DNA of 64,000 bases from a virus (taxonomy: Duplodnaviria; Caudoviricetes), in IMG/VR virus record IMGVR_UViG_3300032332_000934, positions 1 through 64,000 of that record, one strand, 5' to 3'. Positions within the stretch are counted from its first letter, which is position 1, and the number at the start of each line of letters is the position of its first letter. The position numbers and the translations under genes were made by a program. Below are positions 1 to 64,000 of this stretch, in pieces. A model generated the notes under the pieces. That model saw only the letters and a list, made by a program, of their open reading frames with translations, was not told where the DNA came from and ran no database searches.

Positions 1-1478
1 AATGTTGGTGAAGCAAGGTCTGCTTTTAATCCTAAGCTTGTTGAAAGGCCTGAGATCTTAGACTGAGCAATACCTGCTGATGCGTTAACGTCTGCATCAA
101 CAATTGTTCCATCTGCAATTTTTCCAGATGTTACTGCTCCTGTTGCAATTTTTCCTTCTGTTACTGCAAGTGCTGCAATTTTATCTTCTGTGACAGCCGA
201 GTCATTAATCTTTGCTGTTGTAACATTCAAATTTGCAATTTTTGCTTCTGTTACTGCAAGTGCGTCTATTTCTGAAGTTCCGACTGCAGAAGCTGCAATC
301 TTTGCTGCTGTAACTGAATCATCTGCAAGTTCTGAGGTTCCAACAGCAGATGCTGCAATGTGGCTTGAACCAACTGCATCTGTTGCAATTTTAGCAGAAG
401 TGACTGCAACGTCTGCAATCTCTGAAGTTCCAACTGCACCTGCTGCAATCTTTGCTGCTGTAACTGAATCATCTGCAAGTTTAGCTTCTGTGACTGATAC
501 TGCTGCAATCTTTGCAGTAGTTACAGAAGAATCTGTAAGACTTGTTGTTGTTATTGAATCTACGGCCATAGATGCTGCGACTACAGATCCAGCTGTTGGA
601 GTTCTAGTATCTGAAAGTCTTGCATCTGCTGTATAAACTAAATTTGCTGTATTTGTTATTCCATGAATATCTGTTGTGTCAATAGCATGTGCTGTAAAAT
701 CTGCTGTAGCAAGTTTTGTTGCAACTGTATTATTAATACCAGTAATTGTTGATGTCATTGCTGCGGCATAATTTTCATTATCATTAAGAGCATCTGATAG
801 CTCACCCAATGTATCAAGTAGGGCTGGCGCTGTGCCTATAAGATCTGCAAGCTCTGTTTGAACATATGCTGTTGTTGCAATTTTAGTAGAGTTATCATTA
901 GCTGCTTGTGTTGGTGCTGTAGGAGTACCATCTAAAACAACACTTGTTAAAGTTTTTCCAGTAAGTGTTTGAGCGCCTGTCAAGTAAACTAAATTTGCTG
1001 TATTTGTTATTCCGTGTACAGAAGTTGAATCTTGTTCGTGAGTTGTAACTGCTGAATCTGCATATGCTTTTGTTGCAATTGTTGAATCTACAGCAACTGT
1101 TAAAGTATTTGCTGCATCATCATATGTTTTTGTAATACCTGTTCCAGCTGTAAAAGCTGTATTAACTGCGTCTTGTGCAAGCTCATTAAAATATGCTGCA
1201 TCTACTGCAATTGTAATTGAATTAGCACCGTCATTATATGTCTTTGTTAAACCTGAACCCATTGAAAGTGCTGAGTTTATTGCGTCTTGGGAAATTTCAC
1301 CAATCGCTACATCTGAGTTATTTGCGTAAGCAAGGGCTGTCCATGCTGTTGACCCGTTACCAAACTTAAAGAGGTTAGTATCTGACTCAACGCCGAGCTC
1401 TCCTGCTGCTAAAGTTGGATTTGCTGAGGTCCATTGTGAAGCGGTGCCTCTTCGTACTTGAATTCTTACTGTTGCCAT
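1..1478 (-). CDS. Tail fibre / receptor-binding protein, truncated by the window edge
   Basis: Not in the ORF track. ATG at 1478 gives MATVRIQVRRGTASQWTSANPTLAAGELGVESDTNLFKFGNG, a typical phage tail-fibre N-terminus (Mtd-N/hyaluronidase-N-like), with 10-aa VTxAKIA repeats further downstream. Confidence 0.8.
   Translation of the reverse strand, partial: MATVRIQVRRGTASQWTSANPTLAAGELGVESDTNLFKFGNGSTAWTALAYANNSDVAIGEISQDAINSALSMGSGLTKTYNDGANSITIAVDAAYFNELAQDAVNTAFTAGTGITKTYDDAANTLTVAVDSTIATKAYADSAVTTHEQDSTSVHGITNTANLVYLTGAQTLTGKTLTSVVLDGTPTAPTQAANDNSTKIATTAYVQTELADLIGTAPALLDTLGELSDALNDNENYAAAMTSTITGINNTVATKLATADFTAHAIDTTDIHGITNTANLVYTADARLSDTRTPTAGSVVAASMAVDSITTTSLTDSSVTTAKIAAVSVTEAKLADDSVTAAKIAAGAVGTSEIADVAVTSAKIATDAVGSSHIAASAVGTSELADDSVTAAKIAASAVGTSEIDALAVTEAKIANLNVTTAKINDSAVTEDKIAALAVTEGKIATGAVTSGKIADGTIVDADVNASAGIAQSKISGLSTSLGLKADLASPT
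100..580 (-). repeat. Degenerate 30-bp (10-aa) tandem coding repeat, VT(E/A)AKIAxxA
   Basis: GCAAT(T/C) recurs at multiples of 30 bp, e.g. 115, 175, 235, 295. Confidence 0.8.
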
Positions 1479-1530
1479 TTTATTACCCCTTTATATTTTA
1501 TTTATACTGCTTATTATATCATTTATTACT

Positions 1531-1896
1531 TTAAGCTAGAGCACCTGAATCAAAAACCATTGAAACATCATTATCTGTAGAGGATGGTGATCCTCCATCG
1601 ATAAACTTATTTATTCCTGTTGGAGTGACTCCATTTGCCTGAACTGTATATATTGGCTGTCCATTATAATCAATAGCTAAACCAATATCCATAAAGCTAA
1701 TATCTTGTGAAGTGTCTGGAATATCAGAATTAAATGCAATTGGAACCCAAATGCCATTTAATTGAATTTGTAGCTTGCTTGTTACTGTATCAAATCTAAG
1801 GGGTGTTTCTCCTAAAACAACATTAGACCCAAATGTGGCAGTTCCTGCGACATTGAGCCCATTCTTTACTTTAAAATTCTTATCTACTGTTGCCAT
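1531..1896 (-). CDS. Tail-associated structural protein
   Basis: N-terminus MATVDKNFKVKNGL is paralogous to the neighbouring fibre gene; lies in the structural cluster. Confidence 0.6.
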   Translation of the reverse strand: MATVDKNFKVKNGLNVAGTATFGSNVVLGETPLRFDTVTSKLQIQLNGIWVPIAFNSDIPDTSQDISFMDIGLAIDYNGQPIYTVQANGVTPTGINKFIDGGSPSSTDNDVSMVFDSGALA

Positions 1897-1964
1897 TTAA
1901 GTTCACATATCCCCTAAGTTTTTGTTGGGGGATTTTTAAGGAATCCCCCGAAACCTTTATTTAA

Positions 1965-3689
1965 TTATTTAATTAGTATTCCAACAACAATAACTTCTGT
2001 GTTAGCGTTTGCTGGTGTTACTCTGATTCTTACATCTGATCCAGAATAATCTGCTGTTACTGCTGCTAGCTCTGTTCCGTTTGAATATGTAATTCCATAT
2101 TCAGAAACTCCTACGTTATTTGCAGTATCAAGTGTTACAACCAAATCTGACACCTGGGTGTGAACACCATTTTTTGCTTTAACTACAAGCTTAGCACTTC
2201 TGTAATCTGCTGCTACCCATGAGATAGCTGTTGTTTCTGCTGCTACTGCAATGTTTCCAGTTGTTGCTGCAACTTGCTTAGCAACAGAGTTGTAATTAAT
2301 TGCTGTAAATGATGTAGTTCCATTTTGCTGAGCAGTATTAGCTGCTGCTGCGGTTGCTTCTGCTGCTGCTTGAGCTGCGTTGGCCTTAGATGTAGCATCT
2401 GATGCAGCAGTTGAAACTGCTGTTGATACATTAGCTGTAGTTGCTAGAAGTGAAGTATCTGCAATTCCATGAATATTTGTTGTATCTGATTCATGTGAAG
2501 AAAGCGCTGATGCTGCAGTTGCTTCTGCACCTGACTTGGCATTGTTGGCCTTAGTTGTTGCATCTGTTGCTGCTGCTGAGATAGCTGCTGCTTGAGCTGC
2601 GTTAGCCTTAGTTGTTGCGTCTGATGCTGCGGTTGCTTCTGCTGCTGCTTGAGCTGCGTCTGCTTCAGCCTTAGCAAATGCTGTAGTTGCAATCTGAGTT
2701 GTATCAGTATTTGCTGCTGCAGTAGGTGCTGTTGGTACACCAGTTAGTGCTGGTGAAGCAAGTGGGGCTTTTGTTCCCAAAGCTGTTGTAATAGTTGTTG
2801 TGTAATTAGCATCATCATTTATTGCTGCTGCTAATTCATTTAATGTATTAAGAAGTGCTGGCGCTCCATCAACAAGACCATCTACTGCTGTTGCAATTGC
2901 TGTGCCAGCTGCTGTTGCTGCTGCTGAGATAGCCGCTGCTTGTGCTGCGTTGGCCTTAGTTGTAGCATCTGATGCTGCTGCTGAGATAGCTGCTGCTTGT
3001 GCTGCGTTAGCCTTAGATGTAGCATCTGCTGCTGCTGCTGAGATAGCTGCTGACTGTGCTGCGTTAGCCTTGGTTGTAGCATCTGTTGCGGCTGCTGTAG
3101 TTGCTGCTGACTGTGCTGCGTTAGCTTTAGTTGTTGCATCTGATGCTGCTGCTGAGATAGCTGCTGCTTGTGCTGCGTTGGCCTTAGATGTAGCATCTGC
3201 TGCTGCAGTTGATACTGAAGCTGCGTCGCCTGATACTCTAAGTGCTGCTTCTGCTGCTACCTTAGTTGTTGCATCTGTTCCTGCTGCAGTAATTGCTGCA
3301 GATTGTGCTGCTGCTGCTGAGCCTGCTGCATCGTATGCTGCGGCTGTTGCTGAAAGTGCACGAGCATCTGTGAAGTATTTGTTTGATGCATTTTCTGCAA
3401 GGTCTGCTGTGTCATGATTTGAAAGACTTGAAACTGTACCTGTTACATTACCAGTAAGGTTACCAACAAATGTAGCAGTAATTGTTCCTGCAGCAAAGTT
3501 ACCTGATGCATCACGCTTAACTACAGTATTTACTGTGTTAGCTGAAGTTGCTGTACCACCAATAAGACCAACAATGTAGTCTTGATCTGCCTGTGCCTTG
3601 GTTAATACACCAAAACCGTTAACGGTAGCTGTGCCACCTTCAACGATAAGACCATTTTTAATTCTAAAATTCTTGTTTACTGTTGCCAT
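1965..3689 (-). CDS. Long Ala-rich tail fibre protein
   Basis: Phage fibre motifs LNTLNELAAAI and APLASPALTGVPTAPT; 19-aa coiled-coil repeats. Confidence 0.8.
   Translation of the reverse strand: MATVNKNFRIKNGLIVEGGTATVNGFGVLTKAQADQDYIVGLIGGTATSANTVNTVVKRDASGNFAAGTITATFVGNLTGNVTGTVSSLSNHDTADLAENASNKYFTDARALSATAAAYDAAGSAAAAQSAAITAAGTDATTKVAAEAALRVSGDAASVSTAAADATSKANAAQAAAISAAASDATTKANAAQSAATTAAATDATTKANAAQSAAISAAAADATSKANAAQAAAISAAASDATTKANAAQAAAISAAATAAGTAIATAVDGLVDGAPALLNTLNELAAAINDDANYTTTITTALGTKAPLASPALTGVPTAPTAAANTDTTQIATTAFAKAEADAAQAAAEATAASDATTKANAAQAAAISAAATDATTKANNAKSGAEATAASALSSHESDTTNIHGIADTSLLATTANVSTAVSTAASDATSKANAAQAAAEATAAAANTAQQNGTTSFTAINYNSVAKQVAATTGNIAVAAETTAISWVAADYRSAKLVVKAKNGVHTQVSDLVVTLDTANNVGVSEYGITYSNGTELAAVTADYSGSDVRIRVTPANANTEVIVVGILIK
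2920..3205 (-). repeat. 57-bp (19-aa) tandem repeat, DATxKANAAQAAAISAAAS, about 5 copies plus dispersed copies
   Basis: TGTGCTGCGTT at 2941, 2998, 3055, 3112 and 3169. Confidence 0.9.
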
Positions 3690-3715
3690 TGATATGACTC
3701 CCTTTTACTGCTTTT

Positions 3716-4267
3716 TTATGCTTTTAATGCTGTTCTAAAATATCTTACTTTTATTGATCCTGAAACAGGTGTTACGCATAGACTTATTATACCGCTATTT
3801 TCTTCAAAAGTAACTGTAGCTAAAGATAAATCTGTGTTTGATACTATGTCTGACTCTGAGATGTAAACATTAGTTCCATCGTTAAGCAAAAGAATTGTTG
3901 AGGTATGAGTTAGGTTTCCAGCAGACTTATCAATCTGTAATGTGTATCTAACTGTTTTATATACTGTTTTTGAAAATGAGTCTATAGTTGTTTTATTTTC
4001 TATACCCTCTATAGTAAGATCATTGTTTCCGTCCAAACCAAGAAGCTCTGAAGCATTTTCTGCATCTAGAACTGATAAGCTTGTCTCTAACTGACTTACT
4101 TTATAGTCTATTGAGTTTACATCTGTTGATCCATTTACACCAAGCTTATTTTCAATTGCCTCAATTGCATCATTGACATTACCGTGCAGGTCTGCATGGC
4201 CTTCCATTGATTCAGTTGCGGCAGGATTTGTAAGATTATCTTTTGATGTTGGGTAGCTAGTTGCCAA
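3716..4267 (-). CDS. Tail fibre-associated structural protein
   Basis: C-terminal domain (YKTVRYTLQI...NVYISE) resembles the C-terminus of 1965..3689. Confidence 0.6.
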   Translation of the reverse strand: MATSYPTSKDNLTNPAATESMEGHADLHGNVNDAIEAIENKLGVNGSTDVNSIDYKVSQLETSLSVLDAENASELLGLDGNNDLTIEGIENKTTIDSFSKTVYKTVRYTLQIDKSAGNLTHTSTILLLNDGTNVYISESDIVSNTDLSLATVTFEENSGIISLCVTPVSGSIKVRYFRTALKA

Positions 4268-4634
4268 TTTGTCCTCCGTCCAACAGTGTTAATTCTGTGT
4301 AACTTGCGTTTGCATACGATGATGTTGGAGTACCACCGTCTAGACCAATTATAGCAGGATTAGTTTCTAATACGCCATCATTATTGTTAATATCTTCAGA
4401 AAAGTTTATTGTTTCTTGAAGGTTAACTGTATGTACATTTCCATCATAGGAATGTGTATGCATATAGAATGGGGCGGGATCAGTAGAGCCAGGAGTTAAG
4501 TCAACCCACACTGCACCGTTGTAAATTTTAATGTTTTTGCTTGTTACATTAAAATAAACATCTCCAGTAGATCCGCTCAACGGATCTTCTGCAAGTGTAA
4601 GAAGATTTAATAATGACTTAAACTTTTTGGCCAT
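4257..4634 (-). CDS. Tail-associated structural protein
   Basis: GDVYFN...IKIYNGAVW fibre motif; N-terminus paralogous to 4644..5711. Confidence 0.6.
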   Translation of the reverse strand: MAKKFKSLLNLLTLAEDPLSGSTGDVYFNVTSKNIKIYNGAVWVDLTPGSTDPAPFYMHTHSYDGNVHTVNLQETINFSEDINNNDGVLETNPAIIGLDGGTPTSSYANASYTELTLLDGGQIGN

Positions 4635-4643
4635 TTGAAATCC

Positions 4644-5711
4644 TTATCCTATTACAACTACTCTATATTCTCCAGATGCTGGTGCAACTGCAAATTTAAT
4701 AGTTACAACTGAGTCTGATGTATGCTCAACATCTGCAACTATTTCTGCATATGGTGAAGCAACTTCATAAATAGAAGCAACTATGTCTTTTGTTCCCAGA
4801 TTGTGGGTTACTGTATAAGATGTTGCCGAAGTGTTTAGCGTAGTCTTATACTTTCTTGTTATTTCATGATAATTTGTGCCATCATTTGTTAATGTCCATT
4901 GGTCTGCCGTTTCGTTCCACAAAAGCTCTACATCTGTAGAGGTTCCACGGTTTACCTTAAGGCCAGCATCTGCTGATGGGGCTCCTGTTACGTTTGTGTT
5001 AAGAACTACTTTATTATCAACAATATTAACTTCTGTTGTACTTATTGAGTTAATAGATCCTTGAACATCAAGGTTTCCACCAATGCTTAAGTTACCAGTA
5101 ATTGATACATCATCTGGCAATCCAATAGTTACTGCTGCGGATTCTGATCCAGAGCCTGATACTGTAATTTCTCCAGATGTCCCTGCAATTGTTGAAACAT
5201 AGCTTCCAGTTGTATCAGTTCCGAGGGAAACTGAGTTTGGCTGAATTGTAGTTGATATTGTAACATCACCCAAATTGGTCATTGTTGCAGAACCAGTTAC
5301 ATCTCCTGAAAGTGTAATTACTGGATCTGGAATACTTGTTTCGGCTGCAGATGTTAGTCTACCTTGTGCGTCAACTGTAAATGAAGGTATAGATGAAGAT
5401 GAACCGTAAGATCCAGCGGTTACTGATGTATCGTTTAACTTTAATGTTGTTGTTCCTGCTGGATCGTTATAGGTAGCTGTAAGAGCGGTACCGCCTAATA
5501 CGGATGAGCCAATGATGTCTTGAATAACTTCTGTAGAGCCAGATGCGGGTGTCCACTCTGTTCCATTATAGAAGTAAAGAATATTTGTGCCAGTATTGTA
5601 GTATATTTGACCAGATACTGGATTTGAAGGCGCTGCTCCTAAGTTTTGAATTCTAGCATTGAGCAACTCATTCTTGTTGAGATCAACGCTAACTAAAAAT
5701 TTTCTTGCCAT
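4644..5711 (-). CDS. Tail fibre-like protein
   Basis: GQIYYN...[23 protein letters not shown] and VTHNLGT motifs typical of phage fibres. Confidence 0.75.
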
Positions 5712-5722
5712 TTGCTATCTCC

Positions 5723-6163
5723 TTATGACAGGTATGCTGTCCCTGAAAATGGTTGAGCCATAGTCAGTGTTATTTGGTTAGTGCTATTGTAATCTATTCC
5801 AGTTTCCAAAATATCTCCTGCGCTTGATTTAACAGTTACATTTGGTTGATAGCCAAGACCGTGGCTTATAACAACAGAATATACACCAAGCAGTGGGCCA
5901 GTAACTTGAGTAAGCTCCCAGGCATATGCTAGTGTATTATTTGTTAGAAATATTTTATTTGATCCTGACCATGTTGAGTCAGAAACTTTTGGTCCGTGAA
6001 AAGCGGCGGAAACCGTGTCAAAATAAAAATCACCAGTGAGTCCTAAATTTGCTGACGGGTCTCCAGACCCATTCAGAATAGTTCTTCCTCTTGGTCCTTG
6101 TGGACCAGGTGAAGAAATTATGACTTTGTTTATTTGTTCTTTAACAACTACGGACTCTGCCAT
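5723..6163 (-). CDS. Structural protein with short collagen-like GPQGPRG segment
   Basis: Translation and structural gene context. Confidence 0.6.
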   Translation of the reverse strand: MAESVVVKEQINKVIISSPGPQGPRGRTILNGSGDPSANLGLTGDFYFDTVSAAFHGPKVSDSTWSGSNKIFLTNNTLAYAWELTQVTGPLLGVYSVVISHGLGYQPNVTVKSSAGDILETGIDYNSTNQITLTMAQPFSGTAYLS

Positions 6164-6510
6164 TATATGGTTACCGATCTATTTAGGGTAATAAACCCTT
6201 CAAGGAGTTTTATTTTATTCGCATTAGAATCTACGACCATAATGTCATATACTGACTTTGGATAAAAAAGTTTATTTGTTTGAGTTGGTGTAAGTGTTAC
6301 AGTTAATTTACCAAGGGAGCCATTTATTACAATGCCGCCACTTGGAGATGTTAAAGTTACTGCTAGCTTTGTTCCACCTTTTACATCACGTACCTGCATT
6401 TTTGCAGATGCGCCAGTTAGATCAATAGCATTATCATTTTCATCTTTATATTCTACTACAAAGCTAAATGTTGCATTTTGATCTACTTCAAAATTCTTTT
6501 GTCCTGCCAT
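6163..6510 (-). CDS. Baseplate/tail adaptor-like protein (BppU-N-like)
   Basis: IDLTGASAKMQVR...YDI..D..KLLEG pattern common in phage tail adaptors. Confidence 0.6.
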   Translation of the reverse strand: MAGQKNFEVDQNATFSFVVEYKDENDNAIDLTGASAKMQVRDVKGGTKLAVTLTSPSGGIVINGSLGKLTVTLTPTQTNKLFYPKSVYDIMVVDSNANKIKLLEGFITLNRSVTI

Positions 6511-6532
6511 TTGCCATAGTCTCCTAAATAGG

Positions 6533-6568
6533 AATACTCCTGTACTAATTTTAGCACAGGAGTATTTC
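6533..6568. terminator. Inverted repeat (putative terminator or operator)
   Basis: AATACTCCTGT...ACAGGAGTATT in an intergenic gap. Confidence 0.5.
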
Positions 6569-6581
6569 TAATCGACTGTTT

Positions 6582-6815
6582 TTACTTTTTGGTAAATCCG
6601 AACGATGCTTCGTTTGGATTAAGTGCTTTTAAAATTACGGGTGCTGTGGCAGCAAATCCGCCCAACATTAGGTCTCTTGGACTAGTGTTCCCAGTCATGT
6701 ACAGAGCAATTGCTGCTCCTAGAAAATGACGTCCGTAACTTGCTAGTGCTGCTAGAACTTTCTCTTGCATTGTAACCATTCCATCTCCATTAAGATCTTC
6801 TTTAGCTTTTGCCAT
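6582..6815 (-). CDS. Small membrane protein (holin-like)
   Basis: Two hydrophobic segments; ALNPNEASFG tail seen in actinophage holin-like proteins. Confidence 0.5.
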   Translation of the reverse strand: MAKAKEDLNGDGMVTMQEKVLAALASYGRHFLGAAIALYMTGNTSPRDLMLGGFAATAPVILKALNPNEASFGFTKK

Positions 6816-6887
6816 TTTTGATCCTCCTTATTTCTAGGCGGGAAGCCTAGGAATTTTGAGCCTTAGCCCAATTCTATTATTGTACCA

Positions 6888-8822
6888 CTATGCGCTAATA
6901 TCTACCAATTCACAATTGCCATCAGAGCTACATGCAAGCGTAGCATTTGTAGAAGTTCCATCTTCTGTTTCATAAAAAGATAAATCTTCCCAACGAATGC
7001 TTTTTGGCATTTTCGCAACAAGGCTCTGGTACTCTTCTTTTGTTACTTCTTGATACGGTGCCTGTTTATATGAATGATCTGAGTGTGGCAAGAATGAGAT
7101 TCCAGAAACTTCATCAAAATTTTTGTATACCCAGGACCCAACTTCCATCCATTCATCTTCTTTTACTGAAACAGTAATAGAGGGCTTATGCTCACACCAT
7201 GCACGTTGATAAACTAGCCAAATGTTTAAATGTTCAATAGCTGTCAAATCATTTCTAACAATTGCGCCCTCTGGAGCTTTTACTGGAAAAGAAAAAACAT
7301 ATGTTTCGTTTGGCTTCATGACATCGTCTTCTACTGGTATGCCAACTTCTTTAAGGAAAACAGAAATTGGATCTCCTTTTGAGCCACGAACGGTTCTTGT
7401 ATAGTAAGGAGAGTGCCAAGCATGCATACCTGAAGATACTCCAACTAATTGAGATACTGTTCCAGATGGTTTTACACAAGTAATTGCTGCCGACTCTGGA
7501 ATGCCAATCTTTTTAGCTTCGCTTTTGTTTGTTTCTCTTGCAGACTCTCTAAGACTCATTAAAAATGCTTCAAGAGAAACCAAATCTTCTTTTCCAGACA
7601 TAAATTTATGACCAAACTGCCCAGTAAGAGAAACACCAAGTAGGCGTTCTTCTTCTGTATTATCTTTCCAAATTTTACGAATATATTTAAAGTCAGTAAG
7701 AGTAGATTGCCATGTTCCAAGAATTGTAGCCAACTCAACTTTACGCTCAATTTCTTTTTTTGTGTCTTTTTCACGCAAAACTACTTCTGAAAGATTACAG
7801 AACTGATACGGTCTAAGAATAATTTCTGAGCATGGGTTAGTTCCATAATGAATTTCTGGATCTCTGCGTCCATACTTTGCTGCTTGTGCTTGAGCCGCTG
7901 CAACATTATAGATTCCACGCTCTCCTGATTTTGAATCGTACAGGGATTTCCATTCTGCAATAAATTGTTCCATATCTGGCTTTCTAGAATAAGCAACAGA
8001 GTTATTTGATAATGCACGTTGTGGGCTTGGCTCCCACCAGTTACCTGATTTAGCTTGTGCCATTTCAATATCGTTAATATTTGAAAGAGAAATCATTGCT
8101 GATCTACGAACTCCTCCTACTACAACAACTTCACCAATCTTACACATAATATCGTGACATTCAATGGGCTTAAGATTTCTTCCTGTAGCATTCTTAAATT
8201 TTGCGATTGTAAAATCAAACAAGTTTATAAGAGGTTGAGGTCCAGATGAACGTCCACCCATTGTTTTAAGTCTTGCGCCTGCGGGACGAACTTTAGAAAC
8301 ATCTATTGCTGGAATTTGACCTGACCATAGTAGCGCTAACAACTCACGATATGCTTTGGCCCAGCCTTGCTTTGAATCTTCAACCGTAATTACTGTAGTT
8401 GATTTTTCTAAAGATTCTGGGACGGAAGGAAGTTTATTGATGTACTTATACTCAACAGAAAAGCCTACTCCAGTGCCACACATAAGAATATACATTGTTT
8501 CATCAAACGAACGTGGTGAATCAACTGGAAGAAAAGCACAATTGTACCCTGCTACATTATCTCTTTCTAGAGCTGCTCCTGAAGTCATTACGGAGCGCAT
8601 AGAGGGCATGACGTTTCTTTGAAATACACCGTTTTTTAATTCCGCAACAAGCTTCTCAGTTGGAATGTAATTGTAATTTTTTTCTAAGTGGTTTAGCATA
8701 AAGTCAAAATATCTATCTACTGTCTCACCCCACGTTTCACGACGGTTCTCTTCTGGAATCCATCTAGCGTAACGAGATAACGCAATAAAATTTTCGTATG
8801 GGTTTTCAATAGTTTTAGACAT
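6888..8822 (-). CDS. nrdJ: Class II (adenosylcobalamin-dependent) ribonucleotide reductase
   Basis: YNCAF, GTGVGFS, VVVGGVRRSA, TNPCSEI, TCVKPSGTVS motifs and C-terminal C-x5-C. Confidence 0.93.
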   Translation of the reverse strand: MSKTIENPYENFIALSRYARWIPEENRRETWGETVDRYFDFMLNHLEKNYNYIPTEKLVAELKNGVFQRNVMPSMRSVMTSGAALERDNVAGYNCAFLPVDSPRSFDETMYILMCGTGVGFSVEYKYINKLPSVPESLEKSTTVITVEDSKQGWAKAYRELLALLWSGQIPAIDVSKVRPAGARLKTMGGRSSGPQPLINLFDFTIAKFKNATGRNLKPIECHDIMCKIGEVVVVGGVRRSAMISLSNINDIEMAQAKSGNWWEPSPQRALSNNSVAYSRKPDMEQFIAEWKSLYDSKSGERGIYNVAAAQAQAAKYGRRDPEIHYGTNPCSEIILRPYQFCNLSEVVLREKDTKKEIERKVELATILGTWQSTLTDFKYIRKIWKDNTEEERLLGVSLTGQFGHKFMSGKEDLVSLEAFLMSLRESARETNKSEAKKIGIPESAAITCVKPSGTVSQLVGVSSGMHAWHSPYYTRTVRGSKGDPISVFLKEVGIPVEDDVMKPNETYVFSFPVKAPEGAIVRNDLTAIEHLNIWLVYQRAWCEHKPSITVSVKEDEWMEVGSWVYKNFDEVSGISFLPHSDHSYKQAPYQEVTKEEYQSLVAKMPKSIRWEDLSFYETEDGTSTNATLACSSDGNCELVDISA

Positions 8823-9025
8823 TAATAGTACCTTTTTCTCCGCCTAGCGGTTTAATTTAATTTAAGTAGAGTCTTATTCTACCAAACTTTTTTAAGAAAG
8901 TGAAGTGTTTATAAATAAAACAGTTAAAAACAAGCTTATTATTAGTTAACTAAAACAAAATACTTGATTTATCTAGGTTGACATATTAATACTCACAATG
9001 GTATTCTTATAGTTCGTTATCTCTA

Positions 9026-9601
9026 TTGGAGGAAATGCCTATGGAGAATATAAAAGAAAAACTTAGCGATGTTTTACATCACTATGTTGCAATAACAGTA
9101 GCTATATTGTTTTTATTTACTGGTCAACCAGAAATGATTCAATCAGCATCTGCTCTGGTTGCAAAACCAGATGTAAAAACCGAAGCACAACTTAACAAGG
9201 AAACGCTGAAGCAATTCAGTAATACTGTGTGGAAACCATCCGAATCTTTAACAGATAAAGAATTGGTTGAACTTCTCAAGGCTGCGGGCTTTGAGGGTAG
9301 CGCCCTTAAAATGGCGTGGGCTGTAGCTAAAAAGGAGTCTAACGGACGCCCAATGGCTTATAACGGCAACAGGAAAACTGGAGACAGTTCTTACGGAATT
9401 TTTCAAATCAACATGTTGGGAAACCTAGGTGATGATCGTAAAGAAAAATTCAAACTGGATAGTAACTATTCGTTATTTGATCCAGCAATCAACGCAGAGA
9501 TAACGTATTATATGACCAATGGCGGTCAAGATTGGTCGTCATGGAAAGGTTTAACTACTAAGACAAAAGAGTGGCTAAACAAATTTCCATCTAAAAATTA
9601 G
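9026..9601 (+). CDS. Membrane-anchored lysozyme-like / SLT lytic transglycosylase
   Basis: N-terminal hydrophobic helix; catalytic AKKESNG and SYGIFQIN motifs. Confidence 0.8.
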   Translation: MEEMPMENIKEKLSDVLHHYVAITVAILFLFTGQPEMIQSASALVAKPDVKTEAQLNKETLKQFSNTVWKPSESLTDKELVELLKAAGFEGSALKMAWAVAKKESNGRPMAYNGNRKTGDSSYGIFQINMLGNLGDDRKEKFKLDSNYSLFDPAINAEITYYMTNGGQDWSSWKGLTTKTKEWLNKFPSKN

Positions 9602-9613
9602 AAAGGAGTTAAT

Positions 9614-9823
9614 ATTAAGGTACAACTAGTATCTAAGTATTTAACTCTTGCAAGAGAAGGCCTTGTTGCGTCGATGGACTGTCCATTATGCCAGGGCTTT
9701 CTCTTTGCCAACACAGATAATGAGGATAGTATATACTTGTATTGTTTGGCCTGTAATTATAAAAAGCAAATTGGCTTGGCCCTTTATGGCAGAATGGAAA
9801 AAGAAGTTAATGAAAAAAGTTGA
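9614..9823 (+). CDS. Zn-ribbon protein (CPLC...CLAC), probable ATT start
   Basis: Manually translated open frame; SD GAAAGGAG at 9601-9608; alternative ATG at 9674. Confidence 0.6.
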   Translation: MKVQLVSKYLTLAREGLVASMDCPLCQGFLFANTDNEDSIYLYCLACNYKKQIGLALYGRMEKEVNEKS

Positions 9824-10001
9824 TTTAGATCAGGATCTTGTAAGAGCTGTTTCTAGAAGCATACCATGCATACATATGAATACTGATTTTTTAGCTGCAA
9901 ATGCTATATCTGTATTTCTTAAATACTTAAACCACCATCTTGATAACGGAAGCACTCTTCAAGAAGCTGTGGATGGGATTAAAATTAAAGATGTTGAATA
10001 A
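9810..10001 (+). CDS. Hypothetical protein
   Basis: ATG overlaps the upstream ORF end (ORF track start trimmed). Confidence 0.55.
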   Translation: MKKVDLDQDLVRAVSRSIPCIHMNTDFLAANAISVFLKYLNHHLDNGSTLQEAVDGIKIKDVE

Positions 10002-10221
10002 TAGCGGGGATAAAGAAAGCGACGCTTTAGAAGACAATTTACCACTAGTAAATTATATAATGTCACACAGAATGTATGATATTCTTGTGCTTATAGCCAA
10101 CATGCTAGCAAAATCAAATGAAGATATACAAAAAATAGAAAAAATGATAGAATATCATAAAGATGGGTTCCTCCTTGGGCCTAATCCAGCGTATAATAAC
10201 TTAAGGGAAGAAAATGAATAA
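9991..10221 (+). CDS. Hypothetical protein
   Basis: ORF track, start trimmed to ATG at 9991. Confidence 0.6.
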   Translation: MLNNSGDKESDALEDNLPLVNYIMSHRMYDILVLIANMLAKSNEDIQKIEKMIEYHKDGFLLGPNPAYNNLREENE

Positions 10222-10399
10222 AGAAGAAGCCGTAAAAATAATGCTTGAAAAATTTCTTGAAGGAAATAGATACCTAGGAAAAGGTTCTGGAATGCCAGAA
10301 CAAGAAGTTGAAGCAAAAATATCTGAAGGATTAGTTGCAATGGAGTATCTACTTTCAGAAGTATATGATGAGATGTTAGCAAAAAATTTGCTTAAATAA
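10214..10399 (+). CDS. Hypothetical protein
   Basis: ORF track; followed by a terminator. Confidence 0.65.
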   Translation: MNKEEAVKIMLEKFLEGNRYLGKGSGMPEQEVEAKISEGLVAMEYLLSEVYDEMLAKNLLK

Positions 10400-10400
10400 T

Positions 10401-10427
10401 AAAAAGCCCCAGAAATGGGGTTTTTTT
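10401..10427 (+). terminator. Intrinsic terminator, probably bidirectional
   Basis: AAAAAGCCCC-agaaat-GGGGTTTTTTT. Confidence 0.8.
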
Positions 10428-10450
10428 ATTATAGGTGGTATAATTAGTAA

Positions 10451-10585
10451 ATGGCAAGAGATCATTTTAAACAAGTTATGTCTCGTCCTTATTTTGCTGA
10501 TTTTAATAACAACAATAAGCACGAGTGTAAATCATGGTTTTGCAAATTTGAAAATTTTTTAGATAGGTTTTTTAGGAGGAAATAA
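10451..10585 (+). CDS. Small leaderless hypothetical protein (44 aa)
   Basis: TGGTATAAT 6 nt before ATG; stop overlaps the next start. Confidence 0.55.
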   Translation: MARDHFKQVMSRPYFADFNNNNKHECKSWFCKFENFLDRFFRRK

Positions 10586-11421
10586 TGTTTTACGATAAAC
10601 CAGAATGTGAAACAATTGTTACAACAATTGATGACTACGGTACAAAAACTGGTGTTTTTGTTTTTAAAAAAATAATTCCAGAAAGCATATTAGAGTCTGT
10701 TAGAGATCAGCTATCTAAAGAATCAGAAATAACAACACAGTACGAAGAAACATTAATTGACTGGTATTCTGAAAAAACAACAAATGCAATTGGCGGAATT
10801 ATTGATATTTGGGAATACATATCTGAATTAATATATCCAGAGTATGTCATACACCCATCAAGAAACTTTTTAAAAGTTAAACCTGGGGATAACGGAATGT
10901 TTATACACTCAGATTCTCCTGGAAAAAACTCATGTCATTTGCTTTCACAACCAGATGTTTTTCAAACTTGTTGCATAATTGATTATGGATTAGTTGCATA
11001 CTTTGGTAAATTTGAAGGTGGTGCTGTATTTTATCCAAACTTTAATCCAGATGGCACTAAGAAAACAACAAACTTTGATGGTCCCTGTTTAGAGTACCAG
11101 CCTGAAGAAGGAGATGTAATTATACATGGTGCCTTTGCAGACTATGCACACGGAGTTAGAGAAGTTACTTCTGGAACTAGATACGCATTTTCAAACTTTG
11201 TCTTAAAAGCAGAAGATAACCCAGGAACATTTTATAATTATAAGAGTGATGAGTATTACAAGCAAATTGGAGACAAATCTGAGGCACATGAGCTTGAATG
11301 GATGAAGCCTTTAATTCAGAATCCTCAATTTACTAAAGAAAAAATTAAAGAGATGCAAGCTTCTGGCTTAAAAGGAAAAGAACTTGCTGCTGAATTTTTT
11401 AAAGATATGATTCCTGAGTAA
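10585..11421 (+). CDS. 2OG-Fe(II) oxygenase (prolyl-hydroxylase-like)
   Basis: HSD...FEGG...GDVIIH...HGV..VTSGTRY facial-triad pattern. Confidence 0.85.
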   Translation: MFYDKPECETIVTTIDDYGTKTGVFVFKKIIPESILESVRDQLSKESEITTQYEETLIDWYSEKTTNAIGGIIDIWEYISELIYPEYVIHPSRNFLKVKPGDNGMFIHSDSPGKNSCHLLSQPDVFQTCCIIDYGLVAYFGKFEGGAVFYPNFNPDGTKKTTNFDGPCLEYQPEEGDVIIHGAFADYAHGVREVTSGTRYAFSNFVLKAEDNPGTFYNYKSDEYYKQIGDKSEAHELEWMKPLIQNPQFTKEKIKEMQASGLKGKELAAEFFKDMIPE

Positions 11422-12181
11422 TATAGTTAGATAATCTTTTATTAAAAATAGGTGATTGATCAGCTCTGTAAAAAAACATTTCTTCTTTCATTTTATAATC
11501 TGGCTCTTTAGGCATTTTCAATGCAGATTGTTTTTTTTGAAAATAAGAATTATCTAAAATAAACTCATCAAATAAATTTTTAGGCAAGTACTTTACCATG
11601 TCTATAGAGCCTTGATAAGACCATCTCTCCCCAGAAGTTATTGGCTCTACTCCGTGAACAATTTGAACATTGTGAAGAATCATATCGCCAACAGAAGGTT
11701 TATACTTAAAATTGTATTCTGGATAAGATATGCTTCCTCCTTCAAAATCTTCTGAAAAATAAATTACAAACGACATGTAAGAGGTATCTATTTTTTCCAA
11801 GTCTTTATTGTATTTTACTGTAGATAAATCCATATATTTGTTTAAATAATTATATATATCTATATGAAATTTATCTTCATCGTTGTCTGATCTTAAAACT
11901 AACTTATCCCAACCACCATTAACGCTGTTATCTTTAACATTATCCTGGCCGTCAAAGTTAATTAAATCTAAAAGTCTTTGTTTATATTTTATTAGTATGC
12001 TAGTCCTATACTGTTTGCCTTCAGCTTCTTTATCTAGCTTTGCATCCTCTACAAGCTCTTGACACTCTTCTTTAGACAAAAAACTTTTACACAAATATAT
12101 TTCATCGTGAATTTTTTCAAATCTTTTATTAGATAGGACCTTACTATTTAAATATAGTATATCTTGATCTATATTAATCAT
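11399..12181 (-). CDS. 2OG-Fe(II) oxygenase
   Basis: HID...FEGG...PSVGDMILH..HGV..ITSGERW. Confidence 0.85.
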   Translation of the reverse strand: MINIDQDILYLNSKVLSNKRFEKIHDEIYLCKSFLSKEECQELVEDAKLDKEAEGKQYRTSILIKYKQRLLDLINFDGQDNVKDNSVNGGWDKLVLRSDNDEDKFHIDIYNYLNKYMDLSTVKYNKDLEKIDTSYMSFVIYFSEDFEGGSISYPEYNFKYKPSVGDMILHNVQIVHGVEPITSGERWSYQGSIDMVKYLPKNLFDEFILDNSYFQKKQSALKMPKEPDYKMKEEMFFYRADQSPIFNKRLSNYITQESYL

Positions 12182-12190
12182 AACAATCCT

Positions 12191-12226
12191 AAAAGTGCGG
12201 CGAAAAGTGAGCCGAAAAGTAGAGAC
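12191..12226 (+). repeat. 12-bp-period AAAAGT repeat; left arm of a long-range inverted repeat
   Basis: AAAAGTGCGGCG AAAAGTGAGCCG AAAAGTAGAGAC; a near-identical reverse complement lies at 27622-27652. Confidence 0.75.
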
Positions 12227-12232
12227 ATGATA

Positions 12233-12496
12233 TTATAAGTTGACATATTTACCCATGTGAGTAAAATCGTGCGGAAGCTTTTCATTTAAGCATTGAGAAC
12301 ATAGAAATTTAATGCTTTCTAATTGAACTCCGCCTCTTATAGAACAAAATCGGGATTCGCATTTATGTGGATCATTTAAATCTTTAGAGCTTTCCAACTT
12401 AATAGTTAACTTGACATATGCGTCTTCATCGCAATATTCACATTTGCCTTCTTCTTGGTTTAAACCAGTTAATATGCTGTATTTACTCATCTGCAA
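12233..12496 (-). CDS. Cys-rich hypothetical protein
   Basis: CxxC pairs. Confidence 0.55.
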   Translation of the reverse strand: MQMSKYSILTGLNQEEGKCEYCDEDAYVKLTIKLESSKDLNDPHKCESRFCSIRGGVQLESIKFLCSQCLNEKLPHDFTHMGKYVNL

Positions 12497-12695
12497 TAAT
12501 CTTCCTTATCATCTCAATGTAAGCTAGGGTTTCTTCCTCAGTAGGCCCTTTTATATATTCTTCTACTGGTAGACCAGCCCATAGAATAAAAAGAAGGGCG
12601 GAAAGAGGAACATCGTAAGCTATCATTTTACTATTATACTCTACATATGAACTAGACATGTTTTCCTTCAGACAAATCCTTTTTAATAGATTCAA
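12483..12695 (-). CDS. Hypothetical protein
   Basis: ORF track; true start probably the internal MSSSY. Confidence 0.5.
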   Translation of the reverse strand: MNLLKRICLKENMSSSYVEYNSKMIAYDVPLSALLFILWAGLPVEEYIKGPTEEETLAYIEMIRKIIADE

Positions 12696-13275
12696 TAAGC
12701 TTTTCTTTTTTCTCTACAGCATCTAGCAATCCATTATAAATCACTAAAGGGAGGGTCATAAATATAAGAGATCCTCTTCTGCTTAAAGGAAAGGTTTCAT
12801 GAAGAGTCATTCCTCTCATATAAAGAAGATCACCTGGTTCTAATATAACTTTATGTTCTGTCTGATTAATATCATTTGGGTCAACCAATGTCCACTCTAC
12901 TCTGCCAAAACAATTTATATGAATGACATCTGCTTCATCATTATGCAACAAAGCATGGGTCGTATTAATTGATTTATCTCCAGTTTGCATTAGGCTAATA
13001 TAATAGTTGTTGATATTACCGTACAATCTAGATAGATCTTTTACAACTTTATCCCAGCCAGGAAAGTATTTAAGATCTGAATCTTCTATTGATAGCCTTG
13101 GACTTCTCCAACAGCTTCTATTCCAATCAGTAATTTTTTCATCTATATATATATAATTACAGTAATCTAAAAACATTTCAGGAGTTATTTCAAAATCAAT
13201 ACTGTTTTTTAAAACAGAAAATGGGAGATCTTGAATTTTTGCTTCAAGTACATGTTTAACTATTTTGCTAACCAT
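12652..13275 (-). CDS. JmjC/cupin-fold oxygenase-like protein
   Basis: HND..DVIHINCFG.VEW...LEPGDLLY..G..HET; paralog of 48574..49179. Confidence 0.75.
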   Translation of the reverse strand: MVSKIVKHVLEAKIQDLPFSVLKNSIDFEITPEMFLDYCNYIYIDEKITDWNRSCWRSPRLSIEDSDLKYFPGWDKVVKDLSRLYGNINNYYISLMQTGDKSINTTHALLHNDEADVIHINCFGRVEWTLVDPNDINQTEHKVILEPGDLLYMRGMTLHETFPLSRRGSLIFMTLPLVIYNGLLDAVEKKEKLIESIKKDLSEGKHV

Positions 13276-13292
13276 ATAAGTATTATACTCTA

Positions 13293-13308
13293 TGTTTCAC
13301 GTGAAACC
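13293..13308. promoter_or_regulatory. parS: parS site (ParB-binding palindrome)
   Basis: TGTTTCACGTGAAACC: perfect 14-bp palindrome GTTTCACGTGAAAC, 15/16 match to the bacterial parS consensus TGTTTCACGTGAAACA. Confidence 0.8.
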
Positions 13309-13435
13309 AATTAGGACTATATGTTAAGCAAAAAAAAGATTGATAGAGCAAAGAAGCATAGGGCAATAAATCTAATCTTCTTTTTTCTTGGCCATTCATC
13401 TGGCACTCTTACATTATCCATATTCTACTCCTTTG

Positions 13436-13510
13436 TAGGCCTATTGGGATTTGAACCCAAAGTCGATTGCATATAAGACAATTGCTTTAACCAGATTAAG
13501 CTATAGGCCC
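13436..13510 (-). tRNA. tRNA-Ile(UAU)
   Basis: Acceptor GGGCCTA/TAGGCCT-A, anticodon arm ATTGT-CTTATAT-GCAAT, T arm GGTTCAAATCC. Confidence 0.85.
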
Positions 13511-13594
13511 TTATATTAGCCTATTATCTGATAACATATGCCAAGAATAGTAGTCATTACTGTGACTATGATAATGGCATATAGTGTCTTAATT

Positions 13595-14278
13595 TTAGAA
13601 TTCCCCCGCTTTTTCTTTTTGTAATTCTTTATTTCTTAGTTGACTATAAATTTTATAATCAATACTATTATACCTTTTAATTTCTTCTTTTTCATCTTCT
13701 GTTAATGAATTGTAAAGAGTATTTGAATCACCATTAGAATATTTATATTTGTCGACATTTCCTACTTCTATATACTTTAGATCTAGATCATCAGCCAAAG
13801 TGTGAGCTATTTGTTGAATGTTATATCTAAGCAAATCTTGGCTGACTAATAGATCTATTCTATCAATTCGCTCTTGTAGTAAATTTTCATCTATTAACAT
13901 TATATCTTTATTAAAATGTTCACCTTTAGCGTAATTAAAATTTTGTCCAGAAAACAATAGATTTTGAGATTGAAAATTATGAAGCTGTTTTGTATTTCTA
14001 TAGTAATCTAGAAATTGTGACTTTACATCAGTCCCGTTTTTTTCTTTATTTATAAAGTGTAAGTAGAATCCACAGGAATGTTTTACTGGATCTCTTAATA
14101 TGCAAATGATATAGGTTTTATTATCAATAAAATCAGACCATTCATTGTGTTTGCCTACAATTTCTAAATTTTTATTTAGCAATGGGTTTAAGACATATTC
14201 TTTTAGCGCTCTTCCACCAGTTCCAGCTATATGTAGAAAGTAAATGTTTCTATTTTCATCAACCATTCCTTCATCCAC
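13595..14278 (-). CDS. Sulfotransferase family protein
   Basis: YFLHIAGTGG (PAPS loop), ILRDPV, NFQS and NSIDYKIY motifs. Confidence 0.8.
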   Translation of the reverse strand: MDEGMVDENRNIYFLHIAGTGGRALKEYVLNPLLNKNLEIVGKHNEWSDFIDNKTYIICILRDPVKHSCGFYLHFINKEKNGTDVKSQFLDYYRNTKQLHNFQSQNLLFSGQNFNYAKGEHFNKDIMLIDENLLQERIDRIDLLVSQDLLRYNIQQIAHTLADDLDLKYIEVGNVDKYKYSNGDSNTLYNSLTEDEKEEIKRYNSIDYKIYSQLRNKELQKEKAGEF

Positions 14279-14861
14279 TATATACCTTCTTTCTGTTTGT
14301 TTTTAATGATTTATCTGGGGATATTAGATTTTAGGAAAGCCCCCCTACCCCCCAAATTTTTTCTTTTTGGAAAGATAGAGAAAGCAGTTCCTGGAACACA
14401 TATTCACAGATATTATCTGGTACATATTGAGTTTCAGGGTAAGCCCCCCACAAAGCAAACTAAGTGTAGCATTTAAAATTTATCGAAGTCAAGACATTGT
14501 GCTAATTTTTTTTACATGTGTTTCGCAAAGGTTGTATTTTATACCCTTGTTGTTGATCATACTTGTATATGCGTATTTATCGCAAAATGAACATGTCATA
14601 GCTCTATTGTACCACCGCTTTATATTTCAGTCGACTGCTTTTTAGGATTTAAGAAAATGTTAATATATTTTTTACATGTATGATACACACCATGGACAAA
14701 ACGGACATTTTGGATAGTGCGCCCATAATTCTTTGAGCCTTGAGCGTGAGTGTGAGCCTTATCACAAAGATTTATTTGCAACACGCCCGAGATGTGCCTC
14801 AATTTGTCAGTCCCCCATGCTATGCTTAAGGTATAACAAACAAACGAAAGGTACTCATCTA

Positions 14862-15035
14862 ATGAATACACTAAATAGAATAAAGGCAGAGCAAGACCTT
14901 GCTCGCCACATAGCGCATGAAAAGGCTATGGCTAAGGCTCCTCACATCAGAGAGAGCGTTCAGGCGTATCGTAACGCCACCCCTGAGCAACTGGCTCAGG
15001 TAGAGGCACTACGCAAGCGAGTGTATGGCTTCTAA
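14862..15035 (+). CDS. Early hypothetical protein
   Basis: Promoter and AACGAAAGG RBS; ATG at 14862. Confidence 0.7.
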   Translation: MNTLNRIKAEQDLARHIAHEKAMAKAPHIRESVQAYRNATPEQLAQVEALRKRVYGF

Positions 15036-15138
15036 GGTGTGACACAACTCACACCCCACAGGGTGCGTGTCGGCTTGATAATGTCAGCCCAATAGGCTAC
15101 AATTCCATTATAACCAACTAACGAAAGAAGAACAGTAA

Positions 15139-15288
15139 ATGACAATCACATACACAATCTGGGACGGCTCACAATTCCTCGGATTTCAAACCGCTAATAG
15201 CGTAGATGAGATGACTAAGACAGTTAAAGATTTACAAAAGATTTCTAAAAATGTAATAGCACACTTGCGAAAGGTAGAAACTAACTAA
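15139..15288 (+). CDS. Early hypothetical protein (49 aa)
   Basis: Manual translation MTITYTIWDGSQFLG...; TAATG-coupled to the next ORF. Confidence 0.65.
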   Translation: MTITYTIWDGSQFLGFQTANSVDEMTKTVKDLQKISKNVIAHLRKVETN

Positions 15289-15401
15289 TGACACTAGATG
15301 AATACAAACAAATGGTGGAGGCGCAACGCCTCGCCTCTCTAGCCATAGCACTAGAGGCACTTACTAAATCAGAGACTATTGCTAAGGAGATGAATAAGTA
15401 A
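15288..15401 (+). CDS. Early hypothetical protein (37 aa)
   Basis: TAATG-coupled on both sides. Confidence 0.55.
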   Translation: MTLDEYKQMVEAQRLASLAIALEALTKSETIAKEMNK

Positions 15402-15583
15402 TGTCATACGCATACTCATACGAGAATAACAGCGTATCTAAATGGGATACTATCCAAGAAGATGTCGCAGACGCATACACATACCTTGATGAGGTAGATG
15501 AGGAACAACCTCCACTAGATGAGTTTAATGATGAAGATACAGACGAACTAGCAAAACTATACGCACTATCATGGGAAAACTAA
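15401..15583 (+). CDS. Highly acidic small protein (possible DNA mimic or host-factor inhibitor)
   Basis: D/E-rich 60-aa protein; AAGGAG RBS. Confidence 0.6.
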   Translation: MSYAYSYENNSVSKWDTIQEDVADAYTYLDEVDEEQPPLDEFNDEDTDELAKLYALSWEN

Positions 15584-15908
15584 TGAATAGACTACTAACT
15601 ACCCTAGTACAGATAGCCCTTCTAGTACCCGCCCTATACATGGGGCGCATGATGTGGCGTGAGATCGTAGCGGATTACCAAGAGTGGGCTAAATCACACT
15701 AGCCTAACGGCGTGTCGACTTGACATTGTCAAGCTGGCCCGCAAAAGAGCGGGGTTATCCACAGGCTTACGGGCATCTGTGGAAAACCCCTAGATTTATG
15801 TGAGATTTATCACATGACCTGAGCGTCTCACATTTTGGAATTACTCGCTAGTAAGTAGCCAAATGTCAGCCCCTTAGTGTACAATTCCTACTATAACGAA
15901 AAAGAAAG

Positions 15909-16094
15909 GTGGTCACCATGACTACACTAAACACACTATGCAAGGCGCATGAGCCTCTTGTTTCCGCTATCTCCGAAATTGGAGATGAACAATTTACCCT
16001 ATGCATGATTTGCGATAGCAACATTGAGCGTTATTACTACGATAGCGACCCTGAGCAATTCCCTACATGGACAGATTGGTATGTGACTAAATGA
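15909..16094 (+). CDS. Early hypothetical protein (C/H Zn-binding-like)
   Basis: ORF track, promoter and RBS. Confidence 0.65.
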   Translation: MVTMTTLNTLCKAHEPLVSAISEIGDEQFTLCMICDSNIERYYYDSDPEQFPTWTDWYVTK

Positions 16095-16255
16095 GCACTT
16101 TTGTTCCGATTAAATCCGTATGTGGTGCGGTATCTACCACAATCGACATGTATGACTATGAATTAAACCCTCATGGTGTTATTTGTTGCGATAATTGCGA
16201 AAGCATTTTGTTATGCCGTAAGGCGTGGGATTTTCTATACAAGGGAGTTAAGTAA

Positions 16256-16453
16256 ATGGAAAAAACACAATTCGAAAAAGATTTAGAAATAAAAGAAAGT
16301 TTTATAGATTTACTTAATGATGTTTATCCTGATGTAAAGATTGGGTATTCAACTTTTACCGCCGCCGAGATTTTAGAATGTTGCGACCCAATCGCTTTTT
16401 CAATCGGTTTAATTGAACATGAAGATTATTTAGCAGAAATGGAAAATGAATAA
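16256..16453 (+). CDS. Early hypothetical protein
   Basis: ORF track; GGGAG RBS. Confidence 0.7.
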   Translation: MEKTQFEKDLEIKESFIDLLNDVYPDVKIGYSTFTAAEILECCDPIAFSIGLIEHEDYLAEMENE

Positions 16454-16779
16454 TGGATTTTTTTGGATTTGAAAAAGCAATTGAAATTGATCATCTTACC
16501 GATGAGCAAATCTTAAAGCTTGAAGAAATTTTTAAAGATTTCGAATAAGCAACGGTGTGTCGGCTTGACAAAAGCTGATGCGCCCGCAAAAGAGCGGGGT
16601 TATCCACAGGCTTACGGGACTTATCCACAACCCCTGGAATTTTCCGACACGCCCGAGATTTTGTGATTTTTATCACACGGCTTGAGCGTCTCAAAATGTG
16701 GAATTACTTGCCAGTAATGTGAAAATGTCAGTGCGTTAGGCTATAATTGCTACTATCAACAAACGAAAGGTGACAACTA

Positions 16780-16980
16780 ATGTCAGCAAATGTCTATTCC
16801 GTAGAAAACCTACTTGTAGGAAAAATCTATCACTCTCGCTCAGTAAATGGCGAAATTATTTCAGCCGAAAAAAATAATGATGTCTGGTATGCAAATGCAG
16901 ACACTTACAAGGTAGAAATTTCTCCACTTAATTTTGGAAAAAATACTTATCGCTATTTAGCAGTTAAGACAGGTGACTAA
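16780..16980 (+). CDS. Early hypothetical protein
   Basis: Promoter and AACGAAAGGTG RBS. Confidence 0.7.
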   Translation: MSANVYSVENLLVGKIYHSRSVNGEIISAEKNNDVWYANADTYKVEISPLNFGKNTYRYLAVKTGD

Positions 16981-17290
16981 ATGATTAAAGATTATTTAGA
17001 TGAAACCGAATTCTATTTTATTAAAGATGAACAACATTTTTGTTGTGATGAAAGCCAATTTGTTTATGTGTGCAAGACACACGGCGAACAAATGGATTGC
17101 TATTATTGCGGATTTAACTATGATGAGAATTGCGAGGAACAACACTAATGATTAACTCAGTATTAACAATAGAGTGCCAAGATTGCTTAGGTCACGGAGT
17201 AATTTTTTTTGGTAATGATAATGATTTCGATTGCGAACCTTGCGATTGTGTAAATGACGGCTCACTATTTTGGAACGGAGAAAATAACTA

Positions 17291-17497
17291 ATGTATAAAC
17301 TAACTTGCGCTTATGACGGCAACGCACCACATTGGACAGTGGAATACGAAAACGAATACGGGGCTTGGGAAAACTTTTTCCTATTCACCGATTGGGGATT
17401 TGCTGACGAATACTCAACAGTTAATCTTTATACACCAGCAGGCAAATGCCATACAAAAGTTTTTTATCGTGCAGGACGAAAGGTCGTAATTAAATAA
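17291..17497 (+). CDS. Hypothetical protein with TDWGFA motif
   Basis: Homologous to the middle part of 42875..43387. Confidence 0.75.
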   Translation: MYKLTCAYDGNAPHWTVEYENEYGAWENFFLFTDWGFADEYSTVNLYTPAGKCHTKVFYRAGRKVVIK

Positions 17498-17660
17498 TGG
17501 AACACTACGAATTCAATGCTTTCATAACTGTTGAGGCAGAGTCTTATGATGAAGCCATAGATGTATTTCAGTTTCAGTTAAAGTACGGAATAAATAAAGA
17601 CAATGTTTATGTCGCAGACATAAATCAACTAACTAATAACGAAAGTGTGGAAGTATAAAA

Positions 17661-17852
17661 ATGATGACTCGTAAAGATTATGTTGCTGTTGCAGAAATTC
17701 TAAATTTCGCAAGCGATAAAATTCACCCAGCACTATTTTCTAAAATGGTAAATGATTTTGCAGTTATGTTCGCAAAAGATAATGACCGATTTGATGTAAA
17801 TCGTTTTCATGAAGCGAGTGGCTATCATGTCACAAAACTCACTTCGAGATAA
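17661..17852 (+). CDS. Hypothetical protein with DNxRFDxxRF motif
   Basis: Homologous to the C-terminus of 42875..43387. Confidence 0.75.
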   Translation: MMTRKDYVAVAEILNFASDKIHPALFSKMVNDFAVMFAKDNDRFDVNRFHEASGYHVTKLTSR

Positions 17853-18135
17853 AGTAAAACGAATTCAGGAATTGCGCCGCAGTAATGCGGCGCAACCTGT
17901 TCGTAATAAAAAGAAATATTTTAGAAAGATCAAACACAAAAATAAAAATGCAGAGTAGTGCATAGCTATGCAGCCCGCAATACTGCGGGGTTATCCACAG
18001 GCTTACGTGGGTTATCCACAACCCCCTGGATTTTGTGATTAATCTCACAAAAGCTGCGACACGCCGTAAATGGATTAGGTAATGTCAGTGGGATAGGCTA
18101 TAATACTCTTATACCAACAACGAAAGGCAATAAAA

Positions 18136-18339
18136 ATGATAGTAGAACATAATCTAAAATTCGTTACAGAGTTTAAGGACGGCCACCCAGTTACTCAGCA
18201 AGTGCAAATGCTTGATGAAGGCACTCGTGTATTTATGCTAGAGTCAATGCTAAAAGATTTAGTCGGTAGCCGACTACAACCTATCCTTGATGAAATAAAT
18301 GCAGGTGGGTCTTACGCAATTCTTAAGGTGGCAGAATAA
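18136..18339 (+). CDS. Early hypothetical protein
   Basis: Promoter and RBS. Confidence 0.7.
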   Translation: MIVEHNLKFVTEFKDGHPVTQQVQMLDEGTRVFMLESMLKDLVGSRLQPILDEINAGGSYAILKVAE

Positions 18340-18605
18340 TGGGATACAATACAGCGTTAGATTTATCTAATGAATTAGATTTAGAGGTAGCACTAGGTTA
18401 TCACTTACAAGGTAATCATTACCCACCCGTTCCGCTTTCTATGGTACAACCTTGTATTGAGGCTATTGACGCTTACTATGATGAGGATTATAATAAGTTG
18501 ATCGAAATGCCTGAAGGCGTATCTTATAAAGGTGACTCTCATGCGCCAGCGTGGGCTATTATCGAACAGCACCACTTAGACGCTTGGCTACCTGAAAGTG
18601 ACTAA
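18339..18605 (+). CDS. Conserved phage hypothetical protein (HLQGNHYPPVP)
   Basis: ORF track; coupled start. Confidence 0.7.
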   Translation: MGYNTALDLSNELDLEVALGYHLQGNHYPPVPLSMVQPCIEAIDAYYDEDYNKLIEMPEGVSYKGDSHAPAWAIIEQHHLDAWLPESD

Positions 18606-18701
18606 GGTCACACAATAACATTCTCAAATAGTGAGATAGGGCTAGACTAATGTCAGACCCCAATGCTATACTACAACCCTAACAAAGAAAAGAGGCAACA
18701 A

Positions 18702-18884
18702 ATGACAGTAAATGGATACACTTACAAGGTTGGCGATTTATTCACCACCCTAAAGTCAAAAAAGACAGGTGTGATTAAGGAAATCCACCCACAAACATCT
18801 GGCTCGGTGCGTGTGCTACTAGAAATGCCAACGAAAGAAACTCGTTGGACTTCGGTATCTGCTCAAACCTTACTAGGCGTATAA
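18702..18884 (+). CDS. Small SH3/KOW-like beta protein
   Basis: YKVGD...TGVIKEI...VRVLL...RWT pattern; AGAGG RBS. Confidence 0.55.
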   Translation: MTVNGYTYKVGDLFTTLKSKKTGVIKEIHPQTSGSVRVLLEMPTKETRWTSVSAQTLLGV

Positions 18885-18970
18885 TCTAAAAACAGGGGGG
18901 TCGCAGAAATGTCAGACCCTCCTGCTATAATTATTTAATCAAACCAACAAACAACGAAAGAAGGAAACAA

Positions 18971-19393
18971 ATGGCTAGAGGAAAAGCAATCTCAGTTAAA
19001 ATCGCAACACCAAAGGTAATCAAGGCACTAGAAACTGCACTAGCAAAGTTAGAAGCAGATTACACTTCACAAGAAGCAAACGAAGCAAAGTATGAAAAGT
19101 TACGCAAGGCTTGGCAAAAAGAGGTTAGCGATTTCGCAGTTGCTAACATCAAGAAGGCTGAGAACTTCCGCACTAACTATCGTTCTTGGAACAACACACT
19201 CAACATTGACTACGATTTGACAGTATCCGAAAAGGAAATGCCAAAAGAGCCTGAGAAGGACTTTGTAACAATGCACCGCCACTCATACTTAGAGCAGAAG
19301 CAGGAAATCGAAAATGCAATCCGTATTCTGAAAATGACAGATGAGGAAACAGTAAATACTTCAACCTACAATGCGGTTGCACAGTATCTCTAA
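18971..19393 (+). CDS. Early coiled-coil hypothetical protein
   Basis: Strong promoter and RBS. Confidence 0.8.
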   Translation: MARGKAISVKIATPKVIKALETALAKLEADYTSQEANEAKYEKLRKAWQKEVSDFAVANIKKAENFRTNYRSWNNTLNIDYDLTVSEKEMPKEPEKDFVTMHRHSYLEQKQEIENAIRILKMTDEETVNTSTYNAVAQYL

Positions 19394-19427
19394 ATAAAAT
19401 CGTTCTCGCATAACGATAAATTGCGAA

Positions 19428-19454
19428 CAACCTGAGTAAGTTGCTAAACTGCTC
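19428..19454 (+). ncRNA. Putative H-type pseudoknot element, copy 1
   Basis: CAAC-CTGAGTAA-GTTG-CTAAAC-TGCTC; covaries with copy 2. Confidence 0.55.
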
Positions 19455-19489
19455 TCCCTTCGGGGACAACTACTAACAAAGGTAACAAA

Positions 19490-19744
19490 ATGAAAAATCG
19501 TTTCAGAGTAGAAATCTATGATGCAAACAAGAGTAATGATTTAACAATCTATTCAGAGCAAGGTGTTGATAAGGAATACTTAACTGAATTAGCATTCTCT
19601 AATAGAGGAAATTTCTTGGGTGATGTACGTGCTTATGTCTATGATACATTGAAGAAGACTAAGACTACCGCTCTTTATCTTCCCGCCGAGGTTATTAACT
19701 TTAACCGTAAGAATCAATTGACTAGGGATGAGTTGGGTCTATAG
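19490..19744 (+). CDS. Early hypothetical protein
   Basis: ORF track; AAAGG RBS. Confidence 0.7.
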   Translation: MKNRFRVEIYDANKSNDLTIYSEQGVDKEYLTELAFSNRGNFLGDVRAYVYDTLKKTKTTALYLPAEVINFNRKNQLTRDELGL

Positions 19745-19942
19745 AGATCTAACACTGGCTGCAGATATGCAGCTGGCCCGTATATCTGAGGGGTTATCCA
19801 CAGGGTTACGACTGCCTGTGGATATCCCTGGATTTTTGTGATAATGATCACATCTCATAATTCGGACATATTGTGTTTAATCCTAGACAATGTCAGTGGC
19901 AGATGTTATACTTATGACTAATCAAACGAAAGGTAAAAAAAT

Positions 19943-20950
19943 ATGGCTCACAATCTCGAAATGGAAAACGGCGAAGTTGCTTTCGCTCTCCGTGGCGCAC
20001 CTGCATGGCACAACCTTGCAAATCGCATCTTTACACAAGATGAAGATGTTACAACTCAAATGATGTTAGATGAGGCAAAACTTTCCAACTGGAATGTTCG
20101 TCTGTCTCCACTGACTGACCACATCTCAGATACATGGAACGATGTATCTAACGCATCTCTTGTCATTCGTGACAACCCATTCAACAAGGGCACTGATGTT
20201 CTTGCAACTGTTGGAAAGCGTTACAAGCCAGTGCAGAATGAAGAATTATTCGCATTCGCAGATGCAATTCATGATGCAAACGCAGATTGCCGTTGGGAAT
20301 CTGCTGGCTCATTGCGTAGTGGTAAGGTTGTATTCGGTACAGTGGATATTCCTCGCACAATGGTTCTTGACCCACAAGGCGCTAACGATGAAACTAAACT
20401 CTATTTAATTGTATGGACATCACACGATGGCTCAGTAGCGGTTCAAGCAGCCGTTACACCTGTTCGTGTTGTATGCCAAAACACATTGAACCTTGCAATG
20501 CGTAACGCTAAGCAATCATTCAAGATTCGTCACACGCAATCTGTTGAAGGTCGAATTCAAGTTGCTCGTGAAACTCTTGGGCTTGCTCTTGGGTACTTTG
20601 ATGAATTCGAGAAAGAAGCGCAAGCGCTTTATTCTCAGTCAATTACTGATGCTGAATTCTCTAAGTTGATTCAGACAATTTATCCTAAGCCTGCTGACGA
20701 TGCAGCAAAAGTTGCGCTAACAAAGTGGGAGAACAAAGTCGTTCTGCTTGATTCTTTGTATCATAACTCACCAACTAACGCTAATATCAAGGGAACAAAG
20801 TGGGGTGCATTTAATGCACTAACTGAGCGCCTAGATTATTATCGTTCAGGGCGTGGAAATTCTGAAACACTTATGGCTGGTGCATCAGGGTTCGACCCAA
20901 TTCTAACTGCTGAGAAAAACAAAATCAAGAAATTGGTTTCTGCTTTCTAA
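19943..20950 (+). CDS. DUF932 family (phage/plasmid LGT-type) protein
   Basis: MAHNLE...AWH.L, YKPVQNEE.F, SHDGS and TPVRVVCQNTL motifs. Confidence 0.85.
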   Translation: MAHNLEMENGEVAFALRGAPAWHNLANRIFTQDEDVTTQMMLDEAKLSNWNVRLSPLTDHISDTWNDVSNASLVIRDNPFNKGTDVLATVGKRYKPVQNEELFAFADAIHDANADCRWESAGSLRSGKVVFGTVDIPRTMVLDPQGANDETKLYLIVWTSHDGSVAVQAAVTPVRVVCQNTLNLAMRNAKQSFKIRHTQSVEGRIQVARETLGLALGYFDEFEKEAQALYSQSITDAEFSKLIQTIYPKPADDAAKVALTKWENKVVLLDSLYHNSPTNANIKGTKWGAFNALTERLDYYRSGRGNSETLMAGASGFDPILTAEKNKIKKLVSAF

Positions 20951-20957
20951 ATAAATA

Positions 20958-20984
20958 ATTCCTGAGCATGAATAAAAACTGCTC
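20958..20984 (+). ncRNA. Putative H-type pseudoknot element, copy 2
   Basis: ATTC-CTGAGCAT-GAAT-AAAAAC-TGCTC; spacing identical to copy 1. Confidence 0.55.
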
Positions 20985-20996
20985 ACATTTTTTCTT

Positions 20997-21070
20997 GGTC
21001 CATTAGCTCAGTTGGTTAGAGCGCTACCCTGTCACGGTAGAGGTCGACAGTTCAAGTCTGTTATGGATCG
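20997..21070 (+). tRNA. tRNA-Asp(GUC)
   Basis: Acceptor GGTCCAT/ATGGATC-G; anticodon arm CTACC-CTGTCAC-GGTAG. Confidence 0.9.
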
Positions 21071-21174
21071 CTAAGTGCCCTCAATGCTAAGGGGGCAAAA
21101 AATGTGTTACGACTCACATAAAATTTCCCTGGAATCTATTGATAATGTCAGTGGGTTCGTGTATAATTCTCTTC

Positions 21175-21837
21175 ATGACCAACGAACTAGTATCAAGTAA
21201 GTATACCTTTGTCTGTGACCCAGACGAATGCGATTGTCTGATAGAACTAACATCATCTGATGGATTTGGCTTTCCTTCAGGTGTGACAGAACTCACATGC
21301 CCGTGTGGCCGAAAGACCACATTAGTGTCAGTGGAGCATGCTACAATTACACCAACAACAACGAAAGAGGAAAAAATGGAAGAAACAACTGTAGGAACTA
21401 TTAACGACCTGCTTACACCTTACAACCCTGATATGTTAGTAACATACAAAAAGATTAGTGGTTATTCTGATACAGAATTCCTTACTGATAAGGTTCGCAA
21501 CATTGAATGGGAACTCCACAACGCTAGAACTAATTCTAAAGCGGTATCTGCAATTCAGAATAAGATTAGTTTAGTTAAGGATATTATTACTGAGGCATAT
21601 GCTGATTCAGATGACCAAGATACATTGCGCGAGATTGCCGAAGCACTTGAGATTGAACTTACACGTGAAGTTGAATGGTCTGCAACAATTGAGGTTAGCG
21701 GAACATTAACAATTGATTTGCTTGAAAGCACAGTTGATGATGTCGAACAAGAAATCTACGACAATCTTTATGTTGATTCACAAAACGGTCAGATTGAAAT
21801 TGTTGACACCGAAGTATGTAATGTGCGTGAGAACTAA
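21175..21837 (+). CDS. Hypothetical protein with Cys-rich N-terminal extension; nested in-frame start at 21376
   Basis: Leaderless ATG 7 nt after the -10 hexamer; a second promoter and RBS lie inside the ORF. Confidence 0.7.
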   Translation: MTNELVSSKYTFVCDPDECDCLIELTSSDGFGFPSGVTELTCPCGRKTTLVSVEHATITPTTTKEEKMEETTVGTINDLLTPYNPDMLVTYKKISGYSDTEFLTDKVRNIEWELHNARTNSKAVSAIQNKISLVKDIITEAYADSDDQDTLREIAEALEIELTREVEWSATIEVSGTLTIDLLESTVDDVEQEIYDNLYVDSQNGQIEIVDTEVCNVREN

Positions 21838-22040
21838 TGTACTTTGAACTTACCGCTCCTGATATGCTCTCTATGCAGAGAGCGTATTGGGATGCAGAGA
21901 TAACGGGACTTGACCCACAAGCAATGTCTGCGTTGACATTCAACATCGGAACTGGTAGTATTGAGAAAGTAAGTAGGCTTAGAGATAAGTACAACTTAAC
22001 TGAATCTTATGTATCAGACCACGAAACCACAGGTTATTAA
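21837..22040 (+). CDS. Hypothetical protein
   Basis: TAATG coupling. Confidence 0.65.
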   Translation: MYFELTAPDMLSMQRAYWDAEITGLDPQAMSALTFNIGTGSIEKVSRLRDKYNLTESYVSDHETTGY

Positions 22041-22192
22041 GGAGAGATTATGTCAGAGTATAAAGATGGTTGGGCAGATGGTTACAAGTTTGCTCGTGAT
22101 GAAATCATGGAAAAGTTATCAGAGATTGATATTAATGATATTGATTCTTGGATTCTTGACCGTCTATCTGAGATGATCGAAGGTGGCAAACT

Positions 22193-22384
22193 GTGATGGC
22201 TGAATGGCTTAAGTGTGACCAGTGTGCAGCTCAGGCTATGTGGGAAGCAAAAAAAGATAACGCATCTCTTTTCTTTTGCGGTCACCATAAAAATAAACAG
22301 GGCGAGTCTCTTGTGGACTGGGCCCATGAAATGGTACAATTACTCAAGTACGAAGAAAATCAACTACTAACGAAAGCAGAATAA
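22193..22384 (+). CDS. Zn-finger-like protein (CDQC...FCGHH)
   Basis: Actinobacterial/actinophage-type CDxC..FCxHH motif. Confidence 0.65.
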   Translation: MMAEWLKCDQCAAQAMWEAKKDNASLFFCGHHKNKQGESLVDWAHEMVQLLKYEENQLLTKAE

Positions 22385-22385
22385 A

Positions 22386-22751
22386 ATGGGCGATAGAGCA
22401 AACTTTGGATTCAGAGATTCCAAGGAGAACGTAGTATTTCTATATGGGCACTGGGCTGGACATAACATGCTAGCCAAGTTGGCCAATGCTGTGCAGGCTG
22501 CAGAGCCACGCTGGCAGGATGAATCATATGCAACACGCATTGCTATATCTAATCTAATTGGAGAAGACTGGACTCAGACAACAGGCTGGGGAATTTATGT
22601 TAACCAATTAGGGGACAACGAACACAAGGTACCTGTAATTGACTGGACCAACGAAACGTTTACATTGTACGAAGAGGACCTGAGCACGGTAGTGTTTACA
22701 TCATCCTTGGCGTCATTTGTGGACAAATACAGTCGACTAGTTATGGTATAA
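22386..22751 (+). CDS. Conserved actinophage hypothetical protein (MGDRAN...LYGHWAG)
   Basis: ORF track and RBS. Confidence 0.75.
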   Translation: MGDRANFGFRDSKENVVFLYGHWAGHNMLAKLANAVQAAEPRWQDESYATRIAISNLIGEDWTQTTGWGIYVNQLGDNEHKVPVIDWTNETFTLYEEDLSTVVFTSSLASFVDKYSRLVMV

Positions 22752-22876
22752 TTAGACCTAGGACATTAATCCTGGTTTTAATATAGAAATGAAATGGTGC
22801 GTCTATTTAGTCTTTATGGCCAGGCGCTAAGTAAAGCGGTTTATTTCTTTCGTTGGAAATCAGCAGCCATATTCAT

Positions 22877-22908
22877 ACCCCCCAGCTTTTAGCTGGGGGT
22901 TTCTTTTT
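22877..22908 (+). terminator. Intrinsic terminator
   Basis: CCCCCAGC-tttta-GCTGGGGG followed by TTTCTTTTT. Confidence 0.8.
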
Positions 22909-23084
22909 GCCCGCAAAGACTTGAGGGTAGCATATTGTCTTTACGACTGTCAAATACATTTCCCAGGATTTGGTGTGATGTTGATCACATTCCACATAAA
23001 ATGTGGCGGGGATCACAAAGCTTTTCTATTCCATTTGTCAGTGGTCCATTGTATAATTGGAACATATCAACGAAAGGATATAAA

Positions 23085-23822
23085 ATGCCAAATTGGGTAT
23101 ATAACGGATTAACTATTGAAGGTAATCCTGAGCAAGTAAAATCTCTAATCAAGCAGATGAATAAGCCATTTGTTTATTCTATTACTGCAGTAGGTGATTT
23201 GTCATATGATGTTAAGCAGACTAAGTATGTTAATCCTATCTTTGCTTTTCATAATATCTATAACTATAGAGATGCTGGTATTACTGATGAGGTATATCAT
23301 GGACAACCTCCTCGTTCCACCGACCAAGATTGGTTTAAGTTTGATACCAATGACTGGTATAACTTTAATGTCCGTGAGTGGGGCACCAAATGGGATGTAG
23401 CCGTAGCCGAGGATAATAAGTATCCTGATACAACTATTGAGGAAGCAGAAAATGGCGAGAACTATGTAGTTCACTATAACTTTAATACTGCTTGGTCTCG
23501 TCCAATGAATGCTTTAATTAAACTATCATCTCAATATCCAACATTACTATTTACTTTATCATATGAAGAAGAAACAGGCTGGGGTGGGGAATGTGAATTC
23601 CTTCGTGGAGAAGTTATCTCAGAATCAGAATACGAGAACCAATGCCGTGACTGTGATGCCACAGATTGCATGGAGTATTGTGAGGAAGAAGACTGTGGAG
23701 AAATTTGTAATGTATGCCATTGGCTAGGAGAGGCTGACCTAGAGGCTGTGGCTAAATGTCAGACCCATAAGATATACTTAGACACTAAAGTACCCGAATA
23801 TAGAAAGGTGGGAACCAAATGA
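23085..23822 (+). CDS. DUF1281/YubB-like ferredoxin-fold protein with Cys-rich tail
   Basis: MPNWVYNGLTI, WYNFNVREWGTKWD and FNTAWS.P motifs; start corrected to ATG at 23085. Confidence 0.8.
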   Translation: MPNWVYNGLTIEGNPEQVKSLIKQMNKPFVYSITAVGDLSYDVKQTKYVNPIFAFHNIYNYRDAGITDEVYHGQPPRSTDQDWFKFDTNDWYNFNVREWGTKWDVAVAEDNKYPDTTIEEAENGENYVVHYNFNTAWSRPMNALIKLSSQYPTLLFTLSYEEETGWGGECEFLRGEVISESEYENQCRDCDATDCMEYCEEEDCGEICNVCHWLGEADLEAVAKCQTHKIYLDTKVPEYRKVGTK

Positions 23823-24049
23823 GTTTTCTAGAGAATGAAAACCAAATGGTAATAGACGCAACATATCAAGAGATTGGAGAAATGCTAGTCGAAGACTGGG
23901 TTAACTCCAATTTAGATGAAGGCCAACTGTTTGCAGATTATAGATTTGCAGAAATGGCAGATAACAATTACTTAAAGGGTAGATTTAATCAGTTTTATGA
24001 TTTGAAACCAGGTGACCAGTATTATCTAGAATGGGATGAGGAGAAGTAA
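23819..24049 (+). CDS. Acidic hypothetical protein
   Basis: ATGA overlap. Confidence 0.65.
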   Translation: MSFLENENQMVIDATYQEIGEMLVEDWVNSNLDEGQLFADYRFAEMADNNYLKGRFNQFYDLKPGDQYYLEWDEEK

Positions 24050-24211
24050 TGTTAGGTTATGACTTAGAGGATTTAAATATAATGATCGATTCATTAGAAG
24101 AAGTTATTCAGATTGAAGAATCTTCTCAGACCCCTTCAATTTCTGATAGAAATCTAGGCGGACTTAAAACAAGTTTATCGTTCTTACAAGGACTATGGGC
24201 AGAGGGCTATT

Positions 24212-24430
24212 TTGACTAAGTCATCAGCATTCCTAGAATATATGAAGATACATCTAATTAGTCTTAACCAGGACTTAGAGGAATGTATGTATATATGGAG
24301 AACAGATAGAGATAATCATGATAGTTCTAAGATAGATTATTTAAATGGACAAATTGTTGCAACCAGGCATTTATTGTCAGTGGCTACTGATATAATGAAT
24401 AACTCTAACGAAAGGTATAACAATGAATAA
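24212..24430 (+). CDS. Hypothetical protein
   Basis: ORF track; its 3' end contains a TGTCAG promoter. Confidence 0.55.
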   Translation: MTKSSAFLEYMKIHLISLNQDLEECMYIWRTDRDNHDSSKIDYLNGQIVATRHLLSVATDIMNNSNERYNNE

Positions 24431-24695
24431 TGAAGACATTGGGCTCCCGCCCCATTTGCAACGTTTGGTTAATGCAGGTGTTAGTGGATTAGATATAATG
24501 CACGGTGAACTAAAGAATCTAATGCTAATTGCCGAGCAGGAACTAGCAGACGCAATCGAACGGGAAGAAGAATCAGAAGAAGCAATGGACTCTATGGTCC
24601 GTACAGAATGCGAAGGTGCACTAGACACCTTGGTAGCCCTATATGAACTAACATACCAACTCTCATTTGCGATTGGAGCACGTGGTGAAGCCTGA
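24423..24695 (+). CDS. Hypothetical protein
   Basis: Promoter and AACGAAAGG RBS. Confidence 0.7.
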   Translation: MNNEDIGLPPHLQRLVNAGVSGLDIMHGELKNLMLIAEQELADAIEREEESEEAMDSMVRTECEGALDTLVALYELTYQLSFAIGARGEA

Positions 24696-24999
24696 AGATA
24701 AAGATAAACTAAACAAGTGTTTAGAAATTCTAGATGACACAGACTTAGGTCTATCATTAGTTTGGCTATGGACATGGTCGACAATTAATAATATACTAGA
24801 GGATGAGACCTATAAGGCTAACGCTAGCAAAGACGACATGTGGAATCACCTGTGTGAGGCTGTAGAGGCTGGAATGGGCTTCTCCCTAGAATACGGTGCA
24901 GACCAACATCATGAAGACGTACAAGACTGGATGTTAAGCAGAGACTACATTGTAGACACAATGTTTGAAGAAGAGGAGGACGAAGATGAAGATGAGTGA
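24667..24999 (+). CDS. Acidic-tailed hypothetical protein
   Basis: ORF track; true start probably a GTG near 24685. Confidence 0.65.
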   Translation: MRLEHVVKPEDKDKLNKCLEILDDTDLGLSLVWLWTWSTINNILEDETYKANASKDDMWNHLCEAVEAGMGFSLEYGADQHHEDVQDWMLSRDYIVDTMFEEEEDEDEDE

Positions 25000-25125
25000 C
25001 AAGTATCTAAACGATCAACTTAGTACAGCCCAAAAGCTTTTGTGGGGTGGGTCCGAAACAGAAAACATCGAGGCACATAACATCATTGCTAAACTAATTC
25101 AAGATAAGGTAGAACAGGTGGAACT

Positions 25126-25311
25126 ATGAGAAAAGACTATAAGATTTACGGTGACCGTATGCAGGAGTTTTACGTAACCGTTAGCGCAGAGTCACACGAC
25201 CTTGCGTGGGAAGCAGCCAAGCAAATCCCTGCAGAGGGTTGGACTGAAATCCCAACTGATGACATGATTGACCCATACAACGCAGTAGAAGTAGAACTTA
25301 CAATTAAATAA
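25126..25311 (+). CDS. Hypothetical protein (VxAESxxxA family)
   Basis: ORF track; resembles small ORFs starting near 17497 and at 45050. Confidence 0.6.
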   Translation: MRKDYKIYGDRMQEFYVTVSAESHDLAWEAAKQIPAEGWTEIPTDDMIDPYNAVEVELTIK

Positions 25312-25460
25312 AGATAGGTTGAGCCGTTATGGACAATTCGGACATAACGGTCTTCAATCTAAGGGCACGGGCAAAAATATTGCTTTACGTACCCTATTTA
25401 CAAATCCCCGAAATTCGGATATAATATATATAACAACTCGATCTAGAAAGGATCAAACAA

Positions 25461-25613
25461 ATGACATCAACACCAACAACAACTCGTGAATATCTAAAGG
25501 CCCAGGGAATTTCTGTGGGCAAGCGTGGCCGCTTCTCAGCTGCAGCTCTAGGAGCTATCAGCAAGGCAGCACAATCAGGCGTGGTCTTCTCAGACACAAA
25601 GAACGTCAAGTAA
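25461..25613 (+). CDS. Stand-alone Lsr2-like DNA-binding domain protein (50 aa)
   Basis: Missed by the ORF track. MTSTPTTTREYLKAQGISVGKRGRFSAAALGAI matches the Lsr2 C-terminal RExxxxxGxxVxxRGR AT-hook pattern; GAAAGGA RBS; downstream hairpin. Confidence 0.75.
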   Translation: MTSTPTTTREYLKAQGISVGKRGRFSAAALGAISKAAQSGVVFSDTKNVK

Positions 25614-25623
25614 TAACTAACTG

Positions 25624-25655
25624 TGGGGACCTTCCTCTTCGGAGGCAGGTCCCCC
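25624..25655 (+). terminator. Hairpin with TTCG tetraloop
   Basis: GGGGACCTtCCTC-TTCG-GAGGcAGGTCCCC. Confidence 0.65.
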
Positions 25656-25712
25656 TTCATTTACAAATGTCAGTGCCCAATGGTATAATCAAAACGAAAG
25701 AGGTGGAACTTA

Positions 25713-26057
25713 ATGGCTAAAGCGAACGAATTCAAAGCAGCAGAAAAATTAACAGACTATCTAAATAATGCTAACTTCTCACCTGCCGTAATGGCAAATG
25801 TATTAACAACTGAACATACCTTATACACCCAAGACAGGCTAATGGAACTAGTTAGATATATCATTCAATACAATTCCCTTAGATTAAAGTCAGAATGGGA
25901 TAAAGGATACACATCCGAAGGATTGCTTTTAGCAGATGCGCTCAATGACATCCTCGAAGCAAAATACGGGGCGGTAGATAGAAACCTAACAATAGACTCC
26001 TTGAAAGAAACAAGAGTAAGAGATAGTAAATATATAATGGACTTAGATTCATTCTAA
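25713..26057 (+). CDS. Hypothetical protein, last ORF of the + strand island
   Basis: Promoter and RBS. Confidence 0.75.
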   Translation: MAKANEFKAAEKLTDYLNNANFSPAVMANVLTTEHTLYTQDRLMELVRYIIQYNSLRLKSEWDKGYTSEGLLLADALNDILEAKYGAVDRNLTIDSLKETRVRDSKYIMDLDSF

Positions 26058-26465
26058 GATAACTTCCCCTATGGGGCATATGGCTTTAATTAGCTGTATG
26101 TCCCATTTTTGTATGCCCATCTTATGGGCCAAATTTCTTCTTTACGATCACATATAAAAAACCCTGGAAAATGTATAATAAATCTAATATAATCTGTCAA
26201 AATGTGCATAGAATATCTCATTATATGAGACAAATAATGCAGAATCTGACAGAATTTTTTGCCATATATATGGGCCAAAATTGCTCTTTACGAACAAATA
26301 AAAAAATTTCCTGGAATTTTATATGAAAGCTATTGACAAATATTGGCCAATATGCTTTATATGGGGCCTGTTGACATTACGTCCCATCATATGATATGCT
26401 CAATTACATAGCTATATTCAGATAGTTATAATGATAGTATTTGGATCTAAATTGATAGTATGATT

Positions 26466-26491
26466 CTCCACAATACTCCACTTTACTCCAC
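26466..26491 (-). promoter_or_regulatory. MraZ-box-like triple direct repeat, GTGGAG-N4
   Basis: CTCCAC at 26466, 26476 and 26486 (10-bp period). Confidence 0.55.
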
Positions 26492-26902
26492 TATATAAAG
26501 CCCTACAAGGGCTATTATAGAGGAGATAAATGGGAGGGGGATATAGGAGTTAGGAGCTAATTTATTGCAATTTGCTCTTATTCTTAGATGGTCTTCTAGA
26601 CCAATCTGGAGCTTTATTTGCATTAGTTCCTCTAGATGTAGACTCTATTAGGGCTTTATTCTTATCTAATGCTTCTTGGGCATATTGAAGCTGTTGATCC
26701 CAATTGAACTTCCGTTTTTTTGCCATATCTATATTATACTATATTAGTATAATTCTAGTCAACCATTATCTTACTGAGCATTCCAGACACACAAATGGGT
26801 CATCATTAGCCTTATAAAATAGGATCTTACATTCGCTACATGCTACCTTATATGGCTCATAGCCCTTGACATACTTTTCATAGGATGATTGAAACTTATT
26901 CA

Positions 26903-27169
26903 TTAAATGCAAGCCAAACAGTAATACGGAGCACGAAGGTTATCCCGATGGGTATATATAGTCTGAGAGCATTTATGACATTTTGCATGAACCATAGGGC
27001 CTTCTTCTTTAATTGGTATTTGTACAGTAAATGTCTTTGTGTAATATACCTTAGCTAAGTACCATGTAATAGCTATTAGTAGTAGTTCTATCATCAGTTC
27101 CCGCCTTTCAACAATTGTGAGTACATCCACAATCTGGACACTCTTCACCTCCAGCAGCATTACAGTCAT
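26903..27169 (-). CDS. Membrane-anchored Zn-ribbon protein
   Basis: Likely start MIELLLI; CHKC...CLAC. Confidence 0.55.
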   Translation of the reverse strand: MTVMLLEVKSVQIVDVLTIVERRELMIELLLIAITWYLAKVYYTKTFTVQIPIKEEGPMVHAKCHKCSQTIYTHRDNLRAPYYCLACI

Positions 27170-27372
27170 CGCACCAATCTGGTGGATTTTGCTTATATCC
27201 TGGGACTTTTACTTCAGTCATTCAAAATCTCTCTGTCTTTCAAAGTCCGAATTGTCTACATTTGTAGGATTCGGCATATCATCATCCATGGCCCCACAAT
27301 TAGAGCATGTTACTTGACCATCAAGGTCTAGTTGATAGTCACATCCATATTTAGTGCATATTGCATCGTTCA

Positions 27373-27582
27373 TCAGTATCCCCCAAGACATTCATTACGA
27401 GTATGATATAGTCTGATCTTAGTCAATATCTTCTTAGTTGGAGCGTTTAATGGCTCTTCACATGCACCGCATGACATATCCCATTCACCGCTAAAAAAGT
27501 CATATTTCATACCTTTAAAATTAGCATACTTGTGTGCCACAAATGTAGCAAATGGATCAGGTATTTCTAAGCTCTGTAACAT
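27373..27582 (-). CDS. Hypothetical Zn-binding protein, leaderless
   Basis: TATAAT-N6-ATG; CGAC..H..C. Confidence 0.6.
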   Translation of the reverse strand: MLQSLEIPDPFATFVAHKYANFKGMKYDFFSGEWDMSCGACEEPLNAPTKKILTKIRLYHTRNECLGGY

Positions 27583-27621
27583 ATATTTATTATAGCATTT
27601 ATGTCAGGTACTGACAAGTGG

Positions 27622-27652
27622 GTCTCTACTTTTCGACTTCACTTTTTTCGCC
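27622..27652 (-). repeat. Right arm of a long-range inverted repeat
   Basis: Minus strand reads GGCGAAAAAAGTGAAGTCGAAAAGTAGAGAC, versus GGCGAAAAGTGAGCCGAAAAGTAGAGAC at 12199-12226. Confidence 0.75.
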
Positions 27653-27665
27653 ATCTATATGGGTA

Positions 27666-28610
27666 TTATAAAAGCCTATGAGATGTTCTATCTATATATC
27701 TGAATACCCTTTTGCTTCCCGCCTTTGGTGTTGCAGTAGGCTGTGGTGTAGGCTTTACATTCATCTGATCAACAATTAGCTCAGCCTGCTTTATTAGGTC
27801 TAAGTGATTGTACACAGGCTCAATTGCAAAGGCGTTGCCCTTATCTCCCCAAAATCCAGGTTGTCCACAGTTTGGTATACCAACACTATGTGCACCTGCT
27901 GGACCAAGGTAAACTTTATTGGTACCCCTCTTGATAAAGTAACCGCTTCCTGAGTCTCCGTCACACCCTGAACCTGTAGATGCAGAGTGTACTAATTGAA
28001 TGTCTAGCAATTCAAATGTTGACCCTTTTGGCCCCCAATTAGGATGTCCAACTGAGTAATAGCTTTCGTATATTTGTCTTGCTAATTCTTTATCAATCAT
28101 CTTTGCTTCAAGTTGCCTTGGACGCTGATCTTTTTTACGAGTGTTGTCGTATGAGCTATATCCAATTGAATACACTGGCTCTTGATTACGGATTATATCT
28201 AAAAGATCATTACTCTTAATTAGATCTACCTTTTGAGTCATTGGAAGTGGCTCTTGAAGAATTAGAATTGCAAAATCATTTGAACGACTTAAAACTGAGT
28301 TGCCAGCAGCAATAGATTCTTTAGTAACTATTCTATCTTTAAATCCTGGAGCCATAAGTATCTTATCGACTTTAGACCTTTGGCCTGAGCTGTTGTTAAC
28401 AAATAGTTCACCCTTAGCCCATTGATCCATTCCGTGTGAGGATGTGAATACAATTTGTGGTTGATACAAGAAAGCATTTACTGAGCCATCTAATAGATAG
28501 ACGGCATTCTCATCTTGAGTTAATAGTGTGCCATTCTCAACTGCATATGCAGGAGAAATAAACATGACAATTGATGTAGCAATTGATGCTACTAAGCGAT
28601 ATTTAATCAT
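27666..28610 (-). CDS. Secreted trypsin-like (S1) serine protease
   Basis: Signal peptide; TSSH, NDFAIL and CDGDSGSG triad motifs. Confidence 0.8.
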   Translation of the reverse strand: MIKYRLVASIATSIVMFISPAYAVENGTLLTQDENAVYLLDGSVNAFLYQPQIVFTSSHGMDQWAKGELFVNNSSGQRSKVDKILMAPGFKDRIVTKESIAAGNSVLSRSNDFAILILQEPLPMTQKVDLIKSNDLLDIIRNQEPVYSIGYSSYDNTRKKDQRPRQLEAKMIDKELARQIYESYYSVGHPNWGPKGSTFELLDIQLVHSASTGSGCDGDSGSGYFIKRGTNKVYLGPAGAHSVGIPNCGQPGFWGDKGNAFAIEPVYNHLDLIKQAELIVDQMNVKPTPQPTATPKAGSKRVFRYIDRTSHRLL

Positions 28611-28818
28611 ATTTACATTATATCCTAGTTGACTAGGAATTGTCAATAGTTAAGAGGATAGTCCTTTAAATGAGTGGCATTCGCATACGCCTACTACATC
28701 ATATGTTTGATCTATTTCAGCAAGATCATTGTACTTAGCTATGTTATTACAGTAATGACATTTTTCGGGCTGTTCCGCCTTTTCTAGATATGCCTCTAGG
28801 TTATCTAGTACACCCATA

Positions 28819-29040
28819 CTACTTGTTCCTTGGTATTAGCTTCTGTGGGCCTTCTGTGCCGAATAGAGACTTCTTTACTGGTACGCAGTTAGGTACTTTT
28901 CTTCCACCCTTATCTTTCATACCAACCTGCTTATATCCGCTCCAGCAAGCTTTCTCAATATTATCCCACTTATCTTCATCTGGGTTCTCTGACTCATACC
29001 CCTTTGAGATCTCTTCATCTGTTAATTCAATGTTATCCAT
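28819..29040 (-). CDS. Phage protein with CWxGY...VPNCVP motif
   Basis: Motif recurrent in aquatic phage proteins. Confidence 0.65.
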   Translation of the reverse strand: MDNIELTDEEISKGYESENPDEDKWDNIEKACWSGYKQVGMKDKGGRKVPNCVPVKKSLFGTEGPQKLIPRNK

Positions 29041-29042
29041 AT

Positions 29043-29291
29043 TTATATTTTACCATATCTATCATCATCTGCAAGGATCTCCTCAAGCAATCCTTGAGGT
29101 ACATCGTGGCCAGCTTTAATATGCTCTCTAACGTGTGCCATTAAGTGACCATCATCGTGGATCTCTTCTGACATTGAGAATAAAGAATATTCATCTGATC
29201 CTTCATTTAGCCAGCATGCTGCACATTCAATCCATCCACCTACATGGGAATAGATATATATATCTGAATTAGAGAATCTGCTGTATGCCAT
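29043..29291 (-). CDS. Hypothetical protein (CAAC...H..H)
   Basis: ORF track. Confidence 0.65.
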   Translation of the reverse strand: MAYSRFSNSDIYIYSHVGGWIECAACWLNEGSDEYSLFSMSEEIHDDGHLMAHVREHIKAGHDVPQGLLEEILADDDRYGKI

Positions 29292-29401
29292 TACATTGCT
29301 TTCTTTACTTTGTTTAATGCCTTGTGAAACTTAACATATCTAATTGGATTCTTCCACCACTTAAGCGGAAGCTTTACTTTCTTCTTTGTCATCATGCCCC
29401 C

Positions 29402-30181
29402 TTACTTGAATATTTTCTTACTCCAGAATTTCTGTTTGTAATTAGTATCGTGATCAAGGTCTACGACCCTGTATTTTGTATCCATCTCTTGCCTATGAAT
29501 TGCCGTTTCTTCTTCATTATAAAATATGTTCTCATGCTGCCAAGCTTCGTTCTTAAATGGAATAATCTGGATAAATGGTGTGCCAGCCTCTATTATACCT
29601 TCAAAGTCGTCTTTAATAAAGAAGGGAATTAGTCCACCATTTATATATCCGCTGCAGTCAATTATTCCAGATATCGTTATAAAAGGTAGATCAAATCTAT
29701 TTATTGGGTGTGCAAACAGAGCTATGTAGCCTTCTGGAAGCTCTGGGAACCAGTTAACATTCCAGGCAAGGTGAATTGGGCTATAACCTTTAGGTGTCGG
29801 GAACCCCTCGTTTGCGCCTCTTACAAAACAAAACTCACCTTTTTTTCCATTAACGCCAGTAGTGAATGCATCATCAAGGACTACTGAAATTAAACCATCT
29901 GTTTGTTTTATTTCTATATCACATGGGGTTGACAGTATGTATCCAGAAGATAGAGAATCTAATAATGCTGGACAAGTTTTATATGTGCGTTGTCTAATTA
30001 ATTTCGTTGAACCATCTTTAGTCTTATAAAACTCTACGGCCTTGTTATTTTTACCGTCAGTTATGTATTTATCTTTAGATAAGTACCACTCTGGCATAAA
30101 GTTTTTTGATGGTTGTGGGCTATGCATTGAAACAGAGTTATTACTGTTAGATTTAGAATGAAACTTTATTTTGTTTTTCAT
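29402..30181 (-). CDS. Conserved phage protein (TYKTCP...GTPFIQIIPF), possibly dUTPase-like beta-clip fold
   Basis: Motif recognition only; function unknown. Confidence 0.55.
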   Translation of the reverse strand: MKNKIKFHSKSNSNNSVSMHSPQPSKNFMPEWYLSKDKYITDGKNNKAVEFYKTKDGSTKLIRQRTYKTCPALLDSLSSGYILSTPCDIEIKQTDGLISVVLDDAFTTGVNGKKGEFCFVRGANEGFPTPKGYSPIHLAWNVNWFPELPEGYIALFAHPINRFDLPFITISGIIDCSGYINGGLIPFFIKDDFEGIIEAGTPFIQIIPFKNEAWQHENIFYNEEETAIHRQEMDTKYRVVDLDHDTNYKQKFWSKKIFK

Positions 30182-30411
30182 AAATGTATTTTGTTTACTG
30201 GTTTTTTAGACCAGTGTATGTAAGATCTAATATAAACTGCAGCATACGCAATGGCTGAGAATATAAATCCATATTCTTTTGTTATGACTGCATAAGTTAT
30301 CCATAAGCATTCATTAAAAAGTAATACAAACCATCCCCATTTATCTTTTCTGCCGACAAAATATATACCAGCTACGCCAATTATAGCTAGCATCCATGAG
30401 TACCACCACAT
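30178..30411 (-). CDS. Small PnuC-like membrane protein
   Basis: Three hydrophobic Trp-rich helices. Confidence 0.45.
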   Translation of the reverse strand: MWWYSWMLAIIGVAGIYFVGRKDKWGWFVLLFNECLWITYAVITKEYGFIFSAIAYAAVYIRSYIHWSKKPVNKIHL

Positions 30412-30622
30412 ATTATATCCTTATCGTTAGATATCTATTATACCATCAGTTGTGTCAACGTAGTTGACTGGAAGCTCTCCATTTTCGGCGGGCTCACTAA
30501 TTGGGATCTTATTTTCATGATATTGCAAATGAAAATCTAATAATTGATGTGTAGTTGCACAAAAACATATTGGGCAATGTGTAATCCATTGAGACTTATC
30601 TGACCATTGTTTAGGCATTAAG

Positions 30623-30693
30623 CTCCAGGTGAGGGAATCGGACCTTCATTGTCAGTTTCGGAAACTGCTCTACGACCATTATAGGAACCTGAA
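30623..30693 (-). tRNA. Atypical tRNA-Arg(CCG)
   Basis: Acceptor TTCAGGT/ACCTGGA-G; anticodon loop TTCCGAA; T-loop TCCGATT deviates from TTCG. Confidence 0.55.
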
Positions 30694-30696
30694 ATT

Positions 30697-30966
30697 CTAA
30701 TTACTATCTTCCTTACTTAACCATTGATCTTCCCACAAACCTATTAAAGATTTATTTCCAATATCATCAAAATAATAACGCTTAGCGTTACTATCGTAAT
30801 TCCAACCATACCACATGTCACCTTCCATCCAGCTGCATGAGGCTATATCTGTTAAATCTGAATTAGTAAATACATCAGACAAATGATCATACATATGTAC
30901 TTCTTCAAAGATGGCTTCTCTTAAAGATGTAAATCTAAATATACGATTAACTAACCAATCAATCAT
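30697..30966 (-). CDS. Hypothetical protein
   Basis: ORF track. Confidence 0.55.
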   Translation of the reverse strand: MIDWLVNRIFRFTSLREAIFEEVHMYDHLSDVFTNSDLTDIASCSWMEGDMWYGWNYDSNAKRYYFDDIGNKSLIGLWEDQWLSKEDSN

Positions 30967-31199
30967 TATTCTCTGGATCCTTTTCCCATGTTAGTTTTCC
31001 ATCTTTATATACAGGCCAATATCCTAATGAACGCCAATCCATTTTCATTATATTTGGCTCTTTCATACCGCCACCTGTATTGGAATTATTGCCCCGCATC
31101 TTTCACAATATTGATATGTTGATCCAGTATATGGGCATGTACCTGCTTCTACAAGTGTATGCTTCTTTATTACGCATATGATCCTATTTATCATTGACA

Positions 31200-31496
31200 C
31201 TATCCTTTTATTGCCAGGACGCTTTTTGTATTTAAAAGTAAATACTTTTCTCCGTTTTCGTCTTCAATATCTATACCGCTGTTTTGATTGTAGTAAACGT
31301 TGTCACCAATTTCTAGTCCCTTGATTGGTATAAGCTCACCCTTATAGTTATGCTCACCATCCCCAAGGTCAACGATGTTACCTACTCTTAAAGCAGAATC
31401 ATTGAGGGAAGCCATTAAAACTATACCAGATGATGTAGTTCTATCTTCAACCCTATTCTCTTTAATTAATAATAAGTTCCCATAAGGCTTAATCAT
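31200..31496 (-). CDS. groES: Co-chaperonin GroES-like protein
   Basis: IKPYGNLLLIK...TSSGIVL...G.G...P...GD.V...YLLL....VLA pattern. Confidence 0.85.
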   Translation of the reverse strand: MIKPYGNLLLIKENRVEDRTTSSGIVLMASLNDSALRVGNIVDLGDGEHNYKGELIPIKGLEIGDNVYYNQNSGIDIEDENGEKYLLLNTKSVLAIKG

Positions 31497-31703
31497 TTTT
31501 ATTCCTCAAAATCTCTCTGTGACTCCCAAAATTTATCACGCTTATATTTATCATGGATTTTAGTTGCATCTACAGCATTTTTCATATCTCTATAAGCAGT
31601 AAAAGCAAAATATCCAATAAGTGGTAGTAAAATTAATGTAAATAAAGTTTTCATAATTTAATTATACAATATCTATATGCGGATGTCAATAGAATATATT
31701 TAA

Positions 31704-32393
31704 TTAAAATTTATTTACCATATTAAAATCTATTTCATCATTATCGCTAAATGCAGATACATTTTTTATTATAATTGAAGATTCTCCACGGGAGTTTGCT
31801 TCAAGTGCCTTTAAGTGTGTTTCTGTATCCTTCATGGCATTAATATTGTTATTACCAAAACTTATCATTAAATTATTTGCGCCTGATAAGTAATTAAAGT
31901 AGAATATTTTAGATCCATCAATTTCAATACGAACAACTCGATGTTTTTGCATCTTATCATCTGTCCATTTTATTAAATCGTTATCTATTAATTCTGCATT
32001 TAAATGAAGACAGTCTTCAAATTCACATTTTTTATTTGGGCACCATAAATTTTCTCGAGAAATTGTTATTTCAAACCTGTGCCACTCTTTATCAATATCT
32101 ATCAGATTAAAAAATCTAGGAGCATTTAATTTAAAATCATTATAAGACAAAGATACGCTATTATTTTTAATTAATATTGATGCAAAAGATTTAGAAGTTT
32201 CTTTTTCAAATGTTTCATCGCTGATATCAGTAAAAAAATCAATATCAACTACGGCAGCGTACGGCAATGGATTATCTTGAATTTTTACATCAAAAACTAA
32301 ATGTGATTTTTTGTTTAACCAAATGATCTCACTTATTGGAACATCCTTAATGTTGTATCCTAATAAATAAATATCTTCATTACTTAAAGGCAT
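31704..32393 (-). CDS. Hypothetical protein
   Basis: ORF track; in an operon with oxygenase and sulfotransferase genes. Confidence 0.65.
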   Translation of the reverse strand: MPLSNEDIYLLGYNIKDVPISEIIWLNKKSHLVFDVKIQDNPLPYAAVVDIDFFTDISDETFEKETSKSFASILIKNNSVSLSYNDFKLNAPRFFNLIDIDKEWHRFEITISRENLWCPNKKCEFEDCLHLNAELIDNDLIKWTDDKMQKHRVVRIEIDGSKIFYFNYLSGANNLMISFGNNNINAMKDTETHLKALEANSRGESSIIIKNVSAFSDNDEIDFNMVNKF

Positions 32394-32395
32394 TT

Positions 32396-33703
32396 TTATC
32401 CAGAATACTCTGTTCCGTCGTATCCAGCTATTGTAGTGTTATTTGCTTTGGCCCAACTTGAAAGTAGTGCGGGCAATGCTGGATCGTCAGAGTCGCTACC
32501 AAAAAGAGTTCTTGGGTCATGAACTATTGGATTTTCTTTAAATATATCTCTATCTTGGCCTAATGATACCCAGTTTGGAAGAGTCATTCTTATACCGCTC
32601 ATTATTCTAGTGACAGCATGTTGATAAGAAGATGGAAAAAAGATTGCACTATATTTTTTAGGCTTATACGTTAAATCAATATCTTTAAACTTTATGTATC
32701 CGCCATCATATTCATCATTTAAATATATAACACTACTAAAATATAAATGTTGTGCAAATTTATGATCATCTGTATGCATTGGAAGAACAGTATTTGGGCC
32801 GAGCCTGGTCATCCAAAATGCTGATGTGCATAAGTCTTCCTTGCCAGATATATTTTTAAATTCAGACATTGTTCTGTCCGAAATAACTTTTATCATTTCC
32901 AATGCATCATCATGATTTTTTAATGGAACTAACTCTGGAATATTTGCCTCGCTTCTAATTTTTCCTCTAACCTCACCCCTTGTTAATGGAAACTTAGACT
33001 TATCATCTTTATTTTTATTTATATAATCTATAAAAAAATTAGCTTCTTCTTCAGATATAAAATTTTCAACTATTTTTATGTTGGGGTCTAATTCTTCATT
33101 GTATGTTCTAAAAGAGTATTCTGGCAAAATATCTATCAGTAGGTGAACCCTATCCTCTTCACTATCATTAGAAACGGAATGGTATTTGAGGTTATTTATC
33201 TCCCAGCATTCAGATGTTTTCATATTAATAGTTTCTTCTCCTACTGTATAAAAAACATTTGAGTTGGTAATTAAAGGTATATGAAATCTTCTAACTGTAG
33301 ACAAATAGTCACCGTTATCTTTATGAACCGCCACATTTTTTTTAGCTCCAAGCTTAATCAAAAGAACTCTGGCAGATTTACCTACAACTTTTTCTTCAAG
33401 GGCTTCTATTATGTGAGAGACACTTAAAAAAGCTTCCAAATCTTGTATTTCGGATTTAATTGGTGTTCCAAACTTCCAATCTAGAGGATGATTTTGAACT
33501 ATGTATGTATTTGTGTGCAGGTGCGGATTTACCCTGTCCCCATAGACCTCATTTTGCCTAGATGTATAAAGACTCCATTTCTCATTAAGGTCTTTGGATA
33601 GCTTTAAAATATTATCAGTGTCGTATGAGCAAACAAGATCAAAATTAAAGGACTCTAATTCTTTTTTAGGCCTATCTGGGCTCAGTATCATTTTGCTCCT
33701 CAA
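32396..33703 (-). CDS. Fusion of an Asp/Asn beta-hydroxylase-like domain and a 2OG-Fe(II) oxygenase domain
   Basis: HKD..RFHIPLITN..WEINN..HSV.N..DRVHLLID, then HTD..YLN..YDGG..H.V..I.SG.R. Confidence 0.85.
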   Translation of the reverse strand: MRSKMILSPDRPKKELESFNFDLVCSYDTDNILKLSKDLNEKWSLYTSRQNEVYGDRVNPHLHTNTYIVQNHPLDWKFGTPIKSEIQDLEAFLSVSHIIEALEEKVVGKSARVLLIKLGAKKNVAVHKDNGDYLSTVRRFHIPLITNSNVFYTVGEETINMKTSECWEINNLKYHSVSNDSEEDRVHLLIDILPEYSFRTYNEELDPNIKIVENFISEEEANFFIDYINKNKDDKSKFPLTRGEVRGKIRSEANIPELVPLKNHDDALEMIKVISDRTMSEFKNISGKEDLCTSAFWMTRLGPNTVLPMHTDDHKFAQHLYFSSVIYLNDEYDGGYIKFKDIDLTYKPKKYSAIFFPSSYQHAVTRIMSGIRMTLPNWVSLGQDRDIFKENPIVHDPRTLFGSDSDDPALPALLSSWAKANNTTIAGYDGTEYSG

Positions 33704-34487
33704 TATCTTTTACAAAATTATAAATAGCATAGTCTATGCTATTTAAATGTAAAATCTTTTCTATATCTTTTTCACTAAGCATTTCAATTAAATCTTTAGA
33801 AGAATAAGATTTTTCGTTATGGGTAGATAGGCTTTCGTTTATCCTATCACTTTTGTTAAAATTAATAACGAGGCCGTGATTGCTTAAGAACCAATCTGAA
33901 ATATCTTTTAAAAATAAATCTATCCTTGCAACTGTATTTTTTATTTTAAATTTAGAAAGATTTTCTATTGCCAACTCTAAGGAAGTTTTTTCATTTCCAA
34001 CAAACCAATCAAAAGCCAAACCATTTTGATATTTTTTTAAAATATCATTGCTTTCTTTAAAATATTGTTTCCTATCCCATGACCTTGAGTCTGATGGGTT
34101 GCACAAAAATCTACTCTGATAATTATTATGTGATAAGAAGTTGTTGTCTTCAAATAAATAATAAAAAAACTTTTCCTTCATTGTACCAAGATCCATATAT
34201 TCTTTTCTTGTATCTAAATACATGTGATATATGAAGTTAAAATAGCTTGCTCTTGCATCAACTGGGTGTCTTACTATTGTAGCTACATCAACATCGTCTA
34301 TAGTTTCAGGAATGTACGTACCAGCATGTGCAGAAATGTATATTTTATCTAATAAAAACTCTTTATTGTTTGGGAAGTGAGTGCTAATGTATAAAGAACT
34401 CGAATGTTCTGGGATAGAATCTAATATACATTTAGATATAAACTTACCAGCTGTTTTTGGTATATGCAAAAAATACAACTGGCTCAC
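33672..34487 (-). CDS. Sulfotransferase family protein
   Basis: YFLHIPKTAG, VRHPVD..S and NSIDYAIY motifs. Confidence 0.85.
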   Translation of the reverse strand: MSQLYFLHIPKTAGKFISKCILDSIPEHSSSLYISTHFPNNKEFLLDKIYISAHAGTYIPETIDDVDVATIVRHPVDARASYFNFIYHMYLDTRKEYMDLGTMKEKFFYYLFEDNNFLSHNNYQSRFLCNPSDSRSWDRKQYFKESNDILKKYQNGLAFDWFVGNEKTSLELAIENLSKFKIKNTVARIDLFLKDISDWFLSNHGLVINFNKSDRINESLSTHNEKSYSSKDLIEMLSEKDIEKILHLNSIDYAIYNFVKDIEEQNDTEPR

Positions 34488-34492
34488 AATAT

Positions 34493-34972
34493 TTACTCTT
34501 CAATGTTTTTTAAAGTTTTAAAGCCATCATTAAACTCATTTGAAAGCAACATATTTCTTTTTTCCGCCATACCATTTTTCATTAACCATTTTACATTACC
34601 ATGCATGTCTACCAGACAAGATAGTCTCTCTGGAATATCATACTCTTCATTTAAGCTAGAAAACTTTTTAGATATAGATCTATCATGGTCTAAAAATATA
34701 TTCCAGAAATCTGGTATATTATTTTCTTTTTTCCATGATTCAGTTTCTTCTTCAGAATTGCATGTGACAACCACAAGTGCAATACCATCAACTGAGATGT
34801 AACCATCTTTTAGCTCTTTAACTTCAATTGAACATGTGTCACTTAGTATATTTGGAATAAAATGAATATTTAAATATTTATAATTATCTAACTCCATAGA
34901 AGAAATAAGGGAATAAGTTGCTTCCTTGACTAAATCTTGGCTAATCCATTCAGGATTAATTTCTTTATTCAT
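34493..34972 (-). CDS. Thioredoxin/peroxiredoxin-fold-like protein
   Basis: Weak AhpC-like pattern (FLDHDRSISKKF...PERLSCLVD..G.V). Confidence 0.45.
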   Translation of the reverse strand: MNKEINPEWISQDLVKEATYSLISSMELDNYKYLNIHFIPNILSDTCSIEVKELKDGYISVDGIALVVVTCNSEEETESWKKENNIPDFWNIFLDHDRSISKKFSSLNEEYDIPERLSCLVDMHGNVKWLMKNGMAEKRNMLLSNEFNDGFKTLKNIEE

Positions 34973-35334
34973 GGTTAAATCTCCTTTTTATTTTTTCCCA
35001 TTGACCAATTTTACCAGAAGATACTTTAGATCGCAATAGCTCAGAAAAAATTTCATGAGAATTTTGATTTCCAATGTATTCTTGACCAGTTTCCATATCA
35101 ATAATTTTCCATTTAGCTGGGGCTTTAGTATGTATTATTAAATCTATGGGATGTAAAAATTCTTCTACTTCTGTCCCGTCTTGAAGTTTTCTAATTTTAT
35201 ATCCCCTTTATGGTTTGGATGATAATCATCTACAATAGATTTAATTCTACCGTCTTTTCTAATTTTTATAATCTTTCCATCTTTTATTATAGTATCATTA
35301 AAGGGTGGGTGTTTACCAAATTTTTTTGGAGACA

Positions 35335-35511
35335 TTATATTTTTTTTCTGCCCACCTTTTTGGGTGGAACTGCAGGAGTTTCTCTCCTTATGCCATGTTT
35401 ATTAACATCCACTTTCATTGGAGGTCTTTTTTCATGAATACCAGATTTAAATTTACCCTGAGAAGGATTTTTTTTAGTTGCCTCTCCAGAGTTTACAACG
35501 TTTTCTGACAC
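35335..35511 (-). CDS. Small basic protein (58 aa)
   Basis: Manual translation; GTG overlaps the upstream TAG. Confidence 0.5.
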   Translation of the reverse strand: MSENVVNSGEATKKNPSQGKFKSGIHEKRPPMKVDVNKHGIRRETPAVPPKKVGRKKI

Positions 35512-35618
35512 TAGTTGCCCTTAATCTGTGTGATAGTTACAACATTTCTGCTAGCTGGTGACTCAGCAGACTCATTTTGAATTTCTTGCTCTAAACCGCA
35601 TCCGCAATCTTTGCACAT
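35511..35618 (-). CDS. 35-aa peptide MCKDCGCG...
   Basis: Manual translation; TAATG coupling. Confidence 0.65.
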   Translation of the reverse strand: MCKDCGCGLEQEIQNESAESPASRNVVTITQIKGN

Positions 35619-35767
35619 TATTCGCTTATAAACCTTTCTGTTTCAGATCTCGTTGATGTCATGCTTAATGTTACTCCAGCATTACCTTGAGAGGTCTTAT
35701 CTTCAATTGAAACTGGAACTATACCAGTTTCGCTTCCTACTGAACCGCATCCGCATTCAATACACAT
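35618..35767 (-). CDS. 49-aa peptide MCIECGCG...SQGNAG...
   Basis: Manual translation; starts 2 nt after the upstream stop. Confidence 0.65.
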   Translation of the reverse strand: MCIECGCGSVGSETGIVPVSIEDKTSQGNAGVTLSMTSTRSETERFISE

Positions 35768-35769
35768 AA

Positions 35770-35985
35770 TTACTTGTATGTTCCTGGCATGTCTGATTCA
35801 TCTGCACCTGTAATTGGAAGCGCTGATGAAGATCCTTCTCCATTTAGCCCTGCATTGCCTTGTGAAGACATGTCTGATGATGCAAAAGCTTTTCCTGGTG
35901 CATCTGAAAGGTGCAAGTTAAGGTTGTTTGATCCTGACTGCTCGCCTGTCTCGTTAAATCCTGTTAAATTCAATCCATCTGTCAT
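35770..35985 (-). CDS. Gly/Ser-rich disordered peptide containing SQGNAG
   Basis: ORF track; AGGAG RBS. Confidence 0.7.
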   Translation of the reverse strand: MTDGLNLTGFNETGEQSGSNNLNLHLSDAPGKAFASSDMSSQGNAGLNGEGSSSALPITGADESDMPGTYK

Positions 35986-36198
35986 TTTATTACTCCTATA
36001 GGTTATTAATTTAAGCGGGACTAGTATTCCGCTTATGAGTATATTATAGCATTTAGTTGATTAGGATCGATATTGTTCATGCCAGCAATCATCACATATA
36101 TCTATAATCTCACCGACTTTACCAGAAAGCCTCGTGGCTTTGTTGCCACAGTCTTTTATTTCACAAAATCCACTAAACATTTTTACCCATTTTATCCC

Positions 36199-36879
36199 TT
36201 AATTTCTTATTTTTTCTAAGATTCTATCTGAATCAAATCCTTCAAATGCATACTCTTTTGATAAAGTAGACCAGAACACTATTGCATCCCTGGTACCCTC
36301 CGTAACTACTTTGCCACCGTGAGGTTTATTAGAAGGGAATATTACCATGTCACCAGCCTTGGGCTTGTAAACAATCCCGCCCATAGAATCATCGTAGAGA
36401 GGAAAAGAAACCATTGCTGATTTAGAATGGTCCATCCTTAAATCATTTTCTGTTGCAACATATTTATCTACAAAAGCTATCTCTCCGCCTTCATAATTGT
36501 CGTTTAAATACATTACTCCAGAGTAAACTAAATCACTAAATTCTTCGTGAACGTCAGAATGTAGTCTAATCTGTATGTCTTTACTTAGCCTTGTAATAGA
36601 TACTCCATAGAAATATATTTCCCTGCCATCTGAAAATTCATTTTTTGAAGAATCAATAAACATTTTAGAATACTTATCGATAACAGGCTGAAGATCTTTA
36701 AAAAGTGATGCTGGCTTTTCATCTGGGAATATTGCTCTAACTGCAATACCTTTATTATTTGCTAAACCAACCCTATGTCTAAATTTTGTTTGGTCTTCCC
36801 AGTTTTCGTCTATGTATTTTATTAAAAAATTAATATCTTCTTTAGAAGCAAAGTTACTTATAAATTTAACATCATGCAT
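36199..36879 (-). CDS. 2OG-Fe(II) oxygenase
   Basis: HSD...YLNDNYEGGEI...PKAGDMVIFPS..HG...V..G.R. Confidence 0.88.
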   Translation of the reverse strand: MHDVKFISNFASKEDINFLIKYIDENWEDQTKFRHRVGLANNKGIAVRAIFPDEKPASLFKDLQPVIDKYSKMFIDSSKNEFSDGREIYFYGVSITRLSKDIQIRLHSDVHEEFSDLVYSGVMYLNDNYEGGEIAFVDKYVATENDLRMDHSKSAMVSFPLYDDSMGGIVYKPKAGDMVIFPSNKPHGGKVVTEGTRDAIVFWSTLSKEYAFEGFDSDRILEKIRN

Positions 36880-37666
36880 TAAGTACCTCCAAATTTTTTT
36901 TTATAAATTCGTGAACCCTGTAAACTTCAGGATCAAACGGTAGGCCAGTAACCATTATATCAGTTACTCCATTTTTTTTAAGATCCATAAGTTTTTCCAA
37001 TAAAGTATTTTCTGAATAAAAATAGCACCACTTTAGCTTATCTCCATCGTAATTTGCATGCTTTACTTCATCAGCTTCTTCATCTGTATCCCTAATACAT
37101 ATCTGTAGGCTTACGCACCTGGTATCAAATTGAGATAAAAACTCTTTATTTTCCATATAATAATCAACCATTACCATTATGCCGCCGTTAAATTTTTTAC
37201 AATTATCAAAGGTTGCTTTTGAAGTACCACTCATAAACATTTTTGGTAGGTTACTCTTCAGTATTTCTAAGTTTTTAAATTTTTCTAGCCATAACCCAGT
37301 GTACTTAACCCTATCTTGCGAAGTCAATAATATAGATGAATCAACTAAATCTTCAACACTAGTCTCATTTGCATGCAAATCACCAGCAACAATATTAAAC
37401 ATAATCTTATCTCTTGCAATTTCTTCAAAGCCTTTTACCATAAGCCCAAGATACTCTGGGCTAATGGCATAAGTTCTCATTGCTATAATATATTTTAACG
37501 CTATGCTTGGGTCTATTGCCCTAGCAAGCTTAATAAACATGTCATTCTCTCTTGAATGGTAAGTTAACATGCATGAGGTATACCCAAAGCTATTAATATA
37601 ATTAAAAGCTTTTCTTAAACCATCTGGGCTTGTATCTTCATGCCTGATCATCCAATGAAATTTCAT
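36872..37666 (-). CDS. Luciferase-like (LLM) flavin monooxygenase, SsuD-like, truncated fold
   Basis: MKFHWM; LKYIIAMRTYAISP...IMFNIVAG resembles the alkanesulfonate monooxygenase family. Confidence 0.65.
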   Translation of the reverse strand: MKFHWMIRHEDTSPDGLRKAFNYINSFGYTSCMLTYHSRENDMFIKLARAIDPSIALKYIIAMRTYAISPEYLGLMVKGFEEIARDKIMFNIVAGDLHANETSVEDLVDSSILLTSQDRVKYTGLWLEKFKNLEILKSNLPKMFMSGTSKATFDNCKKFNGGIMVMVDYYMENKEFLSQFDTRCVSLQICIRDTDEEADEVKHANYDGDKLKWCYFYSENTLLEKLMDLKKNGVTDIMVTGLPFDPEVYRVHEFIKKNLEVLNA

Positions 37667-37673
37667 TTTTTAA

Positions 37674-37904
37674 TTACTTGATCTTCCTAAACCAGCGATT
37701 ATTCCAAATTCTTTCAAATATAAAGTATCCAACAATTTCCCAAGCAACGTATAATAAAAAACCTACAGTTATGGGCTCCAGGTATTCGTTTTCCCATTTA
37801 CCAGTAATAACATATATTAAATATGAGAATAGCAGGCTAGCAACGCCTACATGAAATGCAGTATAGCTTATTGCCTTAATAGAGCTTCTCTTTTTAGATT
37901 CCAT
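37674..37904 (-). CDS. DUF2061-like membrane protein
   Basis: ESKKRS.IKAISY...YFIFERIWN; paralog of 49586..49789. Confidence 0.65.
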   Translation of the reverse strand: MESKKRSSIKAISYTAFHVGVASLLFSYLIYVITGKWENEYLEPITVGFLLYVAWEIVGYFIFERIWNNRWFRKIK

Positions 37905-38167
37905 TATAGGACTGCAGATCCTTTTCCTCCGCCTGAAGACTTCTTGACTGGTGCTTTCTTGGCTGGTGCCTTCTTGACTGGTGCCTTCTTGGCTGGTGCT
38001 TTCTTGGCTGGTGCTTTCTTGGCTGGTGCCTTCTTGACTGGTGCCTTCTTGGCTGGTGCCTTCTTGGCAGCTTTCTTAATAACAATAGTGTCCATTTTTT
38101 CAAACACAACTTCTTTTGGTGTGACACGAAGCCAACCAAGAATATTTATTTTTAATTTAGTTAACAT
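37904..38167 (-). CDS. Histone H1-like KKAP(A/V) repeat DNA-binding protein
   Basis: 15-bp tandem repeats encoding KKAPA/KKAPV, like the HupB C-terminal tail. Confidence 0.75.
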   Translation of the reverse strand: MLTKLKINILGWLRVTPKEVVFEKMDTIVIKKAAKKAPAKKAPVKKAPAKKAPAKKAPAKKAPVKKAPAKKAPVKKSSGGGKGSAVL

Positions 38168-38340
38168 GATTCCTCTTTTTCTTTTAATTTTCTAAGTACG
38201 AGAGCTAAAACGTCTTTAGGTCTCCAGTGTGGCGGAAATTCTAAATTTTCTATTTCATTAATTAATTCGGTTAAAATTTTTTTTTGAACTACGTGAAAGT
38301 GATCCCATTCCATAATATCTATTCTATCATAATAGTAATA

Positions 38341-38368
38341 GTGGGGCAGGCACGTGCACCTGCCCCAC
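38341..38368. terminator. Perfect GC-rich hairpin
   Basis: GTGGGGCAGG...CCTGCCCCAC downstream of 38379..39539. Confidence 0.7.
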
Positions 38369-38378
38369 CTCTAAATAA

Positions 38379-39539
38379 TTACTTAACGTAAGTAACCTTA
38401 GCCTTTGGATTCTTTACATTCCACTTCTTTGCAAGTGCGTTGAAAGCATCCTTAATTGACTTAAGTGCTGTAGCATTATCTGCTGTTAACTTAGCAATAG
38501 TTGCATCCTTATCAAGGACAACCTTATCATTTGCAGCCTTTACATCAGCAGCAGCTTTATCAGCAGCAACCTTTGCATCTGCAAGTGCCTTTGCTGAAGC
38601 AGCCTTCTCTGCTGCAAGAGCAGCATCTGAAGCATTCTTAGCAGCAACAGCATCTGAAGCAGCCTTTACCACTGCAGCATCTGAAACTGCCTTAGCAGCA
38701 TTTGCTGCATCTGTTGCAGCCTTAGCAGCAGCAAGTTCTGAGATTAGATCACGAACTGCAATTTCTGCAAACGGTGCAAGTGCACGAGCAGGAAGTCCAA
38801 CTACATCTGCAGATGTAGCATCTGATGATGTTGTAGGTGCAAATGTTATTAATGATCGTGATCCAGTTGCTGGAAGTGTTGCAACAAACTTTGCAACTCC
38901 AAAATCTGAAAGTGTAGCACCAGTTGTTGCTGTTGCTGTATCTAGTGTTGCTGTTGCAGCAAAGACTGTTGCAGTAATTGACTTACCAGATACTTTGTTA
39001 CCAAATGTGTCTGTTGCAGTTACTGTAATATCTTGCTTTGTTCCAGCAGCTCCTGCAGCTGGTGCAGATACTGTTAGAGTGTTAATCTTGCCAGCTGTTC
39101 CCTGTACGTAATACGTAAGTGTTGTTCCGCCATTTGTGATTACAACTGTACCAATTGCTGTTGTCTTTGTGTAGACATAGAATGTTGCTGTTGTTCCTGT
39201 ACCAGTTGCAATTGTCAAGGATGATGATCCTGATGTTGCTCCTACTGGTGCAGCAGTTGTGTGTAGTGCAGACACGATTGTTGCGTTTGTTGCTACGACT
39301 GAAACACTTGTTCCAACATCAACTGTTGCAATAAACTTTAGTGCGTCAGCTGCATCAACTGAGTTGTCTGCAGGTACTGGCAATGATGCAGGTGTTGCGA
39401 TTGCTGAATTTGTAGTATTTGCTACAGTGTCAAGCGATACAGCGACTGTCATTACAGCAGCACTTGCAGGTGTTGCTACCATTGTGCCCAAAGTCATGGC
39501 TGCAACCATGGCTAGTGCGATTTTCTTAAATGAGTTCAT
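38379..39539 (-). CDS. Secreted Ala/Thr-rich surface protein (Ig-like plus coiled coil)
   Basis: Sec signal ending PASA, DTFGN Ig-like motif, AK-rich coiled coil and basic C-terminus. Confidence 0.7.
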   Translation of the reverse strand: MNSFKKIALAMVAAMTLGTMVATPASAAVMTVAVSLDTVANTTNSAIATPASLPVPADNSVDAADALKFIATVDVGTSVSVVATNATIVSALHTTAAPVGATSGSSSLTIATGTGTTATFYVYTKTTAIGTVVITNGGTTLTYYVQGTAGKINTLTVSAPAAGAAGTKQDITVTATDTFGNKVSGKSITATVFAATATLDTATATTGATLSDFGVAKFVATLPATGSRSLITFAPTTSSDATSADVVGLPARALAPFAEIAVRDLISELAAAKAATDAANAAKAVSDAAVVKAASDAVAAKNASDAALAAEKAASAKALADAKVAADKAAADVKAANDKVVLDKDATIAKLTADNATALKSIKDAFNALAKKWNVKNPKAKVTYVK

Positions 39540-39588
39540 TTAATTTATTCTCCTTATTTCCTCTGCCTCTATTATTGAGTGCAGAAAT

Positions 39589-39774
39589 TTAGTTTAGTAT
39601 ATTTACTTTTACATGGAAAGAACACGGATCTCCGCCTTCTTCCCATTCTTGCATTTCTTCATCGCTTAATGGAGGGCCTTCATGTGTATCGCAAAATACA
39701 TCTGAAACCCAACCCTTACGATATCCAAATTTAATCCAGAAATTAAATAATTTCATTTTCATTCTGAGATCCAT
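39589..39774 (-). CDS. Hypothetical protein (CDTHEG...GGDPC)
   Basis: ORF track. Confidence 0.6.
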   Translation of the reverse strand: MDLRMKMKLFNFWIKFGYRKGWVSDVFCDTHEGPPLSDEEMQEWEEGGDPCSFHVKVNILN

Positions 39775-40067
39775 TCTGAAAGTTCCTCTAGCAAAATATG
39801 CTTAGGCTTTGCACCAGCAATAGATTTAACTGGTTTCCCAGATCTAAATAGTACCATGTATGGGATTGAGGTTATTGAGTATTCTGCTGATTTGATAGGA
39901 TTCTCATCAACATTTAACTTTCCAACCCATAATCCACGCTCTGAAGATATCTCATCTAGTATTGGAGATACCTTTTTACATGGGCCGCACCAAGGTGCCC
40001 AAAAATCGATAAGTATAGTTTTATGACTAGATACTACGCTATCAAAATTCTCATCAGTTACTATCAT
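39759..40067 (-). CDS. trxA: Thioredoxin
   Basis: DFWAPWCGPCK. Confidence 0.93.
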   Translation of the reverse strand: MIVTDENFDSVVSSHKTILIDFWAPWCGPCKKVSPILDEISSERGLWVGKLNVDENPIKSAEYSITSIPYMVLFRSGKPVKSIAGAKPKHILLEELSEWISE

Positions 40068-40079
40068 ATGAGTATAATA

Positions 40080-40307
40080 CTAAATTTCAGAGCCTTTGTC
40101 AACAGATTTTAGGTTTTCTGCTTCTGCATTAAATTTATCCATAAACTTTTGTACCACAAAGAATGTGGTCTCAGAGGCATTTTTTGCCATTGCTTTAGAA
40201 GATTCTTCTGTTCTCTGTTCGGCTGGAACTGAGTTGTACCACAACTGGTATAGCTCAGTTGCAACATCTTCAACTATTGCTTGCATTACGGTTACATTGT
40301 TATCCAT
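40080..40307 (-). CDS. Hypothetical protein
   Basis: ORF track. Confidence 0.65.
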   Translation of the reverse strand: MDNNVTVMQAIVEDVATELYQLWYNSVPAEQRTEESSKAMAKNASETTFFVVQKFMDKFNAEAENLKSVDKGSEI

Positions 40308-41274
40308 TGATAGCCTTTCTTAAATCAAATAAATAAACCTTTTGTTTTGCTGAATTAACCACTATATCAGAAGATGATTTCATCAATGTAATTATTTGTG
40401 CAGAAGAAAGGTTTGGCTTTGCAGCCTTTAAAGCCACATATTTTGCAGCAATAACTTGAGTTGAAACAGAAGTTCCAAGCGAAATTCCATTTGTATTACC
40501 AGGGTAAATAGACTTACTATTCCATTCTCCCCAGATATCAACAAGATTTTTATCATAATTACTTTGTATATTAAACTTTGGCTTACTTAATTTTCCTATT
40601 TCATCATTAACAGAAACTCCACCAACTGCAATAGACTGGGCTATGCACGATGGCCATTCAATTTTGTTTTTCATTCTAGGATCTGCACCACTGTTTCCAG
40701 ATGGAAAGAATACTGGAATACCAGAGTTGCTCAAATCAGTAACCACTTTATCTAAAGGTGTTACTACACAATAGCTTGAGTTTGATGGCTTATTGATAAC
40801 AGGCCCAGTCGCTCCCTGCGATGCAGATACCGCAACTATGTTATATTTTTCTCTATTAACGCTAACCCAATTTAATGCATTTACTAAAGTGCTAATACCA
40901 GTTCTTTCTCTTTCCCCTGATGATGTATTCCCAAAGATTCTAACAAAAACTATATTTAGATCTGGGTTGCTTTGCAATGCTATTGAAGCCATTTGAGTAC
41001 CATGGCTAAAGTTTATATTAGAAAGAATATTCATTGGAAGAGTGGTAGATCCTTCGCCTTCCATAAAAGAACTACCATTAGGGCAAGATGGCCAATCAAG
41101 TATACAAACTTCTCCAGCCAACCGTGATTTAATTAAAGGTATTGATGTATCTAAAGCAGTATCCAATATGGCTAAAGTTGGAACTAGAGATCTTGTATTC
41201 AGGTTTGCCTGAGCAGGAGTTGCCATAATTGAAATTGAAACGTAAATAATACTAACTGCAATTAGTTTTTTCAT
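40300..41274 (-). CDS. Secreted subtilisin-like (S8) protease
   Basis: AILDTA, HGTQMA, SGN and GTSVST catalytic motifs; signal peptide from ATG at 41274. Confidence 0.85.
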   Translation of the reverse strand: MKKLIAVSIIYVSISIMATPAQANLNTRSLVPTLAILDTALDTSIPLIKSRLAGEVCILDWPSCPNGSSFMEGEGSTTLPMNILSNINFSHGTQMASIALQSNPDLNIVFVRIFGNTSSGERERTGISTLVNALNWVSVNREKYNIVAVSASQGATGPVINKPSNSSYCVVTPLDKVVTDLSNSGIPVFFPSGNSGADPRMKNKIEWPSCIAQSIAVGGVSVNDEIGKLSKPKFNIQSNYDKNLVDIWGEWNSKSIYPGNTNGISLGTSVSTQVIAAKYVALKAAKPNLSSAQIITLMKSSSDIVVNSAKQKVYLFDLRKAING

Positions 41275-41488
41275 AAGACTAATCTTACTAAATACAGTGC
41301 TGTTTGTCAATAGTTTTAGTTTTGTGTTGGGTTCTTGCGTGGATACCATTTACCAGAATCCATATTTTTAAGCTCAGCTGCCTGAGTTTGTGTGTTAATA
41401 ATATTACTCATGATTTCGTGCATTATATCTAATTCAATTCTAAGCTTATATAGTTCAAGCTCTAACAAATCTATTCTTCTTTGTGATC

Positions 41489-41701
41489 TCATTCTTCTTC
41501 TTCTCTATCAAGTGGCGTTGGTGCAGTTGCCAGTGTGCCACAATTAGCACACTCCATATCTAAAAAATAAGTTGCAATTTCGCAATTATCAAAAATAACT
41601 TTAAGGTTCCATATTTCACAACCACATGGGCATACATGTGTTGGTACACCTCTTACGTCCATTGACTGAGAGTAATCTGGTCTTAAGTCGTTGATGTCCA
41701 T
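41489..41701 (-). CDS. Zn-ribbon protein (CPCG...CANCG)
   Basis: ORF track; leaderless. Confidence 0.7.
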   Translation of the reverse strand: MDINDLRPDYSQSMDVRGVPTHVCPCGCEIWNLKVIFDNCEIATYFLDMECANCGTLATAPTPLDREEEE

Positions 41702-41715
41702 TCTCTAAGTATACA

Positions 41716-42273
41716 CTAAACTTGAATGTATGTATAGGGGGCTGCTACGCTCATATTAAACTCAGTTGCTGCTTCTAAGGCTGCCTTTAATCTAAGCTTG
41801 GGGTTTTGTTGTTTTTTTGTTGCGTGAAGGGCTCCAAGCGCTATCTGTCCGCCGCTTCCTTCCGCCATGTAGTTAACTATATTTTCTCCAACATGAAAGT
41901 CTTCATCTATGGTAAATAATCTGCCACAAACTCCAACTATAAAAATTCCACCAGTGTCTTCTTCTGATGCTGAACCAATACTTCCGTAGCCATGATCTTT
42001 AAATGCAGCCTTAACAGAATCAACAAACTTAGTTCGCATAAACTTGTCTAAACCTGAATTGGTTTTAGTTGGTGTATATTTTGGAGGAGTCCACATGTAC
42101 TGAAGGATTTGTCCCATACGAAATGAATCTGTAAAAGCAATTCCGTACTGACCATTTTTAAAAACTTTAGGTTCTTTTCTTGACAAGATCCATCCAGTTT
42201 TATCATCTGAGGCGGCGTGGTCGGAGCCCATATACACAACACCATTTTGGGCAATAGCAACAATACAAGTCAT
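41716..42273 (-). CDS. HslV / proteasome-beta-like Ntn protease
   Basis: MTCIVA (N-terminal Thr), D...K, GSGG.IALGAL. Confidence 0.8.
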   Translation of the reverse strand: MTCIVAIAQNGVVYMGSDHAASDDKTGWILSRKEPKVFKNGQYGIAFTDSFRMGQILQYMWTPPKYTPTKTNSGLDKFMRTKFVDSVKAAFKDHGYGSIGSASEEDTGGIFIVGVCGRLFTIDEDFHVGENIVNYMAEGSGGQIALGALHATKKQQNPKLRLKAALEAATEFNMSVAAPYTYIQV

Positions 42274-42294
42274 ACCTTCATTGTACTATTTTAA

Positions 42295-42609
42295 TTATTC
42301 TGTGTCCAGCATCTCATGATACTCTAAGTGATTTAATTGGCTGATTACATTATCTAATTCAGATTTCATTTCAATTAAATCCTGGATGGCTTTATAATAT
42401 TTATCTTTCCATTCAGTTAATTCTTTTTCTAACTGGTATAACTCTATTTTAAGGTCTTTTATATCTAATCTAAGCTGGTCTTTTTCTTTCTCTTCCCGCC
42501 TATTTCTTTCCCTTTTGGCGTCTCTAACTCCAGCAACTATTGCAGTTCCAAAACCGCTAAGGGTAGCTGCCAATATTGATATTAATATTGTTATATATGA
42601 TATTTCCAT
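42295..42609 (-). CDS. Membrane-anchored coiled-coil protein
   Basis: N-terminal TM helix and heptad repeats. Confidence 0.65.
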   Translation of the reverse strand: MEISYITILISILAATLSGFGTAIVAGVRDAKRERNRREEKEKDQLRLDIKDLKIELYQLEKELTEWKDKYYKAIQDLIEMKSELDNVISQLNHLEYHEMLDTE

Positions 42610-42638
42610 TATATATCATATTATACCTTATAATCAGT

Positions 42639-42878
42639 TTAAACTAATAGCTCTGAAGCTGTTATTTCTGTTCCAACATACTTTCTTTTTTGAATAAAAT
42701 CTTTAACATGTTCATGCCCATTTTGCCTTCCAGCAATTAAAATAACCCATCTAGGCTCAAATTTTTCATCTATGCATGTTTGGCATAAGAATAAATTTAT
42801 ATTCAAAAGAGATGATTTTTTTAAATTTAACTTATTTTTTGTTTTGTTGCATGAGTAGCAAAATATTTTTTCGTTCAT
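42639..42878 (-). CDS. Zn-finger hypothetical protein
   Basis: CYSC...CQTC..EPRW. Confidence 0.65.
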   Translation of the reverse strand: MNEKIFCYSCNKTKNKLNLKKSSLLNINLFLCQTCIDEKFEPRWVILIAGRQNGHEHVKDFIQKRKYVGTEITASELLV

Positions 42879-43387
42879 TCAAAAACCTCTTCACATTCAG
42901 TTTCTTTAAAGAAACGACTAACATCAAATCTGATGTTGTCTCTTGAAAATAGACCAGCAAAATCTTTAACAATCTGCTGGTATTTATCATACTCCATTGT
43001 ATCCTTATATTTTAGCATAATCTTTGCAGCTTGGATATAGTCTTCTTTAAGAAAAGTACAGTCTCCGCTAGATCCTCCAATATGAACTCTTCTTAATACC
43101 TTTTCTGAGATAAATCCACCTGGTTGGTATAAGCGAACGGTAAGGTAGTCCTTTGCAAATCCCCAATCTGTGTATGAGTTATAAACGCTTACAGCGTCAA
43201 CCGCATTGTTAAACTCACGGATCGATCTAACTGGCTGTTCCCCGTCTCTTGCAATTGTCAACATGTACTTATCAAACTGGTTTTTACTAGCCTCTACAAA
43301 TTCATCTACAACTTGAAAATGTGTTTTATTAAGCTGCTGCTCGCTGGCCGTCCGATAATCCTCTAGATATTGTTTTTGGTTACCCAT
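42875..43387 (-). CDS. Fusion of a TDWGFA domain and a DNxRFD domain
   Basis: Homologous to 17291..17497 and 17661..17852. Confidence 0.75.
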   Translation of the reverse strand: MGNQKQYLEDYRTASEQQLNKTHFQVVDEFVEASKNQFDKYMLTIARDGEQPVRSIREFNNAVDAVSVYNSYTDWGFAKDYLTVRLYQPGGFISEKVLRRVHIGGSSGDCTFLKEDYIQAAKIMLKYKDTMEYDKYQQIVKDFAGLFSRDNIRFDVSRFFKETECEEVFE

Positions 43388-43685
43388 ATGGTTTTCCTTC
43401 TAACTCGACTCTAACTCCGTAAGATTCAAGAAGCTTCTTTGCCCTTGAAACATAATCAATAACTTTTTCTTTTTCAATTCCATCAAATTGTATAAAGTTA
43501 TCTTCATACAATCTTAATGCTAAAAACTCTGGGTACTGAACAACATCCATAAGTAGGAACATTGGCTTATTCAGCTCTCTTAGTTTATTTTTCATCTCTA
43601 AGTTATAAAAAACTGGTTTGTTTGGCTCACCAGTCCACTGATTCATTCCATATTTAAAATGCTTGTCATCATAAACATTAGACAT
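43380..43685 (-). CDS. Hypothetical protein
   Basis: ORF track, start trimmed. Confidence 0.65.
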   Translation of the reverse strand: MSNVYDDKHFKYGMNQWTGEPNKPVFYNLEMKNKLRELNKPMFLLMDVVQYPEFLALRLYEDNFIQFDGIEKEKVIDYVSRAKKLLESYGVRVELEGKPYG

Positions 43686-43989
43686 TTTGTTTTGCTCTAA
43701 TCTGTTTCCATATGTCTTTTGTCTTATGAACATTTTTCATTTTATCAATTAATCCTGAAGATAAATATACTCCGCCCCAAACACCATATTCATTATTTTC
43801 AATCCCAGATTGGTGGCATATCTTCATAACTGGGCAAGACAGGCAGCATTGATCTATAGCCTTGGCCATATTTATATCAGATTCATATTTGTCAAAAAAT
43901 AGATTGGTGTCCATTCCGCTACATGCAGCAAGGTGCCACCATCTAATTGACTGTTCATCTGAATCTAATTCATTTAAAATATTTGACAT
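43678..43989 (-). CDS. whiB: WhiB-family Fe-S transcription factor
   Basis: W..AAC.G.D...FF...C.SCPV...C......E.GVWGG. Confidence 0.9.
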   Translation of the reverse strand: MSNILNELDSDEQSIRWWHLAACSGMDTNLFFDKYESDINMAKAIDQCCLSCPVMKICHQSGIENNEYGVWGGVYLSSGLIDKMKNVHKTKDIWKQIRAKQNV

Positions 43990-44203
43990 ACTTTGTTGGC
44001 AATACCCAAACTCCATCTTTATTAACAGCAAATTTGCTACTAATGCCCCAATTATTTTTTCTATATTCTCCGTTTACATTAAAAAACCCAGAAGAATTTT
44101 TTTTCCATAGGATAACGTCATAGTTATTCCATCTAATCTCTAAACTATTTGAATTTGCTCTTTTCTTTAAAAGCTCAACACCTGATTCATAAAGACATAT
44201 CAC
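43970..44203 (-). CDS. Hypothetical protein
   Basis: ORF track. Confidence 0.6.
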   Translation of the reverse strand: MICLYESGVELLKKRANSNSLEIRWNNYDVILWKKNSSGFFNVNGEYRKNNWGISSKFAVNKDGVWVLPTKYVKYFK

Positions 44204-44895
44204 TGTATGGCTCCTCCAGAATTTATATGCCTTAAATGTATCTTATCTACAGTTAAGTACTTAGGTGATTCTGATATAAATTTAATTACATCAAAGATAT
44301 CTTCTGGCGTCATAGAGCAATCTTCCATATCTTCTTTTCTAAAGCTATTTACTGTAGAAATTATTAAATCTGTACTTCTTATAGGATAGATGTCTTTAAC
44401 TAAAAAGTCAAGCATTTTACTCTCTGAATTTTTTGCCAGATGGTATGGCAATCCAACATTATTTGTGTTTATTTGTCCTGCTACTGATGACAATGTAAAT
44501 ATTATAGGGTTTTCTTGCTTATTCATTTTTGTCATAATTGATTTTATTACTTCAAAGGTTCCAAATACATTTAAATTAAATGCCTCATTAAATTCTTTTG
44601 TTGTATATTCTTTTAGTCCGCCGTCTTTAGGTCCAGTCATGTCACCACCTGCAGAATTTACTAATATATCCACCTGGGTATCCCCTATAACACTTAATAG
44701 ATTTTTTATGCTATCTTCTAATGTAATATCTAATACAACTGGTATTATATTTTCCCCACCAGGACGTCTAGTTAAATCGTCTAGGTATGGCATTCTTCTA
44801 GAGCAAGCAAATACCTTGTATCCAAGACTTGAGAATCCTAATGCTACAGCTTTTCCAATTCCAAAGCTTGCGCCTGTTACAACAACAACTTTAAT
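44200..44895 (-). CDS. Short-chain dehydrogenase/reductase (SDR), probable ATT start
   Basis: In-frame VVVVTGASFGIG lies upstream of the track ATG; LVNSAG and YHLAK motifs; in-frame TAA at 44899-44901. Confidence 0.8.
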   Translation of the reverse strand: MKVVVVTGASFGIGKAVALGFSSLGYKVFACSRRMPYLDDLTRRPGGENIIPVVLDITLEDSIKNLLSVIGDTQVDILVNSAGGDMTGPKDGGLKEYTTKEFNEAFNLNVFGTFEVIKSIMTKMNKQENPIIFTLSSVAGQINTNNVGLPYHLAKNSESKMLDFLVKDIYPIRSTDLIISTVNSFRKEDMEDCSMTPEDIFDVIKFISESPKYLTVDKIHLRHINSGGAIQ

Positions 44896-44903
44896 TTTTT
44901 AGC

Positions 44904-45050
44904 CTAACTCTTTTGTTTTACAGTCAATATCTTGACAGATTTGACTTCGTCATCAACACCAAATATGTCTGATACATATTCCTTTGCATCCTCTTCATCA
45001 AAAGCTTCAACCTCTACTGAGATTTCTAACTTGATAGAGTATTTTTTCAT
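44904..45050 (-). CDS. Small protein (VEAFDEEDA motif)
   Basis: Manual translation, 48 aa. Confidence 0.6.
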   Translation of the reverse strand: MKKYSIKLEISVEVEAFDEEDAKEYVSDIFGVDDEVKSVKILTVKQKS

Positions 45051-45656
45051 TTATTTAACTGACAATGTCTTTCCGCCACCAGAAGATTTTTTTGTAGTAG
45101 TTTTAATTTCTTTTGTGGCTGTTTTATTTAACAATACTGCATTTTCTTCACCAGCATAAATTGGACGTCCCCAACCAACTACAGCATTAACTAACTTCTT
45201 TTTATTGTTTTTTACATAGCCACGTGTTTTTTCGACGCACATTCCTCCGTTACGCTGATCTCCCTTTGCTGTTCCTGAAGTGTTTCCTTCAATAACTTGA
45301 ATTGTTCCGTCCCCATTGTTCTTAATGCAAAGGCCAACATGTGAGATACGATTTACGCCATCTTCTGGAAAATCAAAAAAGATCCAGTCTCCAGCAGTTG
45401 GATCATCATTACGGGCATCTGACCAACGTCCTTCCTTCTTAAATTGATCTGATGCTGCTACGGTTGAAGCGCTCTTAGGAAACTTTGAAACGCCTGCAGT
45501 AAATGCACACCAAGAAACGAACGACTGACACCATGGTTGAAAGTTAGCCTTCATCCATGCGCCGTACTTTGTTTCATTATCTTTAGGGCCTTCAATTGTG
45601 CCCACTTCCTTTTTTGCAACCTCAATGATTGCTTCTAAAGATCCTTTTGCTGCCAT
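45051..45656 (-). CDS. CHAP-domain endolysin / amidase
   Basis: PWCQSFVSW and SHVG...IEGNT. Confidence 0.85.
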   Translation of the reverse strand: MAAKGSLEAIIEVAKKEVGTIEGPKDNETKYGAWMKANFQPWCQSFVSWCAFTAGVSKFPKSASTVAASDQFKKEGRWSDARNDDPTAGDWIFFDFPEDGVNRISHVGLCIKNNGDGTIQVIEGNTSGTAKGDQRNGGMCVEKTRGYVKNNKKKLVNAVVGWGRPIYAGEENAVLLNKTATKEIKTTTKKSSGGGKTLSVK

Positions 45657-45728
45657 GATATTCTCCTAATCAATTAAAGACATTGTGTCATAAGAATAGT
45701 ATACCATTTTTATTATTTTTTATCAGAT

Positions 45729-46022
45729 CTAGGCTTTATTAGATTTTTTGTCTACTGCTAAAAATGCAGCATTTATCTCTGCTACGGTAAGTTTTCCATC
45801 ATCCAGGAAACCCCTTGCAAGCCTTTCAATTACGGTTGCAACTCCAAGGGTACCTGCTAATACAACTGCCTTATAGGTTTCAATCCCTACAATTGCTCCT
45901 GCTCCAATTACTGATAACCCAGATGCTGCAAACACTGCAACTATTCTCATTACAATATTATTAATATTTGCAATTGCTCCTGACCCTACCTGCTTTGGTT
46001 CTTCTATATACGCTTTAGCCAT
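45729..46022 (-). CDS. Holin-like membrane protein
   Basis: Two TM segments, DDGKLT.AEIN motif; next to the endolysin. Confidence 0.6.
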   Translation of the reverse strand: MAKAYIEEPKQVGSGAIANINNIVMRIVAVFAASGLSVIGAGAIVGIETYKAVVLAGTLGVATVIERLARGFLDDGKLTVAEINAAFLAVDKKSNKA

Positions 46023-46252
46023 TATTTATCCTCTTTTCTTAGTGGTATTGTAATTAACCACACTATTGTTACTGCTAATACTGCAATGCCAACAATATCT
46101 CTTGCTGATCCCGTCAAAGTTAGCCATGCTATAAAGAAGCCAAGGAGGGTGAATGCTTGTGCAATTAATTCCATTCCTGCGTCTTTAAACCATTTGATTA
46201 ATCCTTTAAGCATTTTTCCTATAAGATTGATGGCTTTTTTGATTATTTTCAT
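46022..46252 (-). CDS. Two-TM membrane protein
   Basis: Hydropathy; coupled to neighbours. Confidence 0.65.
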   Translation of the reverse strand: MKIIKKAINLIGKMLKGLIKWFKDAGMELIAQAFTLLGFFIAWLTLTGSARDIVGIAVLAVTIVWLITIPLRKEDK

Positions 46253-48348
46253 TTGTTCCTCCTTATTACTGCCCCTGCAATTTGTGATACTATGATCACT
46301 GGGACAATTACTTCTTGCGCTTTTTCTCTCTGATCGTCTGTCATGTCCATACCTAACTCAGAGAAATTAGATAAAAGTTCTATTGGGTCCACCGCAAATA
46401 CAGCTCCAAGTGGGTCTGATAAAAATGCCTCTGTTTGTACTTCTGTTACTGCATCTGCTAATGTAAATGGCATTGCTGTCTCCCCTGCAGAATCTGCTCT
46501 GTCATTAAACTCAACAAATGCTGAAGCAAGTGCTGGGTTAGACTTCATCTGCTCAGCAATCTGTGCAATTTCTGAAGCCTTGATACCAAGATTACCTGCA
46601 ACCTCTTGCTTTGCTTCTTGTGTCAATGCTCTAAGAGTTTGGCTAACTGCTGTGATTTGCTCTGCAGAAAGTTTAACTAATTTATTATCCTTGCTTGTAA
46701 GGTTTGCAATAACTCCAGACAAATCTTCTGAAGTTCCCATTCCTTTTTCAGGAATCAGTGCTGCTAAAACTGCATCTTTAATTTCTACATCTGGGGTAGT
46801 CCAAGGGTTCTCTTCTGGCTTTGGCTCAGGTTCTGGAGATGGTTCAGGAGCAGGCTCTTCAGTTGCTTCTGGGGTAGGTTCAGGAGTTGGTGGTTCTTCT
46901 GCTGTAGGCTCAGGTGTAGGCTGGTCTGTAGGGTCCACTGTAGGCTCTGGAGAAGGCTCTGGTGTAGGAGGCTCTTCTGCTGTAGGTTCTGGGCTTGGTT
47001 CTGGGGTAGGTGGTTCCTCAGCAGTTGGTTCTGGCGAAGGCTCTGGTGTGGGGGCAACAGTTGGTTCTGGATCTGGGCTGGCCTCTGGGGTAGGCTGATT
47101 GGCTGCAGCATTGGCTGCTGCTTGAGCAATAGCAGCATTAAGTTCTCTTTGTGATTGCTCGTCATAGTAACGCCATGCGTTATCAATTGCACTGTTAACA
47201 TTATTAATTGCTTGTTCATATGCGTCAATTGCATTATTTTTATTTTGTAATGCTGTTGCAACATTTAAAATTGAATTATTATATTCAGTTGTTTTATTAG
47301 TTAGGGTTTGATTGTAACCATTTAATGTTGAAACTGATTGGTTATAAACATTTAGTTTATCATTGTATACATCTTGGGCTGCGTTCTTTGCAGCGAGTGC
47401 ATTGTTGTAGTCGTTGGTCTGTTCTTGAGTTGCTCCAGATCCAGAAGAAAATGTGTTTAAATTACAACTAAAGTTTTGTCCCCATACTCTTGGATTTCCA
47501 GCATAGTCACAACCTGCTCCAGTCCATCCTCCAGGAATTCCCCATCCAAGATGATAGGATCCTGGCCCCCCACCGTTGTACCACCAGATCTCTACATCAA
47601 AAACTTTATCGCTTGTTACATCATATACAGGAGAATAAGCACTCCAAGTTGTTCCTTGCTCCCGCCAATTATTAATGGCAAGTTCTCCATCAATGTACAT
47701 TCTAAAACCATCATCTGTATATCCTGCAAAGTATGCCTGTGTAAACCATGAAGGAACTGTTATTTTTCCAGTAAATTTAACTATAAAGTTTTCATATCTA
47801 TTACCACAAACTGGACGAGTCATGTAGTTTCCATTTAGTGTTCCACTACATAAGAATTGATCTGTGGCTGCAAGGCCATCAACCCTGATTAAACTATAAA
47901 CATTGTATGATAAACCAGCACCACCAGCATTATTTAATGCTTGCTGAGCAGTTGATAAATTAATATTTGCTACACCAAGAGCATCGTAGGCATTGTTCTT
48001 ATTAGTTAGTGCAGTTGCTACTGTGACTGTTTGCCTATCTACTGCTGTTTGGGCTAATGCTTTTTGTTCCCCTGCCGTGGTTTTTAGGACAAGGGAGTTG
48101 TCATATAGGGTAGAGTTTTGAGTTTGCGCTTCTTTTGCAGATACTGCAAGGGCATATTTATCTTCTGCCTCTTGAATTAAAGATATGAATTCATCTTGGT
48201 ATCCAAGGTCATCTACGCTGTCATTAAGGTTTTGTATTTCTTGAGCTGCTAAGCTTAGTGGATCATCACTATAGGCGGGAGACATAAAAAGCCATCCAAA
48301 TGCAAGCATTATGGACGCTGTTATTCTAAATAACTTTTCCCTTTTCAA
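46249..48348 (-). CDS. Exported PA14-domain protein with coiled coil, Pro/Glu-rich stalk and C-terminal anchor
   Basis: Signal peptide; FTGKI...TDDGFRMYIDG..INNW..QG (PA14); PTPEPSPE repeats at about 46815-47100. Confidence 0.8.
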   Translation of the reverse strand: MKREKLFRITASIMLAFGWLFMSPAYSDDPLSLAAQEIQNLNDSVDDLGYQDEFISLIQEAEDKYALAVSAKEAQTQNSTLYDNSLVLKTTAGEQKALAQTAVDRQTVTVATALTNKNNAYDALGVANINLSTAQQALNNAGGAGLSYNVYSLIRVDGLAATDQFLCSGTLNGNYMTRPVCGNRYENFIVKFTGKITVPSWFTQAYFAGYTDDGFRMYIDGELAINNWREQGTTWSAYSPVYDVTSDKVFDVEIWWYNGGGPGSYHLGWGIPGGWTGAGCDYAGNPRVWGQNFSCNLNTFSSGSGATQEQTNDYNNALAAKNAAQDVYNDKLNVYNQSVSTLNGYNQTLTNKTTEYNNSILNVATALQNKNNAIDAYEQAINNVNSAIDNAWRYYDEQSQRELNAAIAQAAANAAANQPTPEASPDPEPTVAPTPEPSPEPTAEEPPTPEPSPEPTAEEPPTPEPSPEPTVDPTDQPTPEPTAEEPPTPEPTPEATEEPAPEPSPEPEPKPEENPWTTPDVEIKDAVLAALIPEKGMGTSEDLSGVIANLTSKDNKLVKLSAEQITAVSQTLRALTQEAKQEVAGNLGIKASEIAQIAEQMKSNPALASAFVEFNDRADSAGETAMPFTLADAVTEVQTEAFLSDPLGAVFAVDPIELLSNFSELGMDMTDDQREKAQEVIVPVIIVSQIAGAVIRRNK

Positions 48349-48398
48349 CTATGGCTCCTAAGTAAGCAAAATGCTTACCTAGTAATTATACCACTTAG

Positions 48399-48587
48399 CT
48401 ATTTAGGATTATCTGTTTTATAAAATCCATTACCTTTAAACTGTACCCCAACTGTAGTAAAAAACCTTGTCATATTAGATTCACATTCAACACATGTATA
48501 ACCTGGATCACTATCTGTAATTGATCTGTTAATTGACATTAGTGGATGTGCTTCATCATATGAGCACTTGTATTCATATACTGGCAT
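48399..48587 (-). CDS. FmdB-family Zn-ribbon protein
   Basis: MPVYEYKC...CVEC...FKGNGFYKTD. Confidence 0.85.
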   Translation of the reverse strand: MPVYEYKCSYDEAHPLMSINRSITDSDPGYTCVECESNMTRFFTTVGVQFKGNGFYKTDNPK

Positions 48588-49179
48588 CTAAATCCAAAAT
48601 AAAATCAAATATTAGTGAAGCTCTAGGCTCATAAACTATTACCTCATGATTCATTCCAGCGGGAATAAAAACTAAATCTCCAGGTTCAATATTTAATGTA
48701 TAACGTTTATTATCCTTATCGTAAACATTCCATTCTATTTTTCCAATACAATGCCAGTTTATTACATCTGTTTGATCAGAATGAATTTCATACTTTTTGT
48801 CATGTTTAATAAAATTAGTTATTGCAGTTACATGAATAGATGAATTACCTTCCATCAATGAGTTGTTTAAAATTTCAGCTACATCATTACATCCATCGAA
48901 GTAACCACTTTTAAAAATATCTTTACCATCTTTAAATACATAAGAGTAATGAGAAAAGGTATCCATAAGGTTATGTTGTGATAAAATTTCTGTTTTAACA
49001 TTTTCATTCATTAAAAACTGACTAGACTTTTTTTCTTTATTATCATAATTATTATTATATTTATAATTTAGATTATTTATAAAATTATCCCACGATGGAA
49101 CATCGCTATTAAAATTTTTTATATGCAAAAATGTATTATTTTTTTTAGCAGATTTTATTTGATCTAATAGAGAAGTCAT
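48574..49179 (-). CDS. JmjC/cupin-fold oxygenase-like protein
   Basis: HSDQTDV..W.C.G..W...PGDLVFIPAG..HEV. Confidence 0.75.
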   Translation of the reverse strand: MTSLLDQIKSAKKNNTFLHIKNFNSDVPSWDNFINNLNYKYNNNYDNKEKKSSQFLMNENVKTEILSQHNLMDTFSHYSYVFKDGKDIFKSGYFDGCNDVAEILNNSLMEGNSSIHVTAITNFIKHDKKYEIHSDQTDVINWHCIGKIEWNVYDKDNKRYTLNIEPGDLVFIPAGMNHEVIVYEPRASLIFDFILDLDASI

Positions 49180-49586
49180 TATTTACCGCTTTTCTTCCTA
49201 GCTTTTGCTAATACATCAAAGTCTTTAATCTTTGTTTCTCCCATATATCCCCAAGCGTAACCATCTGCAATCATCTTTTCATTTAATGATACTGATGCAC
49301 CATCAAGGAACACCCAGCCTAAAATGCGACCATATTTTTCAGATGAGTCCATTTTTTCTGTTTTAATAACAACAGACTTTGCGGCCTCAATCTCATGCTT
49401 TAAATAAGCTTTTGCTTCTAAGCCTAGAGATTTTTCCATTTTATCTGTTGTTCTTGACTCTGGCGTATCAATGCCAGCTAGTCTTACTCGTGAGCTAAAT
49501 GATATATCAAACCCTAGATCAATATCAACATCAATTGTATCTCCATCAACTACCTTTGTTACTTTCTTTACATAATATTCAAACAT
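49179..49586 (-). CDS. Thermonuclease (SNase-like)
   Basis: VVDGDT, VRLAGIDTPE and KYGRILG motifs. Confidence 0.9.
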   Translation of the reverse strand: MFEYYVKKVTKVVDGDTIDVDIDLGFDISFSSRVRLAGIDTPESRTTDKMEKSLGLEAKAYLKHEIEAAKSVVIKTEKMDSSEKYGRILGWVFLDGASVSLNEKMIADGYAWGYMGETKIKDFDVLAKARKKSGK

Positions 49587-49789
49587 TATTTTCTCCCCCA
49601 TTTAACTTTATTCCAACCACGCTCATGGAAGTAATAAAGTATTGTTTTTGTTAGTACTTCAAACCCTGCAATTGATGCAGCTGTTATTGCCTTATGTGTT
49701 ATAAAGTATGACAACACAAAAGTATCTGCCGTTCCAATTATTCGCCAAGTGATTGCCTTTAGTGCTGATCTTTGTTTAGTTACATTCAT
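49586..49789 (-). CDS. DUF2061 membrane protein
   Basis: RSALKAITWRIIGT.DT...YYFHERGW. Confidence 0.8.
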   Translation of the reverse strand: MNVTKQRSALKAITWRIIGTADTFVLSYFITHKAITAASIAGFEVLTKTILYYFHERGWNKVKWGRK

Positions 49790-49831
49790 TGCCCTGCTCC
49801 TAAAGCCAGCCATGACAAAACTTCTTTTAGT

Positions 49832-50593
49832 TTAGATACCCATCTCTTTACGTTTTTGCGTAGCGCTAATAGCATGAATGTCTGCCCCCAAATCTACTTG
49901 TTCAATCTTATATCCTACATCACGACCATACACAATGTTAGTAATGTTAGGTAGTCTTAGTACTAATGCGCCATCCATAAATTCATCCTTGGCAATATAT
50001 TCTTTTACCTGGTCAAACTTAAGTGGATCTTTCTCACTTGTATTATATGTATTGCGGACTCCAAGTAGTACCTGATCTGTTCTTTTCCCCGCCTCTTTGT
50101 AAAGGGCGTGGTGGCCTTCGTGCCAAGGCTGGTACCTACCAAGCATAAGTGTTGTAGGTGCAGACCAATCATGTAGATTAAACTTATCAATTATATGAGA
50201 TGCCTTTGCTTCTGCATCTAGGTTATGGCTAATAAATGATACATCAAACTCTGTTGGTCTTTCAAACATTTTATTTGTGTCTTCAAAACGGCCTTCTGCA
50301 AGAGTATCCATAAACACAAGTACGTCTGGCTTACCAAAAGCTGATCGTGTTAGTTCCGTTGGGCATACGAAGTCAACAACTACTGGAGCAACACCTTGTT
50401 TAGATATTAACCTTGCCATCTCTCCCATGCGTCGAGCCTGCTCAAGCCTGTCGTCTAGACTAAACCCTAAATCAGAATTTACTGTTGCACGAACTTCGTC
50501 AGCATTAAGGTGAATAGCATTAATGCGCTCTTTCAAGGCTTTTGCAAGTTCTGTCTTCCCAGAACCTGGTAATCCAATAATTTGTATAATCAT
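49832..50593 (-). CDS. Adenylylsulfate-kinase-like (CysC) domain fused to an HxGH nucleotidyltransferase domain
   Basis: GLPGSGKT, LNADEVR..LGFS..DR, then GRYQPWHEGH. Confidence 0.8.
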   Translation of the reverse strand: MIIQIIGLPGSGKTELAKALKERINAIHLNADEVRATVNSDLGFSLDDRLEQARRMGEMARLISKQGVAPVVVDFVCPTELTRSAFGKPDVLVFMDTLAEGRFEDTNKMFERPTEFDVSFISHNLDAEAKASHIIDKFNLHDWSAPTTLMLGRYQPWHEGHHALYKEAGKRTDQVLLGVRNTYNTSEKDPLKFDQVKEYIAKDEFMDGALVLRLPNITNIVYGRDVGYKIEQVDLGADIHAISATQKRKEMGI

Positions 50594-50644
50594 TTTAATC
50601 TTTCTGTTAGAAGGGCAGTTTTTGGACATACCCAGGTCTCAATT

Positions 50645-51061
50645 TTATTTAATTTTTAGAATTTTTGGTTGTTTTTCTTTTGGTAGATTTCTAACTACAA
50701 GGATATTTAGCATACCGTCCTTTAGCTCTACACTAGAAACTTCCATGTATTCACTTAGCTCGAAGATTCTTGTAAACTTACGTGCAGCGATTCCCTTATG
50801 TACAACCTTTGCATCTGTTATTTCAGTAATTTCACCTGTAATCCAAAGACTTCCGTCTTCAATAGATACAGTTAAATCTTCTCTCGTGAATCCAGCAACT
50901 GCCAGTGTTAGCTGGTAATTGTCTTCGTCTAGCTTTAGCAAATCATACGGCGGAAACGCTGTGTTGTTTACCTTACTAAGACTATTAAAACGCTCCAACT
51001 CTCTGTTGAAGCCAATAAAAAATGGATCCTTAAAAAGATCCATCGCAAACTGTGTTACCAT
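50645..51061 (-). CDS. Small heat-shock protein (Hsp20/IbpA-like)
   Basis: FPPYD...LAVAGF...HKGIAARKFTR.F.L...DGML. Confidence 0.92.
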   Translation of the reverse strand: MVTQFAMDLFKDPFFIGFNRELERFNSLSKVNNTAFPPYDLLKLDEDNYQLTLAVAGFTREDLTVSIEDGSLWITGEITEITDAKVVHKGIAARKFTRIFELSEYMEVSSVELKDGMLNILVVRNLPKEKQPKILKIK

Positions 51062-51132
51062 AATATTCCCCTTTCAAGCGAATAGTTTAATTTAGGCCCC
51101 TTTTGGCGACCTATTTTAATTATATCATATTG

Positions 51133-51205
51133 CTGGGGATATAGGGCTCGAACCTATGACCTAGAAATTAACAGTTTCCCGCTCTGCCAGCTGAGCTAAT
51201 CCCCA
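51133..51205 (-). tRNA. tRNA-Asn(GUU)
   Basis: Anticodon arm GGAAA-CTGTTAA-TTTCT. Confidence 0.9.
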
Positions 51206-51209
51206 ATCG

Positions 51210-51282
51210 TGTCCCCAGATGGTATCGAACCATCGACCCGCAGATTAAAAGTCTGCTGCTCTACCAGCTGAGCTATAGGAAC
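51210..51282 (-). tRNA. tRNA-Lys(UUU)
   Basis: Anticodon arm GCAGA-CTTTTAA-TCTGC. Confidence 0.9.
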
Positions 51283-51319
51283 AATGCTGGCAGTTTTAAT
51301 TCATACCAAGGAAATCAAT

Positions 51320-51832
51320 CTAGGCTGACAAGATTTTAGACAACGCATTAATTGTTGCTGCAATTCTTCCGATATCACGCAACTGTTCAACACTATATCC
51401 TTCTTCTTTTAATGTATCATAATGTGCTTTAACACAAAAATGACATTTGCCAACTATTGATGATGCCAATGAGTATGCTTCAAACTTACCTTTTGTTGTA
51501 CCTCCGTGAGATGATATAGCATTCATTCTAAGTTGTGCTGGTAATCCTTTAAGATTAGCATCGTCAGCCATTTCAATAAAAGGATACCATGTATTATTTT
51601 GTGCCATTATGGCACCAGCTGTAAGGGCTGCATTTTTTTCAACTTCATCTGTTGCACTTGCAACTATAAATGCAAGCAACTTGGCGTTTCCAGTTGCAAA
51701 TGCTGATGAAATTGAAATGTATGTAGCATGCTCTGGATCAATAGTAGACCTATTAATAACGGCATCCAGGTTTAATTTTATATCTTTAGCATACTCTGGA
51801 AGAGATTCTTTAAGTTGGTCTACCCATGTCAT
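51320..51832 (-). CDS. ahpD: Alkyl hydroperoxidase AhpD
   Basis: LPEYAKDIKLNL, MAQNN and KCHFCVKAH; coupled to ahpC. Confidence 0.92.
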   Translation of the reverse strand: MTWVDQLKESLPEYAKDIKLNLDAVINRSTIDPEHATYISISSAFATGNAKLLAFIVASATDEVEKNAALTAGAIMAQNNTWYPFIEMADDANLKGLPAQLRMNAISSHGGTTKGKFEAYSLASSIVGKCHFCVKAHYDTLKEEGYSVEQLRDIGRIAATINALSKILSA

Positions 51833-52368
51833 TAAAGAGTTTCTCCACCTAATGACCTATTGCATGCACACAGCTCTCCTGTTTGCAATGCATCTAGTAT
51901 GCGAAGTGTTTCGTCTGGGTTTCTTCCTACATCTAGATTATTTACAGTTACATGCTGAATAATATTTTCTGGATCAACAATAAATGTAGCACGATATGTA
52001 ACTCCAGAAGAGTGGTGAACCCCAAGGTCGCTAGCTAGTTGATGCGCTGTATCTGCAAATGACCATGAGTTTGTCTTCTTAAGATCATCATGTGCATTTC
52101 TCCATGCAATTTTACAAAATTCATTATCAACAGAACCAGTCATAAGAACTGTATCTCTATCATTAAAATCATTCACTAAAGCATCGTATGCAACAATTTC
52201 AGTTGGGCATACAAATGTAAAGTCCTTGGGATAAAAAGCAATAACTTTCCATTTTCCTGGAAAAGATTCTTGCGTAATTATTTCAAAAGAGGATTCATCG
52301 TACGACAAAGCCCCTGGCTTAACTCCAGTAACAGCAAAGTTACCAATCTTATCTCCTACGGTTTTCAT
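51832..52368 (-). CDS. ahpC: Peroxiredoxin AhpC
   Basis: YPKDFTFVCPTE, GRNPDE and LCAC. Confidence 0.95.
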   Translation of the reverse strand: MKTVGDKIGNFAVTGVKPGALSYDESSFEIITQESFPGKWKVIAFYPKDFTFVCPTEIVAYDALVNDFNDRDTVLMTGSVDNEFCKIAWRNAHDDLKKTNSWSFADTAHQLASDLGVHHSSGVTYRATFIVDPENIIQHVTVNNLDVGRNPDETLRILDALQTGELCACNRSLGGETL

Positions 52369-52405
52369 TTTTCTCCTTATGTATAAGTGATGATACTGTG
52401 TATCG

Positions 52406-52477
52406 CACCCCTGGCTGGATTCGAACCAGCGGCCAACAGATTAGAAGTCTGTTGCTCTTCCTCTGAGCTACAGAGGT
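52406..52477 (-). tRNA. tRNA-Arg(UCU)
   Basis: Anticodon arm ACAGA-CTTCTAA-TCTGT. Confidence 0.9.
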
Positions 52478-52491
52478 ATAAGAACATTATA

Positions 52492-53541
52492 CTATTTATT
52501 CAAAATATTATCAATAGGTACTGTCTTTAAATATTCAGAATAACATCTCTCAGCCATATGAATATTCCAATGTATTCCCTTGTGTCCATTTTTACGACCA
52601 TCAGACTCGATAGTCATGTCTGCTGCATAATCAAAAAGCGGGTGTTCTAAATACTCAACATGGCATTCAGGATTATCTTTTACAAAATTGAAATCGTTCA
52701 TTGTGCTATCAAAAAAGAATCCAGATGTATTTTCATTTAAAATATTCTCCACCCTATTGGATGCAAACATTGTTTCCCATCCAGTCCAAATAAATTTAAT
52801 ACCAGCTTCTTTACAATATGTAGAAAATATATTAATAAAAGAAAATGTCTCTAAAATATGATCCTCCATTGGAATTACTTCATCATATTTATATGGAGCT
52901 TTAGAAATTTGCTTAAAATTATTTTTTACATGCATGCAATTAAATGGCCCAGCTAAATTATTTTTAGAGCTTATTATCTTTCCTGGAACTGCAAATTTTT
53001 CAGATCGATACAATGGGAAGCATGCAAAAATAGCATCTGGTTTACCAAATTGATTTATAAAGGAAATAGCTTTCATTATTGAGCCTCTAGCGCTATCACC
53101 AGGAGCTCCTAAGTTCACAACTCTACAATTAAATATTTTTTCAAGCTGTGCTGGCCAAGTAAACTCTTCTTCTAAAGAAGTGCCGAAGGTCTGAGAGCAC
53201 CCTATAGCAATAAATTTTTCTGAGCCATCAATATATTCGCCCCTGTATCCAATATTATTAAACCTATACTGTATTTCTTTTTCTTCTTCATTAAAAATAT
53301 ATTTATGTTTTTTCCTATAGTCAGGATGCACATCAAAATTTTCTTTAAACATCTTCATTTGATCTATCATATCACTATCCGATAGAGTTAAATTATAATC
53401 AGGGGATTGCATGTGTCTTGAATTAGTTGCTGCATTTATATCAGATAACACACTTCTACGAAGTGGGCTTCTGAAAGCCGACATTATCGCAAATATTATA
53501 GGGTCTGAGTCATAATCAACTTTAATAACATTTTTATTCAT
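52492..53541 (-). CDS. SGNH-hydrolase-like protein
   Basis: IGCSQTFG, NLGAPG.S and C-terminal DG...H.G. Confidence 0.6.
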   Translation of the reverse strand: MNKNVIKVDYDSDPIIFAIMSAFRSPLRRSVLSDINAATNSRHMQSPDYNLTLSDSDMIDQMKMFKENFDVHPDYRKKHKYIFNEEEKEIQYRFNNIGYRGEYIDGSEKFIAIGCSQTFGTSLEEEFTWPAQLEKIFNCRVVNLGAPGDSARGSIMKAISFINQFGKPDAIFACFPLYRSEKFAVPGKIISSKNNLAGPFNCMHVKNNFKQISKAPYKYDEVIPMEDHILETFSFINIFSTYCKEAGIKFIWTGWETMFASNRVENILNENTSGFFFDSTMNDFNFVKDNPECHVEYLEHPLFDYAADMTIESDGRKNGHKGIHWNIHMAERCYSEYLKTVPIDNILNK

Positions 53542-54969
53542 CTATTGCCCCCTAATAATTTTAAAATTATATTCATTTTCCCATGCAACAACATCTAACT
53601 CATCATTTAATAATGGCTGGCCCTTGATATTTAGGCTAGTATTAAGGAGTACTGGTACTCCAGTTTCTAGGTAAAATTTACTTAAAACCCTATATAGTCC
53701 TCTATGCTGGTCCCTGTTTACCGTTTGTACTCTAGAAGTTCCATCTGCATGAACAACAGATGGAATTATTTCTGGCTTTAAACACTTTACTGTGTACTGC
53801 ATATAAGGACTTGCAAAATCCATATCAAACCATTGAGATGCACATTCTTCCATTATAACTGGGGCAAATGGTCTAAATAGTTCTCTCTGTTTAATTAAAT
53901 TAACTTTGTCTTTAATGTTTGGATTTCTTGGATCTGCAAGTATACTTCTATTTCCCAAGGCTCTTGGACCATACTCTGCTCTACCTGATGCTACTGCTAC
54001 AATTCCATCTTTTAATATACCATCGACAATTTGCTGAACAGGATACTCTCCTCCAAGGTCGTAGCCAAGATAAGGGGTATTCCAATTGATATGCTTACCG
54101 TATAGTGCTGCTGCTGCACCCAGAGAGCTACCAGCGTCTCCTGGGTTTGGCATAATCCAAACTTTATCAAATATATTCCAAAGGAGTGTATTTGCTGATG
54201 AGTTAAGTGCACACCCTCCCATAAAAACTAAATTCTTTTTGCCAGTAATTGAATATGCCATATGCATAAAATCATTTAGTCTTTGCTCGTATACAAATTG
54301 AACTGATGCAGCAATGTCGAACTTATCCTGTTCGGATATATCCAGGTTCCAATCATTAATGCCTTTATGAAAATTGTATTTTTGTTTATTGTATTCTGGG
54401 AAGTAATTGTTTACTTCTTTGTAATAACGTTTCCAATCACCATAGGCAGCCATGCCCATCATTATGTACTCTTCTTGGTTTGGCATAAAACCAATTAATT
54501 TTGTAAAAGCTGAATAAAATAATCCAAAGCTAACTGGGTAGTTTTGCTTATACTTAAATCTAATCTTATCCCCTTCTCCAACCCAGATTGTAGAAGTGTT
54601 GTATTCCCCTATTGCATCCAAAACAACAATAGCGGACTCATTAAATGAACTTGTATAATATCCAGCTGCAGCATGAGAGTAATGGTGCTTAAAATAATGC
54701 ACTGGAAGGTCTAATGGAAAATTTGGTCTCCAGTCACTAGAACCACCATACAGCATCATTCTAGATTTTTTAAGCAGAGGCTTTTCATAATATGCAATTG
54801 CATTTGGTGTTCCGTAATTTAATGCATCAAGAATAATGTCATTGTTGTTATACCAATCATTTTTCTTTTTGCTATATCTTTCTGCATGACCAGCAAACAA
54901 AATCTCACCGTCTTTAATTAAAGACACTGATGCATCATGAGATGTCTCATTTATTCCAAGTATGATCAT
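53542..54969 (-). CDS. Carbamoyltransferase (NodU/CmcH family)
   Basis: HDAS, HHYSHAA, GGCALN, EYGPRALGNRS, RPFAP and LLNTSLN motifs. Confidence 0.93.
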   Translation of the reverse strand: MIILGINETSHDASVSLIKDGEILFAGHAERYSKKKNDWYNNNDIILDALNYGTPNAIAYYEKPLLKKSRMMLYGGSSDWRPNFPLDLPVHYFKHHYSHAAAGYYTSSFNESAIVVLDAIGEYNTSTIWVGEGDKIRFKYKQNYPVSFGLFYSAFTKLIGFMPNQEEYIMMGMAAYGDWKRYYKEVNNYFPEYNKQKYNFHKGINDWNLDISEQDKFDIAASVQFVYEQRLNDFMHMAYSITGKKNLVFMGGCALNSSANTLLWNIFDKVWIMPNPGDAGSSLGAAAALYGKHINWNTPYLGYDLGGEYPVQQIVDGILKDGIVAVASGRAEYGPRALGNRSILADPRNPNIKDKVNLIKQRELFRPFAPVIMEECASQWFDMDFASPYMQYTVKCLKPEIIPSVVHADGTSRVQTVNRDQHRGLYRVLSKFYLETGVPVLLNTSLNIKGQPLLNDELDVVAWENEYNFKIIRGQ

Positions 54970-55056
54970 TAGTAAATAAAGTCTTCGCTGTCTCTTTTAG
55001 GCTTTACTATTTTTTTTCTTACATACAAATAAATTTTATATAAGTAATACTCTATT

Positions 55057-55398
55057 TTAATTTTCATATGGGTTAAACCTTTCAATATCTTCTACTGGTA
55101 TGATACCTTTAGACTCTGCAATTTTAAATCCCTCTTCGGTAAAATTAAAGGTAGCATTTAGCTCTTCATCATATTCAACTTCCATAAGGCCATTATTCAT
55201 TAAATCAATAAGTTCTGAGTCCACATACTCTTCGTGAGCCTGCCAAAGATCTGGAGCTAGTAGTGATGTAGTTTCTTCATTTAGTTCAAATATAGCTTCT
55301 CCGTCTTCGGTAAATCCAGCTATCCTTATTGCACCAATTTCTAAATAGTGCTGGATCCTAAGCATCATCTCATCTTCATCATCATACTCATCAAACAT
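55057..55398 (-). CDS. Acidic hypothetical protein
   Basis: ORF track. Confidence 0.7.
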   Translation of the reverse strand: MFDEYDDEDEMMLRIQHYLEIGAIRIAGFTEDGEAIFELNEETTSLLAPDLWQAHEEYVDSELIDLMNNGLMEVEYDEELNATFNFTEEGFKIAESKGIIPVEDIERFNPYEN

Positions 55399-55409
55399 TA
55401 TTCCTCCTG

Positions 55410-55483
55410 TGCAACAAGTAGGACTTGAACCTACGATTACCGAATTATGAGTTCGGGGCTTTAACCGACTAAGCTATTGTTGC
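55410..55483 (-). tRNA. tRNA with CAU anticodon (elongator Met or Ile2)
   Basis: Acceptor GCAACAA/TTGTTGC-A; anticodon arm CCGAA-CTCATAA-TTCGG. Confidence 0.85.
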
Positions 55484-55492
55484 CTAGCCTAA

Positions 55493-55741
55493 TTATATTA
55501 TTTTATCATCATTATTGTCAATGGACTGCTCTACTACCTTTTGAACATACTCAGAAAAATGTTTTCTTATACTTCCTGGTGGCCTCTTGCCTATTTCCGT
55601 CCAAACTCTTTTATATTCATGTATGTTATCAAAAGTTGTTGGGCAAAGTAGTACCCCGTTGTATTCTTTTAATCTGGTTGGCAGGGGAACATGCTTGCTA
55701 CAGCAAACACACGCCTTTGCTTTTTCTTGATATATACTCAT
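55493..55741 (-). CDS. Hypothetical protein
   Basis: ATGA overlap with the terminase gene. Confidence 0.65.
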   Translation of the reverse strand: MSIYQEKAKACVCCSKHVPLPTRLKEYNGVLLCPTTFDNIHEYKRVWTEIGKRPPGSIRKHFSEYVQKVVEQSIDNNDDKII

Positions 55742-57528
55742 ACTATTTCCATTCCGCTCAGTGCATCAGAAAGATCTCTTGGCATTGAAGATGGTGCTCT
55801 AATTAAATTAGGACTATCTACAACTAGAGATTCTCTATATTGTTTTTTAACAGATGAATAATCGTGCACCTCAATATCACCAAATGCCGCTCTAGTTAAA
55901 CTAATTGCGTTATAAATAGATCCGCAGACTGCGTCAGCTAAGTCCTTAGAACCTTTTCTTGGGTGGTCAACCTTGTCTCTCATAATTCTTAACTCTAACA
56001 ATTCATCAACAAGGAGTGGTATGTGGGGGCCATTCAATCTTTCTTCCAAGACAACCATAGCCATATCATCATAATGTTTTTTAGCTACAGATAAAGTTTC
56101 TGTATTGATTCCATATTGTTTTAGCTGCTGCATCATATCGTGAGAGTTCCATCGATCAAAAGTACATATTCTAATATTAAATCCTCTAGATCTTAATGAC
56201 AATATGTAATCTCTTACCTCTCCGAAGTCGACAGACTTGTCTGATGTAGGAGTCCAATACATTACGGCATCTACTTTAACAATTGGTGCTGGCTGAGAAT
56301 ATGTATCAGTTACTTTTACGCTAACAAACTTTTCAATGTGAGCCATGGACACGGCGCAGTGGTCATGCTTTTGAGCCAAGTCAACATGAATGTAGTAGTC
56401 TTTATCTTCTTCTGGGATAAACCATTCTTCAAATCTTCCAAAGCCGTCTACAGCTAAAGATAGGTCGTTAAAAGCCATTTCAATTTTTTCACGTGACTTA
56501 AAAAAAGCATCAATTGCTTCTGGTGGCATGCAAGCAAATCTTCCTAGAGCATCGGTAACATCTCTATAAAATGCAATTTTAAAGTCTTCTATGGTTCTAG
56601 TAGGATTAACTTCCCAGGTTGGCCTTTTGATTGCATACACTTTAGGATACTTGTAAGATATTATTTCATCTTGGTCCCAGAAGATTTCAAATTCATTCCC
56701 TACAGTATTGTTAGGAAGTTCTGGATCAAGCTTGAACTTGTGAGACATGGATATGGTTTCTTTTTCAGAAATAATATCGTCATACCTCTGCTGTATGTAA
56801 TCATTTTTAAATCTAGGGAAAGAAAGCAATATGACTTTACCATAGTCGGGGAAGCGTGAATCAACAGATGCCCTGTACATGTCGTAAATTCCACTGGATG
56901 TTTTTGCTTGGTCATGCCCACTTGTGTTGTCAAGCGCAAATCCAGAAATTTCATCAAGTACTGCTACAAGAACGTTGTAGCCCTCAAACGCTTCTCTTTC
57001 TGAGTGCCCAGAATAAACTGTAACATTCTTATCAAACTTTATTTCTGAAGCTTTTTCAAAGTATCTGCCAGCAAACCAAGGTGAGTGAGTTACTCTATTT
57101 TTAAATCCTTTAAAAAATACGTTGTTAGCTTGCTGTGCGTTAATAGCAATATTAATAATATCTATTGAGTCACCAGGTGGCTTACCGTAGTACGCAGCTG
57201 GGTCTCTTAAACATAAAAGCAAATATACTATATAGGCAACAGATATTGTCGAGCAATAATCTTTACCGCTTCCTTTTCCTAACTGAGCAACAACTTCATT
57301 GCATGTTTGCCTATATCTTAATGATCCTTCTTCTTCACCAAAAAGTTTTATAAGAGTTGATTCTTTATATATCTGAGATGATTTTTCTATCAATGTGTAC
57401 TGGTGCTTAGATAGTTCTGGCAATCCTAAATAGTTTTTATCAGTTACAAATGTTTCTAGATCGACTGGTCTTTCATCAAACTCTTCGCCATCTAGAATAT
57501 CAATAATGTCATTAAAATCAATGTCCAT
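55738..57528 (-). CDS. terL: Terminase large subunit
   Basis: Walker A GKGSGKD, Walker B VLDE, coupling motif LLSFP, nuclease motifs HVDLA, FDRW and KDLADA. Confidence 0.9.
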   Translation of the reverse strand: MDIDFNDIIDILDGEEFDERPVDLETFVTDKNYLGLPELSKHQYTLIEKSSQIYKESTLIKLFGEEEGSLRYRQTCNEVVAQLGKGSGKDYCSTISVAYIVYLLLCLRDPAAYYGKPPGDSIDIINIAINAQQANNVFFKGFKNRVTHSPWFAGRYFEKASEIKFDKNVTVYSGHSEREAFEGYNVLVAVLDEISGFALDNTSGHDQAKTSSGIYDMYRASVDSRFPDYGKVILLSFPRFKNDYIQQRYDDIISEKETISMSHKFKLDPELPNNTVGNEFEIFWDQDEIISYKYPKVYAIKRPTWEVNPTRTIEDFKIAFYRDVTDALGRFACMPPEAIDAFFKSREKIEMAFNDLSLAVDGFGRFEEWFIPEEDKDYYIHVDLAQKHDHCAVSMAHIEKFVSVKVTDTYSQPAPIVKVDAVMYWTPTSDKSVDFGEVRDYILSLRSRGFNIRICTFDRWNSHDMMQQLKQYGINTETLSVAKKHYDDMAMVVLEERLNGPHIPLLVDELLELRIMRDKVDHPRKGSKDLADAVCGSIYNAISLTRAAFGDIEVHDYSSVKKQYRESLVVDSPNLIRAPSSMPRDLSDALSGMEIV

Positions 57529-58105
57529 TTTTAATCTTTACATTCTTATATATATAGCCAGAAGTAGCGTATCTTTCTCCATCTAAAACTTCTTCAACGC
57601 CATGCTCACAGTAATCATCTGATCCATGAATAACAAGGTCTCCTGGGGAAGGCTTGTATTTTAATTTTTGTTTGCTATAAAAAAGCCCGCCGCCATTGAT
57701 TGGCAATTGATAATATACAATCGTTCCAAAAACTGAGAGCTGCTTGTCAATAAAGTCGTCTCCTTCTTTATACTCTTTAGCTAGCTCTTCAATTTCTTCA
57801 AAGTCGTGTACGTCTGAGTGGGCTCCCCACATATTTCCTTTAACCATTCTAACAACATGTGATGAATCTGAAGCATAGTGTTTGTCGTCTAATAAATTTT
57901 GAATTCTTTCCTTAAGGTAATCAACTGTTCTTGTGTTGTATGTACCCATTGTATTTGTAAAGTATTCACCAACATGCCAATCTTCTACATTTTTTACTTC
58001 CAAAAGAACCTTATCAATTTCATCCTGTGATATAAAATTTTTATATACATAGATTCTTTCACCAAGTATCTCGAAGTTAGTCAGATCAATTGGGCTATTA
58101 CTCAT
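57518..58105 (-). CDS. 2OG-Fe(II) oxygenase
   Basis: HSD...GGGLFY...PGDLVIH...HGV..V..GERY. Confidence 0.85.
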   Translation of the reverse strand: MSNSPIDLTNFEILGERIYVYKNFISQDEIDKVLLEVKNVEDWHVGEYFTNTMGTYNTRTVDYLKERIQNLLDDKHYASDSSHVVRMVKGNMWGAHSDVHDFEEIEELAKEYKEGDDFIDKQLSVFGTIVYYQLPINGGGLFYSKQKLKYKPSPGDLVIHGSDDYCEHGVEEVLDGERYATSGYIYKNVKIKNGH

Positions 58106-58634
58106 TTGATGCCACCTCTATGATTTCTATCGGCTCTACTATTCCATTTATTTGTGATAGTCTCTTTGATACTTCAAGTTTACATTTTGGACATGTCGCA
58201 GAAACCTCTTTTAATATTTTTACAAGTATCTCTTGCTTTCTTTCTGTATCTGATATCTGTGACGCTAACTCATTATTTTCAAGCAAGCCCACATCTTGAA
58301 GCATGGTAACTTTTTTGCCTTGAATGTCCAAAGCTAATTTAATAGCTGTTGCTTGTACACTAAGCTGGCCCTGCATCTTGGCTTCTTTTGCCAGGTCGTG
58401 AGCTTCTCTTATAAGCATTGCATAGTGTTGGTCAGCTGCAGATATAGCTTCTTTTGCTTTGTCACGAGCACCAGAGTCGTTTCTTACAACTTCTTTCCAT
58501 TCATCAATATGCTCTAAAACCTCTGATCTTTTAAGTCCAGTAGTTGTAGCAATTTGAGTTGGAGTGCTTCCCTTAAGAAGTTCTTCAACTACCCTATTCA
58601 TGCGATCAAAATGATCAGCTAATTCAATTTCCAT
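58098..58634 (-). CDS. HTH coiled-coil protein, candidate terminase small subunit
   Basis: N-terminal HTH (TPTQIATTTGLKRSEV), helical body, position upstream of terL. Confidence 0.55.
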   Translation of the reverse strand: MEIELADHFDRMNRVVEELLKGSTPTQIATTTGLKRSEVLEHIDEWKEVVRNDSGARDKAKEAISAADQHYAMLIREAHDLAKEAKMQGQLSVQATAIKLALDIQGKKVTMLQDVGLLENNELASQISDTERKQEILVKILKEVSATCPKCKLEVSKRLSQINGIVEPIEIIEVASNE

Positions 58635-58651
58635 ATAGTTATATTATACTT

Positions 58652-58993
58652 CTAGTCGACTGAAATAGCAAATTCCTTAGCTACCTTTAGTAATATTAGG
58701 TATCCAATTAGATCATCAATATCATTATCTCCTGGGTATTCTTCACCCTTAATAAGTCTATTTAGTTTATCATCAATTCTAACGTATAGTTGCTCTTTTG
58801 GTCCCGCCTTTGAAAATATACGAACTGGATCTAGGGCTGAATTTCCATATGATATATTTTTTTTAATTAGCATGTGAGCTATATCAAGGCAGGTTGTTAA
58901 AATTTCATGCCCTGCTTCAGTTCCAACTGTAAGCATGTATAGGTCATCGTATCTAAATTCTTTTGAATCTTCAAAAACTGGATTTAGCTTCAT
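58652..58993 (-). CDS. DUF1599 (nucleotide-modification-associated) protein
   Basis: KNISYGNS...VRIDDKLNRL...DLIGYLIL. Confidence 0.75.
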   Translation of the reverse strand: MKLNPVFEDSKEFRYDDLYMLTVGTEAGHEILTTCLDIAHMLIKKNISYGNSALDPVRIFSKAGPKEQLYVRIDDKLNRLIKGEEYPGDNDIDDLIGYLILLKVAKEFAISVD

Positions 58994-59130
58994 TTAATTA
59001 AACCTTTTTCTTTTAGGGCTCTATGTATGGTCATAATGCTTACGCCACATTCTTCTGCAATCTCCGACATTGTTTTTCTTTGGATAACATATCTTCTATG
59101 TAGCCAATCTTTATTTTTATACAATTTCAC
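58990..59130 (-). CDS. Small HTH protein (46 aa)
   Basis: Manual translation YKNKDWLHRRY...SEIAEECGVSIMTI; overlaps both neighbours. Confidence 0.7.
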   Translation of the reverse strand: MKLYKNKDWLHRRYVIQRKTMSEIAEECGVSIMTIHRALKEKGLIK

Positions 59131-59693
59131 CTCTTTGTTAACACTTCATTAGCATAGTAAGCAATTCCAAAAGAATCTGCAACATCATAATCTTCAACAT
59201 TTAAATTATATTTTTTGTTAAAATAATCTGCAGTTCTTTGCTTTCTTATATTACGCAACTTATTTTTGTACCAAGAATCTGCATAACCTGGATTTAATAA
59301 TCTAATAGCAGACTTTTCATCTTTAGTTGGGTTCTTATTTCCAATGTGTGACTGCCAAGCAGATGGGCTTATTGTAATCACTTTTGCGCCAGTTGACATA
59401 AGCTCGGCAATAACAACTCCATACACATAAGATAATTTTATCACAGCATCGGGTGATCTGACAAGTACTGCTCCTTCAACTGCAATGTAGTCTGATTTTA
59501 TTTCATTTAGAATAGAGTGTGTTTTTATCTTAGCATCATGAATTTTTTCATAAATATCATTACCAACTAAATTAATCTTACCCCATTTAACTGGCTTATT
59601 ATCTTCAATTAAACAAAACGCAACAGACGCTGTGGACGCATCTATTCCTAAAACTCTAGAGGCTTTTGTTTTAGACAGTTTAGCAAGCGTCAT
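59127..59693 (-). CDS. RuvC-like Holliday junction resolvase
   Basis: LGIDAS, VEG, ISPSAW and DVADSFGIA. Confidence 0.8.
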   Translation of the reverse strand: MTLAKLSKTKASRVLGIDASTASVAFCLIEDNKPVKWGKINLVGNDIYEKIHDAKIKTHSILNEIKSDYIAVEGAVLVRSPDAVIKLSYVYGVVIAELMSTGAKVITISPSAWQSHIGNKNPTKDEKSAIRLLNPGYADSWYKNKLRNIRKQRTADYFNKKYNLNVEDYDVADSFGIAYYANEVLTKR

Positions 59694-59964
59694 TTATCAT
59701 ACCAATTATCTTATCTCTATCTGAAGTAGAGTTATTCTTTTCACATTTTGCACAAATATTTAGAGTGTTATACCTACTTAAAGGTGATTTGCATGACTTG
59801 CAGTATCTTTTTTGGCCAGACCTAATTGCTTTTTTCTCATAATACTTTTCCATAATCTTTTTATTAGTTGCAATTCTGCAACACTCATCACAACAATACT
59901 TCTGATTGTGTGTTTTTGGCTCAAAATTTTTTTCATTAATACAGTCTGAATTTGCACAGATCAT
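59680..59964 (-). CDS. Cys-rich Zn-binding protein
   Basis: Multiple CxxC motifs. Confidence 0.7.
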   Translation of the reverse strand: MICANSDCINEKNFEPKTHNQKYCCDECCRIATNKKIMEKYYEKKAIRSGQKRYCKSCKSPLSRYNTLNICAKCEKNNSTSDRDKIIGMINDAC

Positions 59965-60752
59965 TACAGAGCAACCTTAAATCTTTCTATCTGTACCGTT
60001 CCAGTAGGTGTATCCTTTGAATAACATTCTTTTTTAATTGGGCAGTACGTACAAGGCATCTTAGTTTTTGTTGCACCTTCTGGCTTCATTGGAAGGTCCC
60101 CATCTTTAAAGTTATCCCATACCTCCCTCATCCAAAGAAATGTGTCCTCTATAATCTTTGTGTTCTTCTCATTCATGGATACTGGAATAATTAATATTTC
60201 CTGAGTGTTTTTATTCTCATAAAGAAAAAATCCCTCTTTAGCATTCTTAAGCTTCATGTATGTTAACAACTGTAGCAAGTGGTTCGGTGACGGGCTCATC
60301 TCTGCCTGCCTTGTATCCCATACCTCTTGTTTTGCAGTTTTTATTTCACCAATAACTGTTTCGTTGTCATATTCCATAATTAGATCGATAAACCCACGAA
60401 TTGGTGGATATTCGTTAACAATCTCTTCTTCTTCTGCAATCCACTGCGGCATAGTTTTAATTAAGTTTTGGAGTCTTTCATGAGCTTGAGTTCCCTGAGC
60501 CATGTTTGCAACTGCAACTGCATCATTATTATCAATGAATACAGCACCCGAAAAGGCCATATACCAATACCTTGGGCATGTTCCATGACCATAACCTAAA
60601 GAGCTTGGGCTAAAAGACTTCTTAGTCATTTCCCCATCTGCTCTTTTAGTATTCTTATATGACTCATCAAGCATTGATGCAAAAAGCTCTGGATCAAAGA
60701 ACTTACCCGTGTGCTTCTTAAACTTTAAATTTTTAACTATGTTTCTACCCAT
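59964..60752 (-). CDS. Cas4-like PD-(D/E)XK exonuclease
   Basis: CPR.W, GTQAH, GFID...EIKT, Q..TY and CTYCP...C. Confidence 0.85.
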   Translation of the reverse strand: MGRNIVKNLKFKKHTGKFFDPELFASMLDESYKNTKRADGEMTKKSFSPSSLGYGHGTCPRYWYMAFSGAVFIDNNDAVAVANMAQGTQAHERLQNLIKTMPQWIAEEEEIVNEYPPIRGFIDLIMEYDNETVIGEIKTAKQEVWDTRQAEMSPSPNHLLQLLTYMKLKNAKEGFFLYENKNTQEILIIPVSMNEKNTKIIEDTFLWMREVWDNFKDGDLPMKPEGATKTKMPCTYCPIKKECYSKDTPTGTVQIERFKVAL

Positions 60753-61090
60753 TACAAATTATACCTAACGACATACTTAAGTGCATCTACAAGTTTGTCT
60801 ATAGACTCCTTTGCTGAATAATATATATTCTTTTTATTATTATTCATGGTTCCAGCTTTATCTTTTGCTATTGTTGAATAGTAAGAAGCCATCATGGCAA
60901 ACTTAGTTGACATTGCCTGCAGCTCAATAATAAGCTGTGGTGCTTTAGCGGCAGGAACATCTGGGTTCAACAAAAGCTTTACAATAACAGCCAAGGCTCT
61001 ATCTAGCTGAGCATCATTCATATACTCATGCAGATCATTGAACTCAGTTATAGAACTAATTAACTCTAGAGTATTTTTATCCTCTGTCAT
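60752..61090 (-). CDS. Hypothetical protein
   Basis: ORF track, start trimmed to ATG at 61090. Confidence 0.7.
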   Translation of the reverse strand: MTEDKNTLELISSITEFNDLHEYMNDAQLDRALAVIVKLLLNPDVPAAKAPQLIIELQAMSTKFAMMASYYSTIAKDKAGTMNNNKKNIYYSAKESIDKLVDALKYVVRYNL

Positions 61091-61180
61091 TTTTAATCTT
61101 CCTGTCCCATTTGTCTGCAAATAGGCCCATGCCGTAACCAAATACAATACCTACCAGCAAACCCATTAAAAAAAATGTCA

Positions 61181-61336
61181 TTAGATAATCCTTTGAACTA
61201 TTCCATACCCTAGCCATAGGCCAAAGATACCCATCAATCCAGAAAATACTGGGGGGGCAGGAATAGGTAATTTAAATAAACTAAATATCCCACCTACGCC
61301 AAGACCCACCAGTGTTGTAAGAAATATCTCTTTCAT
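61181..61336 (-). CDS. XapX/DUF1427-like small membrane protein
   Basis: Manual translation ...VGGIFSLFKLPIPAPPVFSGLMGIFGLWLGY. Confidence 0.75.
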   Translation of the reverse strand: MKEIFLTTLVGLGVGGIFSLFKLPIPAPPVFSGLMGIFGLWLGYGIVQRII

Positions 61337-61728
61337 TAAAATGGGACCTCTGCATATGTCTTGTAAGATGGAAATTGTTCATTGCTTGGTGCTTTATCTT
61401 TAGACAGAGTGTAGGTAGTTACAGAAATAGAATCGGCATTAATTTCATAAGAACTTTTCTTAACTCCATCTTTATCCGTCCAAGTGTCTTCATAGATTTT
61501 GCCAACAATTGTAACTTCCATGCCCTTGCGAATTACCGACTTTGATTGATCAGCTAATGTGCGCCATGCTTTTACTGTCCACCATGAAGTGTTTTTGTCT
61601 TCCCATGCACCAGTTGTATCATTTTTAACACGGTCATTTGTAGCAACTCTAAAACGAAGCCCATTTGATCCTACTGACTCTGGGTCGCTACCAACTCTTC
61701 CTACAATTGTAATTATTGGATTAGCCAT
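61336..61728 (-). CDS. ssb: Single-stranded DNA-binding protein
   Basis: ITIVGRVGSDP, WRTLA, KGMEV.IVG and C-terminal VPF. Confidence 0.9.
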   Translation of the reverse strand: MANPIITIVGRVGSDPESVGSNGLRFRVATNDRVKNDTTGAWEDKNTSWWTVKAWRTLADQSKSVIRKGMEVTIVGKIYEDTWTDKDGVKKSSYEINADSISVTTYTLSKDKAPSNEQFPSYKTYAEVPF

Positions 61729-61793
61729 TGTTACTCCTTATAAAGGTGAGAAATTTATTTTAAATTCCTCATTGCTAAGTATAGTAAATTTTT

Positions 61794-62870
61794 TTATTTT
61801 TGTAAAGAGTTTCCATCCATGTATATAACTTCTTCTATATAATAGTCTTCACCATTTATTTGTGACTCTACATAAAAAGGTTCGGGCATAGACCTTTTAT
61901 CAAAATCATTTTTTGCTCCAGGCATAACAACATGCTTTCTTCCTTTTCCAGAAATTGTTTCCGCATGTATTCTTTCGTGTTCCATCTGAATCCATTCATC
62001 TATACCAAATTTTTCTGCAGATGAATTCCAATTTTTGCTACCAGGGTAAGACCAAGTTAAAAAATGTCTAACAAAGTATTTTGGAACATCTGATTTTATT
62101 GGCATGGCTGCATGCTGAAAAGGATTTGAAGATGGAAATATTACTATGTCTCCAGCCTTTGGCTTATAAACAATAACCTTGTCTTCTCCATGTTTTAAGA
62201 ATGCTATTTCTCCACCTTCGTAGTCGTCATTTAAATATATTGTTACTGATAATATTGATTTAGGACCAGGCGCTTCATCTAAACTCTCATTTCTATCTGT
62301 GTGCCATCCTATTGCATACTCTCTATCTGTTGCAGGATCATGCTTTAGCAAGTCATAGGAGCTTGCAGACCAACCGCTAGATGGATTTCTGAAAACTGGA
62401 TCTCCCGTGTCATCACATGTTACAATTTTAAGTCCAACCATGTTGTCAACGCTTTCACCTTTTTCAAGTTCATAAAAGTCTACAAAGTCTGAGTAATCTT
62501 TTTTCCTATCGACACCCTTTTCTAAATTAGAAAAATCAACATACTCTGGCCAAGATCGCTGTCCCTCATCTAAGTATTTAGATATGTAATCTTTTACACA
62601 TTTGTCAATTACTGATTTAACTTTAATGTGTGCATCGGTATAAATATTGTCTAGGTCTTCAGTTACAGAATTTATTTCTTTTCTTGGATCAATAAATTTT
62701 GTTTTTTTACCAAACGTATACCAGTCTTCCCACTCATTAATTAGGTATCCTTCTTTTATGCTTTCTGAAGATTTTACAACTTCAAGTATTTCTTTAGCAT
62801 CAAAGTCTTCAACCTGATAAACAATGCACTGATTAAAAATTTTATAACTATTCAAAATCTTTTCTCCCAT
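61794..62870 (-). CDS. 2OG-Fe(II) oxygenase
   Basis: WHTD...YLNDDYEGGEI...PKAGDIVIFPS..FQHAA; tandem paralog of the next gene. Confidence 0.88.
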   Translation of the reverse strand: MGEKILNSYKIFNQCIVYQVEDFDAKEILEVVKSSESIKEGYLINEWEDWYTFGKKTKFIDPRKEINSVTEDLDNIYTDAHIKVKSVIDKCVKDYISKYLDEGQRSWPEYVDFSNLEKGVDRKKDYSDFVDFYELEKGESVDNMVGLKIVTCDDTGDPVFRNPSSGWSASSYDLLKHDPATDREYAIGWHTDRNESLDEAPGPKSILSVTIYLNDDYEGGEIAFLKHGEDKVIVYKPKAGDIVIFPSSNPFQHAAMPIKSDVPKYFVRHFLTWSYPGSKNWNSSAEKFGIDEWIQMEHERIHAETISGKGRKHVVMPGAKNDFDKRSMPEPFYVESQINGEDYYIEEVIYMDGNSLQK

Positions 62871-63936
62871 CTATATATTTTAAATTTTCTGCAAAAAACG
62901 GTTGTCTATTTATACTAGATTGTTTTCTATAAATTTTTGACCAATTTTTAAATGTTTCTTGCGGATTATCTCCTGGTAAAAGCACGTGTCTTTCATGCAT
63001 TCCAGAGTTATCTTCAGCTATAATCCTGTACTGCTGCATTTTTTTCCATACATCTTCTCCATACTCCTGAAGACCATCTAAATAATCTTGTGTTCCTTCA
63101 TAATAATAGCACAAAAAGTATCTAATTAAGTATTTTTTTCCACCGCTTACTGGTAGTGCGGCATGAAAAAATGGGTTGTAAGATGGGAATACAGTTATGT
63201 CACCAGCTTTTGGCTTGTATGTTATAACAGAAGAACTTCTGTCGGCAAGGAAGGAAACCTCTCCACCCTCATAATCATCATTTAAATAAATTGTTGCAGT
63301 TAGAATTGGCTTAGGACCTGGCATGGAAACCATACTGGCCTTGTTGTCTGTATGAAATCCAATTGCATACTCACGATTATTTCTAGTATCAGTTTCAGAG
63401 TTGTGACTCAAAACATCGTAGGAGCTTTGAAGCCAACCCGTACCTATCTTGCCAGACCTTTCTCTTATATTCCAGTCTGGTAACCATTCTGGAAAAATTG
63501 ATTGCTTATACTCCCAATCATCATTAAAATAAGATTGATCAAATGGCTTATCTACCCAATGATCTAGGTAATCCTTCATTGCAGAATAAACTGCAGAATC
63601 AATTTCAAAATAAAGCTTTTCTTGCTCATAAAAAATTTTGTCTTCTTCTTCTGACAACATGTTCAAATGCTCAGAGTTTAATGTTATTAAATTTTTTGTT
63701 TCTGAGTGTGGGTAAAGCCTAGACTTTAATCCAAAATCATACCATCTCTCCCATTTACTCAAGTATGGTCCAACTTTTTCAAGTGACTCTGATTTTTTTA
63801 TTACTGAAAGTGCTTGCTCTGGATTTTTAATACCGCCAGAATAAACAGAGATGTAAGGGAAAAGGTCATGTCTTTTTGAAAGGTCATGGTTTTCTTCGTA
63901 CCCAGGAGCAAATTCTGGTTGTCCTTCCCACATCAT
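62848..63936 (-). CDS. 2OG-Fe(II) oxygenase
   Basis: FHTD...YLNDDYEGGEV...PKAGDITVFPS..FFHAA. Confidence 0.88.
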   Translation of the reverse strand: MMWEGQPEFAPGYEENHDLSKRHDLFPYISVYSGGIKNPEQALSVIKKSESLEKVGPYLSKWERWYDFGLKSRLYPHSETKNLITLNSEHLNMLSEEEDKIFYEQEKLYFEIDSAVYSAMKDYLDHWVDKPFDQSYFNDDWEYKQSIFPEWLPDWNIRERSGKIGTGWLQSSYDVLSHNSETDTRNNREYAIGFHTDNKASMVSMPGPKPILTATIYLNDDYEGGEVSFLADRSSSVITYKPKAGDITVFPSYNPFFHAALPVSGGKKYLIRYFLCYYYEGTQDYLDGLQEYGEDVWKKMQQYRIIAEDNSGMHERHVLLPGDNPQETFKNWSKIYRKQSSINRQPFFAENLKYIDGRKDFE

Positions 63937-64000
63937 ACATCACCTTCTATTTTTTTATTAAAATCTACTATGTCTTTAACAAAGAAAGGGTCGCCGTGCT

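Follow-up and report, generated by a model that had tools for sequence, protein, structure and literature searches.

An uncultured freshwater actinophage and hundreds of its relatives appear to keep exact copies of the DnaA, CRP and MraZ sites of a candidate host lineage and, in some of these phages, of its ParB site. The sites are present around a block of small genes, where they are enriched, conserved and helically phased, and they match the host lineage's own. The explanation that we favour, with moderate confidence, is that this block is composed of repeated promoter-terminator cassettes bearing consensus operators for host regulators, for which we infer the identity of the binding proteins and the direction of regulation.

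The phage and its presumed early genes

The window analysed here covers the initial 64 kb of a phage genome of 115 kb and 36% GC. The phage is distantly related to the Streptomyces Stanwilliamsviridae. An actinobacterial host is plausible for a phage with this GC content because a whiB gene (43678-44031, minus strand), a marker of such hosts, is encoded, because the terminase is 63% identical to those of Streptomyces phages, and because the source metagenomes of the relatives appear to be freshwater. Aquiluna was taken as a candidate host on the basis of a phage contig binned into a metagenome-assembled genome (MAG). The sequence-only reading had noted whiB and no gene for the other regulators, and this held genome-wide: nowhere in the phage genome did we detect a ParB_N, DnaA_C, MraZ or WhiA-HTH domain, and HTH_Crp_2 gave no match above the cut-off.

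The block comprises ~35 small genes on the plus strand (14862-26057, ~11 kb), among them a DUF932 gene (19943-20950), a tRNA-Asp gene (20997-21071), a DUF7455 gene (22193-22384) and a DUF1281/Api92-like gene (23085-23822). About 30 of its proteins have no detectable family, and no recognisable DNA-binding domain was present among the 30 block proteins scanned. The genes are presumed to be early from the architecture of the block and its synteny with phages Jay2Jay and Gilson only. The DUF932 homolog of Streptomyces phage Jay2Jay is located inside the 10.8-kb terminal repeat of that phage. At the distal end lies a non-coding region of ~500 bp (26058-26561) with several promoter-like sites and a 64-nt repeat that is present twice (26123-26186 and 26269-26332). 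A terminator-like hairpin at 26499-26513, which shows compensatory changes among relatives, separates a convergent minus-strand operon from the GTGGAG array described below.

Promoters and cassette layout

Fourteen sigma-70-type promoters, with a -35 element, a 17-bp spacer and a TATAAT-type -10, were located in the block. Each contains a 23-nt plus-strand unit consisting of [A/T]TGTCAG, 10 bp and a TAnnnT -10, with the -35 directly upstream. The first unit is at 14804-14826 and the last at 25667-25689, and those between start at 15081, 15863, 16725, 18082, 18650, 18909, 19890, 21145, 21325, 23035, 23756 and 24374. The promoter of the DUF932 gene (19884-19912, plus strand) serves as a full example, with -35 TAGACA, a 17-bp spacer starting with ATGTCAG, and -10 TATACT. 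Footprint conservation was measured in 49 distinct orthologous sequences with a regional mean identity of 0.83, and in this set the ATGTCAG element was 99.7% and the -10 98% conserved. The common spacer element is clearly phage-specific, having only four hits in ~90 Mb of host-family genomes.

The recurring modules described by the sequence-only reading proved to be real, and their order is hairpin, DnaA-box pair, CCTGGA, CRP-type site, promoter and ribosome-binding site; the succession of box pair, CRP-type site and promoter is invariable. A GC-rich hairpin of the form GCCCnn...nnGGGG (19776-19793, plus strand) abuts the first box of the fourth pair, further copies being found at 15737-15754, 16582-16599 and 17973-17990, and the hairpin shows compensatory changes in relatives. 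Between the CRP-type site and the -35 of the same module lies a 97% conserved block, ATTCGGACATATTGT (19860-19874, plus strand).

DnaA boxes

Motif counts in the region (13293-26491) were compared with Markov-1 simulations of that region. The box TTATCCACA occurs six times against 0.18 expected, with seven copies genome-wide, and the four box pairs claimed earlier are present. Pair 1 (15755-15786) consists of TTATCCACA and an inverted TTTTCCACA with starts 23 bp apart, pairs 2 (16600-16629) and 3 (17991-18020) of two direct plus-strand copies of TTATCCACA with starts 21 bp apart, and pair 4 (19794-19825) of TTATCCACA and an inverted ATATCCACA. The spacing is constant across relatives, at 21 bp for direct and 23 bp for inverted pairs. 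In the 49 orthologs the first box of pair 4 is 99% identical and the inter-box spacer 0.75, and the 9-mer of the second box is kept though its orientation switches between lineages.

The main origin-side box of the candidate host lineage is TTATCCACA, and together with TTTTCCACA it heads the origin-side boxes in 30 genomes of that lineage. The boxes stand at about -115 to -135, for which we know of no established activating geometry, and this position counts against the DnaA-input part of the favoured explanation.

CRP-type sites

Eight perfect TGTGA-N6-TCACA palindromes, the number reported in the sequence-only reading, were found in the region against 0.015 expected, and they are all the copies in the 115-kb genome. 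All eight, together with six of the seven TTATCCACA boxes, fall within the plus-strand small-gene block. Measured from the site centre to the -10, the sites at 14751-14766, 15038-15053, 15799-15814 and 16662-16677 lie 62.5, 52.5, 73.5 and 72.5 bp from promoters 14804, 15081, 15863 and 16725, respectively, and those at 21282-21297 and 22974-22989 lie 52.5 and 70.5 bp from promoters 21325 and 23035. The fifth site (18034-18049) is 57.5 bp from promoter 18082 and belongs to an off-phase class, and a relaxed GTGA-N6-TCAC site (18598-18611) is ~62 bp from promoter 18650. At the sixth site (19837-19852) the half-sites are invariant in the 49 orthologs (identity 1.00) and the central 6 bp are at 0.86. 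Boxes and half-sites are near-invariant in dozens of relatives while the DNA between them drifts, which points to purifying selection on the sites within the phage clade.

Among 229 distinct modules, 88% have a centre-to-(-10) distance of 51-53, 61-63, 70-73 or 83 bp. These are whole helical steps and point to a face-of-helix contact with RNA polymerase. The out-of-phase class (57-58 bp, 11% of modules) counts against the favoured explanation. CRP-family HTH proteins are encoded in 30 of 31 candidate-host genomes, and CRP/GlxR of Actinomycetota has the same consensus as E. coli CRP. The phage arrangement resembles E. coli class I CRP promoters in that a perfect 16-bp palindrome precedes a sigma-70-type promoter at whole-turn spacing. 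However, if the -10 hexamer is set to -12/-7, the CRP centres fall near -64.5, -74.5 and -84.5, an offset of ~3 bp from the E. coli optima that would also count against it.

MraZ-type array, parS and GACAC boxes

The MraZ-type triple repeat noted earlier, (CTCCAC-N4)x3, occurs once in the region, at 26466-26491, and reads on the minus strand as GTGGAG-TAAA-GTGGAG-TATT-GTGGAG with a 10-bp period. It has the hexamer, copy number and spacing of the array upstream of mraZ in the Aquiluna MAG and 11 other genomes of its order. A search for (GTGGAG-N4)x3 found it in 12 of 61 genomes, once per genome and always 25-95 nt upstream of mraZ. Like the native Actinomycetales mraZ (dcw-cluster) operator, the phage array repeats GTGGAG three times with a period of exactly 10 bp, and its second spacer begins with TA, giving a TAnnGT -10-like hexamer. 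Unlike that operator, it has neither mraZ or any other gene downstream nor a good -35, and it is located in non-coding DNA after the terminator hairpin, on the opposite strand and reading toward the early block. The absence of a gene downstream counts against the favoured explanation. In a sister phage clade, two to three DnaA boxes are joined to a GTGGAG triple as a compact module in 42 of 50 contexts. Both lie within a large untranslated region where the early block ends distally, and the module is an independent case of these two host-type sites occurring together.

The parS core GTTTCACGTGAAAC occurs once in the region (13294-13307) and overlaps the spacer/-35 region of a minus-strand promoter, whose TATAAT (13282-13287) serves a leaderless gene (12652-13275, minus strand). 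In 30 of 31 candidate-host-family genomes, this 14-mer is also the native parS close to dnaA. Among the phage relatives, only the sub-lineage with the neighbouring leaderless gene has retained the palindrome. Proposed WhiA-type GACAC boxes were not enriched (17 observed, 17.4 expected), and only the longer element CGACACG was (four against 0.4).

The earlier observation was thus borne out for site counts, modules and gene content, and failed for GACAC enrichment and general parS conservation. Its interpretation stands at the core, and more strongly than anticipated, in that the sites go beyond a resemblance to consensus, match those of the candidate host lineage and are under purifying selection; the WhiA component is not supported.

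Discussion

In the explanation that we favour, each cassette begins with a small GC hairpin that would terminate the upstream unit, followed in four cassettes by a consensus DnaA-box pair, in eight or nine by a perfect CRP/GlxR-type palindrome, and finally by a sigma-70/sigma-A-type promoter whose 17-bp spacer starts with the phage-specific ATGTCAG. Right after DNA entry the block would be transcribed by host RNA polymerase, with promoter strength tuned by host cAMP-CRP at helically phased upstream positions, probably as an activator, and with a replication-status input from host DnaA at boxes lying another 50 to 70 bp upstream. Through the copy of the host mraZ operator at the far end, the division regulator MraZ would control one more site in the phage, which may be a convergent promoter. 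ATGTCAG probably serves as operator for a phage factor by which all promoters of this class are switched at a later stage. This arrangement is supported by the extreme enrichment restricted to the block; by footprint conservation, orientation switching of the second box and fixed pair spacing; by helical phasing, fixed order and the sigma-70-type promoters; by the host-lineage matches of the mraZ array, origin-side boxes and CRP-family proteins; by the lack of DnaA, CRP, MraZ, ParB and WhiA domains in the phage and of DNA-binding domains in the block; and by the association of DnaA boxes with GTGGAG in the sister clade. Of the three roles suggested by the sequence-only reading, the best fit is the wiring of early expression to the state of the host, since each CRP-type site stands upstream of a promoter in fixed order and helical phase.

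It could be that the sites mainly soak up host DnaA, CRP and MraZ (and ParB) during phage multiplication, promoter regulation being incidental; host replication initiation would then be shut down, and carbon and division control rewired. All sites are perfect consensus and presumably of the highest affinity, the eight DnaA boxes per phage genome are an origin-like number, and the Aquiluna MAG has only two perfect CRP-type sites in 1.9 Mb outside the phage contig against eight in 8 kb here. The GTGGAG array and the sister clade's DnaA boxes also lie in non-coding DNA, where they have no gene to act on, and some titration is unavoidable if the proteins bind at all. However, a pure decoy requires no helical phasing, fixed order or fixed distances, all of which are observed, and each genome has only a single MraZ array and no more than one parS. 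As the main role we consider titration unlikely, and the data neither support nor contradict it; it is compatible with the promoter cassettes rather than an alternative to them, and may possibly be their side effect. Distinctly unlikely, in our view, is that the motifs are operators of phage proteins of no known family that share or have converged on host-factor specificity, such as an early-to-middle switch repressor acting on TGTGA-N6-TCACA. Any of the ~30 family-less block proteins is a potential true binder, ATGTCAG indicates that the phage has regulatory sites of its own, and phage operators typically take the form of palindromes and direct repeats. Yet there are four unrelated motifs, each an exact match to a different host operator, so that convergence on all four is unlikely, and the match extends to the copy number, hexamer and spacing of the mraZ array and to the lineage's parS 14-mer. 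A repressor would, moreover, be unusual at sites that lie 52 to 83 bp ahead of the -10, and no DnaA-, CRP-, MraZ- or ParB-related domain was detected in the phage.

For T5-like phages, Davison proposed that eight paired DnaA boxes in the first-step-transfer region hold or pause the entering DNA (bioRxiv 10.1101/866236). A comparable signal here, with DnaA (and MraZ) holding or pausing the incoming genome end at the membrane, would agree with the eight boxes in four pairs, with the synteny that places the block at or in the genome terminus of Gilson and Jay2Jay, and with the sister clade's untranslated region, whose DnaA boxes and GTGGAG resemble the T5 iss region. We regard it as highly improbable: the pairs are dispersed over the promoter cassettes instead of being grouped in a single untranslated region, CRP-site phasing finds no place in the model, the T5 model is itself a proposal only, and the 113-bp end repeat of this phage is an assembly overlap and so no marker of true termini. 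Scarcely probable at all is an origin and partition mimic, in which host DnaA would fire a phage origin, and a plasmid-like genome, or one in a carrier state, would be segregated by host ParB/SMC recruited to parS. The DnaA boxes and parS both match those found in the origin region of the host lineage and lie ~6.5 kb apart at most. Against this, expressed small genes separate the box pairs over 4 kb, and parS, which lies across the promoter of a single accessory gene, is lacking in most relatives. We identified no AT-rich unwinding element, the proteins examined included no integrase and no partition protein, and GC skew tracks transcription direction only. The oriC mimic is the weakest of the three roles first suggested.

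Among known systems, the iss DnaA arrays of T5-like phages are similar in having eight consensus or near-consensus boxes in pairs, in belonging to the early or terminal region of a lytic siphovirus with a large genome, in being conserved across the group, and in occurring without a phage DnaA, box function being putative in both; in T5 the paired boxes are 3 bp apart, inside large inverted repeats in one untranslated region (bioRxiv 10.1101/866236). In the present phage, by contrast, the pairs have 21- or 23-bp spacing, each in a separate promoter cassette with a CRP-type site, the hosts are Actinomycetota instead of Enterobacteria, and the MraZ, CRP and parS sites have no T5 counterpart. T4-type PeSL cassettes also combine a repeated intergenic stem-loop with an early promoter, flank small family-less genes where the genome is plastic, and are paralogues that have apparently moved from one position to another by exchange, but host transcription-factor operators are not reported in them (PMC2839356, PMC4122927). 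The cassettes described here bear DnaA boxes, CRP-type sites and a spacer element specific to the phage.

Since the sites in these promoter-terminator cassettes copy those of the host lineage and stand around the ~11-kb early block, the phage probably reads the growth and cell-cycle state of its host, and it may disturb that state as well.

Host-type operator sites in a block of small genes

The clustering of host-type operator motifs that had been proposed from the sequence alone is real, with the exception of its WhiA component, and is stronger than that sequence-only reading could have known. Site counts in the region concerned (13293-26491) were compared with Markov-1 simulations of the same region. 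Eight TGTGA-N6-TCACA (CRP-type) sites were found against 0.015 expected, and these are all eight present in the genome. The DnaA box TTATCCACA occurred perfectly six times in the region against 0.18 expected (seven genome-wide), accompanied by partner boxes TTTTCCACA and ATATCCACA, all boxes conforming to the 9-mer TTATCCACA or to TT[A/T]TNCACA. The parS 14-mer and the (CTCCAC-N4)x3 array, each expected about zero times, were each found once, as the single genome copy. The WhiA-type GACAC boxes, which had been counted among the dense motifs, were at background (17 observed versus 17.4 expected). A ~10-bp sequence, CCGACACGCC or its complement, recurs in the promoter cassettes (15066, 15711, 16645 and 18057, with variants at 14783 and 16556) and includes the WhiA core GACAC; the 5-mer on its own was not enriched, while CGACACG was found four times exactly in the region against 0.4 expected.

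The block itself comprises ~35 small plus-strand genes (14862-26057) flanked on both sides by minus-strand genes. Its proteins gave only three family matches (DUF932, DUF1281_C/Api92-like and DUF7455), and no recognizable DNA-binding domain was detected among the 30 block proteins scanned. GC content is higher in the block (0.36-0.43 across 15001-26000) than in either flank (0.29-0.34). The non-coding DNA bounding the block carries two direct repeats, each in two copies, namely a 41-nt repeat ending TTTTTTTTACATGT (14479-14519 and 14639-14679) and a 64-nt repeat beginning TATGGGCCAAA (26123-26186 and 26269-26332). A tRNA-Asp(GTC) gene lies within the block (20997-21071) and a tRNA-Ile(TAT) gene just outside it (13435-13510). 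Many relatives match the tRNA-Ile segment at 95-100% identity although their adjoining DNA differs, so the segment marks a recombination boundary.

Promoters and cassettes

Fourteen promoter units in the block follow nearly the same sequence, [A/T]TGTCAG, 10 bp, TAnnnT. All are on the plus strand, and after each come a ribosome-binding site of the AACGAAAGG type and a start codon; one further match in the remaining 100 kb is probably due to chance. A generic promoter scan placed these promoters in the sigma-70 type, with a -35 hexamer (TTGATA, TAGACA or TTTACA), a 17-bp spacer and TATAAT. In every block promoter, ATGTCAG forms the first 7 bp of the spacer (14 sites, 14804-25689). Relatives conserve this element at 99.7%, and the ATGTCAG form is no more frequent than chance predicts across 31 candidate-host-family genomes, which marks it as specific to the phage. 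It is probably the operator through which a phage factor acts on all promoters of this class. A role for TGTCAG as a MotA-box-like substitute for the -35 element was rejected, since the promoters have a -35 hexamer immediately before ATGTCAG, which itself opens a spacer of ordinary length.

The recurrence of modules upstream of these promoters, also part of the original proposal, was borne out. From upstream to downstream, the order is a GC hairpin, a DnaA-box pair, CCTGGA, TGTGA-N6-TCACA and the promoter. The cassette hairpin shows compensatory changes in orthologs. Further conserved cassette elements are ATTCGGACATATTGT (19860-19874, 97%) and CCCTGGA just upstream of the CRP-type sites (92%). 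The architecture resembles that of the PeSL promoter-terminator cassettes of T4-type phages, in which a stem-loop and an early promoter are likewise repeated between small genes of unknown family.

Phage relatives and the candidate host

The full virus record is 114,966 bp at 36% GC, and the window is its first 64 kb. The 'direct terminal repeat' annotated on the record was rejected, being merely a 113-bp assembly overlap, the mark of a circular assembly, and this overlap of the record ends does not place the physical termini of the phage genome. The region gave no match to GenBank phages by megablast. Streptomyces phages of the Stanwilliamsviridae, such as Gilson, Jay2Jay and Coruscant, have large terminases with 63% identity to that of this phage. 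Because the phage carries a WhiB gene (43678-44031, minus strand), its host is likely to be actinobacterial despite the low GC content. A Gram-negative or Firmicute host, which a DnaA box of E. coli type and a GC content of 36% might suggest, was rejected on the strength of WhiB and of the terminase; nor is the box itself an argument for such a host, since TTATCCACA is the main origin-side box in low-GC Microbacteriaceae too.

The DUF932 protein (gene at 19943-20950) has close homologs in >260 IMG/VR contigs, the best 80 of which show 92-98% protein identity; judged by the sample series, these contigs come from freshwater metagenomes. Among genomic sequences, the closest hit for the phage WhiB was in an uncultured Aquiluna metagenome-assembled genome (MAG). 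The 57-kb contig that carries it (G001:C2, carrying loci L088, L089 and L134-L136) encodes a terminase 56% and a WhiB 59% identical to those of the phage, and was rejected as host DNA: it is a binned contig of a related phage. On these identities, the public 'Aquiluna sp.' MAG contains binned viral DNA. The link to an Aquiluna host is weak for the same reason, and assignment to that lineage is tentative. The MAG served as the entry point to the genomes of the candidate host lineage with which the operators were compared.

DnaA boxes and CRP-type sites

Across 30 candidate-host-family genomes, the most frequent origin-side boxes downstream of dnaA were TTATCCACA (48), TTTTCCACA (13) and TTGTCCACA (10). 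The commonest two are the exact variants found in the phage, the host assignment being tentative. Conservation was examined in the cassette upstream of the DUF932 gene, using a synteny-anchored alignment of 49 distinct sequences and scoring identity to the majority base. Identity was 0.99 in DnaA box 1 and 0.75 in the inter-box spacer, against 0.83 for the whole region; ATGTCAG scored 1.00 and the -10 element 0.98. The CRP half-sites were invariant (1.00) around a variable central 6 bp (0.86).

Most lineages have the second DnaA box in inverted orientation; four (loci L065, L066, L068 and L082) have it in direct orientation and still keep it as a DnaA box, which indicates that the 9-mer, and not a hairpin, is what selection maintains. 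Start-to-start spacing is constant, at 21 bp in direct pairs and 23 bp in inverted ones. The hairpin that an inverted pair could form was accordingly rejected as a conserved feature, since orthologs with direct pairs are unable to form it and still keep the 9-mers. In one related locus (L084), the cassette that precedes the DUF932 gene has an extra inverted TTATCCACA pair in place of its first hairpin and so contains four boxes. The boxes are putative sites for domain IV of host DnaA.

Measured from the CRP-site centre to the start of the -10 element, spacing was 51-53, 61-63, 70-73 or 83 bp in 88% of the 229 distinct modules, and a minor class lay at 57-58 bp. Such whole-turn spacing is expected of a factor that contacts RNA polymerase from one face of the DNA. 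HTH_Crp_2 proteins, members of a CRP-family helix-turn-helix domain class that is not specific to CRP/GlxR, were found in 30 of the 31 candidate-host-family genomes, and the sites may represent CRP/GlxR operators. Among the best 80 of the >260 related loci, up to 10 CRP-type sites and up to nine TTATCCACA boxes were present in each, lower counts being found mostly where the contig stops within the block.

A GTGGAG array identical in design to the mraZ operator of the candidate host lineage

Read on the minus strand, three GTGGAG hexamers with 4-nt spacers and a 10-bp period occupy 26466-26491; in relatives the hexamers and the period are invariant and the spacers vary. In the Aquiluna MAG, GTGGAG-CAAA-GTGGAG-TAAA-GTGGAG lies directly upstream of mraZ, matching the phage array in hexamer, copy number and spacing. 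Of 61 sampled genomes of the candidate host order, 12 contain the exact triple, each a single time. In every case it precedes mraZ by 25-95 nt, with no change of orientation, and a reversed-pattern control gave zero occurrences in the 61. In the host mraZ promoters the second spacer always starts with TA, so that a -10-like hexamer, TAnnGT, arises, and box 1 of several promoters is abutted by a TTGACG-type -35 element; the host array therefore overlaps the core promoter. The phage array retains TAnnGT as TATTGT and also has a -10-like TACTAT, and no gene follows downstream. These matches make the triple a candidate operator for MraZ. The CUCCAC repeats were also considered as small-RNA seeds, but a protein site is the likelier reading, given an exact 10-bp period that does not vary and that the host operator shares; no Rfam family match was obtained. 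No paper on MraZ operators in phages was found in the literature searched, where a copy of the mraZ operator in phage DNA thus appears to be undescribed.

At least 119 contigs of the viral collection carry the exact triple, where only a handful would be expected by chance (a rough estimate from 18 specified bases), and in none of these was an mraZ gene found beside it. The matches listed fell into 109 distinct contexts. The architecture of this phage, a terminator hairpin followed by the triple, accounted for 46, and in a further 50, which define a sister group, TTACTGAT precedes the triple. Among the 50 sister contexts listed, 42 have between one and three DnaA boxes in the 120 nt that precede the triple, so that a compact DnaA-plus-MraZ module results. 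In both groups, the array lies on the strand opposite to the early block, reads toward it, and is separated from its 3' end by a 0.4-1.2 kb non-coding region. The sister module (L141, L150, L196, L203 and ~45 further loci) consists of two or three tandem TTATCCACA boxes, TTACTGAT, ~22 nt, the GTGGAG triple and CGTAATGTCA, then CAAACC and TTGTCAA repeats, within a non-coding region of ~1 kb. The sister contigs are low in GC, and some are ~119 kb. Their pairing of DnaA boxes with the triple is an independent replicate of the association, and the compound module could be an origin or terminus.

An accessory parS site

The perfect palindromic parS 14-mer, GTTTCACGTGAAAC, lies at 13294, and the same 14-mer was found near dnaA in 30 of the 31 candidate-host-family genomes, in one to nine copies. 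In the phage it overlaps the spacer/-35 region of the promoter that serves a leaderless gene on the minus strand (12652-13275); the protein encoded there gives a weak JmjC-like match. Conservation in related phages, which the original proposal needed, held for the DnaA, CRP-type and GTGGAG sites and failed for parS, which was found only in relatives that share gene 12652-13275, one of them with a point mutation. By its sequence, the palindrome is a genuine host-type parS, accessory to and outside the conserved system.

Interpretation

As had been noticed in the window, the genes for the cognate regulators are missing: no DnaA_C, HTH_Crp_2 (above cut-off), MraZ, ParB_N or WhiA-HTH domain was found anywhere in the phage genome, where whiB is present. 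Every binding protein named here is a candidate, suggested by motif. The best-supported mechanism is that the early promoter cassettes depend on host factors, to which we give about an even chance. A plausible additional effect is that the sites titrate these factors, and this may, with low probability, be the primary one; the whole-turn phasing of the CRP-type sites would be needless for a pure decoy. Binding of the sites by phage-encoded proteins is rather unlikely.

A role in entry or anchoring, as in T5, is improbable. By synteny, the small-gene block of Gilson occupies the physical genome end and that of Jay2Jay falls within the 10.8-kb terminal repeat, and this terminal position recalls the first-step-transfer region of T5. 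Eight paired DnaA boxes are conserved in that region in 25 T5-like phages and were proposed, without test, to bind membrane-bound DnaA (Davison, bioRxiv 10.1101/866236). With respect to the T5 injection stop, the four pairs of this phage are spread among cassettes, whereas the sister clade has its boxes clustered in an untranslated region. An origin or partition mimic is very improbable: the DnaA-box pairs lie 0.8-1.8 kb apart with genes between them, and no AT-rich unwinding element was identified. None of these motifs was found in the Streptomyces relatives Jay2Jay and Gilson; only the freshwater clades have this architecture.

The borrowing of single host factors by phages is known, and T5-like phages have DnaA boxes with an unexplained role. 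Here, four host operators for cell cycle and physiology match those of the candidate host lineage exactly and are maintained in fixed geometry around early promoters and across hundreds of contigs, in what appear to be widespread freshwater phages. In the most far-reaching reading, the operator panel (DnaA, CRP, MraZ and sometimes ParB) would time the early genes to host replication, division and carbon status, and the amplifying phage genome would then titrate these low-abundance regulators, so that the host cell cycle would be taken over. That a large, abundant group of freshwater actinophages hijacks the cell cycle in both ways, with one panel of exact host operators, is a tentative and as yet doubtful proposal. 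If true, the capture of the mraZ operator would be the first phage case of targeting the MraZ/dcw control circuit. Operator matches of this type may also provide a new kind of host clue for uncultured phages. With sites, candidate proteins and promoters now defined, the old question of how lytic phages of slow-growing, nutrient-poor bacteria sense or reset the state of their host becomes directly testable.

Follow-up and report, generated by a model that had tools for sequence, protein, structure and literature searches.

What is a set of paired DnaA boxes doing in a phage genome: does it mark an origin of replication, does it titrate the DnaA of the host, or does it contribute to the control of transcription? 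The window analyzed here, a stretch of 64,000 nucleotides, belongs to the 114,966 bp (∼115 kb) record of an uncultured virus whose source is a lake. It contains six perfect TTATCCACA boxes, at 15755, 16600, 16621, 17991, 18012 and 19794, all on the + strand and spanning only about 4 kb, against an expectation for the window of 0.89 (sd 0.95, largest 4); none of 100 shuffles reaches six. The whole genome holds one additional perfect box, at 74401 on the − strand within a metallophosphoesterase gene. Two further boxes are inverted partners on the − strand, TTTTCCACA at 15778–15786, which falls within the TTWTNCACA consensus, and ATATCCACA at 19817–19825, which is one mismatch away from it. Together the boxes make up four pairs: in two of them both boxes point the same way, with starts 21 bp apart, and in the other two they are inverted, with starts 23 bp apart. 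The spacers are 12 or 14 nt long, and the eight 9-mers are predicted binding sites for host DnaA. The earlier note had described six perfect boxes, these same spacings, and pairs dispersed at distances of 0.8–1.8 kb from one another, all of which are borne out by the count and the box coordinates; the distances between successive pairs are 845, 1391 and 1803 bp.

The phage is an actinophage, since it encodes a WhiB protein and large Streptomyces phages are the isolates nearest to it, and its host is presumably a low-GC freshwater actinobacterium. All four pairs lie in an island of small genes on the + strand (14300–26300), and the reading direction of the genome outside this island is on the − strand. 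Each pair is embedded in one copy of a recurring cassette, ∼180 bp long, in which a GC hairpin is followed by box 1, GGnTTACG, box 2, CCCTGGAATTT, a TGTGA-N6-TCACA palindrome and a TGTCAG-N10-TAnnnT promoter. The polarity of box 1 relative to transcription is always identical, and a 5′ flank GGG(G) is kept on every box in either orientation. The cassettes appear to be portable control units placed between operons, each beginning with a terminator-type hairpin.

Cassette 1 (15737–15885, + strand) would drive the small genes from 15919 and consists of the hairpin (15737–15754), box 1 TTATCCACA (15755–15763), TTACG (15768–15772), the inverted box 2, reading TGTGGAAAA (15778–15786), the palindrome TGTGAGATTTATCACA (15799–15814), and a promoter with TGTCAG at 15864–15869 and the −10 TACAAT at 15880–15885. 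Cassette 2 (16582–16747, + strand), with genes from 16780 behind it as its predicted targets, has the hairpin at 16582–16599, box 1 at 16600–16608, TTACG at 16613–16617 and a direct box 2 at 16621–16629; after CCCTGGAATTT comes a 20-bp insert with GACACGCC (16646), and then the palindrome (16662–16677), TGTCAG (16726–16731) and the −10 TATAAT (16742–16747). In cassette 3 (17973–18104, + strand), which would drive the genes from 18136, the hairpin (17973–17990), box 1 (17991–17999), TTACG (18004–18008) and direct box 2 (18012–18020) precede the palindrome (18034–18049), GACACGCC (18058), TGTCAG (18083–18088) and the −10 TATAAT (18099–18104). Cassette 4 (19776–19912, + strand) stands before a DUF932 gene (19943–20950), its probable target, and carries the hairpin (19776–19793), box 1 (19794–19802), TTACG (19807–19811), the inverted box 2 TGTGGATAT (19817–19825), the palindrome (19837–19852), a −35-like TAGACA (19884–19889), TGTCAG (19891–19896) and the −10 TATACT (19907–19912).

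The hairpin/TTACG/CCTGGA skeleton that surrounds the boxes was absent from the earlier note. It also occurs in copies that lack boxes: one at 21078–21167 (+ strand) has the hairpin, TTACGACT, CCCTGGAAT and a promoter (TGTCAG 21146 with TATAAT), and a second at 22904–23057 (+ strand) has the hairpin, TTTACGACT, CCCAGGA, a palindrome at 22974–22989 and TGTCAG at 23036. Altogether the TTACG/CCTGGA skeleton is found without boxes at 21107, 22941, 26142 and ∼26289, and the copy at 21078–21167 shows that skeleton and DnaA boxes are separable.

A CRP-type site and an early promoter had been noted after each pair, and a perfect palindrome and a promoter do indeed stand downstream of all four. The promoter is, however, not of the −35/−10 type; its geometry is that of the published PafBC motif, with TGTC(g/a)g at −26, N10 and TAnnnT and a variable −35 region, and the timing implied by 'early' is a prediction. 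PafBC-dependent promoters in Mycobacterium have the motif tGTCgg(N10)tA(N3)T (PMC8635444), and to judge by their sequence the cassette promoters would be PafBC-dependent as well. The genome has eight perfect palindromes against about 0.1 expected from base frequencies, and they are confined to 14.7–23.0 kb, within the island. Strict promoter matches number 15, of which 14 lie on the + strand at 14.8–25.7 kb, again within the island, and one is a stray at 68163. The palindrome is taken to be a Crp/GlxR-type site because the host is an actinobacterium, although perfect TGTGA-N6-TCACA palindromes are lacking in the candidate host genomes G118, G069 and G039. Distances from palindrome to −10 are periodic, with peaks at 52, 62, 72–73, 83 and 94 bp; an activator whose action requires a given face of the helix should give this pattern, and the layout of an upstream, helically phased site is that of class I Crp/GlxR-type activation, with a single out-of-phase class at 57 bp (32 direct-pair modules). 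Genes of the Crp family and PafBC-like genes (paired WYL genes) occur in candidate hosts; in the phage we found neither a Crp-type HTH nor a WYL protein, nor any DnaA domain IV.

The 9-mer itself can be compared with the origins of candidate hosts. Three 1.5-Mb genomes of low-GC actinobacteria (G039, G069 and G118; ∼46% GC at the sampled locus) have TTATCCACA boxes in the dnaA–dnaN spacer, with four perfect TTATCCACA, or five TTWTNCACA in G069 and G039, and all three spacers contain a perfect direct pair spaced by exactly 21 bp, identical in 9-mer and spacing to that of the phage cassettes. This direct pair is present in 5 of 401 members of the class, and the reversed control pattern in none. 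The host oriC differs from the cassettes in having further boxes, CTACTA trio-like repeats and a TATATATAAATAT unwinding element, and its boxes are without the GGG(G) flank. In high-GC actinobacteria, TTGTCCACA is used as the DnaA box (PMC4285127).

Because the direct pair copies an element of the candidate-host oriC, one could suppose that the phage pairs are replication starts, at which host DnaA, bound to the pairs or to the hairpin of an inverted pair in single-stranded DNA, loads the DnaB-like helicase of the phage. Transcription-activated origins and the DnaA-dependent 'ABC primosome' hairpins of plasmids would be its analogues. The phage replication genes comprise a polymerase, SSB, primase, DnaB-like helicase and UvsX-like recombinase, with no initiator or loader recognized among the subset of ORFs scanned, and in cultured relatives there are box pairs in non-coding DNA at the border of the terminal repeat, both of which are compatible with such a role. 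We nonetheless consider it improbable. The AT content of the cassettes, 0.55–0.62, is lower than the 0.64 of the genome, they contain no AT-rich unwinding element, their most AT-rich 30-mers reaching 0.67–0.77, below the random-window median of 0.80, and within the ∼300–350 bp scanned around each cassette there is no DnaA-trio run of three or more TAG/TAA or CTA/TTA triplets. There are four dispersed copies, each welded to a promoter and ∼45 kb from the replisome genes, and a hairpin with the box in its stem is impossible for the direct pairs. A classical origin is thus rejected on AT content, missing trios and distance, in agreement with the earlier note.

Titration of DnaA was the second suggestion. 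The titration or DnaA-inactivation loci of E. coli (datA) and B. subtilis are single clusters, with 4–8 boxes packed into a few hundred bp and, for datA, a requirement for IHF. The phage pairs resemble them in being high-affinity boxes outside an origin that would be able to hold DnaA, but they are isolated, 0.8–1.8 kb apart and each joined to a promoter, rather than one cluster of 4–5 boxes, and a datA-like locus, which the earlier note had also entertained, is rejected. A looser form of the idea is that the pairs act chiefly as a sponge, soaking up host DnaA as phage DNA multiplies and so shutting off initiation in the host, with the adjacency to promoters merely inherited through duplication of the cassette. 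The candidate host chromosomes hold only 12–13 perfect boxes in total, six of them around dnaA, and the phage genome offers six perfect and two near-perfect ones, paired and predicted to be of high affinity, so that a few tens of phage copies would outnumber the host sites; moreover, titration of DnaA by chromosomal boxes is an established principle (PMC5835720). A sponge is still unlikely in our view, since apart from its departure from the clustered datA layout it requires neither group-specific pairs, nor a palindrome gap that is fixed or shifted by two turns, nor a constant polarity of box 1.

These features are evident from related phages. Among related IMG/VR contigs, which are close kin so that counts do not represent independent events, there are 363 unique palindrome-plus-promoter modules, 82 with direct and 77 with inverted pairs when boxes are scored with at most one mismatch; the spacing is exactly 21 bp in 76 of the 82 direct pairs and exactly 23 bp in 72 of the 77 inverted pairs. 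Part of the locus set was collected using a pattern containing box 1. Under the one-mismatch limit, the 163 box-1 and 163 box-2 instances vary at positions 1, 3 and 5 only, positions 3 and 5 being the degenerate positions of the TTWTNCACA consensus. In a set gathered by DUF932 and not by boxes, box 1 is invariant except for one TTTTCCACA, and variation falls on the loops of the hairpin, on the spacer and on the genes upstream. Whether a pair is present is specific to the downstream gene group, with pairs consistently missing from some promoter groups, and the gap from pair to palindrome is either 11–14 bp or 31–33 bp. Five near-complete relatives (92–100% complete) have paired perfect boxes, three (G440, G441 and G443) have the identical four-pair layout in ∼4.2 kb, and the cassette is conserved across hundreds of lake contigs.

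Within at least four orthologous promoter groups box 2 occurs in both orientations, which bears on whether the conserved words act as RNA, that is, solely as the two sides of a terminator stem-loop with a U-run behind it. The inverted pairs do fold as a 13–14-bp stem followed by UGGAUUUUU, and a terminator-like scan picks out GGGTTATCCACAACCC plus CCTGGATTTT in cassette 3. A long stem is impossible for the direct pairs, however, and no fold is common to the direct and inverted versions; folding z-scores are weak (−0.4 to −2.1), and Rfam has no match in the region other than two tRNAs. The 9-mer never changes even though a stem would be free to covary, as the upstream hairpin does. A switch of orientation at equivalent promoters argues for a protein site over an RNA hairpin and, given that only the inverted form folds, it follows that the 9-mer is the unit under selection; an explanation by RNA alone is hardly credible.

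If the 9-mer is a protein site, its reader could be something other than DnaA, a phage or other host protein that recognizes GGGGTTATCCACA(G/A), possibly in combination with TTACG and CCTGGA, the match to DnaA being incidental. The GGG(G) flank that host origin boxes lack, the four copies of the skeleton without boxes, and the fact that most early proteins of the phage have no known family would all accommodate such a reader. Yet the 9-mer is an exact high-affinity DnaA box, and its variable positions include both degenerate positions of the consensus; the use of an asymmetric 9-mer in both directions is consistent with a protein that reads it as a monomer, for example DnaA domain IV. With Crp-type and PafBC-type matches in the same cassette, host factors are the economical reading, and a reader unrelated to DnaA seems to us a poor prospect.

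The best-fitting explanation, and the one that the earlier note had preferred to an origin, is DnaA-dependent promoter control, in view of the rigid tie of the pair to the CRP-type site, its specificity for gene groups and the helical phasing. DnaA is known to regulate transcription, in some cases positively and in others negatively (PMC8203912), and it probably feeds into the control of these phage genes. In the specific form that we favor, and for which we judge the chances to be about even, the host-DnaA pairs in their portable cassettes would be a gene-specific upstream control input for four early operons. The pair would be locked to the Crp-type site, 11–14 bp away or two helical turns further, and lie ∼95–135 bp upstream of a transcription start predicted from the −10 element; DnaA would act as a co-regulator with the Crp-type activator, as a boundary or roadblock reinforcing the hairpin, or as both, tying the four operons to the replication-initiation state of the host, with titration of DnaA as an unavoidable side effect. 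The sequences themselves show the anatomy of the cassettes and its conservation, the change of box orientation, the agreement with the host's own box sequence and the lack of origin features, while DnaA binding, the direction of its effect and the early timing are the components of this explanation that we infer. Several observations count against a promoter input: 95–135 bp is a long distance over which to touch RNA polymerase directly, the 57-bp class of palindrome-to-promoter distances is out of phase with the other peaks, and both the GGG(G) flank and the skeleton are conserved, the latter even where boxes are missing, so there may be a different reader or a composite site at the boxes. 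More speculative is a combined version in which a widespread family of lake actinophages employs the replication initiator of the host as both sensor and boundary element, and a rigid DnaA pair just behind the hairpin insulates the early operons and gates them with the Crp-type activator and PafBC, while DnaA is also stripped from the host; we regard this as possible but doubtful. Were it true, early expression would integrate three host signals, namely replication-initiation state, cAMP and DNA damage, and amplified phage DNA would strip DnaA from a streamlined host with only about a dozen perfect boxes.

Known DnaA-regulated promoters, such as those in dnaA autoregulation and the stimulation of lambda pR, also have boxes nearby that modulate transcription, and the effect of DnaA depends on its nucleotide state (PMC8203912), a dependence that would report host initiation potential. 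Their boxes overlap or adjoin the core promoter, whereas the actinophage pair is rigid, ∼95–135 bp upstream, behind the Crp-type site and right after a hairpin, in a cassette repeated four times in a virulent-type phage. The cassettes share their promoter geometry with PafBC promoters (PMC8635444) and, with class I Crp/GlxR activation, perfect palindromes at 10–11-bp steps from the −10; the Mycobacterium promoters are a cellular comparison, whereas these are phage promoters. None of the PafBC promoters that we found in the literature combines an upstream Crp site with a DnaA pair.

To our knowledge, phage DnaA boxes are known only from a few cases, in the replication control regions of P1 and lambda and in the injection-stop model of T5. 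Davison proposed that DnaA boxes in the left terminal repeat of T5 tether the first-entering DNA (bioRxiv 10.1101/866236), and by analogy the boxes here might hold such DNA at membrane-bound DnaA. The parallels are appreciable: T5-like phages have genomes of ∼110–120 kb and, in the first-step-transfer region, eight consensus-type paired boxes, far from the replication genes and conserved in relatives (bioRxiv 10.1101/866236). In addition, Streptomyces phage Jay2Jay has the DUF932 gene found behind cassette 4 within its long terminal repeat, and the 14300–26300 island may be the equivalent of a terminal repeat. The T5 pairs, however, are 3 nt apart, sit in an untranslated region as part of large inverted repeats and have no promoter attached, and those of the actinophage are separated by 12–14 nt (21 or 23 bp start-to-start), one pair per promoter cassette beside a Crp-type site, in a phage of an actinobacterial host; the T5 model is moreover itself a proposal, and an injection stop or membrane tether here is very unlikely.

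A DnaA pair of fixed geometry is part of a modular promoter cassette built largely of matches to host-regulator consensus sequences. If DnaA does bind, the cassette would clearly illustrate how a virulent-type phage can read the cell-cycle state of its host, and it would bear on how the most abundant bacteria of fresh water, with very few DnaA sites on their chromosomes, are infected. A similar inverted pair is present in cultured Streptomyces relatives, making the idea testable at the bench.

The window contains six perfect TTATCCACA DnaA boxes, at 15755, 16600, 16621, 17991, 18012 and 19794 and all on the plus strand, where 0.89 would be expected and none of 100 shuffles gave six or more. 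One-mismatch partners lie on the minus strand at 15778 (TTTTCCACA) and 19817 (ATATCCACA), and the window pairs are thus two direct at 21 bp and two inverted at 23 bp; six perfect boxes and this pair geometry had been claimed in the earlier note, and box mapping returned exactly the same arrangement. The whole genome contributes one further perfect box, at 74401 within a metallophosphoesterase gene, which is probably a chance match. We consider it likely from their sequence that the pairs are genuine sites for the host DnaA, and give roughly even odds to a role for them as a gene-specific control input within a composite cassette.

The source virus, an actinophage that has not been cultured, is a relative of the Stanwilliamsviridae, and its record (114,966 bp, 36% GC, with the window covering the first 64 kb) is classed as having direct terminal repeats. 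The terminase shares 63% identity with its Streptomyces phage Gilson counterpart, and a WhiB-family gene is present at 43678-44031 on the minus strand (Pfam Whib, 48 bits). Nearly all genes are on the minus strand, except for a plus strand island of small genes at ~14.3-26.3 kb, which holds all of the pairs and which we infer to be expressed early. The DUF932 protein encoded behind the last pair is ~51% identical to gp5 of Jay2Jay, whose gene is located within the long Jay2Jay terminal repeat. The phage encodes its own polymerase, SSB, primase, DnaB-like helicase and UvsX-like recombinase at 65-73 kb, and searches of the phage for a DnaA domain IV, a Crp-type HTH and a WYL protein found none. 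A nucleotide search of a 4.6-kb region against deposited phages gave no match. The window also contains six tRNA genes (Ile, Asp, Asn, Lys, Arg and Met).

The four pairs are copies of a single intergenic cassette (cassettes 1 to 4, at 15737-15885, 16582-16747, 17973-18104 and 19776-19912). A GC hairpin (GCCCGCAAAAGAGCGGGG) directly follows the upstream stop codon, and is succeeded by box 1, GGnTTACG and box 2 (direct or inverted), then by CCCTGGAATTT and a perfect TGTGA-N6-TCACA palindrome, and lastly by a TGTCAG-N10-TAnnnT promoter ~30 nt upstream of a GAAAGG ribosome-binding site, an order that bears out the CRP-type site and promoter previously claimed after each pair. The genome holds eight perfect palindromes, all at window positions 14751-22989, and 15 strict TGTCAG-N10-TAnnnT matches, 14 of which are on the plus strand between 14.8 and 25.7 kb; these fourteen read (A/T)TGTCAG-N10-TAnnnT, span 14805-25689 and have a variable -35 region. 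Their geometry is that of the published mycobacterial PafBC motif, tGTCgg(N10)tA(N3)T, which describes -26/-10 promoters recognized through 'sigma adaptation' (PMC8635444), and it suggests that a host DNA-damage activator may turn on the phage early genes.

A box-less skeleton of hairpin, TTACG and CCTGGA is found at 21078-21135, 22904-22970, 26115-26175 and 26262-26320, in the form hairpin, TTACG(A), ~16 nt, CC(C)TGGAA, and so extends to the island's right border; because the skeleton occurs without boxes, the boxes are an add-on to it. The sequence TTACG-N17-TGGAAT was considered as a promoter overlapping box 2 and was rejected on inspection, as the second base of TGGAAT is not the A that a -10 element requires there. 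The word GACACGCC is seen beside the cassettes at 15709 (minus strand), 16646 and 18058 (both plus strand), and the cassette 2 copy belongs to a 20-bp insert, which shifts the DnaA pair two helical turns away from the palindrome. A separate palindrome, TTGACATTGTCAA, is present at 15720-15732, directly upstream of the hairpin of cassette 1.

The cassette is widespread among related contigs. The pattern GGGGTTATCCACAGG has matches in at least 120 IMG/VR stretches, and a palindrome and/or TGTCAG promoter lies downstream in 109 of 164 pattern matches, a total to which four overlapping loci in the query genome contribute self-matches. A second set, collected through a DUF932 protein search and without reference to the boxes, comprised 269 relatives, and 80 loci of 92-98% identity were retained from it. 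The cassette in this set is conserved from hairpin to promoter, with a variable upstream gene, hairpin loop and spacer; the hairpin stem covaries (CCCGC/GCGGG, CCCTCA/TGAGGG and CCCCC/GGGGG), and box 1 is invariant except for a single TTTTCCACA. Across all loci there are 363 unique palindrome-plus-promoter modules, with direct pairs in 82 (exactly 21 bp in 76), inverted pairs in 77 (exactly 23 bp in 72) and no box in 190, counts that allow at most one mismatch per box and derive from closely kin contigs, part of which were ascertained through box 1. Paired perfect boxes are present in five near-complete relatives, and the near-complete phage genomes G440, G441 and G443 have the same four pairs inside ~4.2 kb.

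An explanation of the pairs purely as RNA structure could draw on the long hairpin that is possible in inverted pairs, but the direct pairs cannot form it, the folding z-scores of the cassettes are weak (-0.4 to -2.1), and an Rfam search of the region recovered tRNAs only. Most contigs have an inverted box 2 at the orthologous DUF932 promoter and three (L187, L190 and L202) a direct one, and both orientations are found in at least four downstream-gene groups of modules (56 inverted versus 10 direct, 33 direct versus 3 inverted, 11 versus 1, and 11 versus 3), the direct and inverted forms differing by a 2-bp offset. The retention of both orientations, together with the weak folding and the Rfam result, argues that the 9-mer itself is the conserved unit in either orientation, which fits an asymmetric site read by a monomer. 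A reader other than DnaA is a less likely alternative. Box variation is limited to positions 1, 3 and 5, the last two of which are degenerate in TTWTNCACA.

The cassettes have a higher GC content than the genome (AT 0.55-0.62 versus 0.64), their most AT-rich 30-mers (0.67-0.77) fall under the random-window median of 0.80, no DnaA-trio-like runs are found in them, and they are ~45 kb from the phage replication genes. The earlier note had proposed DnaA-dependent promoter control or datA-like titration rather than a classical origin, and of this the promoter control and the non-origin parts are supported, the latter on the composition and location just described, while the datA-like part does not, as the defining features of both the datA and the oriC models fail at the phage cassettes. 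The same observations weigh against a start of replication or of primosome assembly at the pairs. A sponge, in which the pairs mainly titrate host DnaA, is another less likely reading; we regard titration as a probable side effect of the pairs.

Box 2 and the palindrome are separated by 11-14 bp, or by 31-33 bp where the 20-bp GACACGCC insert is present. Distances from the palindrome centre to the -10 peak at 52, 62, 72-73, 83 and 94 bp, a period of 10-11 bp both with and without boxes, and there is an additional off-phase class at 57 bp. This periodicity suggests that the palindrome behaves like a helix-face-dependent activator site, with which the DnaA pair travels. Within promoter groups the pair is either kept or consistently absent, and we therefore favor a gene-specific control input as its putative role, a reading that like all we say of cassette function is drawn from sequence. 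The pair may also act as a roadblock or insulator, since in every case box 1 is set against the hairpin along the direction of transcription; E. coli DnaA-box complexes block RNA polymerase in an orientation-dependent manner.

The ribonucleotide reductase was tried as a host predictor, but its matches are phage contigs misbinned into freshwater MAGs of unrelated phyla and so are of no use in assigning a host. The bins that hold contigs from the phage family (L207-L231) are labelled Bacteroidia, Saccharibacteria, Brevundimonas, a cyanobacterium and others, and host calls from such bins would be wrong. An Aquiluna MAG reached through a ribonucleotide reductase match has seven perfect TTATCCACA boxes in its rplI-dnaB interval (L237 3163-3336, G001:C41), including a 21-bp direct pair and in the order terminator, boxes, gene; this chromosomal box cluster in a promoter region is laid out like the phage cassette.

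Perfect TTATCCACA-N12-TTATCCACA pairs occur in five of 401 genomes of the same class, and the reversed control pattern in none. Three of the five are 1.5 Mb genomes, ~46% GC at the sampled locus, in which the pair lies at 1602-1632 in the dnaA-dnaN spacer beside three additional boxes, CTACTA repeats and a TATATATAAATAT stretch, features that together mark the oriC of these genomes; each has 12-13 perfect boxes in total. High-GC actinobacteria use the box TTGTCCACA (PMC4285127), and the phage boxes agree, in sequence and in one of the two pair geometries, with those of streamlined low-GC actinobacteria, which are candidate hosts. The three 1.5-Mb genomes encode a Crp-family gene and an adjacent WYL gene pair (PafBC-like), and have PafBC-type promoters in a genomic island; the perfect TGTGA-N6-TCACA palindrome has no copies in the three candidate host genomes, despite the Crp-family protein. 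In two candidate hosts TGTCAG-N10-TAnnnT matches lie in or near one region (L249, G069:C1:476001-496000; L250, G118:C1:461001-481000) with large helicase- or nuclease-like ORFs and a DNA methyltransferase-like ORF, which by its gene content may be a defence island under PafBC-type promoters. Elsewhere, two perfect DnaA boxes form an inverted pair, with starts 23 bp apart, inside the N-terminal coding region of a parB gene adjoined by parA and rsmG (L242 1501-1532, G416:C26:8386-8417).

We found no published description of this cassette in the literature, and nothing relevant on DnaA boxes at actinophage early promoters or on PafBC promoters in phages, although DnaA is a well-established transcription factor (PMC8203912). 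The nearest phage precedent is that of the T5-like phages, whose first-step-transfer region has eight DnaA boxes arranged in pairs (Davison, bioRxiv 10.1101/866236). A T5-like tether is the unlikely alternative that this precedent brings with it; in T5 only 3 nt separate the boxes of a pair, the pairs occupy non-coding inverted repeats, and their function is proposed only (bioRxiv 10.1101/866236). Related features occur in cultured relatives, the Streptomyces phages Jay2Jay and Gilson, of the same family. The Jay2Jay terminal repeat contains no boxes, palindromes or TGTCAG promoters, and a scan of the whole record shows an inverted TTATCCACA pair at 122001/122023 (L247, 122001-122031), 22 bp start to start, at the right terminal repeat border and followed ~70 bp downstream by gene 256. 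The corresponding scan of Gilson shows three TTATCCACA boxes in a 1.76-kb repeat-rich non-coding stretch (L248, 120291-122053), and the boxes of both phages are of the TTATCCACA and not the Streptomyces TTGTCCACA type.

Follow-up and report, generated by a model that had tools for sequence, protein, structure and literature searches.

In the genome of a phage of lake actinobacteria (about 115 kb; 114,966 bp), whose window, i.e., the 64,000-nt stretch of DNA analysed, had received a first-pass annotation, we confirmed nine plus-strand copies of a three-box DNA element with fixed spacing. All copies sit at operon boundaries of the small-gene block, after the last gene of one mini-operon and before the next, in the same direction as the genes, and no further copy occurs elsewhere in the genome. 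The nine copies (modules) and the sites associated with them are as follows.

Module 1: 15737..15798, plus strand; GCCCGC box, GGG at 15751-15753, TTACG at 15767, box 3 (CCTAGA) at 15789, 17-nt gap
Module 2: 16582..16642, plus strand; TTACG at 16612, box 3 at 16633, 16-nt gap
Module 3: 17973..18034, plus strand; TTACG at 18003, box 3 at 18025, 17-nt gap
Module 4: 19776..19836, plus strand; TTACG at 19806, box 3 at 19827; upstream of a 335-aa gene
Module 5: 21077..21137, plus strand; immediately 3′ of tRNA-Asp; TTACG at 21107, box 3 at 21128
Module 6: 22911..22972, plus strand; TTACG at 22941, box 3 (CCAGGA) at 22963
Module 7: 25355..25416, plus strand; TTACG at 25385, box 3 (CCCGAA, the weakest) at 25407
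Module 8: 26112..26172, plus strand; TTACG at 26142, box 3 at 26163; in the block's non-coding tail
Module 9: 26258..26319, plus strand; TTACG at 26288, box 3 at 26310; in the non-coding tail
DnaA boxes, module 1: both sides of TTACG 15767, the second one inverted
DnaA boxes, module 2: 16600 and 16621, direct pair
DnaA boxes, module 3: 17991 and 18012, direct pair
DnaA box, module 4: 19794, with a second, inverted copy; together a 15-bp inverted repeat that encloses TTACG
CRP-like site, module 5: overlapping TTACG 21107, one mismatch
CRP-like palindromes TGTGA-N6-TCACA: 15799-15814, 18034-18049, 19837-19852 and 22974-22989, each beginning 9-11 nt past the first base of box 3
CRP-like palindrome, module 2: 16662-16677, beginning 29 nt past the first base of box 3
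PafBC-type promoters TGTCAG-N10-TAnnnT, downstream of modules 1-6: 15864, 16726, 18083, 19891, 21146 and 23036, plus strand

The nine TTACG positions claimed in the first-pass annotation are all present. Each is followed 21 or 22 bp later (start to start) by CCTGGA (six copies) or by one of the variants CCAGGA, CCTAGA and CCCGAA, and the claimed GGG does precede TTACG by 16, the exceptional distance of 14 being due to a GGGGG run in the copy at 21107. The geometry reads GGG, 13 nt, TTAHG, 16 or 17 nt, CCTGRA and then AwTT, often with a GCCCGCAAA box 14 nt 5′ of the GGG. Box 3 proved to be longer than CCTGGA: it is the 10-bp CCTGGAATTT. The pattern TTACG-N15-18-CCWGGA has seven matches in the window, all on the plus strand, where shuffled sequences lead one to expect 0.06, and the whole genome holds seven forward and no reverse matches. 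With two mismatches allowed, a GGG at -16..-14 from TTACG is found at these nine sites only.

DnaA or CRP-like sites flank TTAHG and occupy the gap. Four modules have a DnaA box to either side of TTACG, the pair being direct at 16612 and 18003 and inverted at 15767 and 19806. The sequence TGTCAG-N10-TAnnnT near the modules fits the PafBC consensus, tGTCgg(N10)tA(N3)T (PMC8635444). The six promoters of this type downstream of modules 1-6 span 15864..23057, and the block has 14 copies in all, eight of them without a module; in module 5, the PafBC-type box begins 18 nt 3′ of box 3, and the distance from module to downstream promoter ranges from 15 to about 100 nt. Module 7 contains a canonical promoter, TTTACA-N17-TATAAT (25397-25425), shifted by 13 bp, module 8 has TATAAT directly 3′ of box 3, and module 9 has TTGACA-type promoters downstream, at 26337 and 26371. 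A PafBC-type or sigmaA-type promoter can be recognised 3′ of every gene-proximal module, so that no such module is alone.

Conservation of the element in related phages

A single gene retrieved 269 related contigs, and the comparison set consisted of 80 related metagenomic phage loci, in which we found 541 further copies, 328 of them unique. The element is real and has been kept in hundreds of related phage fragments, where its orientation strictly follows that of the genes: exact matches number 282 forward versus three reverse, and one-mismatch matches 256 versus four. Given boxes 1 and 2, box 3 (two mismatches at most) is present in 292 of 317 unique forward copies, as against none of 13 reverse ones. 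The distance from GGG to TTAHG is strictly fixed. The gap between boxes 2 and 3 has two lengths, 16 nt (41% of unique copies) and 17 nt (59%), the extra base falling in the C-run.

Phylogenetic footprinting showed that the boxes are retained, with the C column of TTACG variable: this base is freely A or T (TTAAG in 45 and TTATG in 12 unique copies). The hexamer at box 2 is TTTACG in 43% of copies and GTTACG in another 44%, and the ATTT end of box 3 is kept in 80-86%, although it lay outside the search pattern. Of the 328 unique copies, 94% have an nAnnnT hexamer at offset 3-5 of box 3.

The sequence between the boxes is exchanged; it may contain a DnaA box facing either way, a CRP-like site or an A-tract, the last lying 5′ of TTTACG in three filler families. 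The skeleton is a genuine unit, distinct from the DnaA boxes that fill it, as had been supposed from the window. In 39% of copies, a CRP-like palindrome begins 8-12 nt (mode 10) past the first base of box 3; no other spacing within 40 nt occurs. The family of module 7 likewise has TTTACA-N17-TATAAT repeating the layout 13 bp downstream. Relatives also carry tandem copies with a 48-bp period at the block end, and the gene content intervening between their modules varies.

Promoter-type scaffold and operator array as alternative readings

The element matches no described promoter or operator. The -10 of a housekeeping sigmaA/sigma70 promoter, TAnnnT at 16-18 bp past the -35, is missing, and CCTGGA stands there instead; box 2 matches the -35 TTGACA at three or four of six positions (TTTACG, GTTACG), with the invariant T-T-A-n-G off the -35 preferences. 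The skeleton itself also lacks the tGTCgg-N10-tAnnnT of a PafBC (RecA-NDp) promoter.

We tentatively favour, with a probability of roughly 0.4, a plus-strand, factor-dependent promoter-type scaffold whose gaps hold binding sites for host proteins. It would be specific to this phage group and recognised at the DNA level, host RNA polymerase reading it with the help of an adaptor or sigma-like factor of phage or host origin. An A/T-rich or factor-occupied stretch would follow the GGG, TTAHG would fall in the -35 region and, after the 16/17-bp gap, the 10-bp box 3 would span the -10 region and include the minimal nAnnnT hexamer, with a predicted start about 15-17 nt past the start of box 3. The sigma-like spacing of the two main boxes noticed earlier is borne out, and it behaves like sigma-type bipartite recognition; the A-tract before TTTACG is where a UP element would be.

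The gaps, together with the sequence immediately downstream, would offer slots in which host proteins bind the DNA (DnaA boxes, CRP/GlxR-like sites) and block or modulate the polymerase. These regulator sites are located where operators and repressors sit and, given its distance from box 3, the CRP-like palindrome would cover the predicted start site. The scaffold would be placed upstream of PafBC-type promoters driving the same operons, so that, at each boundary, the operon would have two promoters in tandem, a host-state-sensitive one and the PafBC-type one. Host recA has tandem promoters, one of them PafBC-type.

Several observations sit badly with a promoter. The CCTGGA found in place of the -10 does not correspond to that of sigmaA; the nAnnnT hexamer (GAATTT) has no T at -12 and, at 19-21 bp, is farther from TTAHG than a normal -35/-10 pair allows; and the conserved T-T-A-n-G departs from -35 preferences. 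Box 3 is conserved at all ten bases, beyond the needs of a -10 element, the module is never the sole recognisable promoter ahead of a protein gene, and the tandem copies of 48-bp period suit an array of binding sites at least as well. The searches of the phage yielded neither a sigma factor nor any other transcription factor that could be recognised as such.

The main rival takes up these points: the three boxes would be the site of a phage-encoded or host DNA-binding protein that insulates or silences the mini-operons in an orientation-dependent, stoperator-like manner, the module not being a promoter at all. We consider this somewhat unlikely. Boxes that resemble no sigma consensus and show base-by-base conservation, all of box 3 included, a strictly fixed distance between GGG and TTAHG, and asymmetric sites in a single orientation relative to transcription speak for such an array, and the recognisable promoter downstream of every gene-proximal module and the failure to find copies in host genomes (401 Actinomycetia) agree with it. 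So does the piling up of head-to-tail tandem copies in the block's non-coding end, before convergent genes. However, the searches of the phage gave no candidate DNA-binding protein, repressor or HTH protein, three unlike boxes that extend across 47 bp and have 1 bp of play in one of their two intervals are unusual for a single protein, and host-factor sites between the boxes would clash with a protein spanning them. Moreover, with the downstream promoter 15 to about 100 nt away, repression by direct occlusion is unlikely.

A stronger form of the promoter-type scaffold is a new adaptor-dependent promoter class, akin to sigma adaptation or appropriation, in which one factor would read GGG, TTAHG and the 10-bp box 3, and the two gaps of fixed length would take interchangeable sensor inserts, each phage operon thus coming under a host regulator of choice (DnaA, CRP/GlxR or others); we regard it as unlikely. 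In a bolder variant, the modules would expose or create single-stranded DNA and thereby trigger PafBC locally.

RNA-level, antisense and nicking alternatives

The element might act in the plus-strand transcript, its GCCC...GGG hairpin and boxes forming a terminator, a processing or stability signal or a nut-like antitermination site. The modules do come after the last gene of each operon, contigs of RNA libraries extend into them, and some families have strong second hairpins with a T-rich tail; hairpin 1 is the stabler on the plus strand in 127 unique copies and on the minus strand in 34, a bias due to G-T pairs. Of the hairpin described in the first-pass annotation, the CCC...GGG and the 5′ GCCCGCAAA box are conserved, but the inner pairing is inconsistent (-10 to -12 kcal/mol in some copies, negligible in others); hairpin 1 is weak or missing in many copies, and the covariation of its fixed-register pairs did not exceed that of shuffles. 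The module centre shows no common RNA fold (median z -0.46, below -2 in only 26% of copies), and Rfam covariance models, run over 14000-27000 with E up to 1, matched only tRNA-Asp, which points to recognition at the DNA level. Three filler families have no U-rich tail after hairpin 1, a separate canonical terminator (22879-22899) already precedes module 6, and the fillers are sites for proteins that bind double-stranded DNA. We consider an RNA-level element very unlikely.

Read on the minus strand, the element had suggested ECF-type promoters (TCCAGG, 16/17 nt, CGTAA) whose antisense transcripts would run into the preceding genes and carry the CCC...GGG hairpin at their 5′ end. The spacing and the CGTAA -10 are there in all nine copies of the window, an A-rich stretch lies upstream of the minus-strand -35, and an antisense promoter array would be a tidy shut-off of the block. 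The idea is not supported: the C of TTACG being freely A or T in relatives, the minus-strand CGT core is not conserved, its G often being T or A, and the -35 (TCCAGG or TTCAGG) has no AAC core of the GGAAC-like type. A search for an ECF-like sigma gene gave no Sigma70_r2 match in the phage, only r4_2 (15.7 bits) in a 51-aa frame. Across 401 Actinomycetia genomes, no host regulon with the motif was found; matches occurred in seven genomes (in one of them twice, as identical sequence on two contigs), one inspected match lying inside a coding sequence and a second being nearly identical to it in sequence. The palindromes and host-factor sites, too, suit the plus-strand geometry better. Antisense firing is thus disfavoured, and we hold it to be highly improbable.

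Least probable is a strand-specific nicking, recombination or cassette-shuffling site (HUH-nuclease, T5-type nicks, T4 PeSL), for, although a hairpin-like box keeps a constant distance to TTAC and is confined to one strand, gene content between modules differs among relatives and one contig variant fuses module 1 to module 3, skipping 2,242 bp, homology breakpoints occur at all gene junctions and are not enriched at modules (4.8% observed versus 6.7% expected within 45 bp of TTACG), the phage genome has no Y1/HUH transposase (Y1_Tnp) match, the C of TTAC is variable, and box 3 and the host-factor slots are left unaccounted for. An IS200/IS605-like HUH-nuclease site, similar in geometry (GGG foot, 13 nt, TTAC), is not supported, given the missing Y1_Tnp and the variable C, nor is a T4-type PeSL cassette, given the partial hairpin and the breakpoint frequencies. 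The earlier proposal of a promoter-stem-loop module comes close to the promoter-type scaffold that we prefer, without the shuffling of gene cassettes attached to it.

Known systems and biological meaning

Phage T4 has promoter-early stem-loop (PeSL) cassettes and tandem early/middle promoters, where the box of the MotA activator replaces the -35. As in PeSL, a stem-loop and a promoter-type element border cassettes of small accessory genes and, as in the T4 tandem promoters, a second, -35-replacing class (MotA in T4, PafBC-type here) lies just downstream and serves the same genes. In contrast to these T4 systems, the boxes are not sigma70-type, with CCTGGA in the -10 position, the modules show no breakpoint enrichment and their gaps carry host-factor sites.

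The stoperators of cluster A mycobacteriophages (L5) are single 13-bp sites, distributed genome-wide, for a known repressor. Like our element, they occur in actinophages as numerous intergenic sites that are asymmetric and all face the same way with respect to transcription, whereas the element is a 47-bp multi-box unit confined to one block, in a phage where no repressor or HTH protein was found. ECF-sigma promoters resemble it in the 16/17-nt spacing and in the minus-strand CGTAA of the window's copies, and differ in the variable G of CGT, the -35 without AAC and the missing cognate sigma gene or host regulon.

PafBC-dependent (RecA-NDp, "sigma adaptation") promoters of Actinobacteria (PMC8635444) occur in the same block and operons as the modules and are likewise non-canonical, fixed-geometry elements of an actinobacterial host; the modules, too, might be read through an adaptor that links sigmaA to an unusual box. 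Unlike those promoters, the skeleton extends over about 47-60 bp, has three or four boxes without tGTCgg-N10-tAnnnT, and was not found in host genomes (401 Actinomycetia).

The phage belongs to a very abundant uncultured group of freshwater actinophages, and its small-gene block appears wired to several global regulators of the host by PafBC-type promoters, CRP-like sites and DnaA boxes, the scaffold being the sole part of this wiring without a known reader. Its fixed frame with exchangeable inserts is an unusually clear natural case of modular cis-regulatory design and, if adaptor-dependent reading is true, an abundant lake phage would have evolved a modular promoter architecture. Identification of the protein that binds the scaffold would show how the small-gene, probably early, block is timed in streamlined lake actinobacteria, and could reveal a new way to redirect actinobacterial RNA polymerase or a new polar insulator.

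Nine modules and their conservation

The nine copies of a tripartite element listed in the first-pass annotation are real. TTACG-N15-18-CCWGGA occurs seven times in the window, always on the + strand, against 0.06 expected, with no further match in the rest of the genome on either strand, and a search with GGG at −16 to −14 of TTACG and two mismatches allowed returns exactly the nine sites listed. We refer to them as modules 1 to 9 (TTACG at 15767, 16612, 18003, 19806, 21107, 22941, 25385, 26142 and 26288). DnaA boxes do lie on both sides of TTACG in four copies, direct in two and inverted in two. All nine are situated between operons, each following the final gene of one mini-operon (in one case tRNA-Asp) and preceding the next.

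With the gene for a 335-aa protein downstream of module 4, we found 269 related viral contigs and kept 80 loci, at 92–98% protein and 65–90% DNA identity. The module recurs there, with 282 exact copies forward versus three reverse in the 80 loci, and with one mismatch 256 forward versus four reverse; in total, there are 541 copies, 328 of them unique. Three elements are conserved although they lie outside the search pattern: GGG at −16 to −14 (99, 100 and 95%), GCCCGCAAA at −30 to −22 (47–86% per base) and ATTT 3′ of CCTGGA (80–86%). Where GGG-N13-TTAHG occurs, box 3 (CCTGRA and AwTT; at most two mismatches) follows it in 292 of the 317 unique copies on the forward strand and in none of the 13 on the reverse. 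The first gap is invariably 13 nt, while the second, between TTAHG (box 2) and box 3, measures 16 nt in 41% and 17 nt in 59%, the extra base being within a C-run. Box 2 tolerates TTAAG and TTATG, and box 3 CCTGAA, CCAGGA, GCTGGA, CGTGGA and CCCGAA; the supposed ATACG “variants” turned out to be a false match within coding sequence. In an alignment of 50 distinct sequences, the conserved blocks upstream of the 335-aa gene include T-T-A-n-G and box 3. In the relatives, the gaps are constant in length and not in sequence, and five or more fillers, unrelated to one another, occupy them:

DnaA boxes in direct or inverted orientation
CRP-like site within the gap
CRP-like site overlapping TTACG
GACAC-containing box
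A/T-rich tracts

The + strand block and its predicted regulatory sites

The virus record is complete (114,966 bp, direct terminal repeats), has a GC content of ~36%, and encodes six tRNAs, a class II ribonucleotide reductase (RNR), a carbamoyltransferase and many 2OG oxygenases. Its main clue to a putative actinobacterial host is one gene recognised by sequence:

43678–44031, − strand, WhiB-family gene (Pfam Whib, E 1.5e-13)

WhiB is restricted to Actinobacteria and their phages (PMC10202952), and the relatives come from lake metagenomes; on these two grounds, we take the virus to be an uncultured freshwater actinophage. With the region as query, megablast gave no match among GenBank phages, and the phage RNR gene, used as a host probe, retrieved nothing but phage contigs that had been binned by mistake with unrelated MAGs.

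The sole long + strand block spans 14.3–26.5 kb, carries ~40 small genes without known function and is flanked on both sides by minus-strand genes. It contains fourteen TGTCAG-N10-TAnnnT promoters (14805–25689, +), none of which occurs there on the opposite strand, and the genome has one stray match at position 68163. By sequence, these predicted promoters match the PafBC (RecA-NDp) consensus, tGTCgg(N10)tA(N3)T (PMC8635444). The minus-strand operons have another promoter type:

26762, 28646, 31689, 40102, 41310, 52514 and 55521, − strand, near-consensus TTGACA-N17/18-TATAAT promoters upstream of minus-strand operons

This difference points to two sets of genes under separate control. In the + block (14844–25694, +), 14 start codons have upstream of them an extended ribosome-binding motif, ACGAAAG(G), which is rare elsewhere (one forward and six reverse in the whole genome).

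A PafBC-type promoter follows each of modules 1–6, 18–93 nt past box 3. Within module 7 there is a canonical TTTACA-N17-TATAAT promoter, offset by 13 bp, whereas modules 8 and 9 belong, with further promoters, to the non-coding tail of the block (26060–26520):

26071–26106, canonical terminator
26337 and 26371, TTGACA-type promoters

The tail also has ~100 nt in which CTCCAC motifs recur and, near 26500, a hairpin resembling a terminator; it is a possible small RNA locus. The tail of relatives holds two to four tandem modules, arranged head-to-tail with a 48-bp period. A recognisable promoter follows 85% of the unique copies in relatives. No consistent helical phase exists between modules and PafBC boxes (distances of 15–100 nt).

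In 39% of copies, a CRP-like palindrome begins 8–12 nt past the first base of box 3; no other distance up to 40 nt is seen. In the window, eight perfect TGTGA-N6-TCACA (CRP/GlxR-like) palindromes occur (14751–22989), all within the + block; five adjoin modules, those at 14751 and 15038 are ahead of module-less PafBC-type promoters, and that at 21282 is within coding sequence. Six of the seven perfect TTATCCACA DnaA boxes in the genome lie within 4 kb (15755–19824), along with two inverted near-copies, and this cluster could also mark a DnaA-recruiting replication origin. Another box, GACACGCC, which in many cases extends to GACACGCCCGAG, recurs near modules in either orientation (15708–15720, 16553–16563, 16644–16656 and 18056–18066) and is the first-gap filler of one module family in relatives; it contains GACAC, a WhiA-type core. 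Upstream of the 335-aa gene, the interval from the CRP-like palindrome to the PafBC-type promoter contains a box, AATTCGGACATATTGT, that is strongly conserved here (19858–19875) and in relatives.

Readings of the module

The described promoters, operators and RNA families that were testable gave no match to the module. By eye, SigR/SigH-type (+ strand GGAAT-N18-GTT), sigma54 and sigmaB/F-type layouts did not fit the logos of the module, nor did those of GlnR, BldD, AdpA, ARG-box and DnaA-trio.

Our tentative preference, at a probability of about 0.4, is for a + strand, factor-dependent, promoter-type scaffold. This reading is suggested by the flexible, sigma-like 16/17 spacing, the TTTAC-type box following A-tracts, the minimal nAnnnT hexamer in box 3 of 94% of copies, the putative regulator sites at operator positions (beside the −35 position, within the spacer and across the predicted start), the position and orientation relative to genes, and the pairing in tandem with a promoter that depends on an activator. 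Against it, CCTGGA is unlike a sigmaA −10, the nAnnnT hexamer is 19–21 bp from TTAHG, all ten bases of box 3 are conserved, no gene relies on the module alone (none of the modules serves a protein gene as its only promoter), and the cognate factor is hypothetical. The main rival, itself rather unlikely, is an operator or roadblock array for a hypothetical protein, which would account for boxes that are sequence-specific, for true promoters always being close by and for the tandem copies that relatives have, head to tail, at the block end.

The minus-strand, antisense ECF-sigma promoter favoured in the first-pass annotation fits in its spacing; it is nevertheless very improbable, given that relatives do not keep the G of the presumed CGT, that there is no AAC in the −35, and that the searches turned up no sigma gene and no host regulon. 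For Sigma70_r2 the genome has no match; for r4_2 its sole match scores 15.7 bits and is in a 51-aa frame. Among 401 Actinomycetia genomes, sampled with one Aquiluna MAG as entry to the class, only seven matched the motif, and one of these did so twice, with an identical sequence on each of two contigs; the match examined in context is inside a long ORF, the local translation of which, by our reading, resembles dihydroxy-acid dehydratase, and a second genome has a nearly identical sequence. No recognisable transcription factor was listed by Pfam and PHROG for the 102 window ORFs (for the 65 minus-strand ones, among the 25 families listed).

An RNA-level reading has poor odds: a common structure was not borne out (median folding z of −0.46 from GGG to CCTGG, below −2 in only 26% of 91 diverse copies), Rfam gave no match, and the proposed 5′ GCCC...GGG hairpin holds only in part, folding at −12 to about 0 kcal/mol with no covariation in register. 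Nor are modules favoured as recombination junctions, a role that had been proposed: 4.8% of 1,397 homology breakpoints lie within 45 bp of one, versus 6.7% expected. Small shares of the region occur in 13 RNA runs; contigs from four of these contain fragments of relatives across the + block and mark no transcript starts, ends or strand. One contig from an RNA library joins 15744 to 17987, from module 1 to module 3, skipping 2,242 bp, and so represents a relative without the two operons in between. Nicking or recombination has low odds as well, with no Y1/HUH transposase match in the phage genome. Three minus-strand ORFs have a match in phrog_2297, a PHROG with the annotation “DNA endonuclease” (best E 1.5e-09); sought as candidate nickases, they were not located among the ten ORFs scanned.

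Because its promoters match the PafBC consensus, the block of small genes appears to be tied to the host ssDNA alarm. The module itself, probably a phage cis-regulatory one, is widespread in the phage group that carries it, and this group is abundant.
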